A stretch of DNA of 64,000 nucleotides. Source: Lytechinus pictus. Taxonomy: Eukaryota. Below the pieces are notes generated by a model, which worked only from the letters and a program-made list of their open reading frames with translations, had not been told where the DNA came from and did not search any database. The translations under genes and the position numbers were made by a program. The stretch covers positions 16,306,001-16,370,000 of the forward strand of contig NC_087254.1 of NCBI RefSeq assembly GCF_037042905.1, written 5' to 3'. Positions 1-64,000 of this stretch are shown one piece after another (positions within the stretch are counted from its first letter, which is position 1; each line of letters starts with the position of its first letter).

Positions 1-754
1 TTATGATTAGAACAGGCTGATCTTAATACATTCAACTTCAATGGGGCAATTACATGTAGGTGTATTTTAATATGTGATTATATCTCAGGCCCTGTTTATA
101 TAATTCCTGTCAATCTGTCAATGGTAGTGTTGTGTTGTCATTGGGTTGATATCCAACCAGACTTAAATGAGACAAATCAATGCAAGATGTAGAGTTCACA
201 TATTAAAGATGATAACTTGATGATGATGATAATGATAAATACATGAGTAAGTCTGATGGTGACTTTATTCTGAAGTATATAAAATAGACTCTGCAAACTG
301 ATGTAATATAAAATGTAAACTCTTCTGTAGCTCTATCTCTAACCCATTCTCTAATCTAAACTCCAATCTCTATTCTGCAAAACTCTATTCTGCAATCTGA
401 TTTGCGTTCAGAAGCAAACTCCTTTTAAATTGGTCTGGTCAAGACTCTCTACAACCAAACAAGTGTTGGTCAACCTTGGACGCTTGACCAAAACAATTTG
501 TACATCATAACTTTACTCTGAATTGGGGGAGTTGACCTTTTAGGGAGAACATGAAATGTAGTGAATAAGAAACCCATGAAATGTGTGTGCGTCAGAAGTT
601 TAGCTGGAAGAAGAATGAGTAATACTTTCTTAAGAAAGTTGAAGTTGGTAAACATATGATTTCCTGTTATACTTCCTGTAGAAGCATTAAATAAGTATTG
701 ATTATGTATTGATATATTATTGAATATGTGAGATATGTCTTATCATCACATAAC

Positions 755-1545
755 AGTAGATCATATCACCAAGACTTGTCAGTCGGCTATCATGGCTATT
801 CATAAAATTGGTCAGATAAGGCATTTTCTTAATCAGAAATCAGTTGCACTACTCACTAATTATATCTCATGTTGATAATTTTAATACTCTATTATATGGC
901 CTACCCAAACCCAGTTGAACCGTCTACAAAGAATCCAGATTACAGCAGCAAGGCTCATAAAAGGCACTCACGCACATGACCCAATTTTACCTGTACTGTT
1001 TAAGCTCCATTGGTTGCCTGTTGGAAAATGTATACTCTTTAAGATAGTCATCCTCAGTTATAAAGCCCAGAATTGCCTCTCCCCACAGTACATATCAGAA
1101 CTCATAGAACCATATAAACCAAGACCTTAGCCTTCGATCATCCTCACGACATCTTCTCACTGCTCCCTCCACAAATACAAATACATAATGGTCAAAGAGC
1201 CCTTTCCCTATCTGCCCCTGTACTCTGGAATTCTCTACTGTTAAATATTAGAACTGCACCATCCTTCTCCATATTTAAATCTATGCTTAAAACTCACTTA
1301 TTTTCAAAATAATGTTGATAATGTTCAATATAGTATGTTGTTAAATATTGTAAGTTTTAATTAATGATGTAACTTTTATGTTTTGATTAAATGTGTTCTA
1401 ATTTGTACGACATATTTTAGGTTTAAGGTTTAGGTTTATTGGATCATTTTTAGGTTCAATGTATAATTTAGTAACTTAATATATTTTGTAAAGCGCATAG
1501 TGTCTTTTGACTATTATGCGCTATATAAATTTCATATATTATTAT
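755..1545 (+). mobile_element. 5'-truncated, decayed L2/CR1-group LINE (3' end of RT ORF plus tail) in a RPTOR intron
   Basis: ORF 915-1130 reads NRLQRIQITAARLI...PILPVLFKLHWLPV...FKIVILSYKA, the typical C-terminal motif of L2-clade ORF2. It is interrupted by stops and ends in gtaaagcgc...gcgctatataaat...(tta)n, the usual L2 3' tail. Confidence 0.8.
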
Positions 1546-1808
1546 TATCCTACCAAATTCAGGCTATGGATGTTTTTCATCATGCTCCACTGAGATATAA
1601 AATAAAATACAATGAAATGCATTTTTAAAAAATCCATCGTTATCTCCTGCTGATTTTGTGCGTCAATTACAATAATAAGACTCCACGATCATATCTAAAA
1701 CAATCATAAACTTGAAGAAGAGATTACTACGTCAAACTTCCAGTGATATAACTATTGAGGCCTTATTGAAGTCTAGCATCGTTATTTGTTTTCTTCTTTT
1801 ATTAACAG

Positions 1809-1938
1809 TGGTTACAAGAACCAACAGATCAATGTGTACAACACAATGGGAGATACACTCAGCACGATCAAGTACTATGAAGGATTTATAGGACAGAGGA
1901 TTGGACCAGTTAGTACTCTTGCCTTCCACCCTTACAAG
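1809..1938 (+). CDS. RPTOR: Regulatory-associated protein of mTOR (Raptor), penultimate coding exon (WD40 region)
   Basis: AG/GT-bounded exon encoding GYKNQQINVYNTMGDTLSTIKYYEGFIGQRIGPVSTLAFHPYK, matching the Raptor C-terminal IKYYDGFMGQRVG..LAFHP motif. Confidence 0.92.
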
Positions 1939-1949
1939 GTAAGATTCAC

Positions 1950-2390
1950 AGAGAGAGAGAGAGGTAGAAACAATTTAAGGGAAAGGGAATATAAATGTAA
2001 GGAAATAAAGAAGGAGGGTTAGTGAGAGAAGAGAGAGAGGGGCAGAGAGAAGAAGAGAGAGAGGGCAGGGAGAATGGATCTGGTGAGGGGAAGGAGAGGG
2101 GGACTACTTGGAGAAGGGGGAAGAGAGATAGACAGAGAATAGGTTTGGGGAGGGGAAGGAAAAGGGGGGAAGAGAGATAGACAGAGAATGGGTCATGGGG
2201 AGGGGAAGGAGAGGGGGACTATTGGAAGAAGGGGGAAGAGAGATAGACAGAGAATGTGTTTGGGAAGGAGAAGGGGACTACTTGGAGAAGGGGGAAGAGA
2301 GATAGGCAGAGAATGGGTCTTGGTGGAGTTGGGATGAGAGGAGAAGAAAAAGAGAGAGCAGGGAGATTTATTGAGGGGATGGGGAACAGA
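1950..2390. repeat. Purine-rich low-complexity tract with ~60-bp tandem GA-rich units
   Basis: Repeated ggggaaggagaggggactacttggagaagggggaagagagatagacagagaat units at about 2085-2330. Confidence 0.8.
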
Positions 2391-2558
2391 GGGTATGAGA
2401 CTGGTATCCTTTTGAAAGCAGCCCCTCAAATCGTGGAGGGCGATTTGTTAATATTAATCTTAATTGTGATAAAAATCTTGTTTTCTCTGAGATTTGATTT
2501 TTCTTTTTAAAGCCAGTAACCTCTAATGTTACTATCTAATCTAACTTTGTCTTTTCAG

Positions 2559-2624
2559 CTTCATCTAGCAGCTGGTTGCCGCGATTCCTTCCTCTCGATC
2601 TACTCCACTGACAAGAAGAGATAA
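2559..2624 (+). CDS. RPTOR: Raptor, last coding exon
   Basis: Acceptor cttttcag, phase 0, encodes LHLAAGCRDSFLSIYSTDKKR-stop, equivalent to the Raptor C-terminus (PHLAVGSNDYYISVYSVEKRVR in human). Confidence 0.9.
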   Translation, partial: LHLAAGCRDSFLSIYSTDKKR

Positions 2625-3770
2625 CCCAAACATCCATCGTTCACAGCCAGCCACATTTCATGTTGGAATCATGTCTCTGAGAACTAGCATTGTCTGTCTT
2701 GTATTGATGTCCAGATTTTTCATGCCCAAATAATAATGTTACCCAGGAAAAGTGCACAAAACTGATTGTTTCCTCTAACTCTTTTTGTGTTTGTTCTTGT
2801 ATCCTGTTTCAAAATATCCAAGCAGTAATTTTGGACCACTACATGTACGTGTAATTTCAAAGTCATTTTGTTCATACCTAATGTGACATTTGGAAATAGC
2901 TTTTTTGACTTGATGGTATCAACTATAACATGTCAAATGGACTCATTGCACAGAGAAAAAAAACTAAATACAGTTCATCTAAAGAAAAAGATAAATATTT
3001 AGAAGATTTTTTTTTTTGATTTGCCGTTATATCACTTATAAGAATGATAAGTTTCTGCTTCTATATAGCATTTAAAACATCTAAATGAAGTTTCTAAGTG
3101 CTTTCTGGTTTCTGGCAAGCTAATACAATGTATGCACCTTTTCCACTCCCTGAGTAGTATTTCAGCACGACAGCCCAGACTCCATTGCTTTACATACTCC
3201 ATTGGCATTTGCATCCTACAGGATGGCCATTTTAAACACCTGGGTGGAGAGTGGCAAATTGTGGATCGATGCGTAGTAGGAGGATGCTAGGCCGAGGTGG
3301 AAATTAAACATGTGACCCTCTTATCACTAATTTCTTATTAATTATTATAGGTAGGAATGGATATTACACAAGTAAGACTACCATTCAATGGGATGAGAGA
3401 TTGAGATACAGTCGATTATACCTTGGTGTATCACAATATGCACGACGTATACAAAACTTAGACAGGAGAGTTTTGTGATAGTGTTCAAGGATGACCGTGG
3501 ATTGGCTGTCCACAGAGTTTGTTGGTGTAAATGAAGGGTAGACTGACTGTATTTTAGCTGTCGTATCCCGGGAAGGGTTTAGGTTGATTAATAGATCAGT
3601 ATTCATACTAATGAATAAAGAAAAAATTTTCTGAAGAGTGAACAATAGTAGTTCATAGTTGGAAGTCAAGTCTCTACAACACAGTTCATCACTTTCGAAG
3701 TATGAGAAAAAGATTACTGTAATGTCAATACAAATAAACAGTGTGAACAGACCCTTTGACTTTTTAGTTT

Positions 3771-3911
3771 GCTGTGTCGGTACAAGAACGCCCTTAACAC
3801 CAAACATTCATGCATCGCATGCGCGCAAAAACGCCCTGAGCAGCGTGCATAAGTGCACTGCGTAAGGGCGTACGAAAATGTTTTGCTAAGGGCATTCTAG
3901 CACCGACACAA
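3771..3911. mobile_element. Short fold-back element / MITE
   Basis: gtgtcggtacaagaacgcccttaac...aaacatt is inverted relative to aatgttttgctaagggcattctagcaccgacac. Confidence 0.55.
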
Positions 3912-4039
3912 CGAGTTTCCAACAGTTTTATCAGAATCGAACCAAGATATTAGTCTGATCAGAGTTTGAGGCCATAATGGGTTTCTAATATACACTGTAT
4001 GAGATATAGACACAATATATTTTCTGCACTGGAGGTATC

Positions 4040-4315
4040 ATGCTACAGTGGTTATGACCAAGGTCTCTTATTTAGAGGGTCATGGGTTTGAATCCTACCC
4101 CAGGCGTTGATTTCCTTTAGAAACAAAAACAGGAATCATATTGTGCTACACTTGGTCAACCAAGATGAGAAATGGTTGCCTGGCAGAATTTATTCCATGA
4201 AAAGGAGACGTGTGTAATACATGTAGCTGCGATCTGCTGAAGCCATGTTAATTTTGCTGAATGATGGTCGGGCGCTTAGAAGCTTCAGATAAAGCAAGTG
4301 TTCAGCACTATAAAC
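4040..4315 (+). mobile_element. Degenerate tRNA-derived SINE
   Basis: Box A/B-like head (cagtggtta...gggtttgaatcc) and a body and tail similar to the intact copy at 47874. Confidence 0.55.
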
Positions 4316-5019
4316 ATAACTTTGTCTAAGTAGAATTTGTATAACACATGACTTACCTAATCAAACCTTGTACCTTTTAGTGGTTTACCCCAAAGTCATG
4401 CATCAGGAAGTATTACTCTGGTCTAAAAAAAATTGTTTCGACCTAGGAGAATATAAAACTTGATACAGAAGGTTGACTTATTACTCTCATTCAAAACAGG
4501 AGAAAACCTCATTAGTCACAGTCTATTTGTTTACCTGTTAAAGAATTTCCTTATGTCTGTGTCCATGTGAAATCGGCATCTCCCACATGACCCCTGAACC
4601 CTCTTCTGATTGGTCAATAACCAGTTAACCATGCATGTTCGTTTAGATCGGATGCTATTAAAAGCATGGTGCTATATTTTTAAATTGTAAATTGATATCT
4701 GTAATTTATTAATCATCTTACCTCGTTTTAATTTATTATTGTTATTTAGTCAAGCTGATAAGATATAGTTTTTCTTGTACCAATTATACAAGTGCACACA
4801 ATATTTTTCATGGAAAAGATCAGAAATTGAGAAAAACGGTTGTCATTTATAATGAATGCATACACGTATTAACCATGAATCAGTTCCATAACATTATCAA
4901 CTTCTTTGTACATCTGACTCCATTTTTTCGTTAATCTTGTCTTATTTTATGATCTGCTTAAGCCAAGAGCATTACAATTTTAGAAAAATCGTGACAAATC
5001 AATTCAGAAAGGTCTCACA

Positions 5020-5250
5020 CATGGTGGCTCAGTGGAAGAGCACTTGTCTCATGAACAGGAGGTCATGGGCTCAATCCCTGGTTGAGCCATACCAATGACT
5101 TATAAAAATGGGACCTTCTGCCTTGCTCAGCATTGAGATTGGATATTGATATAAAGGGTAATAATCATTATATTATGCAGGGCCAGCTGGTAGAGCAGTT
5201 TCCCAACTGAAGTGGCTACCCTGGGTAAAAAAAAACATTACCAGTATTAT
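5020..5250 (+). mobile_element. tRNA-derived SINE
   Basis: tggctcagtggaagagc (box A), gggctcaatccc (box B), then a non-tRNA body ending in an A/TTA-rich tail. Confidence 0.65.
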
Positions 5251-5302
5251 TTGGGTGTCAGCTGTACACATTTCATGAGATTGCCCAATGTGATGACAGT
5301 AA

Positions 5303-5464
5303 TACCTTGGTCACATTTGCTCTACGGCGGCTGTACGGCGAGTCGAAAACAGCCATTTTATTTTTTTTGTACCAGCTACATATAGGTGGTTTTGAATAAA
5401 AGTGCATAAAACAGCTGTTTTTGACTCGCCGTATGGCTGCCATAGAGCAAATGTGACTGAGGTA
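5303..5464. mobile_element. MITE with ~50-bp terminal inverted repeats, TA-flanked
   Basis: taccttggtcacatttgctctacggcggctgtacggcgagtcgaaaacagc ... gctgtttttgactcgccgtatggctgccatagagcaaatgtgactgaggta. Confidence 0.8.
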
Positions 5465-6559
5465 TAAGACACCGTCACTTTCATGCTCAAGGCAAGTATG
5501 CACATGTATACAATGATACGCCCATAAAAGCGTTCATGTATGAAGTACGATCAAATTCAAGATATTTGTGACCACAATTCTTATATTTATTTGTTATCCT
5601 ACTAGTTCATCTTGTGTTACTGTCAAGCCCTGACGTATGTAATCTGAAGTCTGTTTTAAGAAAAGTTAAAAATTGAAAATTGGGTATTTGCGTGGTTTAT
5701 CACACCTGCAAGACAGCCCAGGATGTATTATTCTTCAGTATAAAACCAAATTAATCTGATCATTTTTTTTTATGTTGCCCGTGAAATTTCGCTATTTTTC
5801 TGTGGAAAGGAATGGCATAGCTTCTTTTTTTTAGGAGCTATAATAATAAGAGCTACTGTAAATTGAAGGGAAAATCGGATTTTGAAGAGACTATGTGCTC
5901 ATCTCCTTAGTGAATTGGGCCTTTCTTGTTTTCAAAATGTCTTGGATTTTTGTTTTGTTTTGGGTTTTGTTTGTGGGGGGGGGGGAATCAGAAAAAAAAT
6001 TTAATTACCAATATGATTTCAGAATTATTCAGAAGTTGGCTGGTCATTGTGACACCGTGATACACTAAATGGCCAAATAACTAATACCTATCCTTTGATT
6101 TGTTCTTCAAGTATTACCTATTAAAACAATAGTTCTTGAAAAGGAAATAATGGTCAGATTTTATTTCCAAATATCACTGTTCTCTTTCCACCGAAAGTAT
6201 TGGAATATATACATCAGCATGAAATGCAATAATATAATAAAATATTTAGTACATTTAATTTCATTGAGCTCATCAGTCACTAAGTGTAGTTCATAATAAC
6301 TAATAATTCATTTATTACCATTAATATTCAACTTGAGTGATGAAAGCACAGATAACCAGATGGACAAGAGCTATGCAGTGTTTTGTAATGATTCTTGATT
6401 CTTTCTTCAAATTGTATAACAGTCATCTATTGATGAAAGATTCAATCAGGACAAGTTTCCACCAGAATAATGCCTTTTCAGCCCTCAGAATATTGTAAAG
6501 CCTGTACTAGGTTAGCATCCAGTAATACACCTATCTTTGCCCATTGGGTGATTTCAATT

Positions 6560-6870
6560 TTGGTGTTGGTGCTGGTGTTGGAAGCACAATTCAGATTGCC
6601 TTCCCTAGCACCAGAACCTAATGTGTCCAGTGTGGGTGTTGGAAGCAGAACTTAGATTGCCTTAGCACCAGCACCTAATATGTTCAGCATTGGTGTTGGA
6701 AGCACAAATTAGATTGCCTTCCCTAGCACCAACACCTAATATGTTCAGCATTGATGTTGGTATTGGAAGCACAAATTACCTAGCCTTAGCACCAGTACCT
6801 GACCTGTTCAGTGTTGGTATTAGTATTGGAAGAATAATTCAGATTGCCTTCCTGAGTACTAACACCTATA
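6560..6870 (+). repeat. Five diverged ~60-bp tandem units, each with hairpin potential
   Basis: Unit consensus ggtgttggaagcacaaattagattgccttccctagcaccaacacctaatatgttcagcatt. Confidence 0.85.
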
Positions 6871-7495
6871 TCGAGTTCACAATCATGGCCCAAATTATAT
6901 TATTGATAGCTCAAATCCTATTGAGATTCATTTGAGGACCAGCTTTATTTTAAGGTGCTGTGCTGATTTTCATCCTAAGGCACATACCATCACCAAAAAA
7001 GGTCAACACCAAATTTGAAATCACCCATTGTCTTAAATATGGGTTTCCAGATGAATTTAAATGTAGTTGTCAAACCTATGCTACAGACAAGAGTCACAAG
7101 AATAATTGAAATGAGATGGAACATTATAAGTATCTTTGTAACAGCTTTTATCTTCATCCTATTCCACACTGACATATATGTATTGCCCTGAAGTCTCAAA
7201 CCCTGTTCTTTTAATTAAAAAAAATTTATATATTTTGATGTTTTCTCTGACAGAAATCATAAGTGTGAATTGAAGGACAGATATAAAAAAGGCAATATTA
7301 CTGTCTGATTTGAAAAAGCATACCTCTTGATGTTCAAGGGGGAAAAGTTATAAAGATTATATTTCCTTTGTCTGAATGTGTATTGTGCAAATCCTAATTT
7401 CTTTTGTAAAATTGTATATAAGATAAACTATGATGGCATGTTATAAACTGTATTTGTATAAAGAAGCATGACTCTTCAATATGGTCTTTGTTCAA

Positions 7496-7549
7496 AATAA
7501 AGATTCATGTCTGACGTAACATAAAAACCTTGGATTTGTTGCATTTATT
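7496..7549. terminator. Opposed poly(A) signals (AATAAA on + at 7496-7501; AATAAA on - at 7544-7549)
   Basis: Both hexamers are seen directly and lie between the convergent RPTOR and MRM2 genes. Confidence 0.45.
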
Positions 7550-8312
7550 GAGGGAGGTGTTTGCAAACTGATTTGATCACCAAAATACAGGTACCTGTAA
7601 ATTAACAAGAACTTGTTCAGGTCTCAAAATATCAGAAAATTATTTTTCTGCACTCATTACAACCTGAACGGGGTAAAGTTCTTGGAGTTGTGAGCATACA
7701 TGTATGAGTAAGGTCTCGATAGCTGATGAGGTGCAGAAGTCAAAATTATTACCCAAGCAAGCAACCAAATCCCTTATGGCGTCTGCGCTGCCAGCGTACT
7801 CTCTGGCCTGGGAAATTATTTAGCAATAAATTTCAGGCATAGTAACAAGTAATTTGATTTTCCACTGGCAAAAATACCTGGAATCTCATGATTGGGATAA
7901 ATTTTCCGACCACAGAATACCTAGTATACTCGGTTTCCAAGTCAGTTTGGAGGAACCTTTTCGGAACTCGACCAATTTTATTGTAATATCAAATTTAATC
8001 TTATCATTCACCTGCTTGACTTTAGGCTGAAAGAGAGACGATGACTTAAAGATGCGGGAAGAAGAATGCACAAATAACATGAAATCCCAGATCATCAAAT
8101 TATTTCAACTCAAATTCATAGAGAACACAATGGGTAGACACCAAATAGGTGTCAAGTCGACACTATATCTTCTTAACAGTCGATCAAGAAAAAACAAATT
8201 CTGGACAGGCTGTATGTTTTTGGAGATTTCTTCTGGGTTTCCCCTCCAGATACTGGTAGATACAATCAGGGGGGTTTTTTTGGGGGGAGGGGTGCTTTAC
8301 ATACAATGTACA

Positions 8313-11300
8313 TCAGCTTTTCGGATGAACCAGATATCTCTTAAAACCTCGCGCTAAGAGGTAGATTTCGGAAGATTCCTTCCGACTCGCCTCGGGCCTC
8401 AATACCTTCACTGAACGGAAAGAGTCTGCAAGGTCCTTTTTCAAGAGCCCCGTTTCATGTCCGTCCCACAACTTTGTCAGGAAGTGACCATTCTCACACA
8501 AAACCTTTGTCGCGAAGCCCATCGCTGTCCGTGCGAGGGCGACGATTTGCTCGTGGTCCATGGCGTGGATTCCTGTAGCGTTTGGAGCCATGTCACTCAA
8601 GACAGCATCAGGAAGTCTGTTGTCTAAATGACCCAGTATCTCCTCCTGGATGAAAGGGTCGGTAAAGTCACTCTGATCCAGGATGATAGCGCCCTCTACA
8701 GGTTGCATGTGAAGTAGATCCACAGCTATGACGGTTCCCCTAGGTTTGGCATTGTCTGTGTTGTGCCATGAAAAAAAAAGGATGAGAGATTGTATGAAAT
8801 TATTATACTGGTAGATTCTGACTTTCATATTAAGCCAGAATCACCCAAAGTATTTATAAGAAATGAAATATTAATAAATATGGCTGCAAGATATTGCATT
8901 GGGTATTAATCATATCTAGTAAAAAAAACCACTATGGCAAATAATGTATCATGAATAACTGTCAAATATCAAGGAGTGCTCAATTCAAAAGAAAGATCAA
9001 AGCAACAGCAATCATGCAAGACTCCCATAAGAATCTTTCCATCACTAATATTCACGTTTGTCATTAACAAAACAATGGGGAACGCAGAAAAGCAAAAAAA
9101 ACGCTGTGGCCTTTACAGCGGGATTCTTGCTTGAAAAAAGACGCTGCACAGACTTGGTAAAGTATTGATTAGTGTTTCATTTCATGTAGTTTAATTTCAA
9201 TTTTTTACCCATCGTGTTTGTTTTTGCCATTTTGTATAGCACTTTGAAACTTAAAAAAAGTGCTTTATTATAAGGACTTTTATCTGAATGAAAGGTGTAG
9301 GCCTACCAACACTTAGAACTCTTGTTTATACTCATATTAGGAAAATGCAAAATATCTCAAATATGCTTTTCACACTGCATTTCCTTACCCCATACTATCC
9401 TTAACCCTGGACTATCCTTAACCCCATACTATCTTTTTTTTTTATTCACACTGTCTTTCTTAACCCCGTACTGTTTGCTTAGCCGGGGTTAACGCCTTAA
9501 CCCCGGGCAATCACACAGCTCATAAATATTGATGATTTCACCATACAGAACGCGATTAACGTGCAATTTCGACTTCTGTGATTGGCTAATGCTTAGCCCC
9601 ACTTTTCCTTAGCCCTGTTTCGTTTCACACTGCATCTCTTAGCACCGCAATTGTGGTGCTAGCACCACAATAAGCCGGCTAACCCTGCTTTTTTGCAGGG
9701 CCAGATAGTACCGTACTATTTACCGTGCTAGCCCACTTTGCTAAAACGTAGTGTGAAAACGAAGTGGGCTAAGCTTAACCCCAGGAAATTGGTGGGGCTA
9801 AGACCCCCCCTTAGCCCCACCAATTTCCTGGGGTTAAGGGAAAAAAGTGCAGTGTGAAAAGCATATGAGATTAGGAGGACGTCAAAAAGATATCTTTCAT
9901 TAAAATGATGTACAAGGAAAATTATCATCTTTGTGATAAACATATTCACTGAACTCAGAATAGTCAATATTCTCAAATGAAAATTTCAAAAACAAATGTC
10001 CCTGTTCTATTTAAATACAACTTACTCTGCATAGCAGAATTGGTCTTTTCAACAGTCACTTGTGTCCATGAGCCGGGTGCTGCTCCACATTCAATAATAG
10101 TCTGACCATACTTCATAAGTCTGTACCGGGAGTCTATCTCCAAAAGCTTGTATGCACTCCTAGCCCTGTAGTTGTCAGCCTGTCAACAACAACAAAAAAC
10201 ACCCCAAAATCACACTATTTATTCATATTTATGTAATTTTCTGAAAAAAATTTACAAAAACTTTCCAAATATCTTTTTTTTATTCAATTAATGCTCATGC
10301 CCAGATTTATAACTGATTGGGTACACCACAGGGTTTTGGTGGTTTTCCTAAATTATATAGTACAAAGAATAAGACTATGCACATCACTGCAACCAGACAC
10401 ATACAGAAGAAACTTATAATACAAGATGTTTAAATTAATCAAATGCAAAGAACATAATTTATTCATGAAGATATAATGAATTTAGGGATTTATATTGTGG
10501 CAGTACAAGAAACCCTTGTATCACCCTTGTATTATCCCAGACCAAAGCTTCAGTCTCTGTTTCGTTGGTTGTTCCGTGGGAATAAGTCTTGCTTCACTAC
10601 ACCACCTCCATAAACTGAAGCCATTCTTACACTGTTCAGGGAACCTGTCCACAAAATTCATTCTTGATTTTATACCAATTTAGTACATTTTCATTAAAAC
10701 ATAAGTCTATAAATGATTCAAGTTATGAAAATAATCAGAATCTAGTCATAAACACCAATTTGGTGCAATTTATACAAGAATCATTACACATCAAAACCCC
10801 CATTTCAATGGAGGAAGAATAAATTGAGCTTTTGGGGGCATAGGTCCCTCACACTGTGCAATGACTTGCCCTCTATGTTGGAGGCACTACTACTACCTAT
10901 GCTATGAGGTCAAAACATATTGACCTTATCGGCGATAGCACATATACGGGGTGTAGAAAATTGGCACCAGCGGTCACACAAATGCACACAATGATGGCGA
11001 CAAGGCTTGTCGACAGGGTGAATTGTCTAGTTTTTTTTTCTCCCTCGTTTTTAGTCATGAACTTTTTTGAGTGAGATTAGTAACTGTTTATTGCAGTTTA
11101 GATACTGATCAAAGGCAAAAATTTTGATCAAATAGCTGTGGATTTTTAACAATGGTGCTTGGCAGTCTGACTACTCTGGCAGCTTTCAACCTTGTTGAGG
11201 TCCCGGTGAGGTCCCAATACCTCCTAGAGTGGTTGGAGGAGAAAACAAAAAGGTAAAAAAAAACTCCTCCAGACAGATTTAAGCTTTCTAATATGCCCCT

Positions 11301-12402
11301 TGGTTTGTAATCGAGGATGGGAAGTACGAAGACATGCTGCTCCGTTTTAACATGTGTACTGCCCACCGTCATTGTTTGATAGCTCCAAAATAGGCTTACC
11401 TTTAGAGTACAACACAACTATAAGAGGGTGTTGCAATGCCTTTAAACACAAAATAAACTACAAATAAATTATTACAAAATTTAATAATTTCGATTATAAT
11501 TTGTTACAATTACACTGTGAATCAGGATTATTTTAGAGTCTATTATCATTATCATCTAGCAGATCTGTGTCACGTTTTAACAGTGGACAATCAATGTGCA
11601 TTGTATTCTAAAAGTAAAAAAAAAATTATGTGTAAAATAAAAAACATCGTCTCCTCCGACCTCACCTCCCAACTTCATTACATAATATCTGATCATTCAT
11701 GCAAATTACACTCATCACAATCAGTATATAGGGTCTATTTAGAAAAGACTTCCTTATCTTATGTCCCCTCCAGCTCCACTAATTTTAAAAATACCTCCCC
11801 AAACCCCCTAGCTTCTTTCGTTCTCTTTTTTTTCTTCATAATTCCGGTTGGAATTTGGATTCGAACCTCTCGCTGCAGAACGAGGCATCTCCAGTTTGTT
11901 GCCTTACTCACTGAGCTAGCAGGAATTGTTGAAAGCCATGGGTTTCATAACGGTTATCAACCAATATTCAACCGATTTTCTAACTACCGGTACATAAACC
12001 GAGGCCATTGGGAATTACACACACTCAAAATTTTGATGGAATAAAGCCATATTTTGGTATGTATCCAACTTTTCCTTCCTAAATCTCTTAGATATATGTT
12101 AGATAATTCTTTAATAAACCTCCATATTTTTTTAAATTCAGTTAGTGAAGGGGACATGGAAGTCTTTGCCTCTATGGATTAGGCCTACATCATACCCTTG
12201 CTTGCTTGACAAATGGATCAGTAAGGTGCCTGTTGATCCACTGCTGAGAGCTGTGTGATTTATTTTTCAGACCAGGTTTCTTCTTTCTCAGGACACTGCT
12301 CGCATGAATGCATCTTGCATCGGCATCTTTCGATCTCATTCTCATCAGCAGCTGTGACAACGACCGTGCATGGGAACACATGATATTCTTTATCTGTTGC
12401 AT
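8313..12402 (-). CDS. MRM2: rRNA methyltransferase 2, mitochondrial (FtsJ/RlmE family); coding exons 12402-12196, 10179-10026, 8755-8313
   Basis: Spliced, phase-consistent protein: ...[19 protein letters not shown]|[16 protein letters not shown]...[13 protein letters not shown]...|VIAVDLL...[11 protein letters not shown]...DH...FLTKLWDG...[18 protein letters not shown]. It has the FtsJ SAM-binding motif and K-D-K-E tetrad, and a basic N-terminus resembling a mitochondrial presequence. Confidence 0.93.
9362..9865. mobile_element. Non-autonomous DNA transposon in an MRM2 intron, with internal CTTAACCC/CTTAGCCC repeats
   Basis: TIRs tatgcttttcacactgca / tgcagtgtgaaaagcata; many internal ttaacccc and ttagcccc motifs. 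Confidence 0.75.
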
Positions 12403-12719
12403 GATCAAGGCAAAGATTACTGGTAAAACCTTGTTAGCAAAAAAATCATGATATAAACAATAATTTGGTAATTACAGACATCTAATTTAGTCCACCTCGA
12501 CCTCTGACTTGAAGTGAATGAATACTATTCCAAATTCAATTGTCATGTCGTCTAGCTGTGACACGAATTCCAACGTCTGGGACAATGGCAATTGGCATGC
12601 TTTCAAATTCAATCCAGGCAGTAAGTAGTAAGACTTAGTCATCATGATAGTAGATTCTAGTCTAGTGCATCACTTCTAAGAGATCAGTAGATATATTTGA
12701 GCTTTCCTGGTTCCTCGTG

Positions 12720-12945
12720 AATGTGATCCTTTGTTTTATCGAGCTACCTTAAACGAACAACTTGGGCTTGGCCTGCGACGCGTCGCTCCGGATTGTAGCG
12801 AATCCCGAACATGCATCCAACGCGTACCGACTCGCCGAACAACGGCAGCAAGTACCTGGCGGTATGAACGCCCTTGCGGCAATCTTGTATCTAATGCATT
12901 TGTAAGGGCCATGTGTGAGAAGTGGGCGTGGTGTGGGCGTGTCCA
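12720..12945 (-). promoter_or_regulatory. CpG-rich promoter / first non-coding exon region of MRM2
   Basis: Local CpG enrichment 300-500 bp upstream of the MRM2 ATG. A splice acceptor at 12420 implies an upstream 5' exon. Confidence 0.55.
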
Positions 12946-13455
12946 CAATGATGACAATGATGAAGATGGCAGTGATTTTGATGGCGGTGGTACGTGGTCA
13001 GTATGGTGGTGGTGCCCGGTGGTGATGATGACGATGACTGATGTAATATGATGAGGAGGAGGAAGGAGAGGGTACGTAATAATGATGAATATGATTTGAC
13101 TAACGAAGGTGATGATGATGGTGATCGAGGTGAAAGACGGAGGGTTGGATATAGTGATGTGATGATGGTCATGATGACGATCGATGATGATGATGATGAA
13201 GATGGTCATGACGACGACGATGAATATGATGATGAAGAAGATGATGATGGTGGTGGTGGTGGTGATGATGGTGATGATGATGATGATGATGGTGCATGAT
13301 GATGACGACACGACGATGATGATGCTGACGATGATTATAATGACCTCCACTATCACCATCGTCATCGCCAACGCACCGCCACTACCATTATCACCACCAA
13401 ACCACTACCATCATCATCGGTCATCATCAGCTTCATTCAGTGTCATTATCATCAT
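12945..13455. repeat. (GAT/GGT)n-type trinucleotide low-complexity region
   Basis: Long gatgatgat/ggtggt runs switching to cat/cac runs; these explain the spurious low-complexity ORFs here. Confidence 0.9.
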
Positions 13456-13843
13456 CTATCCACTCAGTCGGACTGGTTGCGTGCTAACTTAGCCTCCACC
13501 GGCCCAACCGGTCTAGTAAAAACTTGACAATTAGAAGCATTCGAATTATATGGCTTTTAAAGGGGGAGTGAACCAATACTGTGTTATTAATGACCAGTCT
13601 TAATGTACCTTATTTGCGATAACCGTAATACAGAGAATACCGGGAGAGAATAAAATAAGCTTATGATTCCATTGAGGGGAAAAGTACTTTGTTTGCTACT
13701 TGGTAAAATTATTGGGGCATGAATGTAGTGAAATATAGTGTGTTATAATTTAATCAGGCGCATATATTTCAAGAATACATCGGCTCAAAATGTACAAGTG
13801 GACTTGAGCTGATGCTCTAATTAAGCTGTTGGTTCGTTCATAA

Positions 13844-14360
13844 TAAAGGGGAAATTCACCCTGACGCAAAAGTTTGTTCTAAAAATAGCAGGAAAAATAA
13901 TAAAAAATATTAATTAAGGTTAATTGCGGAAAATACATTAAACATTAAGAAAATTATTAAAATTTAAAGTTATGGATTTGTGACGTCAGAAACGAGCAGC
14001 TATACCCCATGTGTTCGTATGCAATATGAAATGCATAAATTTCAATTTTCTAATGGTTCGTTATGACTTATTTTTGTTTTCTTTTTACATGTTTTAGAAA
14101 CGGGTGTGAAATGATTCTCTATTGATATACTGAAGGTGCAGTGAAAACCATTTTCTAAGAAAAGGACATTTCATTTATTGTTACCATGCGATATGCAATA
14201 AAGCTGCTCGCATATGACGTTACAAACCAAATAATTAAAATTCTTAAGGACTTTTTAATTCTTTGTTGGAATTTTCTCAAACTTGTTCGGCAATATTTTT
14301 TATTATTTTTTTATGTTAGTTTTACAATAAACTTTTTGTCAAGGTGAACTTCGACTTTAA
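13844..14360. mobile_element. Non-autonomous Kolobok-like DNA transposon (degenerate)
   Basis: Ends taaaggggaaattcaccctgac ... gtcaaggtgaacttcgactttaa; internally palindromic; TTAA-type flank. Confidence 0.65.
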
Positions 14361-15724
14361 GGCCATATATTCAAGGGATTTCAAAGAGAGTGATAAAAGT
14401 TATTTAAATAGATTAGAGAAAACATATAAGAAACGGATCAAAACTGAGATCCACACTTTTTGTGTTGTGAACAAAATACCTTATAATCTGTAAGAGGTTA
14501 ATCATCGGATCAATATTAGTGCAAGTGCGGTCCCAGAGATGGAGACTCGATTGGGGCCACCTGGCGTAAAGGGGGAGAGCAAAAAAAAAAGAATATGCCA
14601 AGTCCTATAACTTAAATAAATAATATAATAAGCTCACCCCTCGCTTTAGGCGATTATATATCAATGATTAAGCGCTGACTCTACGAGGGTAAACTCGAGC
14701 CATGTGCCCCCGGCCTTGGAGAAAAAGTTCAGTATACCCCTCCCCCATTAGTTAGTACTGCCCCTTTTAAAATTTGACATTGTTTAATTTATCATTGTCA
14801 TTCTTACAGGTAATATTTTTTTATCATAATATTTTTGTTGTTGTTCGGGAGTGCATCTGTTTGCTCGCCTGTAAATAAGAAACACATCGGTCTAATCTTC
14901 ACGGACCCTCATTTAGTATTGGGGAAGGTTTGATGAAAATCCACCAAAGTATAAAGTTATGAATTATTGAAGTTTCTATTTTATGATAAGAGACAAGCAT
15001 GCAAATCCTCCGTATATTGTGTATATAAATACAAAACAAGTTTCTATCTTTAAAAATGAAAGTGTTTTTTATTTGTGTGGTAGATAATAAACAGTTGTGA
15101 TCAAACATTTGTGAACCCCGCAACAAAATAAATGCACTCCTGTGTTGAATGTAGACAACAACACCACAATGTCTGGCGAGCGCCCCCCCCCCCCAAAAAA
15201 AAGAAGCTTTATTGAATGTAATATTTTATCACCTGACTTCACAATTAACTATCGAAAACGTGGAAGAACTTGAACTCTTTTTAATTATTCCAAAACTACT
15301 CAACGACAAATATAATTTCTCATCTTCTAAATATCAGAAAATGATTGAGAATACAATACACTGTATACATTTCAAGGATTAAAATTAATTCATATCGGCT
15401 GTAAATAGTGACCAAACGAATTAACTTTTAAATCTCAAAACTATCTATTAAAAGTGATCAGGATTAACTCTTAAATCTAAAAACTGTTCAAATATTTTAG
15501 CTTTATTCAATCCGGACGGTTGAATACGAAAAACTAATATTCGGTTGGATCTATTTTTTATTTTATTTAGAGTATACAGGCCATACAAAATCATACATAG
15601 TAATAGTATTTCTTTTCAATGAATCAGTAACTAATCTATTTTTATTTAATATAAGTATATACAGGAGCGGCGCCGTCTTTTGATACTGGGGCTAAGATGA
15701 CATACAGTATGTTGGGGTTGTTGG

Positions 15725-15970
15725 TGTTCTTTTTTTTCCTTCTTCTTCTCATCCTCGATCCTCCTCCCCCTCCTTCCAACCATCCGTCTTCTTCTCCTCT
15801 TCCTACTCCTCCTTCTCCCTCTCCCTTCCTTTCTTCCTCCTTCCTTCCTTCCTAAAATCCTTCCTCCTCCATCACTCCTCCCCGAGCTAGCTCCTCCTCG
15901 TTGTTCTTCTTCTCCCCCCCCCCCTGCATGCTCCTCTTCTTCTTCTCTTTCTTCTATTTCTTCCGTTTTC
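15725..15970. repeat. Pyrimidine-rich (CT/CCT/CTT) low-complexity tract
   Basis: Direct inspection. Confidence 0.85.
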
Positions 15971-16744
15971 ATTGTTTTTTATATATTCTTTTTCTCATCT
16001 GTTTTTTTTTTCTTCACTATTAATTTTTGCACTATTTGCCCCTGAAAATGTATGGTAAATGCCTTGTTCAATTTCAAATCTGGATACAGATCAATGTGTT
16101 GATGAGATGCTTTTGTCTGGAACCCGGTCTGGAAACTACAATATCCCCCTCTTACGTTAGTTTTTTTTGCAAAATACGAAACTTTCTTTTATTTCCAAGA
16201 GTACCACGTGCACGGAATTAAATTATTTCCATAGATGCCCCATAGAATTAAAGATTGTGAATTGTGCGTGATATTTCACTTTATTACAGGGAACGTAAAA
16301 TTAAGCATGACTGCCTAATTATTGCCATGCATTATGTTTACATTGCATTTTCATCCTTGAACAGCCGGCCCCGATCGTCGTAACATATCATTTGGGTACC
16401 GCGGGGGCCCCGGGTACATGCACCCTTTTAATTGATAGTTTGGTACATTAATTATTGTGCTTGTTAATATTCACATTTTAACAGTTCATGCCCGGTCTTT
16501 CTATGGAGAAATCTTCAATGTCCTCACTATGATCAGATCCGCACGCCCTTTTCAATCTGTGACGATCACGAGTCTATATGCGCGTGCGGCGAACACAGTA
16601 ATTTTCCCGTTGTTCGCAGAACGCCCCTTATACCCACCCATATATTATGTGTTATCAATCCCCACACAAAATTATTATATTAAACGCAATGAAGGAGTAT
16701 CTCTGAAATAGCTCAGACTTGTTTTATTTAATCAATTTGGTAAT

Positions 16745-17470
16745 ATTATATCGGTTCAGAAAATAAACTACATTAGACTTCATTCCAATTAACGTTCCCA
16801 CGATACTTAGTTTAATTAGATTCGAAATTTGAAATACACAATTTTTGTTACTTTTTCCCATTATCTTGTCGGTCACCGATTCCGAAATGTTCCGATTTTT
16901 ACTGAGTGACAAAATACGGAACTGAGCCAAAAAAGACTGCAGCAAATGAAAAAAGTTCTACGGGTCTCGCTTTGTCATGACTTTAATTAATAATTAATTT
17001 AAACTGTTTCAAAGTTTCTGTAAACAAGATTTAATAAAAAGTTAGGTGAGAGCTTTAAATCAAAATAATTCTTTTTTGGAGGTATGGTTTCTTCCCTATA
17101 AGGCTATATTATATCGATTCAGAAAATAAACTACATACATTAAGACTTCATTTTAATTAATAACGTTCCCATTTTTTATACTTAGTTTAATTAGGTTCGA
17201 AATTTGAAATACACAATTATATTGTTACCTTTTCCCAGACTTCTCGGTCACCGAAGTGTTCCGAATTTTAATGAGTGACAAAATACGAAACCGAGTAAAA
17301 AAAATGCAGCAAATGAACATGATTAAGCTTTAGCAAATAATTCAATTGCAAATAAAGTTAATCTAAGGATCTTGCTTTGTCATGACTTATTTCAAAGTTT
17401 CTGTAAGCGAGATAAAAAAAGTTATGCGAGAGATTAATCAAAATGATTCTTTCTTGGAGATTTGGTGGCT
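16745..17470. repeat. ~360-bp direct tandem duplication of the H2B 3' flank
   Basis: 16745-17090 aligns with 17107-17470 (tattatatcg.ttcagaaaataaactacat ... tcggtcaccga ... tcaaagtttctgtaa ... aatcaaaat.attcttt.ttggag). Confidence 0.85.
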
Positions 17471-17482
17471 CTGATAAGAGCC
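17448..17482 (-). promoter_or_regulatory. Histone 3' stem-loop plus histone downstream element (U7 site) of H2B
   Basis: Minus strand reads GGCTCT-TATC-AGAGCC ACCA ... CAAGAAAGA. Confidence 0.95.
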
Positions 17483-17509
17483 GTTTGGTAAATAAGGCGC
17501 AAACCAAAT

Positions 17510-17881
17510 TTACTTGGATGTGGTGTACTTGGTGACGGCCTTGGTGCCCTCAGAGACGGCGTGTTTGGCCAATTCACCGGGGAGGAGGAGACGGACAGCG
17601 GTCTGAACCTCACGGCTGCTGATGGTGGACTTCTTGTTGTAGTGGGCAAGACGGGATGCCTCACCGGCGATGCGCTCGAAGACATCGTTGACGAAGCTGT
17701 TCATGATGGACATGGCACGGCTTGAGATACCAGTGTCGGGGTGAACCTGCTTCAGAACTTTGTAGATGTAGATTCCGTAGCTTTCCTTTCGCTTCCTCCT
17801 CCTCTTCTTGTCTCCGCTAGGCCTGGGGGCCTTAGCCTTCTTCGATCCCTTCTTTCCAGCGGTCTGAGCTTTGGCAGGCAT
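17510..17881 (-). CDS. H2B: Histone H2B, late (sea urchin) type, 123 aa
   Basis: [54 protein letters not shown]...KYTTSK; intronless; stem-loop 3' end. The true ATG is at 17881, not the ORF-track start. Confidence 0.98.
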
Positions 17882-17930
17882 GACGATTAAGATTCTTACG
17901 AATACTGACAATCAACTGAATGCGACGAGT

Positions 17931-18135
17931 ATTTATATCAAACGCTGGGTCCGAAAGCACCGGGTGCGTATGTAAATTAGGACCGTGTGCGCTCTAGCGT
18001 TCGCCAATCAAGACCAGCGAGTGACCCAGAGCTGTGTAGTGCGCAAGCGCTGTTCAATTACGTATGCAAATAGAGGTGGCGGGGATACCCAACGGTTTTA
18101 CCCTTTGTTCGGTTGTTGAGTGGTGTATAAAAAAC
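17931..18135. promoter_or_regulatory. H2B promoter (TATA, octamer-like, CCAAT, octamer)
   Basis: TATAAAT on - at 17931-17937; ATGTAAAT at 17970; CCAAT at 18004; ATGCAAAT at 18064. Confidence 0.7.
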
Positions 18136-20208
18136 ATATAGCTCCATGATAAAAAAAGGTAGAGTGGTATATAATGTGTGAAATATTAAACGCTATGCAT
18201 ATTCTTTTTAAATGCATTGAAGTTATTTCATTTATGAAATGTCAAACGAAATGATTTTATCAAGTCATATATCAAATTTATCGAAGCACACATGCAGGGT
18301 TCTGCAGTTATTGTGTATTTGTGATATCTTCTATTTCTTAAAACTTTTGTCGACATGACTGTTTTTTAAAACTTCATTTTTTATTTATGTATGGGCTTAT
18401 GTTTTAAATTTAAGTATCACAACACAAGTTTCATGTTGTTTTTGTCTTTTTTACTTCTCGACGGTCTTGTCCACAATCATGTATCGGAAGGGCTACTATT
18501 ACCAATACTATAGGCCTATAATACATGTTCACTTTGAATAAATGTTTAATTGACTGAAGTCATATTGGAAAGATCGAGCTATATATTTTGAGAAATTTCA
18601 TTTTCAATCATGTGATCAGATAAGAACATTTTAAATTCGTCTAGGTTTTGGAAGATTTCGTCAACTGGATTTGGAGGTACACCAAAGAAGACACTACTTG
18701 AAACCCTGGGATTCTTGAAACCAAAATTCTTAATTAGATTCATAATGTTGTATGCTATAATGGCCTTATTACATTGGTCGATCAGCTAGATTTACCAACA
18801 ATTTTTGGCAGGACCAAAGAAACTAGAATTCATATATTTTGGCCAATAATTAAGTCTATAAACCTTGATCAAAACTAAAAAACAGTATCTTAATTGTATC
18901 AAGGTCATGAAATCGTCACTAATTTCATCATTATCAATATTTTTGGTAGTGATAAAAACTGGGTTGTATGTCAGACAAAAGTCCCGATCGAGAGATGGGT
19001 CACATACTGCATGGCAAATTTCAGATTTTATACACGTAACATGCTCACTCGGGAGATTTTTTTTTATATAGCCCAAACATGTCAAAAATTAATGATTGAT
19101 ATTTGGAGTCAAAATGGGCTATGCATATAGTTTACGTATAAGATTCATGGCCGCGTGCGTACAAAACATCGCCGAATCTATGAAGTAGGAGAATTTTGCA
19201 CTCCTGTAGCGTTAAAATGGCGCCGAAGTGAAAATTTAGCTTTGAACAAAATTATCATGCTGTTTTTCGATTTTATTAAAAGGCAAATTTGCAGTTAATG
19301 GCAAAGGAATAAACTGGCCTTTATACATGTTATATGTTTTCACCAACCCCAGTTAGTATATTTGGCCCGATATTTGGTCGCATTTCATAAGTTGGGTATG
19401 CAAAAAGCCAAGTGTGGCGGATGAACAATTTTCCCCACGTTGCCTTGGATAAATTGTTACTACATCAGATCTTGACCAAATTTATTGAGTATAAGATCTT
19501 ATTTTGAAGCTAGAACTATAGGCTAAACATATTACTATTAATTAGATCAGTACAATATCAGAAACAAAAACTATATAGCACGTAAAGTTTGAAGTAACAG
19601 GGGTGGCGGAGCCGGTGGATGCGGTGAATGATGGAATGTTAATTAAATAACAACTTGATATAATAATTATGTAATATGTTTCTAGGCATTTTAAAATCAG
19701 GGAACAACTAAATGTTATATAAAATTGACAATTTTGAAAATATGAAGGAATGAAATACATGTGTATGTCAGCTCTGATCTGCAACCTAATCATTAGTAAA
19801 CTGGAGATATTTGGTTGATTATCTAATTTGTAAACTTAATTTTTAGTACAAACGTTGTGTAATATCATTGCAACAAACATTTATACCAATGATGTAGTCA
19901 TTTTTCCAAGCATATACATTGGGGCAAAAATGTTAAATTAAATATTGTTAATTAATTAGTGTACTTAATATGCATATAATAACAGATAATTATTTGATTT
20001 TTTTTGTTACAGATTTAATTATTAATGTTTCAAGATTAAAAGTGCAAAATATTATAGGGTGATCCAATGTTGCAGTAACTTTTGACACCATTTTATGTGC
20101 AGCAGGTCCAATTTGAGAAAAATCCATTTCAAAATTCATATTTACATCGACTTCTATGTAGTAATTAGCTGATTAGTCATTTTAAGGAAAAAATAAGGTA
20201 TTTGAGAC

Positions 20209-20807
20209 TTAAAGGACAAGTCCACCCCAACAAAAAGTTGATTTGAATAAAAAGAGAAAAATCCAACAAGCATAACACTGAAAATTTCATCAAAATCGGA
20301 TGTAAAATAAGAAAGTTATGACATTTTAAAGTTTCGCTTAATTTCACAAAACAGTTATATGCACATCCTGGCTGGTATGCAAATGAGGAGACTATGACGT
20401 CATCCACTCACTATTTCTTTTGTATTTTATTACACGAAATATGAAATATTCTAATTTTCTCCTCATTGTCAAGTGATACAACGATTAATTCCTCCCTGAA
20501 CAGGTGAAATTAGCATTGTTTAATACTATATGGTTCAGTCAAGTTGGTCCTTATTGTCAAATCTATAACAAATTAAATATTGTATAATTCAAACAATAAA
20601 AAACAAAAGAAAAAGTGAGTGATGGACATCATCGACTGACTCACCTATTTGTGCATATCACTGTTTTGTGAAAAATAAGTGAAACTTTAAAATGTCATAA
20701 CTTTCTAATTTTACATCCGATTTTGATGAAATTTTCAGCACTATGCTAGTTTGATTTTTCTCTTTTTATTCAAGTCAGCATTTTCCTGGGGTGGACTTGA
20801 CCTTTAA
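20209..20807. mobile_element. Non-autonomous Kolobok-like DNA transposon, TTAA target duplication
   Basis: ttaa-aggacaagtccacccca ... tggggtggacttgacct-ttaa with long subterminal inverted arms. Confidence 0.85.
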
Positions 20808-21445
20808 AACTTTGTCATTATTTACAGAATGGTAATACCTATAACATATCATTTTTTTGGACCAATTTTACCGTTCGCGAAATTGGACCACCTTATGACA
20901 TGCGACCATTTGCATGAGAAGTGTAGGTTTTTGCATGGACCTATTGCGTAATAGGTCCATGGTTTTTGTAATAGGTTTATCACCGTTTTTCTTCTTTCTC
21001 TCTGAAATTCAACTGGGAATCGTCGCGTGTGCCTGTAATCCAAGTCACGTCTGCGTCTTTCGGGCGTCAAGATTACAGGTCTGACAATGGACCTATGTAT
21101 ATTGGCCGTGTGGGTCTATAACTATTGTTTTATTGCGCTTCACTGCTAAAATATTGGAACGGTAACCGTTTTTGTTCTTGGGAATTAAGAATTTTTTTTA
21201 AACATCCAATCTCATTGGAATTCTAGTGAGCGACTACAGGGAAGTTTACTTTAGGATTAAAAAAAAATACCCTACGGATATGATCTAAACTATAGACTAT
21301 AGTAAAGTCTGATTAAAGACAATATTGCCTTATTGGAACCAAATGGAAGCCTTAGCTGTGGTGTGTTCATTAATTTAATTTCTTCCCAACCCTCTCACTA
21401 GGGCCCGTACATAATTATAACACATAAAGAGACATTCAAATTGTT

Positions 21446-21480
21446 TCTTTCTTGAATATTTGGTGGCTCTGAAAAGAGCC
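21446..21480 (-). promoter_or_regulatory. Histone 3' stem-loop plus downstream element of H4
   Basis: Minus strand reads GGCTCTTTTCAGAGCC ACCA ... CAAGAAAGA. Confidence 0.95.
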
Positions 21481-21513
21481 GGTTTTGTTGATGGGTTTGA
21501 AGAGATGAACTTC

Positions 21514-23289
<1,776 letters not shown>

Positions 23290-23318
23290 GTCGTTTAACC
23301 TTGTTTGAACGCAAAACC

Positions 23319-23353
23319 GGCTCTTTTCAGAGCCACTAATTTTACAAGAAAGA
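23319..23353 (+). promoter_or_regulatory. Histone 3' stem-loop plus downstream element of H3
   Basis: GGCTCTTTTCAGAGCC at 23319-23334; CAAGAAAGA at 23345-23353. Confidence 0.95.
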
Positions 23354-25111
23354 CACAATCTGATTTTTATTAAGACTAGTGTTCATGAATAACTTTTTAA
23401 TAAAAATTAATTCTTGAAATGATGGGCATCATAATAAATGTCAATCAGTGAGTAAGAAAGGGGTGAAATTTATTTTTTTAAATATCAGTAGGTCCCTATC
23501 ACATTTCGTGATTTTGACAAATGGAATTTTGTAATAAAATTATAAAAAGTTTGATTTTGCTTTCTCACACGAAGTAAATTTCACGCGATACGCAATATAT
23601 CAGTCTAGGCTATAGCCCCCTCAGAGTCAAAATCAATAATTTTGGCTCATCGCCAATTAGGCAATGGCACGGTGAGTGATCATGATATCCCGGGCTGATA
23701 TCTAGGTTGGTTAAAAAAAGAGGCAGAGAAAGGGTAAGAGAAATTTGCATACTTTTCTCATCGCTCGCATTTTTTTGACGTCACGCGAAAGTTTCAATTT
23801 TCTACAACGTCCAGTCCAAATCTGTATAAAAAGAAGGGGACGGTAGCAGGTTGTATACCATTCCCCCATGTTTTAATAACAGAACGCATTCATGAAACCA
23901 TTAGGTGACAGTCCGTGATGAAACTATAGCATGTGGGATCAGAGGCTGCGGGGGGGAGCGTGATACATCGAGAAGAGAAAAAATTGTTTTAAAAAATATT
24001 TTAATTTCTTCTCTTTCAAATCAATAAGTTTACAAACACAATTCATAAATATATCAAGATTTTGTACATGCATACGACATAAAGAAATATATCAATGAGA
24101 TTACAAATTTTCAGAATATTACACATGAAATTAACTGCCCAATTTCTCTTCCATAATTATATGAAAACAACTATTTTCAAGTGCGCCCCCTTGTTCTGCT
24201 GCCTATGCACAAATGAAACGGCGCTATATTCCCTGATCTGAATACTCAGTGGCTATAAAAATAGCATACTCGGGGCCGGGGTGAAACGATATTTTTTTTT
24301 TTTTTTTTTTTATTTATTGAATATTTTTATTCTTCCAGCGACATCAACATTCGCAAAAAACAAATAAACAGTGAAATGAACATGAAATTAAAAAATGACC
24401 ACTTCATTTACATGCATATCACACAGAACAAAGAATTGATAAATGTCCATATATACAGCCATATAGACCCCCGAGATAAGATTTATAAACCACTTCAATG
24501 AATATAACTTCTCTGGCACATTCCTACTTCTCTTTAAATGAAAGAATGATTAAGAAAATAAATGTGAAAAAGGGGGAAAGACAGCCATAGGCGGCGGAAA
24601 TTTTAGGTGGGGGACGGTCCCCCCTAAATGTTTTGTTGATAACCTTTTTTTTTTTTTTTTTTTTTTTTTGCTTGCGTCCCCCCTAAAATTGTTGGTTGAT
24701 AACCTTTTTTTTTTTTTGCTCGTCAAATTTTATTGTGGTCCCCCCTAAAATTTTTGGCTTCTGCCGCCAATGCAACATCCCAACACAAAACGAAAATTAA
24801 TTCAAATCCTTCTCCTTCGATCAGCCCCTCCCACACATATTTTAGCCGCCTCCTCTCACTAAAATACCTACCAGCTCATTCCCCCATTCCCATAGAACGG
24901 GTCCTTCTCAGGTATGAAAGAGGCACAGAACACGTTCTTGAGGGACACTTTTGGGGGGTAAAAAAGGTACTGATTCGAGAAAAGGGCACCTACAAGAAGG
25001 CAAGGGGACACTTGCTCACATATAACATGGGTCCTACTCAGGTGAAAGGGGCACAGAACACGTTCGAGATGGGGCATTTTTTGTAAAAACTGGCACTTAT
25101 ATAATTATGGT

Positions 25112-25727
25112 CAGTGGCGTATCTAGGACAAACAGCGCCCGGGACAAGTAGCTAATATCGCGCCCTTTTCAAAGTATATAATATATAAACACACGACCAG
25201 ACAAAATAAAACATATAATACCAATGAGAGTGCAAATATGTTTTCAATATCAAGACGTTAAGACAGAATGTTCTATTTTTTGTCATCATAAAGTTCGTAT
25301 CTGACTTAACAATGAATGCGAGCTCGAAGCGCGAGCTGAAAATTATTGATATCATACAAGAAAAAGGAACATATAAAAAGTCCCTTTTTAGAAATTCTCA
25401 TTAAATAAATTCACATAATACGAGGGCGAAGCGCGGGCCTCTTTTTTCAGTATTAGGATCTAAAGACTGAATATTCCAAGCACCTTTTGCAATCGTTAAA
25501 AATGATGCATATCTAAACAATTAATGCGAGCGCAAAGCGTGAGCAGAAAATTATTTATATTTAGACCTGAAATCGGGAATTCAAGGGAGAAGTAATCCCA
25601 CGATGCGTATATAAGGGGTGAGCTGAAATTTTTGATGTACTAACATGAAACGGGAAAATTTTAAGGACTATTTGTATGAATTCATGAAAAGTAAACGTAT
25701 CTCATCGGCGTAATGCGAGCGCGAAGC

Positions 25728-25767
<40 letters not shown>

Positions 25768-26638
25768 TATGTGTGAAGTTATACATGTACTACAGCTTTG
25801 GCAACTCTTTTATATTTAAATATTGTGTGAAAGAAATGGATATATACATATATATATAATTATATACACACGATGAAATAACGAAGTATGTCCCCCGTCA
25901 CGGAAAGAAAATAATAATCAAACTAAATGAAGAATAGTATAAAAGAATGCTCAAATAATCAACTTTAACTAGTTTCGTCTTTTTGAAGAATTAAAAACGA
26001 AACTAGTTATAGTGGAATATTTGAGCATTCTTTGACTATTCNNNNNNNNNNNNNNNNNNNNNNNNNNNNNNNNNNNNNNNNNNNNNNNNNNNNNNNNNNN
26101 NNNNNNNNNNNNNNNNNNNNNNNNNNNNNNNNNNNNNNNNNNNNNNNNNNNNNNNNNNNNNNNNNNNNNNNNNNNNNNNNNNTTTTAATGATTTTGTAAA
26201 TATTAATGAAGAGGGTTTGTATCTCCCTTATCAAATCAGCGCTTGATGAAAGACTTTAACAATTAAACCAGAAAATTTTCAGAACTGTTTTTAAAAATTG
26301 ATGAAGAGCATGCAAACCCGCAGCAAGAGATGAAAAGTTATGATATTTGCGTTTGAAAAAGAAATAGGTAAGGACTGTTTGGCTGGAATTCTTGAAGAGT
26401 ATAAGTTTATCACTTAAAAGTTGGCACGAATATATCCCTGGGTAAAGACATGCAAGATTAATTTTCAAATTGAGTTGGAAACTGCATTACCGTGGAAATA
26501 GAACAGGACATATGGTTATCCTTCAATGATCATTCCTTTGCAGTTTTTTCTTCATTCCCCTTTCTTTATTTGCACCCCCTGAAATTGGCGCCCGGCCGGG
26601 GTACGTGACCCCCCTGCCCCTCCCTAGATACACCACTG
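25112..26638. mobile_element. hAT-like non-autonomous element inserted in another repeat (spans an assembly gap)
   Basis: TIRs cagtggcgtatctagg / cctagatacaccactg; near-perfect 8-bp flanking duplication attatggt / cttatggt. The flanks on both sides share aaaagggcac-type repeats. Confidence 0.75.
26042..26181. other. Assembly gap (N run)
   Basis: Run of N. Confidence 1.
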
Positions 26639-29600
26639 CTTATGGTGAAAAGGGTACTTATAACAGGTACGCGTGAGGGGCACTTTTCTTGGGTAAAAAT
26701 GGGTACTGATTCGAAAAAGGGCACTTACAAGAATTAAGGCAAGGGGGCGCATATTATGCTCACAAATAAAACGGGTCCTTCTCAGGTAGGACACAGGACA
26801 TATTTGAAATTAAGGGGTCATTTTTGGGGTAAAAATTGGAAATGCACTTAACGGGTTCTACTCAGGTGAAAGGGGCACGTACAGTATACACTATCATGAG
26901 GGGGCATTTTTTCTTATGTAAAAAGGGCAACTTTTCAGTACTTCATAAAGTGGGGGCACTGTACCCCCCCCCCGATCGCCGCCCCTGATTTGGCTCATTC
27001 TACCTTTATTTCCCGCTTTTGTTTGCCATTTCGTCATCTTCATTTTTTCCCCTTCATTATCATGCTAATGTACTATTTCGGAATTAATTTGTTCTTTTTT
27101 TTCACATATGCTCTTCTTTCGTTCCTTTTCCCGCTTATTCCTTCCGTTTTCCATTTTTTACGTTTTTTCTTAACTTTTAATTCCCTATAGCTTTCCCTTT
27201 TCCTCACCTTACCCCTTCCTTGGACTTCCTTCCCCTTTTCCTTTCTTTCTCCTTCCCTTTTCTCCTTTTCCCGTTTTTTCTTCTCGGTGAAATTTAGTAT
27301 CCGCCAGGGGGGGGGGGCATGCTGCATTTGCCCCCCCCCCCCCGTATATAGGCCTACGCCACTGCTGATGGATTTATAAGTACATGTATAGGCCATATGT
27401 TGAGAATTAATTTATTGATTGAAAAATTTGTTTGAAGTGTTCAAATTTGTTTCTTATTAATGAAAATGACAAATGTTTAACATTTTAATATTAAAATGTC
27501 TTTAAAGTATACATCCAAAGAATCAAAAGTATTTTATAATGACTTTATGTGGTCATCATTGTAAAGGGGAAGTATTACTAATCAGATATATAACTTCACT
27601 TTTCAAAATAGTGATCAGAGATTGCAGAAATCAGCTCTCAAAAATGATTTATTTTCATGCCATATTTCTGCCTTCCACCGGTCCTCTTGCGAGCTCCAGC
27701 TGAGTGACGTCACACAATGAGCAGTGAGCAGCTGAGCTGACAGCAGCCCATTGGAGACGATCTTTCCAATCAGCGTTTTTTGCTCTTAGAATTGTTTATT
27801 CCTCTTAAGATTGGTCTTGTTATATAGATAAAAGTTTGAATTTACTGAACAGTGAAAAAAAGTGCACATTTAACGTATTTTGGTGACCGATATTTAGCTT
27901 AGAATTTTTTTTTTTCCAAGAAATATAGGTGAATAAACAAAGCATATTTTCACGTAGAAATCACACTTGCGTCACATTGATGTTATAGTCAATATAAAGC
28001 ATAGACATTCTTCTTTATGACTGAACAAAAATTATGAAATTTCATTAAGTAGCAAAGTCAGGAATCACAAAAAAAACACGGCAATATCCATCGCGAAATG
28101 ACTGAAATTGCAGTTGAATTGCCGAAGCATTATTAGGAAACGGCGGCGAGCGGACTTTCTTTCATATATCTTAAAAATGCCTTCCTGTTAGGGCGATGGT
28201 CTGTGGCCAAATGCGTTGGCCATTGTTTTGTCATGTGCGAGGACCCTGGTTCGAAACTCGGATTTTTTTTTCTGGGTATTTTTTTTTTATTCCTTCCCCG
28301 TCCCTACCCATCTTTTTTTTCTCTTTTTATTTTCTTGTGAAATTCTATTCAGACCTGTATTTATCAAATCTTGCTTCTTAATTGCTGCTTTTGATTTTCA
28401 AGTTCTTGATTAGATTATTTCTACTCTTATTTGGGATGGGAGGGGTAGAGTTAAAAGTCAAGTCCACATCAACTAAAAATTATTTGAATAGAGTGATTTC
28501 CCTTGTTGTTTTTACTCAAAACAGTCATATACACAAAACAATGATATGCAAATTAGAGTTGTCACTCACATCACATTCGTTTCTATATTTTTTGTGGCAT
28601 TTTGTTTTTTATTCTTTGCAGATTTGACGATAGGAAACTCTTCATCTGATCACAATAGGTTATATTTACGGAACTGTTAAAATAGTAATTATATAAATTT
28701 GAATCAAAGTTTTTATGAAATTTCCTGCAATATCTTGTTATTTTTCTTTAAATTCAAATGAATTTTTGATTGCGTGGACTTCTCCTTTACTCTTAATGTA
28801 GGGAATGCATAGCAAAATTTATCCAGAAACAAAATTGTCTTAGAATATGCAAATCAGTAATTGGACACATGTTCACTTTTCTTTCATCCAGGCCACTTCC
28901 TCACATCCACCAGGCTTTCAGTCTGATGATGAACCATCACACAACATTCACAGTGCTTCACAATAAATATTTCACTTCTGTTCATACATGCAATAAATAT
29001 TGTGGAAAACAAATAAAAGGCGTACCCATATTCAAATACCGTTTAAAAGGACAAATATATTATACCTTTCGAGAAAAATCAGCACGTTAAATATCTGATA
29101 ACAAAACATAATTATGGGGCACTGCAAGAAACTTATGTTCAATTGCAAATCAAGCGTAAGTCTTAAATTCAAATTTAAGCGTAATAAGGTCGAGTTGCAA
29201 TCGCAATTCAACTACATGTTTAATCAAAGGACTTTCCCTTGATTTGGGACGTGTGATTGAGTATAACATTTCTCGCAAAATGCCCTAGTAACATTAAAAT
29301 TGTTCTTTCGTTTTAAATTGTGTGTTATTATTTTTGACAAGCTGTATTCCTGTCCGAGTAAAATTTCTTAGTTCTCTCCAAAACTGTGCTCAAAATTGTT
29401 TCCAAGATTGATAAAGAAATTTTTTCTTTTGTATCATTATCATTCCACAACTTGCAAACCGTAGGTCCTGGAAAGAGTGAAGAAAAAAATGGCTATATCC
29501 AAATCATAGTAAAAGGACATGATGGAATCTCCCAGATTGAGGTAGCAAGCAGAGACCAGAAGTCACCAGAGTTAGCAATTGTGCAGATCTGTGTGTAGAA

Positions 29601-29754
29601 GAGAGAAAAAAAGAAATAGTTTAAATAATCAAATCAAAGTATGAATTTAATTATCGTGATGATTGATGACGTGCGGTGGCATGTAATTCCCGGTCAACAA
29701 CAAATGATAGTAGGTTTAGACACCTGAAAAGTTCCACTCAGAACACTGGAGCTC

Positions 29755-29911
29755 TACCTCAAGTGATGTTTGTGTAGGCCCCACTCCACTTCACTACCGC
29801 TACACTACCGTACATGTACGCCACACCTACCCGGGTAAGTGTGTAGCGTAGTGTAGGCTGTAGCAGTACTCCAGTAGTGAAGTGGAGACTACACGAACAT
29901 CACTTGAGGTA
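29755..29911. mobile_element. Short palindromic MITE, TA-flanked
   Basis: tacctcaagtgatgtttgtgtag ... ctacacgaacatcacttgaggta, with inner arms ctccacttcactac / gtagtgaagtggag. Confidence 0.75.
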
Positions 29912-30034
29912 CGGTGCTCTCTGAGTCTCTGTGTCATTACAAAGATTGCATTTATCTTCATTGTTGAAGGCATTACGCATACATATATGCAGCAACACTC
30001 TAATCAGAAAGAAACACCAGACTCTAATTTTGGC

Positions 30035-30650
30035 CCACCCAAGGGTTCATTACATGCCGCCGCGCACAGAAAATTCAAGCAATAGAAGTCGTGGACCCAA
30101 GAAGTGAGATCCCAGCACGCGCGACCCACTAGTTAGAAATCCACTGCCAAACGCGGTTCGTGGTTAGTATACTAATACTAACCTCGCAATACGTACTAGT
30201 AGTATACTAATACTAACCTCGCAATACGTGTGAGTGATTTTGGCCAGGAATCAGGGTAATCACTGCTGAAAATTTGTCTGGCTTCATGACATCGGCATCA
30301 TGGTGATATAATTCTGTGTATAATAAAAACTTAAACATTCCTCTGAAACAGCAGATTTTCAGCCATGGTCCATACCACTCAGTGATCCTAAATAATTTAA
30401 TTGCCTGCCTGAGTCCTGACCAGTTTTAGAAATCTGAAGAAAAAATCTGCTGGAATTGTGCCACTCACACGTATTAAGTATACTAACCCCGCACCACGAA
30501 CCGCGTTTGGCAGTGGATTTCTAACTAGTGGGTCGCGCGTGCTTAGCCTGGAGGCGTCTGGGATCTCACTTCTTGGGTCCACAACACACGACTTCTATGG
30601 CTTGATTTTTCTGTGCGTGGCGGCATGTAATGAACCCTTGCCTTGGGTGG
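30035..30650. mobile_element. Fold-back element with ~190-bp inverted arms
   Basis: caagggttcattacatgccgcc...cgcgacccactagttagaaatccactgccaaacgcggttcgtgg is mirrored at 30460-30650. Confidence 0.85.
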
Positions 30651-31099
30651 AATTGTACAAAAACATTATTTCTAAAATAAAAACTTTTTAATTTTAATAG
30701 TAGTTATGCCAAAATGCATGATTCTAAACTTATATCAGATCTGTATCTGTCATCTGACCTGAATGCATCGTCAGAACAAGTACAGTTTCCAAACATGCTT
30801 ACCTTGACTTTTGACTGGATCAAACAGCGTAGCCTGCAACATGCATCGGGAGCAAGTGAATGGGACCGTGCAGCTTGGAGTTTTTCAATAGTTAGTAGAG
30901 CAACACAACGAAGACTGTCGAGTGGACAAAATCGATCTTTCCAGTTCACAATTCAATAAAAAACGGGCAAAATAACACAGTTCTGGTTCCCTTATAGTCT
31001 GAAGTTGTCGAAAACAGAATTCGGATGTCACATTACATGAAGAAAACGGTAAATTCGGAAGATATTGAAGAGGTCAGTAAGGTGATTCAGTGTATTATG

Positions 31100-31624
31100 C
31101 ACAGAGGGCTAGGGATGATGAGCTCGATTATTGTGTGACGTCATTATTCTCGACTGTTTTCACTGCGTGAACTGTCGGTCTGGGGGGCGGCTGGGGGGCT
31201 TAGAATGGTCTCTAATAATTTCATTTCTTGCATTTCCACGACATCGATAAGACTTTTTAGTGACATATTTGTGTATAAAAAGACAAGACCTTTCCATTCA
31301 TATATAATTTGTCTATAATCATCACTTTCGTGAATTTTCTTTGTGTGTATACTTTAACCTGTGTACATAATGGACGAGTCGTACAGGGGTCGTACTTTAT
31401 TTGTAAACAAAAATTACCAGGCACGTACCTGTACCACGTGGAATTTACCCGAGCTCGATCTCGATGAGCTCATGCGCTATGCATGCACGGGCGGTAACGG
31501 TGTGCCGCGCCGGTATACGGTGCATGTTGTCGTTGAATACTGAAGCTGCGCTGGAAACCAGACTGTGGAAATCAAGTTAAAGACTGTCGGGATTTCATTG
31601 AGGAATTCAATCAATGGTATTGGT
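31100..31624 (+). promoter_or_regulatory. CpG-rich promoter and probable non-coding first exon of DNMT3
   Basis: CpG cluster at 31370-31560, CRE TGACGTCA near 31136, and donor-like TTG|gtaaga at 31623, about 5 kb upstream of the first coding exon. Confidence 0.5.
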
Positions 31625-32264
31625 AAGAACATCAGTGAGAAGAAGTGATGTGTCCTAATTAAGTTACATTGAGTTATTTTGTTATACATGCATGTGGGGT
31701 TTCATGTTGATTTTTGGTCTCGCTGGTGTTGTGGTTTCAAAGTCTAATCTAACTCTAACCATGGACCTAGTACTAGGTCCATGCTCTAACTAAGTCTTAG
31801 CTGGAGTCTCGATCAGTCTCGTAACATTTGCAGCACGTGCACTGGCTGGATTGAGGCCGTTTCCACCAGTAGCGCATGTGATAGAAAAAATACACACACG
31901 TATCCAGTGAGATTGTCACAATTCCATGGGCCACTTGCAGAAGCTAAATTCCTCCATTATTCGAGGTCATTAAATAATTAACTAAAATTTAAAAAGAGTG
32001 ATTCAGTGAGTTTCAAAAGATTTTATTGAATTTTTGTGTATGACTATGATGCATGTTGTTGAGACCATGTCAGTACCAGTACCACGTCACAACAACCACA
32101 GAGGATGCGTTTTCTAAAGATAGCTTCCTTTTAATATCCTTCAATACTTGGAAGTATATTAAACTTTATATTCAACAACTGTGTGTAGCAAATAAGAATT
32201 AAACAAAGATTTAGACTCTTGATCAAATACTATTGTTCCTTTCACATACTTGTTACAATGGGTT

Positions 32265-32814
32265 CCCGGGGGGGCCACTTCCATTCACGAGTGGATACCA
32301 TGCGCGACCATGGGGTCTCGAAAAGCACCCTAAACACGTAATTTCCATATTCTGAAAATGCCCCCCTTAACAAGTATTGGCGTGTGAAAACCTACCCTTA
32401 ACAAGTATTGGAAACAAAACGATACTCTTGGCAAATATTCCTTGATATGATCCCCTAAACAAGTACAGGAATGTTTTATTGTTACGGGTCCTTCGGTCGT
32501 CGGCTTTACCTTATTTGGTTTAGTACGACCCCACCTTCTACACCTCGCGAAATCGGACTCTAAACACAAAGTGTTGGGGCAAAATGGACATCCTTTATAA
32601 AACATTTTAATTTTGTTTTATCATTCCCGCAAATTCGACCCTAAACACGTAATTTTACTAGCGAAATAGACACCCTTTTTTCATTATTTTTGTGTTTTTG
32701 ACACCCTTATCACGTTACGTACGTAACGTGCCCTATCGTGAAAAGGACATCCTTTTTACGTGTTTTTTTGGTCGCGCATGGTATCCACTCGTCAATGTAA
32801 GTGGCCCCCCCGGG
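32265..32814. mobile_element. Young non-autonomous DNA transposon with perfect 8-bp target-site duplication
   Basis: Ends are cccgg(g)nccactt.catt.acgagtggataccatgcgcgacca and its inverse, flanked on both sides by AATGGGTT. Confidence 0.9.
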
Positions 32815-34017
32815 AATGGGTTATAAACTTGAAAATTATATTCATACTTCTTTCACTTTTCCATTGTAATACTGTATCTTTGTATGTTATTATTGATCAT
32901 TACACTTTTATATACACACTTGTGTTTATCTATCATTAAAACAAACGCTTCTTTTTCATTGAAATGTGTTTGAAATGTCATTTGTTTTGTTTCTGAAAAT
33001 TACACAAACATCTATTATTTATAATCAAACTGCACTATTCAGTTTCTTTATTTGTTAAGTGTTTAGCAACGTATCGTAATATTTGTCAAAAAGCGACTTA
33101 ATCGAAACTAGCTTAAAGTTGAATCACCAAAGAATCATCAGAAAATATTCCTCCGCTTTGAAAACGTGCGCAGGTAATTGTCCGTACAACTGCATGGGTT
33201 TCAATGTAATTAGTGTAAGAAAAAAAGGTCTCATATTTAACCTCGAATTTATGAGTTTTTGAACCACATTAAGCAAAATAATGATTGTTTTCAAATAATT
33301 GACAAACTATCATGAGACATTTTTGTTTCTCTCATTTGCCTTTAATAACATTAACAACAAATTTCCATGAATCAAACTTGCACTTTCACTCGGTCGCTGA
33401 CGTCTTAAACACGTTTGTATTACGTAGTTTTCCATTATCCATCTTTTAAGACGCCTAAAATTGACCCTTATCACCTTAAATACATTAAAGAAATATGTGT
33501 AGGAATCGAGCATAAACTACACTGTAATATCAATCGAACAGTATTAACATACTTTCAGTTTTGTATTAAAAAACAAAGAAAACTCGGGATCGAGCAAGGT
33601 CTATGTACCTTTGAAGTTTGAATGGTCTTGTTTTAGCTGTGACCTTGCTTTGAACTTGAAGGAGTTATTAAACTCAAGTACATGCAATAAAACACAATTA
33701 TTTCGAAAAGCAACAATATCTGAATTTCATACTATATGTCATTCTATGACAATGCAGATAGTCTAGATCTAGGCCTAGTAGATGTAGATCTAGCCTACTA
33801 CCAGAAATAGAAACTAGTAATAGTAGTATGTGTTGGAAGAGTCTGCAGACTGTATTAGGTTGAAAATACACCGGCCTATAAGGCTTAATATTAATTCTTA
33901 AAAAATATTGGATAAATAAACAAGGTTTGCTTACCATATTGACCTGTAAGGTGATTCCTCACTCCCTTCTCTCATTCTTGCCCTTGGTCTTATAATGTTA
34001 TATTCGATACAATTTTG

Positions 34018-35015
34018 ATTTTTAGCTCATCCGGCCCGAAGGGCCAGATGAGCTTATGCCATGGCGTGGCGTGGCGTCCATCATCTGGCGTTCGTCCACC
34101 ATTTAAAAATGCTTCTTCTTCGCCATTTCAAGTCTGATTTCAATTTTGTTTGCTTTATATGATAGCACTAGGTGGAGATTCAAAACTTCTACACAGAATT
34201 TTGAAACTCATTAAATTTTTCAAAATTCCCAAAAATGCTTCTTTATTTATTGACCGATTTTGAATTTTTTGCTTCCATCTGGTAGAGCTTAATGAGGTTT
34301 ACCAAACTTCTACACAGAATTTTGAAATTTTGACTAGAACAATTTTTATGCTAAAAAAAGAGATATGCAAAATTAATTTATGCATATTTTTTAAAATTCA
34401 CATAAAATGCTTCTTCTTTATTTGTTGACCGATTTTGATTTTTTTTTCTTCCATCTGGTAGAGAGCTTCATGAGGTTCACCAAACTTCTACACAGAATTG
34501 TTCAATTTGGAGTAGAAAATTATTTATGCTAATTTATGCAAAATTCATAAATCACAGAAAATGCCTCTTTATTTGTTGACTGAATTTCAAAATGCTTCTT
34601 CTTCATCATTTCATGTCTGATATCAATTCTGTTTGCTTTATATGATATCATTAGGTGGGGGATTCAAAACTCCTACACAGAATTTTGAAACTCATAAAAT
34701 ATGCTAATTTATGCGTATTTTTAAAAATTCAGATAAAATGCTTCTTCTTTAATTGTCGACCGATTTTGATTTTTTTCTTCCATCTGGTAGAACTTCATGA
34801 GGTTCACCAAAATTATTTATGCTTAATTTATATGAAATTTATTCATAGATCACAGAAAATGCTTCTATGTCATTTCTTCATCAATTTCAATTCTATATCC
34901 TCAATTTATGTCACCAATGTAATTCACTACAGTGTCAACTGGGCTGAAATTAAAATTGTGTTAAATTTCGTTGCGAGATGCCGGATGAGCTCAACATCAT
35001 TAATGTGCTAGTTTT
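34018..35015 (+). mobile_element. Helentron-associated (HINE-like) element with internal tandem repeats
   Basis: Starts tttttagctcatccggcccgaagggccagatgagct (5' hairpin) and ends gatgagctc...ctagtttt. Internal repeats of aaacttctacacagaattttgaaa / ccatctggtagag. Confidence 0.6.
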
Positions 35016-35289
35016 TGTATTGTATTTTTCTCTGAATTTCATGATAAGGCCAAATTGTTTTGTGAGAATCACCCTGACAATTAAAAAAAAGTAAATCTTA
35101 CTAGTTTATATAAATTAGCAATAGAAATTTGCAATTGATTGCTAATTTTCTTGCAACACCCCCTTTAAACCCTTTAGTAGGAAGTAGATATTTATATAAT
35201 ATTGACTGGCCTTGAGGGGAACATCAAATATATTGCCAGTAAAAGAATCATATTGGCCCGAGTCTTTAGACGAGGGCAATATGGGTCTT

Positions 35290-36233
35290 TTAAGGACGTT
35301 CCACAGTTATGTTTGTGCGCAATATGATCTGCGCATATTTTACACTCTGCGCGCTGACGTCACAATGAATGAACAGGTGATTAATTAGCTGCAGGTTTGA
35401 GCTGATTTTTTTCATCTTCTGCACTTTAACTGCAGATCATATGTGTTATTTCTTGAAACTAAAAAATGGAATTATTCCATGGACCATTCAAAAAAAAATT
35501 CTCTACAATTTCAAAATACTTTACTCTGCAGTGCTGCCAAGAATCACGAATATTACCCCGAGTTTGAATAAATGGTAGAGTGGTTTTGATTTTTTCTTCA
35601 CATAGACACAAAGCATTCGGCGCATTTTTGGTGTTTTAAAAAGCACATTTGCTCTAATAAAAATTCTGATAGTTTAAAAACAAGCACATGAACCCCTATC
35701 TTTTAATGTTTGTACCTCTTAGGTATACCTTCCTCTACATCTCTGCAAATTTTGGTGAAAATGACATGGATTTTGAATAAAGTGCAGCATATATTGTACG
35801 TTTGTAGTTTGTTACTGAAATTTCACATTTTTTAGATTGGGATTTTGTTATCTTTTACGTCATTTTTAAGAACTGGCAGTGCTGTTAAACTTAAAATTGC
35901 AAATAAATAGCACTGTAAATAGATTCTCCATTCTAACGATACAATTATTAACTCTCTTGCGAAATTTGATGACTTTTTCATGTATTTTGACTGGGTAATA
36001 GAGGTTTAAACTCATTGTAGTAATCTTGGGCGGTCTAAAAATGCCAAATTCTTTTGAATGCGCAATTCTTAAGAACATCAATTTGGGTGAACTTTGAAGC
36101 TCTGTAGCAAAAAATCAAGCACATGGACCTATGTTAATTTTTGCATATTTCGAATATTAAGGGTCTAAAGTATCTATGAGCAAAGTTTGGTGAAAATGAC
36201 ATGGATTTCATTTTAACTGTGGAACGTCCTTAA
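35290..36233. mobile_element. Non-autonomous Kolobok-like transposon, TTAA target duplication
   Basis: ttaa-ggacgttccacagtta ... taactgtggaacgtcc-ttaa. Confidence 0.85.
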
Positions 36234-36561
36234 GGGCAAATACTGAAATTAGCGATCATAATCAACTCCTACTGCGCAAGTGTACTGCAAAAATATGGCC
36301 AATATTGCCCTCTGTTTTTGTACAATTTTCCTATGGGCAAAGCATGGGGAGGGCAACATGGCAAATGTTTACCCCGTTGGTCTCGGATTGAAAGTAGCAA
36401 GCGAAATATGACATTTATCTAAAAATGCCTTGTATAATTAATAATCCGTTTTATTTCATAACCTCACACAAATTTTCAAAGTAAGCAAAATTTCCTTTTG
36501 TCATTCTCTTCTGCAGCCAATGTTCTACGTCAGTGTATGAGACCATAACACTGAAGACAAT

Positions 36562-39500
36562 ATGAGACTCCCAAGCAAACAGGTACTTAATGTTTTTTTG
36601 TTTTTTTCTTCTTCAAAAGAATTATACATCTGTGTGAGAAATCAAGTTTAAATGAAGTTTAAAGGGAGGAAATATTTTTGCCTGTGGAGGGTGGGGGTGG
36701 GGGGGGGGCTATACCTGATATTGGTACAACATCCAAAATTGTATGAATATGAATTGCTGTGCCAAGAATAGTGCTTTACTAGAGTTATCAAGGCCTGCAT
36801 GGAACACATAGGAAAGTAACCAATGTGATAATATTTCAAATGCCTATTGTGATTGAATCTTATAGGAGCTCCTGCGGACCTACAGTACATGGGATGCAAC
36901 CAAACAAAAACGTATGTCGGCTCGTATCTCACTCAAGCATGGTCTTGCTTTTCTCCGTCTTCTTAGGGTAAGATTATAATGATTGTTAAGGGTAAGGGTA
37001 AGAGTATAATGATTGATATCAGTTCAGCTAAATATCTAGTGACATGTTAGCTCTCTAAATTCATTGCAGGGTTTAAAAGTAATTATTTATGTTGTACTAA
37101 CGTCCTAACCAAATAAATTTCGAAGGGTACTGAATGTAGGTATCAGCATTTGATGATAAGTCAGGATCGATACTTAATACTTTTTTAATCGGGCAGATGG
37201 AAATATTTTAGTAATAATAGTTCCTAATTTTGAAGCAATAATCCTCAAATTCAGCCCCCCTCCCAAATAACAATTCTTTGAGTTTGTTAGAGACAATGCC
37301 TAGATAACACTTGAAGTGTGTTATTGCAGTAAAAGCTTGCACTTTGACAGCTTTTTTTATATGCAATTTTTAGCTTTTGCTCATGATTTAGTTTGTATTT
37401 GTTGTCCTCAGTATCAGAATGCCTGATCTCAGTGTTTTGTTTTGCTGATAAGACCTTTAGCCCTAATAAGACCATGACATTTTTTAGATAAATCCACTGC
37501 GCAAATTTTGTTGACCACGTTGCGGGCTGACTTTAGTTTCAAGTCTCGCAAACTTTTGAAACCAAAATTGCGACCCCTGATACGCAATTCCGAAATCACG
37601 CAACATTTCGTATGTGCATGCTGACCCAAACTTGCGCAAAAATGTGAATTTGTGTACAAATCCAGCTAAAGTTCATAAATGTATTATTACTTTTCCTTTT
37701 ACTGATTAAAATCAATTAATTTCATCTTGTTTATAGTTTAAATAAAGTCCCTGATAATTTCCATTGAAAAAAAGCATTAAAACAAAAAGTACATGTAGAA
37801 AAACAAAGAAATACATAAGAAATTTATAATCAATAAAATACATAAGAAAGTAAATGTGATGTTGAAATTTGTTGCATTTGATCAGATTCTTATAAAAAGT
37901 CTTTAAACCAAAAATTAGCATTTTAGGGGCATTATTTAGTAAGGGCAAACCTTTGATTTTACGCATTAATTAGCAATGAGATTTCTCACAGAATTTGATC
38001 TAATATTTTTGTAGATTATGCCATGGGTAAGGCACAAGCCAATTTTTTCGCGATCAATGCCTGAGATCACAAGGGGGGCTGAATAACAAGGACACTTTTT
38101 ATGATTTACAAGGTTACATTTTATTTTATATCAAACAGGCTACTGACAAAAGATGTGTGGGGTGATGACAAATTCTGGAGACAAGAAGGTCCTGTAGATT
38201 TATTAACTTGATTCTATGTATGGCTAGATCATTTATTATATTTTCCATGATATAAAGATAGATCACTATCAAGATCAGCATTCTAATATATTTGTGACCC
38301 TATTATCTATTTCCATCTCAGAGTGGGTCATCTCAAAGAATATCACAGCGGAAAGGATCTCCAAGCAGGGTATTCAAAGGAAAGCATAAGCTGTCTCCTG
38401 GTGATGATAGACGAGAGAATAAGAGGTTCAAGAGAGCTCAAGAAGATCAGGGAGAGGTGTCATCAAATATTCTGATGAAAGATGAAGATAAGATGATAAA
38501 AGAGCAGGAATTGCAACCAGAAAATGCAACAAATCTCATGAGAACTGAAACAGTATCTTCCCAGAGCACGTCGACTCTTCTGAGTGGCACAAAGAGTGGA
38601 CCCAGTGACTTTCCACTAGGTCAGAAGATGCAGTATGTACCCCTGCAAGGTCCAGCCAGTAGCAAGGATGGACTGATCGATGATAGTACTGTGTCATCCA
38701 CTTTAGGACCTCAGAATGAATCGTTCCAGGGAAATCCAAAGGCACCAGGGGAACAAGCATCGTTGTCCAGCAGTGAGTCGAGTGCTACTTTTGACAGAGA
38801 GTTCGAGTTGAACTATGAGCTCCAGAAGCCTGGGCCACTTTGGAGAAACAAGCGCAAATCACTGCAACCAAGAAAGGTTCTACGTAAGGTGGCGCCAGAA
38901 GAAGGAAGTGTGTTAGGGAATTACTTGCAGGAAGAATTGCAAACCCAGGCAGAAGACAGTGAAATGAGCATACCTACAGATGAAGGGGAGGTTCTGGAGT
39001 CCGGTCAGAAACACGGTGGGGTTCTTGAACCAGAAAAGGTGATGCTGTTGAGGTGTACAGGGATTACTTCCGTAAGATCACAAAGTCCATCAGTTGTGGA
39101 GTCTGATGGAGAATCCGGCCAGTTGAAACTGTTCATAGATCAAGACCCCATGCTTGCAGAAGGAAACTATTCTTGTGGTTCAGACCAAACTGTTGTTCCA
39201 TCTTCTTCACAAGGAGACACAGGAACTGTCCCTTTCCCAGGTCTTACATGTAGGTTTGAGAGCATTCAAGGCTTTACTGAAAAGAACAACACTGGAGAAT
39301 CAAGCCAGGGAAACCCTCCTTTGCTTGGAGACGGGCTTGCAGATGTGGTGAATAGTTCTTTGTTGGATGAAAGTGTACCTGATGATTGCCTTGACAACTT
39401 GTTGCCAGGCTTAAACTTGCGGCATGTTGAAAGAGCAGCTGCAGAGGGCAATTCTAATGATGAGAAGGCTTGCAGCTCTCAGGAGAAGGTAGACAAGTCA

Positions 39501-42500
39501 AGCAAGGTCAAGAGGCACAAAGGCAAGTCACCTAAAAAGAGTAAGAAATCCTGTAGTGCGAGACGATTAGATATGGCTGTTTTTGGTGATAAAAATCCCG
39601 AAGAAGATGATTCTCAGGCCAACAATGATTTCAACTCACTAGGAAATGCAGGCAAATCCCACAAGGTCAAGAAGCACAAGTACAAATCACCTAAAAAAAG
39701 TAAGAGATCATCAAGTTCAACGCAGATAGATATGAATATTGACAATCGCAGTTCAGTGGAAACTGTAGATCAGTTTCACAAGAAACACAAGACCAAAGGA
39801 CAAAAGGAGAAATCACGTCCTAAACGTAAGACGAAATCTAAAGATGTATCCTCTAACAAATATTCACCACTGCCCAAGAGTCCTGTCTTTGGAAGAATTC
39901 TGCCCACTAGTGATTGGTCCAGCCTTGAGAATCCAGTCACATCGCCTTGCCGTGTCCAGCTAGTGGACTATGTAACCAACACTCAACTGAAGCAGCCTGC
40001 AAGACAAGGTAATGAGGAAAACACTGCTGTTCCTGAAGTAGGCTCAGAAGAGGTAGAAGTCTATCGAGTAGAGGATGTAATAGAAGTAGAAACTGTGATT
40101 GGATCAGCAGATCAGTGTTCTGGTGTCCAAGTACATGAACAGAGTGGGCATACTGTCAAGGAGTTGGATGAGCCACTTGGCACCTCAATGGATCTTGGCA
40201 GCCTTGAAGAGAGAGAAGAATCCTTACGGGCTAATAGGGAAGACAATCAACCTAGCAGCAGCAGCATAGTGGAAGGACAAAGCTCACCCTCTGGTCAAGA
40301 AGGTTATCAAAGCCCAGCTGTAGGACATGACTCAAGCACAGAATGTTCTTCTCAGGCTTCTATCAGAGGACAAAAGGCCAGTAATCAAGTTGTCAGTATC
40401 AAAAAGTTGGAGGAAATGACCGAAATTCTACCAGTTGAAAAGGATGAAGGGATTGATAACCCGTCAGTTGAGAAGGATGTGAAGAAACATAAACCAGAAA
40501 ACATAAAGAAAGCTGTTCGATCCAGAAAGCCTCATGGAGACGTTGCACGAGGAGCAGGTGGATGGGAGCATTCGCTGAGACAGCGCCCTCAGATGGTCAA
40601 ACTGTTCCAGGTTGGCGGGGATTCTAAGACACCAAAGAAAGGAGCACAGAAGGTATCACCAAAGAAGGATAGGTCCCAGAGCCTCCTGCAGTATGGTCAT
40701 TCTATGGTGAGGAGTATAAGTAATTTTCATTAAAAAAAGCAAAAAAAAACAGGTGCTTCTGTTGATACAAATATGGCTTTAAGAATTTCATTTAATTCTT
40801 GTATGATAAAATAGCACTGCATAAGTATATGCCTTCCCCAAGATGCCATGGAAGGGAATTGAACCTCAGACTTTTCATGTCTTTACCAGATGCCTTGACT
40901 AATTGGCCACAGTACTTCCTTTGAAGCTGCATGACATTTTGATGGAAAATATTGTGAATTGTATTCCGCATATAAGAATCTTGCTATAGGATTGGTCAGA
41001 AGTCGGTCACATGACATAGGGTAGTTTCCTCATCAATCTTCACTTGCCGTGATGGACCTCTTTTGTTTGGGGATCTTTTTTCCGCCCATAGGGTCATAAC
41101 ACGTTATGAATTAGTTTGATTACGGAAAAAATGAAGAGGTCAGTGCCGCTCGATTTTGGGTCCATCTTTCTCCATCTTCTGCAGTCACGATCGAGAAAGA
41201 TCTAGGTGGGCGCGCGGAGTGTGGGCCTACATACGCGCCAGCAGTAAAACTTTGCACAAAATAAAAATGCATTGCCCCTCGATTGTTTTGTTGTGACACT
41301 AAAATTCTTTTGTGAGGTCACAATCTTGCTTGATCTCGGATGCTTGCGCACAGTTTGCATACGTGCGCTAGCAATAAAGCAATCATAATCGTCTCGATGG
41401 ATTTTTTTCAAAGGAAATCTTGATTTTAAAAAAAAAGTTGTTCTGGACACATATTGATATTGGTTTTTTCTTCGTTTATAGTGGTTTTCTGATACAGAAT
41501 ATAAAGCATATAATCCCCTCTTGATTTCAGGTGACAAGGCAAACTATCACTTCCTCGGCAAGCTGGATGTACTTGCTATTTTTCTGCAGCTTTGCTTTGA
41601 AAAGATAACTACATCCAGCTTACCTCAAAAGTGATAGTTTGCCCATCACCTTCACCAACGGTGATTATTTGCTTACTATCAAAAACAAATAATATTTGAT
41701 GGGAGATAGTGTTATATTTCTAGCTATATTTTGATGAGATAATGCTAATATTTCAGTGATAACATATTTTAGAAATGACTGATCCAACATTGGGGGAAGG
41801 GGTAAAGAAATACTTTAAGTCAAATATGTTTTTTTTTCTTCAAATTTTTATTTTTTCAATATCTATCTTGTGATATGCCACCCTTTTAGATGCAACCATC
41901 ATCAAAAGAGGCTTCGGATGACGTTGGCTCCTCCCTTGCTGCTCTCTCTACAAATAGGATCAGGAGATGGAGAAAAAAAGAACAGAGAGCTGTTGCTATG
42001 GTAATTATCTATACTCCTTTTTTTTCTTCTCTCCTTTAAGTCTGCTGTTTAAAATGTTATCGTGTTATGCATTCATTGTCTTTTATGCATTTCACTCAAC
42101 TGGTGCATGAGCTATGTTAATGTATATCTTTTTATGTTATTTATGATTTCATTTATTGTGCCTACAAACTATTACAAGAAAGATCCAGCTGCGGCTATTT
42201 TTTTGCATGTGTAATGGAACATGGTAGATTTATTATATTTATTTATTTCTGATATTATGACAGGGTAGCCCATTCACCAATAAGAAGTGGTCTTCCATGG
42301 GGCCCTGAATAACAATAAACATATTTACAAAATGCATAACGTATGTACAGAATGTTACGGCATTAAGATTCACATTAGGATTTGAATGTAAAACGAAACA
42401 TTAACAAACTTAGCAGCAAACAAAACGTAGATCATCAATAAATACAATGTTTGAAAAACTTTGAATGGAATTGAAAGAAAAAAAAATATGAAAAGACTGA

Positions 42501-45500
42501 AGTGATTGTTCCAACATGTTTGGGAGAAGTTATCTTTTATTATTAGCCATATATTGAACTATTTTTTTTATAAATATCATTTTATTTTAATGTTTTGGAT
42601 CAAAGATTAAATTTGCAGAGAAATGTATTCTTCAGCTGCTAATTCATGAGCTCTTATCTTTTTTATTGCAAAAACAGATGCAGAATAAAAACATTTTGCT
42701 ATGTTATACATGTAGGACAATAATAAACAATGACAACTTTACCTGTTTCAACTTACTGAACAAAATGTTGAAATACAAGAGGATTGGAGTGAGATTCGAC
42801 GGCTAAATTATTTGTGTACCTGCCTTTTTATGCCCTTCACAGTTTTATGAATATAAGCAACTTTTAAAAACCCAGTTGTCCTGTTGAAATGAAACCTTGG
42901 TGAAGTGCCTTTTTTTGTTTCCAGATAAATTTGCAGGAGTTGAATGTTCATCCAAGTGTTGTATACCTCCCCAACTATAAAATTACATTTCTCCTAAGTC
43001 CTACAGATTTCTAATACTGTTCCAAAATATTTTACTTGTGCAGTTACCTGTATGTTCATTCAAGCTAAATTTATGGGTTTTTTTTTTTTTGGGGGGGGGG
43101 GGGAGGTTGCAGGAGTTTCTGCACTTTATCGACAAATCATTAATAAATTAAAATTTCATATGATAGAAATTATAAACTACATTTAAATGTAACAATCAAC
43201 GAGATAAATAATATTGACTAAGACTGAGAATTATATTATACATAAGGCATGTAAACTAGTAAGTTGGATGAAATGCTTGAGATAGCTATTTTAAGCAGAG
43301 AACTGCTTGAAGCAATAGCATCCATTTGATGTGACAATGATAAATTACAGGTTTGTTTTCCATAAAAGTGATTTTTTTTCAATTCTCAAATTGATAGCCA
43401 CCTCCTCTGGATGAAAAAGAAAGTGATGGAAAGGAAGCAGGCAGAAAAACAAAGGTCAAAGTTCAGGATGGTAAAGAAAATGATGTAAGTAACTAGAAAG
43501 CTTGGTATTGAGATAGATTTTATAGGGGAAATAGAAGAAGGTTTTGGGCCAAATAGAGATTTTTGAAGGTGAAGAAGATGGATAACAGAAGTTAGAAAAT
43601 GAGAAGAAGATGAAGGAGGAGGAGAGGGGAGGGAAAAGAAGAAGAGGAGGAAGGAGGAAGGGAAGAGAGAGAGGGGAGGAAAGAAGGGAATGGACATGAG
43701 CAGAAGGGAAGTTGTGAGAATGAAAAGAGGAAGGAGGAGAAAAAGGAAAAGAGTTATTTTATTTTGACATTTTCATGCGGCTGTGTCATGTTCGTCAGTT
43801 TTGTGGAATTATCAAGAAGGGATTTTATAATGTCAAATACTGATTTTTCTGCCATTAGTCACACCAGGGATTTACGTTACCATTGCAAAGTATTAAGAAA
43901 AAGTATGTCTGCCCTCTCAAATTCTAAATTTCCTGGGGTGCATTTTATCCTTGCATCTGAATGGCTTAGGCAGATTTGCCAGTGGAAATCACTGATCATG
44001 AAATGAGTACCCTCCAGAAGTGATTTTTTTTCTTTTTTAACATGCATTGATCAGTAGAAATAATTGAATAGATTATCCAGGGATGCCACTTTTCACACTA
44101 AAGTTTGAATTTGGATGTTTTCAACACATTTTCGGGCCATAGAAATCACCTTTTTGTTTTAGGAAAAGGATAACTCTAGATGATTTTCAGACTTAAAAAA
44201 AAAATCATTTCTAAATGGCACCCCCAGTATTTGTGCACTCGTTTAGATCAATTCCATCTTTTTAATCATAGCTATTTTGTATTTTCTTTCCAGTCTACAG
44301 ATGCATTCTGCAGAGGACAGTTGGTGTTTGGTAAATTGAAAGGTTTCTGCTGGTGGCCTGGTCAGATTGTCCATCACTATGAGAGGAACATCCGGGAACT
44401 TCCTCCTCCCCTGACCAGATGGATCCAGTGGTTTGGAGATGGGAAGTTTACACTGGTAACATCTTCAAAAATACTTACATCACCATAAAAATGTATCCAT
44501 AAAAAGTTAAACGATGTAGAGCAAGATAAGACAGAGTGGCACATTAGTAAGGGTTCACGTAGGCGTGTGAAACCTCACATGGATGATGATATTTCACATT
44601 GCATAATTCAATTCCATTCATTTCAATTGTTTTATTTTCCACTTTCACTTTCACTTTCAATTTCGTATTTACAATTATGATACAATTGACATAGTAACAT
44701 ATAATCACATTTGAAGTATATACAAAAATTGATAACATAACATTACAATAGACAATTATCAAATTGTAATATAAATAATTGAAAGGGAATGACTGCATTG
44801 TGAATGCTGTGGATCATTATCCTCCTAAACCTAACCCTAAAGATTATACATGTACAAGAGTCTAAAGGACAAATGCATTTCTAAATATGAATAGCAATGC
44901 AACTATAAAACAACGATGTGCTGTGCAACCAATAATTTTGAATCCCACCAGGATCCCGTAACACAAAGGTTAGCGATTAATCGTATGCTTGATTTTTACG
45001 ATTGATTGTACATTGTAGTCAATGCAATCAATTGTAGAAAAATGTTTTGCGATGAATGCTATACTTTGTGTTACTGGTCCCAGATAAACGGTCAAGTTAA
45101 AATATCTATCTTGATTCAATTTCTCATTGTTAAAAAAGCATCTGAAAGGAATTTTTGTCAGATTACGATTAGGGTCATAGGACATCTGTTAGCAGTGTTG
45201 ATTTTTTGACATTGTCAATGTTCATTCATCTTTCAGCTGAGCCTCAGTCAGGTTGCAGGCTTTGAAGAGTTCCCAACCTTGTTCAGTTCATCTACCTTCC
45301 AGAAGCTATCCCTGTACCAGAAAGCTTGCTATGAAGCTCTTAATGTAGGTCAAAATCTTTGCATCTTCAAGATATTCTGTTTTTACCTTCCTTAGATTCC
45401 ATAAATTAACAATTTGATGAAACTCTGCGAAGCAATGGAAATTGCCGTAACATACCTATACTGACGTTTAGGACTTGGCTAATTAATAATGATGATTATT

Positions 45501-48500
45501 ATTTTAGTACCGTAATAATGACTCTAAGGTAATTATACAGTGCGTATCAAAAAAAGTTTACACTTAGAAAAAATCCTATAAAATTATACATTTGTAATAT
45601 CCTGAAGATTTTTCCACATTTCAACATTGGTACAGATCCATTTAAGCAAATGACGATATAACTGTCGAAAAATATTTCCGCCTGAGTGAGCACCACTTAC
45701 TTTTGAAAAGTTAGTGAAAAATGATTTGCGCAGAACTTTGAAATAGTGATGCGAATAAAAGTTGACCTTAATCATGAAGAACACATGGAATTTAGCTAGT
45801 AAAATTGATTTGAAGATATCTTTTACCTTTTTAACTTGTTTCCTTGCCCAAAACACTTGGAAGAGTGCATACTAAGTGTTGAAATTTCAATTTGGGTGGC
45901 AAAATTGTTACAAAATGCTTGAATGTATCCGTTCTATTTCAATTGACGAAAAGTGCAAGGGAAATGTATGAGAAATGTTTCGCAGGGTAAGTTTGATTTC
46001 GCCCTTTCCCCTTGACACAGCATGAAAACGAGCATTTCTGCGCAAACATATTTTCGCGAGTTTTACAATAATGGACAGTGCTCACTCAAGTGTAACATTC
46101 TGTCATAACTTTTACTTTCATTGGATAGATGAGACCCAAACCCAAGAATATATGTGAAAAAATTACCCACATGTTGTATATTTTTTAATTCCTAGGGCTT
46201 TTTCAAAGTGTAAACTTTTTTTTTATACGCACTGTATAATAATGATTATATGATGATAATTCTATGATAATAATAATAGTAATAAGATAATTATGATAAT
46301 GTAATAATGATACTTGTAATAATATTTATTATCATTGAATTAGATTACAAATCTTCCATTGCTGGATGCAGCAAATATTTGGCCAAAATTTGGGAGATAA
46401 TGGGCCTATTCTGAAGTCGAGTTTAACCATGGTCTGACCCTGTAGTAAACTAATGGGAAGCCAAAGATGTCAAAATTTTCTTAAATTTGTATGATTCTCA
46501 TGTTACCTTTGCTCTTTCCTAATTTTATAATGATGTAGACAATTGACTCATTTACCATCCCAAGACAGTTGTGAATGATATGAGTGCCAAGGAGCTGATT
46601 ATTAACCTGTACTGTTAGATATTCATGTCATAATTGGCTTTCTATAGTTAAACCACAACTTCAAACCAGAGTTTGAATTAAACCTGACTTCAGAACACGA
46701 GCCAATGATATCACCAGATGAAGAAAGGAGAAGAATGCACAGAACTACATAGTTTCTATAAAACTCATTATAAATATTTTACAATCGTAAAAACTTGTAT
46801 TGAGGCAGTTAAAATCTGTCATTTGCAATTTCAGAAAAACTCTTCATACACCCTTGACCTTTTAATTACATTGGCTCATTCGGAAATGAGATTAATGATA
46901 ATGATAATATGGTCCATTTATATAGCACAGCTACTATACGCAACTACGCTTGATACTTGGTATCATATTATTACCCCGGCAGTAGCTGAGCCACCATATA
47001 GGCGCTAAAGCATTCAAGGGCGAAGTCCTACCGGGTACCTAACTACCTACTCACCTCAAATGATGTGCGTGTATATTATTCAAGTTTACATTGTCTTCAT
47101 TGTTCAATTCTGATAATGTTTAGCTTGCAGCAAAGCGAGCCGGCAAGGAATTCGACATTGCCGAGCCAATTCCACCGACCCCTCCGACAGCCCCATGTTC
47201 TATCAAGGAGAGACAGGAGTATAAGGCTAAGATGCTGGAGAGATGTAAGGTGATGCAAGACTGGGCTTTCGACCGGTTCAACCCTGAAGGACCAGAAAGC
47301 ATCCAACCATCGGAAGGTAATGATTCATAATTATTAGCAAATGATCACTGACAAGTGCAGGGGTAGGTCTAGGATAAGGGTTGGGGGGGATTCTGCCTGC
47401 CCCCTTGCCCTTGATCTGCAACTTGGTGTCAGTGAAAGTACAAAGTCATTCTGTAGGCAATTTTGAAGTACCTGAGCTCTTTTTCTGAAGCAAAGATAAG
47501 GAAAAATAAGAGAGGCTTCTTTGTATCACTATGAAGATAGGTATACCATGTATATAGGCAGTCCCTTATGAGAAAAAATGATCATCGTCATATTTATACT
47601 ATTAATGATCAAACTGCTGGGCCTGAAACTGAAGCCTGGATTAACAAAGCTGATAGAAGCAGGAATCTAGACCTGATAGTTGGCATTGGTACAGTGCATG
47701 CCCAATTATTTATTACTTGTTTGTTCTGTTTAATTATTCATTTTATTCCATTACCACGATGAAGAACCAAAGAAGAAAATTGTTAGAATGAAATAGGTAA
47801 TAGAACAACCGTATCCTTGTATTAAATTGTGAAAATAAGACAAGACACAAAACACATACAGACTCTAAAAATGTGGAGCGTTGTGGCCCAGTGGATTAGT
47901 CTCCGGACTTTGAAACAGAGGGTCGTGGGTTCAAATCCCAGCCATGGCGTAGTTTCCTTCAGCAAGAAATTTATCCACATTGTGCTGCACTCGACCCAGG
48001 TGAGGTAAATGGGTACCTGTTGGCAGGAATTTATTCCTTGAAATGCCGAACGCTGGAAGCCAGCTGCTTGAGCTACAGCCGGGGTAATAATATTCAAGTC
48101 CTTTTGAAGCACATAGAGACGTTATTCATAATGTTTTATGCGCTATACAAGAACTGACTATTATTATTATTAAAAATATTTTTATTAGAGTTACCCTGTG
48201 AGTTTCCCAATTAGTATATTGTTCGGGGTTTTTTTTTTCCTTTTTTTAGAGGAGAAGAAAACACCCCCTATCCCAAAGTCACCCACCCCCAGCCCAGAGA
48301 AAAAGAAACCTGATCAAAAGGAATCATTTGAAGATAAACGAGGTATGATATGAATACGATATATGATGTGAATATGAATACAGTCCGACCTCTCTTATCC
48401 GGCCTCCCCTTATCCAGATCTCTCTATTATCCGGATGCACACTTGCCGAGATTTTTTTTTTCCAATTCAATCTAGTACGTGAGGAAATGAGATTTCAATC

Positions 48501-51500
48501 TAAACTCAATCCTGTATGCAAACTCACTTTGATTACATATATTTTCCAATATAGTCTACATACAACAACATTATTTTTCATGAAAATATCTCACCCAAAT
48601 CACCGAAAGAACTTAGGCAGGATAATTTTCCAGTAAATCAGGGCGCAGCGCAAACATTTCATCATGTTCTCTTTTTGTTTCCCGGGAAAAACAACACATG
48701 TCTCGCTAGCTAACGCTAGGCTGACATTGCGAAGCTGCAATACCTGCCGCGATGATCTAATTGTAAAACTTTATTTCATCGAGTCATTTTCTTTCGAGGT
48801 ATGCTCGATGTAAACCTCAACCATTTTAGCAGGTAAATTATCCAACAGTTTTGGCCATCGATCGATTTCATTTCCGTAAAAATACCGCCTATAATTTGCA
48901 CTGACGCTGCAGTGAATACTGTCTGTACGCGCGCCCACTACAATAGATAACGTGTAGCTACTGCCATTGGGAGGCTGAGGCAGCAGCTGCATGTATTTAA
49001 TATTGGGTCTCCCAGATCAAGATAAATCCCTTATCCGGATTGGTGCCGGTCCCAACGTGTCCAGATAAGAGAGGTTGGGCTGTATGATATATGAATAGTA
49101 TACAGAAACATTTGTATTAAGCGATATATAAATGTTGCATGTTATTATTATTATTATTTTCTATTTAAACAGAAATGAACCAGCAGCCTTGATAGTCTCA
49201 CCTAAAATCCTCAACTACTCTCATCCGGGCCCCATCTGACAAAGAGTTACGATTGATCCAATCAATCTCAATTGTATGGAAATCCATCCATACCATAATT
49301 TTTTTCTACAGGAAATTAGCTGTATCTCCTTAGTAAACAAAGAGAATCACACTGAATCTTCAAGAGAATGATGAACGTATGAATATACATCATATCTAGA
49401 AAATATTTAAACAAATTTGCATGTTAGATGTTGACGTCGCTGGCCGTCCATAGGTGAGGTTGATCGGATTAATCACAACTCTTTGGAAGACAGGGCCCTG
49501 ACAGCAGCATTCACCACCAAATACATTCATGCCACACTAACTATGCTCCAAAGAAGCAAAGCAATTACTTTCCTCTAAAAAAAAAACAATTTCAGTTTTC
49601 TGTATGAATAACGTTATAGGCTAATTCATTCTCCCTATTCTTGATGGTTATCTCAAAATGTTAATTTTTAAGACTAGTTATTTATAATACATAGACAATT
49701 GGAGACCACACAAAGTATTGGTCATTTTACTCTCCCTGTAAGGGGGCCATAAGAGGGGTTTGAGGAGTATGGGGGGAGGGGATTCTGCAAGTGACATTGT
49801 AAAACAATTACATGAGGTACTGAACGTACATGGGGTGAGAGAGTTGTGCTGTTATTTCTCTAAGAATACTGCAGCTGACCGGTTGTGTAGGCATTGGTGT
49901 TGGTTTGCTTCTCATATAGACACCAGAAATAGTACATAATAAAATAGTAAGGTATAAAATATTTTGAGTTTGTAGTACAGTGTATTGAAGCTCATTTTGA
50001 CATTTTTCTCATTTCAGGAGAGAGTATGAAGAATGTAAGGGCTGGGAAAGTGACAGTTGAAGGTATGATGTATTTGGCATGCATCATTTCTTAAGTTGCA
50101 TTCAAAATACTGTTTGAATATCTCATCAATATTATCATCATTTTAATCATCGGCATATCATTTTTGTCATTATTGTGATTCATTGCCTTTCTACAGTATT
50201 ATTGCATTATCTTGTATACTAGTCTTGAATTAATTCTTTAATTATGTCGCATATTTGAAATTGGGAACATTTATGCATTTTGTGTCACTAAGCTGATATG
50301 GTTTTACATGTGACCAGCAAACCGAAATCCCAACAATAAGGGGGTGTTGGAAGAAATTATTTGCAATCAATCGCCAATATTCTGTTGTAATTTTACAATG
50401 AATAGATCAATTTTAGCTGTAGTAAATCTGATCACACTTCTTCATAAAAGAAGCAGTTCAGCAATCAATCACAAATTTACATTTGATTTAAAGAGATGTG
50501 ATTGATTTAGGCACGGAAAATAGACTTGCAACTGATCGCAAGTTTCTTGCAACGCCCCATATATAATATAAATAATATAAGGGAAGGTTCTATTAAATAG
50601 TTAAAGCATTAATTTGGTCTTCAAAAAATAAAAATAAGGCAATTTGCTTATGTGAAAGAGTAACACTTCTTCTTCATACTGTAAAAAGTTGAAGTTGTGA
50701 AGTTAAATGAAACACAAGATACAGGAGGTGGTTTTTTTACTGTTTTTTCCTGGACAGCTTGAAAATCGAGATTGTAGTGTGCAAACCTCAAGCTTGAGTG
50801 AACCCAAAACTTTAAAACCATGTTTTCTCCTTATTCTTTGAACATCACCAAATTTCTCCCTTTATTCAATCAAGTAAATGTGGGTTAATGTTGGTGAATT
50901 TTGACAAATTAAAATCATTTTAAAGCTTAGGGTTTGCTCTGTCAAGCTCAGTATAAAATCTCTAATTAATTATGAGCCACTTATTGTTGGTTTTGGGGTG
51001 GCAGATCACACATTATCTTTATCCCTATTTTTAGGATTAGCCTAATAATGTAAGAAATTTCATTTATATGCGGGCAATGCCATAAAATGATCGACCTTTT
51101 TGTACGTCCGACCCCTATTTTTCTCAGGTCTTACTTTTTATAAACTGATCAAGTCATTGTCCTTTGATAACATTTCAGACTGTCAAAAGAACATGAAATC
51201 AGAGACAGAAAATTTCATGAAGGTCCCACACATATGGGGGGTCCGACGTACATATTTCATGGAATTGCCCATACGCAAAGTACATGTATACTAGTGAGAC
51301 AAGAAAAGGATAGTCTTCCAATGTCTGTTATGTATCAGCCTCGCATCCTTTGGCAAGGCGTAGATATACACTTTACCACTATCCACCCAGGGCTCCGTAA
51401 CACAAAGGTTTGCAATCAATCGCTAAATACCAATGGCCAATCAAGATCGTTGTTGCACACGCACTCTGTTTAAAATACTGACTGGGAACCAATCAGTGCG

Positions 51501-52240
51501 GTTCTTTCGTACTTGAAATTCATCGCAAACCTTTGTGTTACGGAGCCCAGGTGTTAAATGGGTACCTGGTAGGGATGTGAAAGTCTATGTAGTATGCCTA
51601 TTTACCGAGCCTTAGGACTCTTGTTGGAATGCTCTATGGGGAGTGGAGAAAGTGCATACATTGTGTGCAGGCATGCCAGGATCCGATGACAGATTAGAAG
51701 TGCTCCGTGGTGTTACCATTGTCCGTACGAGGAATTTTGGCCGGGGCGTGGTGCTGCTATCGTTCATAAACTCTTTGGTTGGCGCCTGGTGCAGGCCCAG
51801 CGCTGGTCTGGTGCTCATAAAAGCAGCACCAAAATAGCCTGGCCCAGGTGCGAGCTATTTTAGCCTGCGCCATTCATAAACTCAAAATTTTACGACTTAG
51901 CGTGGGCCTGGTCCGGACCAGCGAGTTACTGAAAGCGGTATTAGAGATTTTATTCTAATGTATTAAGCACTATGTAAAAGTGGAATGTTATTATTATTAT
52001 TATGTATATCTTCTCGTAGATATCTGCATTGGATGCGGTAGTACCAGCCTGGCTGCCAAACATCCACTCTTTGTAGGAGGCCTTTGTGAAGTCTGTAGGG
52101 TAAGACAAAGTCATGAGGATGATAATGGCAGTAATGATGATAATGATGAGGAGAACATTGATGGAGATGATAGATTTGGTGATGGTGGTGGTGGTAATGA
52201 TGGTGAATTTGATGATGGTAATAGTCGTAAGAATGAGGAC

Positions 52241-52279
<39 letters not shown>

Positions 52280-55200
52280 ATGAGGATGATGGTGATGATG
52301 ATGATGAGGAGGAGGATTAGGATCGTNNNNNNNNNNNNNNNNNNNNNNNNNNNNNNNNNNNNNNNNNNNNNNNNNNNNNNNNNNNNNNNNNNNNNNNNNN
52401 NNNNNNNNNNNNNNNNNNNNNNNNNNNNNNNNNNNNNNNNNNNNNNNNNNNNNNNNNNNNNNNNNNNNNNNNNNNNNNNNNTGATGATGATGGTCATCAT
52501 GATGGTGTTGATGTCAATGATGATCATTATCATGGTAGTGATAATAATGTCGTTCATGATGGTGGTGGTACATGGTATTGATGTTCATCTTCGTAGTGGT
52601 GGTGATGATTCAGAAATTGATGTTATGATAATGATGAAGATGATAATTTTTCAATAAACTTTACTTTTGATTACTAAATTTATATAATTATTTTTACGGT
52701 CTTTTTTATTTGATTTCTGATTATACAGATTTTTTTTTTGCAGATTGAGTACTTGGAAGTAGCCTACCTGTATGACTGTGAAGGGTACCAGGTATTTCAT
52801 TTTACTATTTAGTTTTATCATGATCAATAAAAGTTTTTATCGTTTCATTCTTCAGAAATATATTTTATGAGGAAAATGTATATTATGCATAAACATAGTG
52901 AACTGTGTTAGGCAGAAAATAAGGTATTTAAAATTACTTTATTAAAGCCCTGTTCTTGCAGCCACAAGTTATGAATAGAGAGAAAAGGCATCAGCATAGT
53001 TGCTGATGTGGTGGTAACCCCCCCCCCCCACAAAATATTGTCACACAAAATGTATATTTTTGGTGTGAACATTATTGTATTGCATTTGTCTGCATTATCA
53101 AAGTGTACCTTACTTATTTTACTATGTTGTCTACAAAACAATTACAGGAAAAGATGGAATAACCATTTCTTACATGTGTCCAAGATTTTACTGCCTGTTT
53201 GCTTCGCTCTTCCAAATTTCAGGAATATCAAAAACTTGTCCCATTAATGCTACTGCACACCTTACTATTGGTCTGTGACCCGATTTGGGAATAAATCGTA
53301 CTAAAATTTGATGCGAATATTGACAAATGGAACATCTTACTATATAAAATTTCTAAATCTTTTTATACTTACAAATTTGTGACTGTGCTACCATCCTTAT
53401 GAGGATAAAAGCAATTTGCCTCCAATATGAAACTTATTTTGACTTTACTCCAAAAAAAGGTTTGCAATCATTCAATTTGTTATATTAGTATTCTTACAGT
53501 AAATTTGAAATGAAAAATAGTTTTCATTCACATTTTCAGAAAATAAACAAAATGTGATTTGTTCCAAAGTCGCATTGTGGACCAGTCATAAGGTGTGCAG
53601 AAGCTTTTTTGCCTCATCCAATGTCACTGGAGTGAGATGTAGTGAGTGTTATCCCAAGACAGCAGATTATCCATCAAAATTGAATCTGTTACACTTAGGC
53701 GATTCATTGTTTTATTTTCCTGCAGGCTCATTGTTGTATCTGTGCCGAGGGTGACAAGATCACGCTTTGTGATAATCAAGGTTGCTATCACTCTTACTGC
53801 ACAGCTTGCATGGATTATCTTGTTGCGCCACAAGAATCAAACAGGGTGAGTAAGAAACTTTTTTTTCTGATCGAAAATTCATCGTTAGAACACTGAAATG
53901 TATGAATACTATATGTTGTAATTTGGTTGAGTACCTCAAAACAATTTTAAAAATGCATTTTCCTGTTTTATAGTCAACAAATCGCATGAAATGAAACATG
54001 AAAGATGGAAAGAGAGTGGCTAAGATTACTCGTCAAGAGAAAGAGGTTGTTTTAATTTTAATTGAGTTGTTTGTAAGATATAACATAGAAAGGGGTTGTT
54101 GCAATTGCAGTAAAACGTTTGTAATTGTAATTGAATTGTTCACATAACTTTACACTTCAATTCAATTCAAGACTTTATTCCAGACACAGCTGCATAAGCA
54201 AAGGTCCATATAAACAAACAAAGTATACATCAAGACAGACATACAGAGATAAAGCTAGATGGAACAAAGAACAGATAATTATGTATAGAGAGTAGAACAA
54301 GGTATAAAATAATCACACTAAAATTATACTAGAAATTAACAATGAATACACAAAACAAAATGACAGCAATGTATAAAAAGTATACTGAAAACATTTACAT
54401 ATGGCAATATAAGTAACTTGTTTACAGTCTAAAGATTTTTCTACAATATAGCAGGTCCTTTATAAAAAATGGTGGATTTGTTAAGTTCAGCAAATGGCAA
54501 AGAAGGGTGAAATTTACTTCTATTTCATATACTATAAGAATGCATTGAATGCTACGATGTGAAGTACTTTTAAACTTGACTCTTTCTTCCCACTTATAAA
54601 CCTCAAGGTATCCAACCAAGATCCTTGGTCCTGCTACCTCTGTTCGGGTGACCGTTGCCATGGTTACTTGACACGCCGAGACGACTGGCAGGAGCAGCTG
54701 GTGGAGTTTTTCAACCGCGATCAGATCGCCGATTTTGAACCCCTGCGAATGTACAAGCCCCTCCTCCTAGCTGAGCGTAGACCAATCAGAGTCTTGTCTC
54801 TTTTCGATGGACTAGGCACAGGTAGCCTGTAACTTTTTGTAAAATGTATCATTAGGAATGGGCTATAAATGGATGATTTTGGGGGTATTTTGTGTTCCTT
54901 TTACCTTATCTCAACTGGCAATATTTTTTGTTGTGGGTCCGAGAAAAAAGTGTGCCGGGTCAAAATCCAAAATGGCCGCCTAAACCCCCCCCCCCCCCAT
55001 CACATTTTTGGTCACAACTGCTTTATTTGGTGGTCTTTTTCTCTGGTTTTGGTTATCTATTCATATGTAATTGGGGGGCAGGCTACTTGTTTTTCCTAAA
55101 ATTAGTATTTTTAAACCATGATTTGTATAGTTAAAAGGTGATTTTACTTAAATTAACAATTTTTTAGAGCCCCTTTCAGCCAGAAATGTAGGTTTCATCG

Positions 55201-58200
55201 TCTTGTGGTTCTTGGATGTTAGACGATACCAGTTGAACAGTAGCAATCAGCTTCATATAGCTATATTGCTTTTATTCCTCTAATTTGGGTTTTATGGATA
55301 TTTGCGAAATGTACTATAATACATCTTGTTGATATCTATTTTCACTGTTTCTGTTATGACTTTTATTATTGTTTTGTTATATATTACTTTTGTATATTGT
55401 ATATTTTGAAATTCTGATACTTATGTGAATGCAGAAATAAAATGAAATCAACTAAAGTCAACCAAACTTAAGTTATCAAAGCAGTAATCAAATTTGGATA
55501 TTTTATTACGGATGTCGCATGTATTATGATATTGTAATTGTAAATGTTGTATGCCACTATTGTAATCTGTAAGGATACATTTATTAGTAATAATGAATAT
55601 GTAAGGCTATATGACACTGCAAATGAATATTATATTTTATTGTTGCTTGAATAATCAGTGGTTTATCAGTGGAAGAACAGCATATATGTATTTTTCACTT
55701 GATCTATTCCTTTGACCTTGCAACTTGCAATCATTTTTTTTGCGTCCCCAGTGCCTGGCTGCAAAAAGCGAACTGAAACACTGTGACCTGCAGGTCTCTC
55801 CCAATGTAACTGCTATTTTAACTCGATATATTTGGGGTGTGTCTGTGTCTACTGTACCTCTTAAAGGACAAATCACGCAAATATCCATATGACCTTTCCT
55901 TCTTGACCTTTGACCTTAATATTGCTAGGTATGTTATTGTTATAAGGAGCTTGCTTTGTTTGAGTGAGAAGGCTGTCACTGGGTCTGTTGTACATTACGA
56001 GGGACAGATCAACCAAATGTTCATGACTTTTCACCTTTGACCTTGCCAGGTATGCTTGTGTTGAAGGAGCTTGGTTTTGATGTGGAGTGTTACTATGCAT
56101 CTGAAGTGAGTGAGGAGGCCATCACTGTGTCTACTGTACGCCTGAAGGGACAGATCAAACAGATTGGCGATGTTCAGAAGATCACCCCTAAGGAGGTACG
56201 ATAAACAGTAAAAAAAATCTTATTTTAGAGAGAGAGTAGCAGCAGTCTGATATTACTCAAACATTAGATACAAATGTTTTATGGAACAATTAAAAAGTTC
56301 AATTGGAATGATTAATTTGTTGGGTGAAAACGACAAGAAATAAGATATTCATTTTGACAAGTCTCCGATGATACCACAAGGGTTATTCACGCTACTGCTG
56401 TGTGAAGTAAAAAAAAGTTCTTAAACTTTGAACCAAGAGGCACAGGGCTCAAATCCCACCTTGGCTTTGATGTCCTGTAGCAAAGCATTTGTCTACATTT
56501 GCCAGGTGTAAATGGGTACCTGGGGTCCGTCTTACAAAGAGTTGCGATTGATCCGATCAATCGCAACTATGGAAAGCCAGCAAAGTCAAGATATAAAATG
56601 CATGTTTGTTCAAATTATTTTTAGATATGACTGTATATCCATAAATTCAGTGATTTCTTGATAATTTGATGTGTTCTCCTTTGTTCACAAAGGACATTTT
56701 GCAAATTTCCTGTAGAAATGTTTTTGACACTGATGGAATTCCAAAGAGTTACGATTGATTGGATCAATCAATCATAACTCCTAATCAATTGTAATTCTTT
56801 TTAGACAGGGCCCTGATATGCTCAAGCTCAAGTTACCAGCTCTGGGGCCCGTTGCAGAAAAAGTTACGATCATACGCAACTAAAAAAATATTGAGCAACT
56901 TGATTTTCAGCCAATGAAGCACTCGTATTTATTACTTGCGCTTGATATTTTAACCTGCGTTTAAACGCAACTCTTTCTGCAACAGGCCCCTGAAGCATCA
57001 TGAGCATCACAGCATGCTGTGTATGAGTGTGATCCAAGTGGTAACAACATAAATAGAATTTACTACAATATCTAAAGGCTTTGTGACAAGTATCAAGGAT
57101 TTTCGTAAGAGTCTCAGAGACTTATCCAGCACGACATATTTGAATTTCCATCCATTGGAATTCATATTTGTAAAAGAAATGTGTATGTATGGCCCTTGAT
57201 TTTGATTTATATTTGTAGCAAGATGAATTTAGTTCTTATGTTAGTTAGGCAGTCTATAGACCAAGAGACATTATTTATAGTATTATTCACTGTTCACACG
57301 TATTTTATGTAAAAATACCAAAGATTTGAAGGAATCAGTCTCGACTAGCACTTGTGCTACCTTCTGGTTCCTTCTTAACAACATTCAACCATATACGTAT
57401 CTTTTTGATAGATTATCAATATTGGAAACTGTGACTGGGATCTTAAAAAATGTTAAAACATTTGTTTTAGGTTTATACACGCACGTCACATTTTATGTAT
57501 TCAGATTTATCGTTTTGTATTCTCATTTTATCCTTTATAATGTTAGCAATTACATCTGTATACTAGAATAGTTACGTTTGTGCTGTGATGTTAACACATT
57601 GTTATCGTTATTGTTATTGTTGTTAAGTAAATAAATAAACTCAAACTCAAATCATTTGGTAAAGATTCAAATGAATATGAAAAATCCATATTTTATTGTT
57701 AGAAATAGAAATCTGAGAATAGAGATATTCAAAAAATAAAATGATTGTGGGCTCTGCAGCCACTGTGCAGTGCCAGATCGACGAGGCTATATCCCTTAAA
57801 ATGTTCAACGCCAAACAGGGCAACTCCCATCTATTTACGTATTTTGATCTGACGTGGCTGGAATTTCAAACCCCCGACCTCCGGGTTGTGAGACGGACGC
57901 CCTACCAACTGAGCCAACACACCGGTTAGTGTGATGTGCTTGTTCCCATATTGATGGTGATTTTGAATTTTGTGTACAGCTCAAATCGTGGGGACCCTTT
58001 GACCTTCTCATTGGGGGTAGCCCATGCAACGACCTCTCCATTGTCAATCCTGCCCGAAAGGGCCTCGGTGGAGGGACGGGCCTCCTCTTCTTTGAGTTCT
58101 ACCGGATCTTGCGTGACCTTCAGCCCCTTCCAGATGACCCTCGACCTTTCTTCTGGCTGTTTGAGAACGTAGTGTTCATGGGACGCAAGGATAAGCTTGC

Positions 58201-61200
58201 CATCTGCAGGTTCCTTCAGGTGTGTGTTTTTGTCTATTCATGTGTAACTCATATTTCTTTACCTGTGTTTTGTTTAGGAATTTTCTGCTTTACCAATCAA
58301 AGTTGTCATTCTAAATTTTCAGCATATTTTTCAGCTATAGAAAACACAATTTTTTTTCCAAATGTGCCCATTTTAGATAAGTATCACATTTTTTATCAAA
58401 TCCCATCTAGTAACGCTACAAGAAAAGTAATCAAATTTTTTTTTTTTTTTTTTTTAGTAATTCCATAACGATAATTTAAAAAATAATGGGTATTTGTATA
58501 GCACATATATCCAACTTGTTGGGTGCTCAAGGCACTCCTCTCTCTCTATCACCCCAGCTGAAAGCTAGTCTACCATTTCCAATGCTCACATCCTTTAACC
58601 CAATGTGCTTAATAGGCCCTGTGGTTAGGCATTGATCCCCATTGCCGGGTCTCTTGGTAAGGAATCAAAGCCATAAGTCCTCTGCTTTATAACTTAGCAT
58701 GTTTGCCCTGCGTGAGTTATAATAACCATCACTATTTGTTCATGTTTCTCAGTGTAATCCTGTGATGATAGATTCCCGTCACATGTCGCCCACCCACAGA
58801 GCCAGGTACTACTGGGGAAACCTACCAGGAATGCATCGGTAAGAAACTTCAATTGGTGCTGAGCTGTTGAAACCATTTAATTAAAAAATATATATTTTAG
58901 AGCTGATATGAAAATAGTGGCAAACTCATAGGCCCGAATTCACAAAGGTGGTTTTGAAAACCCACGGTTAAATCCATGGTTTATGCAGATTTCCTGTATA
59001 AATTACGCTTAATTTAGGGTGTATCGGGTGCATGTATAAAAAATTTCCAATGGTGATGCGCGATTTTGTCACAGTGCGCCAAATTGACGCCTGTTACCAT
59101 GGTTAGATATGCTATTTCATTAATGAGTCCACTGTTTGAAGAGTGGACTGCTTAATTCAAAACAGTGGATTCATGAATAAAACAGAGTGGATAACCACAG
59201 CAGCAGCAGACCTGCCAACCAGTACGTTTTTTGCGTATTTAGTACGTTTTTACAACCAAAATACGGCAGTACGTTTTTCTTTAAAAAAATAAGTTTTTGT
59301 AAAAAATAAAATTGTAATTTATTGAGAAAAATCATCTCTATATGTCTCTATTTTATAAAACTTACACAAATATGGTTATTAGATCAATGTAATTTCAGGT
59401 AACTTGTTTTTTTTTTCAATCATTTTGTTAAAACCAGGGTGAGTTATACACATGTTTCAATGTTTTTTTTCCATCTGCAAGAGCAGTGCGCATTTTAGCT
59501 TGCATGCAGCTTAAGTGCGCGATGAGTGAGTGCGCCATGCATTTTATTATGAAGTACACTTTTTTGGGGGAAAAATACAGTTTTTTTTATTACAGAATAC
59601 AATTTTTCATTTCCAGAGTTTGGCAGGTCTGCAACAGGCGTCAATTTGGCGCACTGTGACAAAAGCGCATATGGGCATTTTCACCACAGATGGACACAGA
59701 GGCAAAAAAATCAAGTTGATATTCATGTCAAATGCTTTATGTTTTTTAATAAAACAAGACCTGAAGTTTCTGAGACACAAATTTTTCCGACTCTGGCAGC
59801 CATTTTTTATTTCAAAATGGCTGCCAAAGTATGGATACAAATTAGTGTTGAAAATAGCGTATTGATACATATTTTGTTTTGACAGATTTTTAAAGAACAG
59901 GTTTGATCATGATGTTTTCGCCTGTGATTTAGCTTGCTATTATAACACTTTTTAAAATCCCACAGAAAGAAACACCAGTAATTCATTCATCTGATAAAAA
60001 AACATTGATGAAGTATGTGATATGGTATGTAATGTCAGTTACCGAAAACATGAACTTTTTTTTCTCATTTCCTGGAAAAGAGGATATATAATATGAAACT
60101 TGGTAGATTTCCTCTCTAGGTAACACCCCTCCCTTCTACACCAAAATTAAAGATTACCAATTAACAATGAAGCCATACGGTACCATTAAATATATGTAAT
60201 GTCAGTTACCAAGTGGAGAATGTAATGTCAGTTACCATGATAAAACGTTGGTTACCAATATTGAAATGCAAATATGTGGTCAATTTTATGGAGAAGAAAT
60301 ATTGTACACTTGTTATTTAAGTCTCACTTTAAAAGTCACACCAGAAGGAGCTTGCTATTGACTTTTAAAAGGTATAGTTCACAAGGAATACTATATAAAA
60401 TTATGAAGGAAGTTGCATTCCCATCGTGCAAAAAAAAATTACTATGAAATTGTTTTGTACATGCACTTACCAACTACCAAGTACTTAATTGTTTGTATCA
60501 GACAATTTTTTGTTTGGTTTTCGGGGGGGGGGGTAAGGGGTACTTTTCCCAACCTATTGCCTAAATCTGCAACATTTTCAAGCTTAACATTGTGATGAAG
60601 GGGATTTCCAGGGTCCCTTTTTTAGTTTCTAGGATTCTTTTGAGCATTGCCTCGCTAAAAGTAAATTCCTGGTTTTTATACCTGTTAGTGTGGATGTGTG
60701 ATACAATTTTGTTTTTGGTTTACAAGTATAGATGAAAAGTGAAATTTGACAGTTCTGAGCAATGTTGCATGGATCTACTAAAACTGTTTTTTTTTTTAAT
60801 TTACAAATAGTTCAGTTTCAGTTTAGAAGCTGGAGTTTATTTTTTATTTTTTGTTGACAGCTAAAAAAAGAAATTAGCAAAGAAAATGATTAAACAAATT
60901 ATGAAGAGAATTGAAATCGGACAGATATGAACAAGCATTGCTTGCACTGACCAGAATAGAAATCAATAAAACTACATGGCTGCATGAGATTCGGGGGAGG
61001 GGTACGTGTAGCCTAGGGGAGGAGACCCTTATTCATTTTGCCTTTTTTGAGGGGAGGGGGAGGTTGGAGAAGGAAAAGGTTTAAAAAGTCAATATAAAAC
61101 TGATGAATATATTATGGGTGTATAGTCAGAAAAATCCATGTGTACAGTCAATGCAATATTAGATTACTATAGGAAAACATGTAGCTGCTATGACCCCACC

Positions 61201-64000
61201 AAACCCCCCCCCCCCCCCCGAGTAAGTAAAACATACATTTCTTATCTTTTGATAATTAAAAATGTGAAGTATTATGAAACTTTTATGATTTTAAAAAGCC
61301 TTACATTTAAGTACCAAGAAAATTATGCCTTTGGAAATCATGTAGCGCTGGTAAATGTTAATGTGTATTGTCAGTTACCGACAAGTAATGATAAAAATGT
61401 TCAAATCAAAGAAAGGAATTAAGAAAAAGAAAAAGTTTTTTCATTGAAATGTTCCTAGAGACTCTGGTATACTTCCACATCAAGCTCACTTTCATGTGAA
61501 GCCCTGCACAGAAGATACAATGCAATGATTCCACACATTTGACTTCCATGTGTTATCTCTATGGCAAATTAAGTGTAATGTCAGTTACCGTAATGTCAGT
61601 TACCAGCATGGTTGTGGAAAAATTATCATAGCCCCCAAAAGACAAAAACGAATTGTTTAATATTTTTACACATCTTAACCTACTAACGGAGGTATATTTA
61701 CATATTCAAATTATTACTCTATCTACTCAGGGACATGAGATATTTCAATTTTAATGAACACCCTGAAATTGCATATCCTTTTGCGTAATGTCAGTTACCG
61801 ACACATTTTTGCTTGCTGATGCGTAAAAAAATGTGGTTACATAGGAAAACTTAGTATCAGAGTATACAGCAAGGTTCACTTTATTAACTCTATCAAAAGC
61901 AAACTCCCATCATTTGTTGTTTTAGAGATACACACAATGAAAGGTGTGAAAACATTGTGCCGTGTAATGTCAGTTACCGTGAAAATGCCCCTATCAGCAT
62001 TGAAATTCTTGTAATATATGCAGTAAAATAAACGTAATTCATACAGGAAATCTGCATAAACCATGGACTCAACTGTGGGTTTTTAAAACCACCTTTGTGA
62101 ATTCAGGCCACATTGTCTTAAAACAGTCTCCTAATTCATGTAGAGAATTGTTTCTAGGCAACAGAAGATTGCTACCCGTGTCATAAATTAAAAAATATGT
62201 TGTTTTTTTTCTTCAAAATTTTGGATTTTGAGGTTTAAGCTTTACTTACCTCGACAAATTTCATCACTCTCTCAATTAAGAGGAACATGGGTTTGAATCC
62301 CAGGCATGGCGTTGTTTTCCTCAGTAAGAAGTTTTATCCAAATTGTGCTGCACTCAACCCAGGTGAGGTGAGAGGGTACCCGACAGGAATTGATTCCCTG
62401 ATTAATTTACAACTCACTTGTCATAGAGATTGGCTTAACAACGTGGAAAAATGTAAATTTGTCCATTGATAAGAAACTTTGGAAGGTCTTATTCATATCT
62501 TGAGATTAGGAGTAGAATTGTACTGAAAATGCAAACAGAAAATGCAATATTTGCTCATAGAATAAGTAAGTTTTGCTAATTTGGAGGCAAGAAAGCTTGT
62601 ATTTCTAAGCATGAGATCTAAACACGATACTTGTATGGTGTACTGTTTCTTTCAGGCCATATGTGGCTGGAGCTGACAATCCCCTATGCCTTCAAGAGTG
62701 TCTGGAGCCACACTGTGATAGACAAGCTCAGGTATGTAACAAGATTTTGTGATCCTCTAAACTAACAGTTACTTGACAAACCCCTATGCCTTCAAGAATG
62801 TCTTGAGCCTCATAATGATAGACAAGTTCAGGTATGTAGCAACATTTTGTGATCCTCTAAACTAACAGTTACTTGACAAAACCCTATGCCTTCAAGAATG
62901 CTTTGAGCCACACTGTGATAAGCAGGCTTAGGTATGTAGCAAGACTGTGTGATCCTCTAACCCCAAAATACTGGACAATTCCCTACGCCTTCAAAAATGC
63001 CTTGAACCACTCTGTGGTAGACAATCTCTGGTACTGACATGTATAGCAAGAGTTTGTAATCCCTCCAAACCCTTTGCAGGCAGTCACACCAATAAGACTG
63101 ACTCCAGACCGATCAAAGCTATGACGTTAAGTTGAATGGCTAACCACTGGCAAAATTTGGAGTTAGATTTGTTGGCGTGACTGCACCAGAACAGTTATTT
63201 GACAAGGGGTCCTCTGCAGAGGGAGTTGTGTTTGATTGCAATGTAAGATATCAAATGCAATTTCTAAATACGCTCTTCTGATTGGTTTAAAAATCAAGTT
63301 GCATTAGATTTTTGAATATGCAATTCATTGCGCCTCTTTGTGCGACCGGCCCAAGATCAATATTATATTTGCCTATTGAAAGTTATGGTATGTATTATAT
63401 TTGTAGTCGATGATCATAATATTGCAGATGTTGTCTTTTTGTGATAGAAGTGGAAAAATAACGGTCATTCAGAAATAACATTAAAAAAACCAATAATCCA
63501 TTTTAATGATATTCAGTTTTTATATACACAACCTGCCTCCATTGGAATCAGTTTTAGTGGTCACTATAGGCAGGTGGCTGTTATAGACGGGTTCTTATAC
63601 ACACAATCTGCCTCTATTGGAATCTGTTTTAGTGGTCACTATAGGCAGGTAGCTGTTATAGACAGGTTCTTATACACACAATCTGCCTCTATTGGAATCT
63701 GTTTTAGTGGTCACTATAGACAGGTGGCTGCTATAGACAGGTTCTTATACACACAATCTGCCTCCATGGGAATCAGTTCTAGTGGTCACTATAGACAGGT
63801 GGCTGCTATAGACAGGTTCTTACCCATACAATCAACCCCCATGGGAATTGGTTCTAGTGATCACTATAGGTAGGTGGCTGTTATAGAGATGTGGCCACTA
63901 ACACAGGTTTGACTGTATTTCACAATGTTGTGTTTTTGGCAGTTCTCCAAGGTTGGGACTATCACGACCAACGCCAACTCCATCTGGCAGACCAAAGATG
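36562..64000 (+). CDS. DNMT3: DNA (cytosine-5)-methyltransferase 3 (PWWP-ADD-MTase), multi-exon, continues past the window end
   Basis: Phase-consistent GT-AG exons: 36562-36582, 38322-40706, 41890-42000, 44294-44455, 45237-45344, 47124-47316, 48250-48342, 50018-50062, 52020-52099, 52744-52791, 53726-53845, 54608-54821, 56050-56195, 57980-58219, 58753-58838, 62656-62731, 63943-64000 (4186 nt, ~1395 aa). Motifs: GFCWWPG..WFGDGKF (PWWP), Cys-rich [34 protein letters not shown]. The start exon is less certain than the rest. Confidence 0.95.
38322..40706 (+). CDS. DNMT3: DNMT3 giant N-terminal exon (795 codons, largely low-complexity)
   Basis: Open frame between acceptor ccatctcag and donor ATG|gtgagg; phase 0 at both ends; contains [14 protein letters not shown], a DNMT3A1-like motif. 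Confidence 0.85.
44294..47316 (+). CDS. DNMT3: DNMT3 PWWP-domain exons (44294-44455, 45237-45344, 47124-47316)
   Basis: [22 protein letters not shown]...[13 protein letters not shown]|LSLSQV...[11 protein letters not shown]|[10 protein letters not shown]...[14 protein letters not shown]. The aromatic-cage positions are intact. Confidence 0.93.
45536..46236. mobile_element. Tc1/mariner-type MITE, TA target duplication
   Basis: ta-cagtgcgtatcaaaaaaagtttacac ... gtgtaaac(t)natacgcactg-ta. Confidence 0.85.
47874..48172 (+). mobile_element. Near-intact tRNA-derived SINE
   Basis: Box A tggcccagtgg, box B gggttcaaatccc, core gcactcgacccaggtgaggtaaatgggtacc and a (tta)n tail. Partial copies at about 46895-47050 (-), 56420-56520 and 62285-62400. 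Confidence 0.85.
48379..49084. mobile_element. pogo/Tigger-like MITE, TA-flanked
   Basis: ta-cagtccgacctctcttatccgg ... ccagataagagaggttgggctg-ta. Confidence 0.75.
49227..49498. mobile_element. GGGCCC-ended MITE family member (related copy at about 56522-56813)
   Basis: gggcccatctgacaaagagttacgattgatcc ... ggattaatcacaactctttggaagacagggccc. Confidence 0.65.
51390..51548. mobile_element. Short MITE (related copy at about 44950-45080)
   Basis: gggctccgtaacacaaaggtttgc ... gcaaacctttgtgttacggagccc, perfect TIRs. Confidence 0.8.
52020..54821 (+). CDS. DNMT3: DNMT3 ADD-domain exons and start of the MTase domain (52020-52099, 52744-52791, 53726-53845, 54608-54821)
   Basis: DICIGCG...[13 protein letters not shown]|[16 protein letters not shown]|[16 protein letters not shown]...CTAC|..DPWSCYLC...[15 protein letters not shown]. 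Confidence 0.95.
52327..52481. other. Assembly gap within a (GAT)n tract
   Basis: Run of N flanked by gatgat repeats. Confidence 1.
55840..56030 (+). pseudogene. Two decayed partial copies of the adjacent DNMT3 exon 56050-56195
   Basis: 55929 gtatgttattgttataaggagcttg...gagtgagaaggctgtcactg...gggacagatcaa and 55845 tgtgtctactgtac....aaaggacaaatca match the real exon. The longer copy has an in-frame TAA. Confidence 0.75.
56050..64000 (+). CDS. DNMT3: DNMT3 catalytic-domain exons (56050-56195, 57980-58219, 58753-58838, 62656-62731, 63943->64000)
   Basis: [19 protein letters not shown]|[42 protein letters not shown]|[22 protein letters not shown]|P..LQECLE|[14 protein letters not shown]. Confidence 0.96.
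58931..62109. mobile_element. Nested DNA-transposon stack (host MITE with inserts 59207-59631 and 59673-61990)
   Basis: Outer TIR ggcccgaattcacaaaggtggtttt / aaaaccacctttgtgaattcaggcc; inner TIRs cagacctgccaa / ttggcaggtctg and gggcattttcac / gtgaaaatgccc. Confidence 0.85.
62675..63060 (+). repeat. Exact 100-bp-period tandem array (4 units) containing the 3' part of a DNMT3 exon and its splice donor
   Basis: gacaa..ccctatgccttcaaga.tg..t.gagcc...gatagacaag.tcag|gtatgt recurs at 62675, 62775, 62875 and 62975. Confidence 0.92.
63515..63917 (+). repeat. 75-bp tandem repeat (~5 units) ending in a pogo-like terminal repeat
   Basis: Unit tatacacacaatctgcctctattggaatctgttttagtggtcactataggcaggtggctgttatagacaggttct; terminus caggtttgactg-ta. 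Confidence 0.85.

What the first reader, a model, noticed from the sequence alone, without database searches (positions are those of the whole stretch)
40548..42000. Invertebrate DNMT3 carrying a DNMT3A1-type UDR motif (acidic-patch / H2AK119ub reader), split by an insertion
Seen: the end of the giant exon encodes [23 protein letters not shown] (40548-40616), and the next exon ends [18 protein letters not shown] just before the PWWP exon. Known (recalled): the ubiquitin-dependent recruitment region of mammalian DNMT3A1 reads [23 protein letters not shown]...[22 protein letters not shown]. It binds the nucleosome acidic patch and PRC1-deposited H2AK119ub1, and is usually discussed as specific to the DNMT3A1 isoform. 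The W-E-x-S-L-R-Q-R-P-x5-F-Q-x-G spacing is identical here. The putative ubiquitin-contacting helix (RW[KR]) is retained but displaced by roughly 45-50 extra residues. Inference: nucleosome- or Polycomb-guided de novo methylation may predate vertebrates and the DNMT3A/B split, operating in an animal with mosaic gene-body methylation.
Basis: partly seen in the sequence, partly recalled or inferred. Interest (0 to 1): 0.85.

Follow-up and report, generated by a model that had tools for sequence, protein, structure and literature searches.

The report
Sea-urchin DNMT3 keeps ancestral nucleosome anchor
A sea-urchin de novo DNA methyltransferase gene encodes the same short nucleosome-docking peptide that mammals use in DNMT3A1, but not the adjoining part that reads Polycomb's ubiquitin mark. 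So docking on the nucleosome surface looks ancient, and ubiquitin reading looks like a later vertebrate addition.

Summary
The peptide is real and expressed. Window 40548-40616 (+) encodes [23 protein letters not shown] at the end of a 795-codon DNMT3 exon.

Unbiased PDB and Pfam searches return only the human DNMT3A N-terminal/UDR region. The motif is the strongest conserved island in the roughly 730-1070-residue N-terminus of six echinoderm DNMT3s. Thirteen of 32 invariant columns fall in it. They match human R171, G175, W176, L180, R181, F190 and Q191, the published acidic-patch and H2A/H3-groove contacts.

Teleost and lizard DNMT3B also keep the core, only partly in teleosts. The urchin gene branches outside the 3A+3B clade. 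The core therefore most likely predates that split.

The "displaced ubiquitin helix" is not supported:
- A vertebrate helix HMM finds nothing in echinoderms.
- AlphaFold2 predicts no helix, although it does in a shark-relative control.
- The tryptophan is absent in Diadema and sea stars.
- A central proline is the common allele.

Best reading: a ubiquitin-independent nucleosome anchor followed by a Lys-rich S/TPKK tract. I found no prior report of invertebrate conservation. Taxa beyond echinoderms could not be sampled.

The parts
36866..36952 (+). Upstream coding exon (approximate tblastn limits). It encodes the second-most conserved island of the echinoderm DNMT3 N-terminus (W..K.K..I..G..F..L).
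   Evidence: tblastn of P0002 (Lytechinus variegatus DNMT3A-like) on the window. N-terminal alignment of six echinoderms.
38322..40706 (+). Giant exon of 795 codons, phase 0/0. It encodes a mostly unconserved, probably disordered N-terminal region.
   Evidence: AG acceptor at 38320-21 and open frame. GT donor at 40707. RNA junction 40706|41890. About 90% identity to P0002 residues 36-835.
40548..40616 (+). Nucleosome-anchor core, homologous to human DNMT3A1 residues 171-193. It comprises the acidic-patch U-turn (both arginine anchors, G, W, L) and the H2A-docking-domain/H3-groove segment (F, Q, G).
   Evidence: Translation. PDB phmmer: top 5 hits are all DNMT3A UDR chains, E=0.006. Pfam: only PF22855 DNM3A_N positions 161-192, E=0.007. 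Vertebrate-only HMM: E=6.8e-4 at proteome scale. 13 invariant columns in six echinoderms. Contact residues from PMC11266573.
40617..40706 (+). Lys-rich tract with T-P-K-K and S-P-K-K motifs directly after the core. KK is collinear with human K200/R201. Inferred to contact DNA.
   Evidence: Sequence. Lys-rich S/TPKK stretches follow the core in all six echinoderm proteins. The human basic tetrad K200-R203 lies near SHL0 DNA.
41890..42000 (+). What is conserved is a K-K-x-P-R-x-V-x-x-P-P-like motif, not the W. Function unknown.
   Evidence: Translation. RNA junctions on both sides. No PDB hit. Alignment with S. purpuratus, Diadema setosum and Acanthaster. No helix predicted. Q-to-P allele at 41984 in 9 of 9 reads of run X14.
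43398..43484 (+). 29-codon exon ([15 protein letters not shown]...) between the small exon and the PWWP exon.
   Evidence: RNA junctions 42000|43398 and 43484|44294. Matches P0002 872-900.
44294..44455 (+). First PWWP-domain exon (..[12 protein letters not shown]..).
   Evidence: Sequence. RNA junction. Pfam PWWP in P0002 at 908-990.
45237..64000 (+). Remaining exons of the gene (rest of PWWP, ADD zinc fingers, C5-methyltransferase domain). The gene runs off the window end.
   Evidence: tblastn of P0002 residues 955-1456 gives 12 further exon matches up to 63999. Pfam domains of P0002.

Best explanation
The window holds the single DNMT3 gene of a Lytechinus-like sea urchin. This gene is a pro-orthologue of vertebrate DNMT3A and DNMT3B.

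The last part of its giant N-terminal exon encodes a 23-residue linear motif. The motif is homologous to the nucleosome-surface half of the mammalian DNMT3A1 UDR.

Inferred mechanism:
- The peptide makes a U-turn on the H2A-H2B acidic patch.
- The second arginine (human R181) enters the canonical anchor cavity and the first (R171) the variant site.
- W and L pack beside them.
- The F-Q-x-G segment then lies in the groove between the H2A docking domain and H3.
- The Lys-rich S/TPKK tract that follows reaches nucleosomal DNA.

Together with the PWWP and ADD readers further along the same protein, this docks the methyltransferase on nucleosomes whether or not H2A is ubiquitylated.

The ubiquitin-contacting helix that makes the mammalian element ubiquitin-dependent is absent. 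It most likely arose in the vertebrate DNMT3A lineage after the 3A/3B duplication.

Shown here: homology, expression, exon joining, conservation pattern, absence of a detectable helix.
Inferred: nucleosome binding, DNA contact by the basic tract, ubiquitin independence.
For: Sequence and splicing:
- The quoted peptides and exon junctions are confirmed.

Homology to the DNMT3A UDR core:
- An unbiased search of 177,635 PDB sequences returns DNMT3A UDR constructs as the five best hits, with an ungapped alignment to 171-193.
- Of 24,736 Pfam models, only DNM3A_N matches, at positions 161-192.
- An HMM built only from vertebrate DNMT3A cores finds the site in all seven echinoderm N-termini, with E from 1.8e-6 to 0.04 at Z=20000.

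Conservation:
- Of 32 invariant columns in 1274 aligned N-terminal columns of six echinoderm DNMT3s, 13 lie in this 25-column window.
- They are R, G, G, W, E, S, L, R, Q, P, F, Q, G.
- These correspond to the residues whose mutation weakens or abolishes nucleosome binding in human DNMT3A1: R171A 193-fold, W176A 6.8-fold, L180A 687-fold, R181A abolished, F190A more than 1000-fold (PMC11266573).
- RNA alleles carry 11 replacement changes in the flanking 268 codons and only one silent change in the motif.

The target surface is present:
- The urchin's own H2A keeps the acidic-patch residues, and its H3 keeps L109, R129 and R134.

Ubiquitin-independent binding has precedent:
- In the human protein this half binds unmodified nucleosomes too. 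[quoted passage not shown]

Ancestry:
- Echinoderm, 3A and 3B form three supported clades, with 3A+3B together at 100/100.
- The core is present in all three.

No ubiquitin helix:
- The vertebrate helix HMM finds nothing.
- AlphaFold2 gives a helix at residues 47-75 of the modelled segment (mean pLDDT of the 10-residue blocks 41-70 is 76-88) in the sawfish DNMT3A control. It gives none in the urchin segment.
Against: - No binding was measured.
- The complex prediction with the urchin's own H2A-H2B gave no verdict.
- Human R187, whose R187A mutation costs 30-fold in binding, is V here. A basic residue sits at varying nearby positions in each echinoderm.
- Human A192, where A192E impairs binding, is V in camarodont urchins and L in Diadema.
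- Diadema has C at the R183 position.
- The Pfam score of 16.7 bits is below the family cut-off of 27.
- Teleost DNMT3B and squamate DNMT3A have C in place of W176, so not every contact is essential for retention.
- Ubiquitin contacts in the human protein are many and weak (PMC11624362). A non-homologous segment could therefore still touch ubiquitin.
Confidence: 0.7

Rival explanations
1. This is a complete UDR whose ubiquitin-contacting helix (RRWRKK...) has been moved about 40 residues downstream by an insertion. Urchin DNMT3 would then read PRC1-deposited H2AK119ub.
For: - An R-R-W-R-K-K string followed by A-V-A-M lies in the next exon and is spliced in frame.
- Loosely similar human text (R-W-K-R-E...V-I-A-G-M) is seen in bat and other DNMT3A sequences.
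- The genome has RAWUL-domain (RING1/PCGF-type) loci, and H2A keeps the K118/K119 site.
- Human ubiquitin contacts are individually weak.
Against: - phmmer of the exon finds nothing in the PDB.
- The vertebrate helix HMM scores at most 0.3 bits anywhere in seven echinoderm N-termini.
- S. purpuratus reads S-T-P-W-R-K-K-E-P. Diadema setosum has K in place of W. Sea stars have no W.
- The column after K-K-E is proline in every other species. It is also proline in 9 of 9 RNA reads of run X14 and in the X1 contig, but not in the X2 contig.
- AlphaFold2 predicts no helix here, although it predicts the known helix in the vertebrate control.
- There are no counterparts of Y196/Y197.
- Non-mammalian DNMT3B keeps the core without any helix, so one gain in DNMT3A is the more parsimonious history.
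Confidence: 0.12
2. The motif is homologous to the DNMT3A core, but in echinoderms it is kept for another job and does not dock on nucleosomes. That job could be a partner-binding or regulatory linear motif, a nuclear import signal or a degron.
For: - Binding is untested.
- Several secondary contacts differ (R187, A192).
- Human R181A had little effect on localisation or bulk methylation in knockout cells (PMC11266573). The core's cellular role is therefore not fully understood even in mammals.
Against: - The invariant positions are those that contact histones, not a generic basic signal.
- Those histone surfaces are identical in the urchin.
Confidence: 0.12
3. Chance or convergent resemblance of a short peptide, with no common ancestry.
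For: Individual search E-values are modest (0.006 in the PDB, 0.007 in Pfam) because the motif is short.
Against: - The motif sits at the same place in orthologous proteins, about 95-130 residues upstream of the PWWP domain.
- It is present in all echinoderm, DNMT3A and many DNMT3B sequences examined.
- Expected chance occurrence in the genome is 6e-9.
Confidence: 0.02

Closest known systems
Ubiquitin-dependent recruitment region (UDR) of mammalian DNMT3A1, residues about 164-219 (PDB 8u5h, 8uw1, 8qzm; PMC11266573, PMC11624362, PMC11352909)
   Same: - Same protein family and the same position upstream of the PWWP domain.
- Ungapped match to residues 171-193.
- All main histone-contact residues are kept (R171, G175, W176, L180, R181, F190, Q191, G193).
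- A basic tract follows, with KK collinear to K200/R201.
   Different: - No counterpart of the ubiquitin-contacting helix or its aromatic residues (Y196, Y197, W206, L207, W210).
- R187 is V and A192 is V.
- The core is followed by S/TPKK repeats instead of [10 protein letters not shown].
- It sits at the end of an unusually long N-terminus of about 780 residues.
- It scores below the Pfam DNM3A_N cut-off.
N-terminal motif of non-mammalian vertebrate DNMT3B (Zootoca vivipara P0053; teleosts P0023, P0040, P0092, P0112, P0117)
   Same: A core of the S-L-R-Q-[RK]-P-x5-F-Q-A-G type without the ubiquitin helix, followed by a basic stretch. This is the same 'core only' layout as in echinoderms.
   Different: - Teleost DNMT3B has lost the W (it is C) and the first arginine.
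- The lizard form keeps both.
- No function has been tested for any of them, as far as the searched literature shows.
Other arginine-anchor acidic-patch binders (LANA peptide, spumavirus GAG chromatin-binding sequence, DNMT3B3 catalytic-like domain)
   Same: The inferred binding mode is the same: an arginine enters the H2A E61/D90/E92 cavity. PMC11624362 notes that GAG has a similar interface and fold to the UDR by convergence.
   Different: They are unrelated in sequence. Here the relation to the UDR is by descent, not convergence.
SPKK DNA-binding motifs of sea-urchin sperm histones H1 and H2B
   Same: S/T-P-K-K units in a Lys-rich tract directly after the core, in all echinoderm DNMT3s.
   Different: There are only two to three units, in a methyltransferase rather than a histone. 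Their DNA binding and possible CDK phosphorylation are inference only.

Membership tests
DNMT3 de novo methyltransferase (PWWP-ADD-MTase) | PWWP domain, ADD zinc fingers and a C5-methyltransferase domain, in that order | tested here: met
   P0002 is about 90% identical to the window's exons. It has PF00855, PF17980, PF21255 and PF00145 in order. The window's exons map to P0002 residues 8-1456.
DNMT3A1 UDR | Acidic-patch U-turn: two arginine anchors (R171, R181) with G175, W176 and L180 at fixed spacing | tested here: met
   Ungapped HMMER alignment. All five residues are invariant in six echinoderm DNMT3s. This is sequence evidence only; binding was not measured.
DNMT3A1 UDR | H2A-docking-domain/H3-groove segment: R187, F190, Q191, small residues at 192-193 | tested here: inconclusive
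   F, Q and G are invariant. R187 is V, with a basic residue at variable neighbouring positions. A192 is V, L or A depending on the species.
DNMT3A1 UDR | Basic residues (K200-R203) placed to contact DNA near the dyad | tested here: inconclusive
   KK is collinear with K200/R201 in Lytechinus. Lys-rich S/TPKK tracts occur in all echinoderms, but the alignment is unreliable in this low-complexity stretch.
DNMT3A1 UDR | Alpha-helix carrying the ubiquitin contacts (Y196, Y197, W206, L207, W210) | tested here: not met
   - The vertebrate helix HMM gives no hit.
- No PDB hit for the candidate exon.
- No helix in the AlphaFold2 model, while the vertebrate control gives a helix at residues 47-75 of the modelled segment.
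- The W is not conserved, and a proline is conserved inside the segment.
DNMT3A1 UDR | Preferential binding to H2AK119ub1 nucleosomes | not testable with these tools
   This needs nucleosome binding assays. The one complex prediction, with the H2A-H2B dimer, gave no verdict.
Pfam PF22855 (DNM3A_N) | Score at or above the gathering cut-off of 27 bits | tested here: not met
   16.7 bits and E=0.007 for the 73-residue peptide, matching only positions 161-192 of 280. Full-length echinoderm proteins give no hit.

The most novel reading that the evidence does not exclude
Urchin DNMT3 nevertheless reads H2AK119ub. The conserved core would position the protein on the nucleosome, and a lineage-specific downstream element would touch ubiquitin. 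That element could be the S/TPKK tract or the conserved K-K-x-P-R-x-V-x-x-P-P motif. Polycomb-linked de novo methylation would then exist in an animal with mosaic gene-body methylation and would predate vertebrates.
Probability: 0.12. Interest if true: 0.8.

Novelty: new variant of a known kind. Interest (0 to 1): 0.55.

Why it matters
The UDR has been treated as a feature of the mammalian DNMT3A1 isoform.
- The published alignment I could read covers six mammals only (PMC11266573, Supplementary Fig. 5).
- Pfam does not annotate the motif outside vertebrates.

This work splits the element into two parts with different histories.
- The nucleosome-surface anchor is the best-conserved piece of the whole echinoderm N-terminus. 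It is shared with vertebrate DNMT3A and non-mammalian DNMT3B (only partly in teleosts), so on parsimony it goes back at least to the deuterostome ancestor.
- The ubiquitin-reading helix is seen only in vertebrate DNMT3A.

That gives a testable order of events: first, general docking of DNMT3 on the nucleosome core; later, coupling to Polycomb in vertebrates.

It also raises a further question. The listed teleost and lizard DNMT3B sequences keep the core, and from memory human DNMT3B lacks it. Whether mammalian DNMT3B lost it was not checked here.

Finally, it offers a natural 'core-only' variant for separating acidic-patch binding from ubiquitin reading in experiments.

Tried and rejected
Complex prediction:
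- Urchin H2A 12-120, H2B 28-123 and the 41-residue peptide scored 0.30 against a mark of 0.34. This is no verdict and is not used as evidence either way.

Sequence searches that led nowhere:
- A word-based homologue search restricted to the urchin motif region found only one other echinoid exon. The length filter excluded full-length urchin proteins, and short-motif E-values are too weak against 5.8 billion sequences.
- The same search with the Acanthaster motif region returned only the query itself.
- As a result, hemichordates, amphioxus, tunicates, cyclostomes, protostomes and cnidarians could not be sampled. The 120 listed hits of the domain search were echinoderms and vertebrates only.
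- The ESM Atlas feature search gave no usable hit.
- Pfam scans of the Diadema segment, the unnamed echinoid fragment and a 141-residue L. variegatus segment gave no family at E up to 10.
- The contig encoding fragment P0005 could not be fetched because the sample file is too large.

Literature:
- Seven full-text searches found no paper linking the UDR to invertebrates. These included the string SLRQRP, and combinations of UDR, DNMT3, H2AK119ub and acidic patch with sea urchin, amphioxus, invertebrate and metazoan.
- Gu et al. 2022 and Weinberg et al. 2021 are not held, so their conservation figures were not checked.

Considered and rejected:
- An alternative donor after L-F-Q. No RNA junction supports it.
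- Read depth at 41500-41560 and 42236-42431 as extra exons. The reads there have loose ends on both sides and look like repeats transcribed elsewhere.
Full report
**1. The observation**

Window 40548-40616 (+) translates to [23 protein letters not shown]. 41890-42000 translates to a 37-residue peptide ending [18 protein letters not shown].

The first peptide lies 30 codons before the end of a 795-codon exon, 38322-40706. That exon has an AG acceptor at 38320-21, a GT donor at 40707, and phase 0 at both ends.

The pattern that turns out to be invariant in echinoderms has 13 fixed residues. It is expected 6e-9 times in a six-frame reading of the 812-Mb genome. It occurs once in that genome.

**2. 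Expression and exon joining**

I laid two raw stranded RNA-seq runs and two contig sets of the same species label on 39900-44620.

- They show GT..AG junctions at 40706|41890, 42000|43398 and 43484|44294.
- In run X14 these are supported by 3, 8 and 5 reads.
- One 1935-nt contig crosses all four exons.

The annotated Lytechinus variegatus protein P0002 (1527 aa) has the same exon chain. It is about 90% identical to the window's giant exon. The window therefore comes from a closely related camarodont urchin. I did not determine the species.

**3. Homology of the first peptide to the DNMT3A1 UDR core**

- A phmmer search of all PDB chain sequences with the 73 residues around the motif returns DNMT3A as the five best hits. 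The best is the 98-residue UDR construct 8u5h, E=0.006. The alignment to human 171-193 is ungapped.
- Against all Pfam models the only match is PF22855 (DNM3A_N), positions 161-192, E=0.007. The score of 16.7 bits is below the 27-bit cut-off.
- An HMM built only from 36 distinct vertebrate DNMT3A cores finds the site in all seven echinoderm N-termini. At a proteome-scale Z of 20000, E is 1.8e-6 for Acanthaster, 6.8e-4 for the window and 0.04 for Diadema.

**4. Conservation pattern**

The motif is present about 95-130 residues upstream of the PWWP tryptophans in these species:

- Lytechinus
- Strongylocentrotus
- two Diadema species
- Acanthaster
- Asterias
- an unnamed echinoid fragment

When the whole N-termini of the six full-length proteins are aligned (1274 columns), only 32 columns are invariant. 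Thirteen of them fall in this 25-column window: R G.. G W E. S L R Q. P..... F Q. G.

By the ungapped alignment these are human R171, G172, G175, W176, E177, S179, L180, R181, Q182, P184, F190, Q191 and G193.

The cryo-EM and mutagenesis papers assign exactly these residues to two surfaces (PMC11266573; PMC11624362):

- Acidic patch: R181 is the canonical anchor, R171 the variant anchor, and G175, W176 and L180 pack beside them.
- H2A-docking-domain/H3 groove: F190 and Q191.
- Measured effects: L180A costs 687-fold in binding, F190A more than 1000-fold, and R181A abolishes it.

The urchin's own H2A and H3 keep all the partner residues. RNA alleles carry 11 replacement changes in the 268 flanking codons, but only one silent change in the motif.

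**5. The second half of the UDR is not there**

In the human protein the ubiquitin and DNA contacts lie in [18 protein letters not shown] and the helix it starts.

- Directly after F-Q-V-G the urchin instead has a Lys-rich tract with T-P-K-K and S-P-K-K.
- KK is collinear with human K200/R201, but there are no aromatic residues.
- It has no PDB match.
- A vertebrate helix HMM scores at most 0.3 bits anywhere in the echinoderm proteins.
- Across species the segment reads S-T-P-W-R-K-K-E-P-R-A-V-A in S. purpuratus and L-I-K-R-K-K-P-R-E-V-A in Diadema setosum. In Acanthaster it reads L-L-Q-Q-K-M-P-F-R-D-V-L. It is missing in Asterias and in the D. antillarum model.
- So the tryptophan is not conserved, but a central proline is.
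- The window's Q at that position is the odd one out. RNA run X14 shows the proline codon in 9 of 9 reads, and the X1 contig has it too. The X2 contig does not.
- AlphaFold2 with the echinoderm alignment predicts only a five-residue helix at W-E-H-S-L and no helix downstream.
- The same method on a sawfish DNMT3A alignment predicts the short helix plus a long helix at residues 47-75 of the modelled segment. Mean pLDDT of the 10-residue blocks 41-70 is 76-88.

**6. Evolutionary placement**

- A maximum-likelihood tree of the PWWP-to-C-terminus region gives three supported groups: echinoderms 100/100, vertebrate 3A 100/99 and vertebrate 3B 96/95.
- 3A and 3B group together at 100/100. The tree is midpoint-rooted.
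- The core occurs in all three groups. Lizard DNMT3B has G-W-E-N-S-L-R-Q-K-P-P-P-R-I-V-F-Q-A-G.
- Teleost DNMT3B has the S/G-L-R-Q-R-P-x-P-R-T-I-F-Q-A-G part, with C in place of W.
- The Y-Y...W...W helix is seen only in DNMT3A.
- The simplest history is a core present in the common ancestor of echinoderms and vertebrates, with the ubiquitin-contact helix added in the DNMT3A lineage.
- I could not sample other invertebrate phyla (see 'tried and rejected').

**7. Mechanism**

The best-supported reading is a ubiquitin-independent nucleosome anchor. The U-turn sits on the acidic patch. The F-Q-x-G segment lies in the H2A/H3 groove. The S/TPKK tract reaches DNA.

In the human protein this same half binds unmodified nucleosomes. 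It also cooperates with the PWWP domain on H3K36me2 nucleosomes (PMC11624362 abstract and section 9). That fits an animal whose methylation is mostly in gene bodies.

None of this binding was measured here. The single complex prediction gave no verdict.

The genome does encode RAWUL-domain proteins, and H2A keeps K118/K119. H2AK119ub is therefore probably made. A non-homologous ubiquitin contact cannot be excluded, and I put that at about 0.12.

**8. Novelty**

- The structural papers I could read discuss the UDR only for mammalian DNMT3A1.
- The one published alignment I found covers human, bovine, rat, mouse, koala and platypus.
- Seven full-text searches found no mention of the motif in invertebrates.
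- Two key subscription papers were not available, so an earlier remark cannot be ruled out.

**Verdict**

- This is a real, expressed, strongly conserved homologue of the nucleosome-binding core of the UDR.
- It is not a full UDR.
- I rate it a new variant of a known kind, of moderate to good interest for chromatin evolution.

Noticed in passing
window 36866-36952 (+); P0002 residues about 16-40: Second conserved island of the echinoderm DNMT3 N-terminus (W..K.K..I..G..F..L), with 7 invariant columns in 25, at the very start of the protein. Its function is unknown, and I did not compare it with vertebrates.
   Followed up: partly
window 41984: The reference has A (codon CAG, Q). RNA run X14 (9 of 9 reads) and the X1 contig have C (CCG, P); the X2 contig does not. 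Every other echinoderm sequence has P at this position. The window carries a minor allele or a private change.
   Followed up: yes
window 41890-42000; A2 columns about 110-135: A small conserved motif of the form K-K-x-P-(F)-R-x-V-x-x-P-P-P is shared by Lytechinus, Strongylocentrotus, Diadema setosum and Acanthaster. It is absent from the Diadema antillarum and Asterias models, so the exon may be optional. No known function was matched.
   Followed up: partly
window 41500-41680 and 42236-42431 (introns): There is high RNA depth here, with loose ends on both sides and on the opposite read orientation at 41500-41560. These look like dispersed repeats transcribed from elsewhere, not exons of this gene.
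   Followed up: partly
window about 52280-52480: A run of N (gap or masked) lies in the intron after the first ADD exon. It is flanked by long triplet repeats that read as poly-Asp or poly-Met in open frames.
   Followed up: no
L005 6701-7018 (-) = G000:C101, one unit of the 7.46-kb tandem histone repeat: This H2B copy has a frameshift near its C-terminus and ends ..TAVPPTSSRGAC. Most other repeat units carry the intact 123-residue H2B. It is either an assembly error or a decayed copy.
   Followed up: partly
P0030 against P0033 (Amphiprion ocellaris DNMT3A isoforms); P0022 and P0039 (squamate DNMT3A): Some annotated fish DNMT3A isoforms skip the core and the start of the helix altogether, which suggests UDR-less splice forms. 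Squamate DNMT3A has C in place of W176 and P in place of Q182.
   Followed up: no
P0003 and P0005, adjacent ORFs on one 12.5-kb contig of ENA assembly ERZ26222911: These are pieces of an echinoid-like DNMT3 giant exon, including the core motif. They sit in what is filed as a metagenome assembly, so animal DNA is present in that sample.
   Followed up: partly
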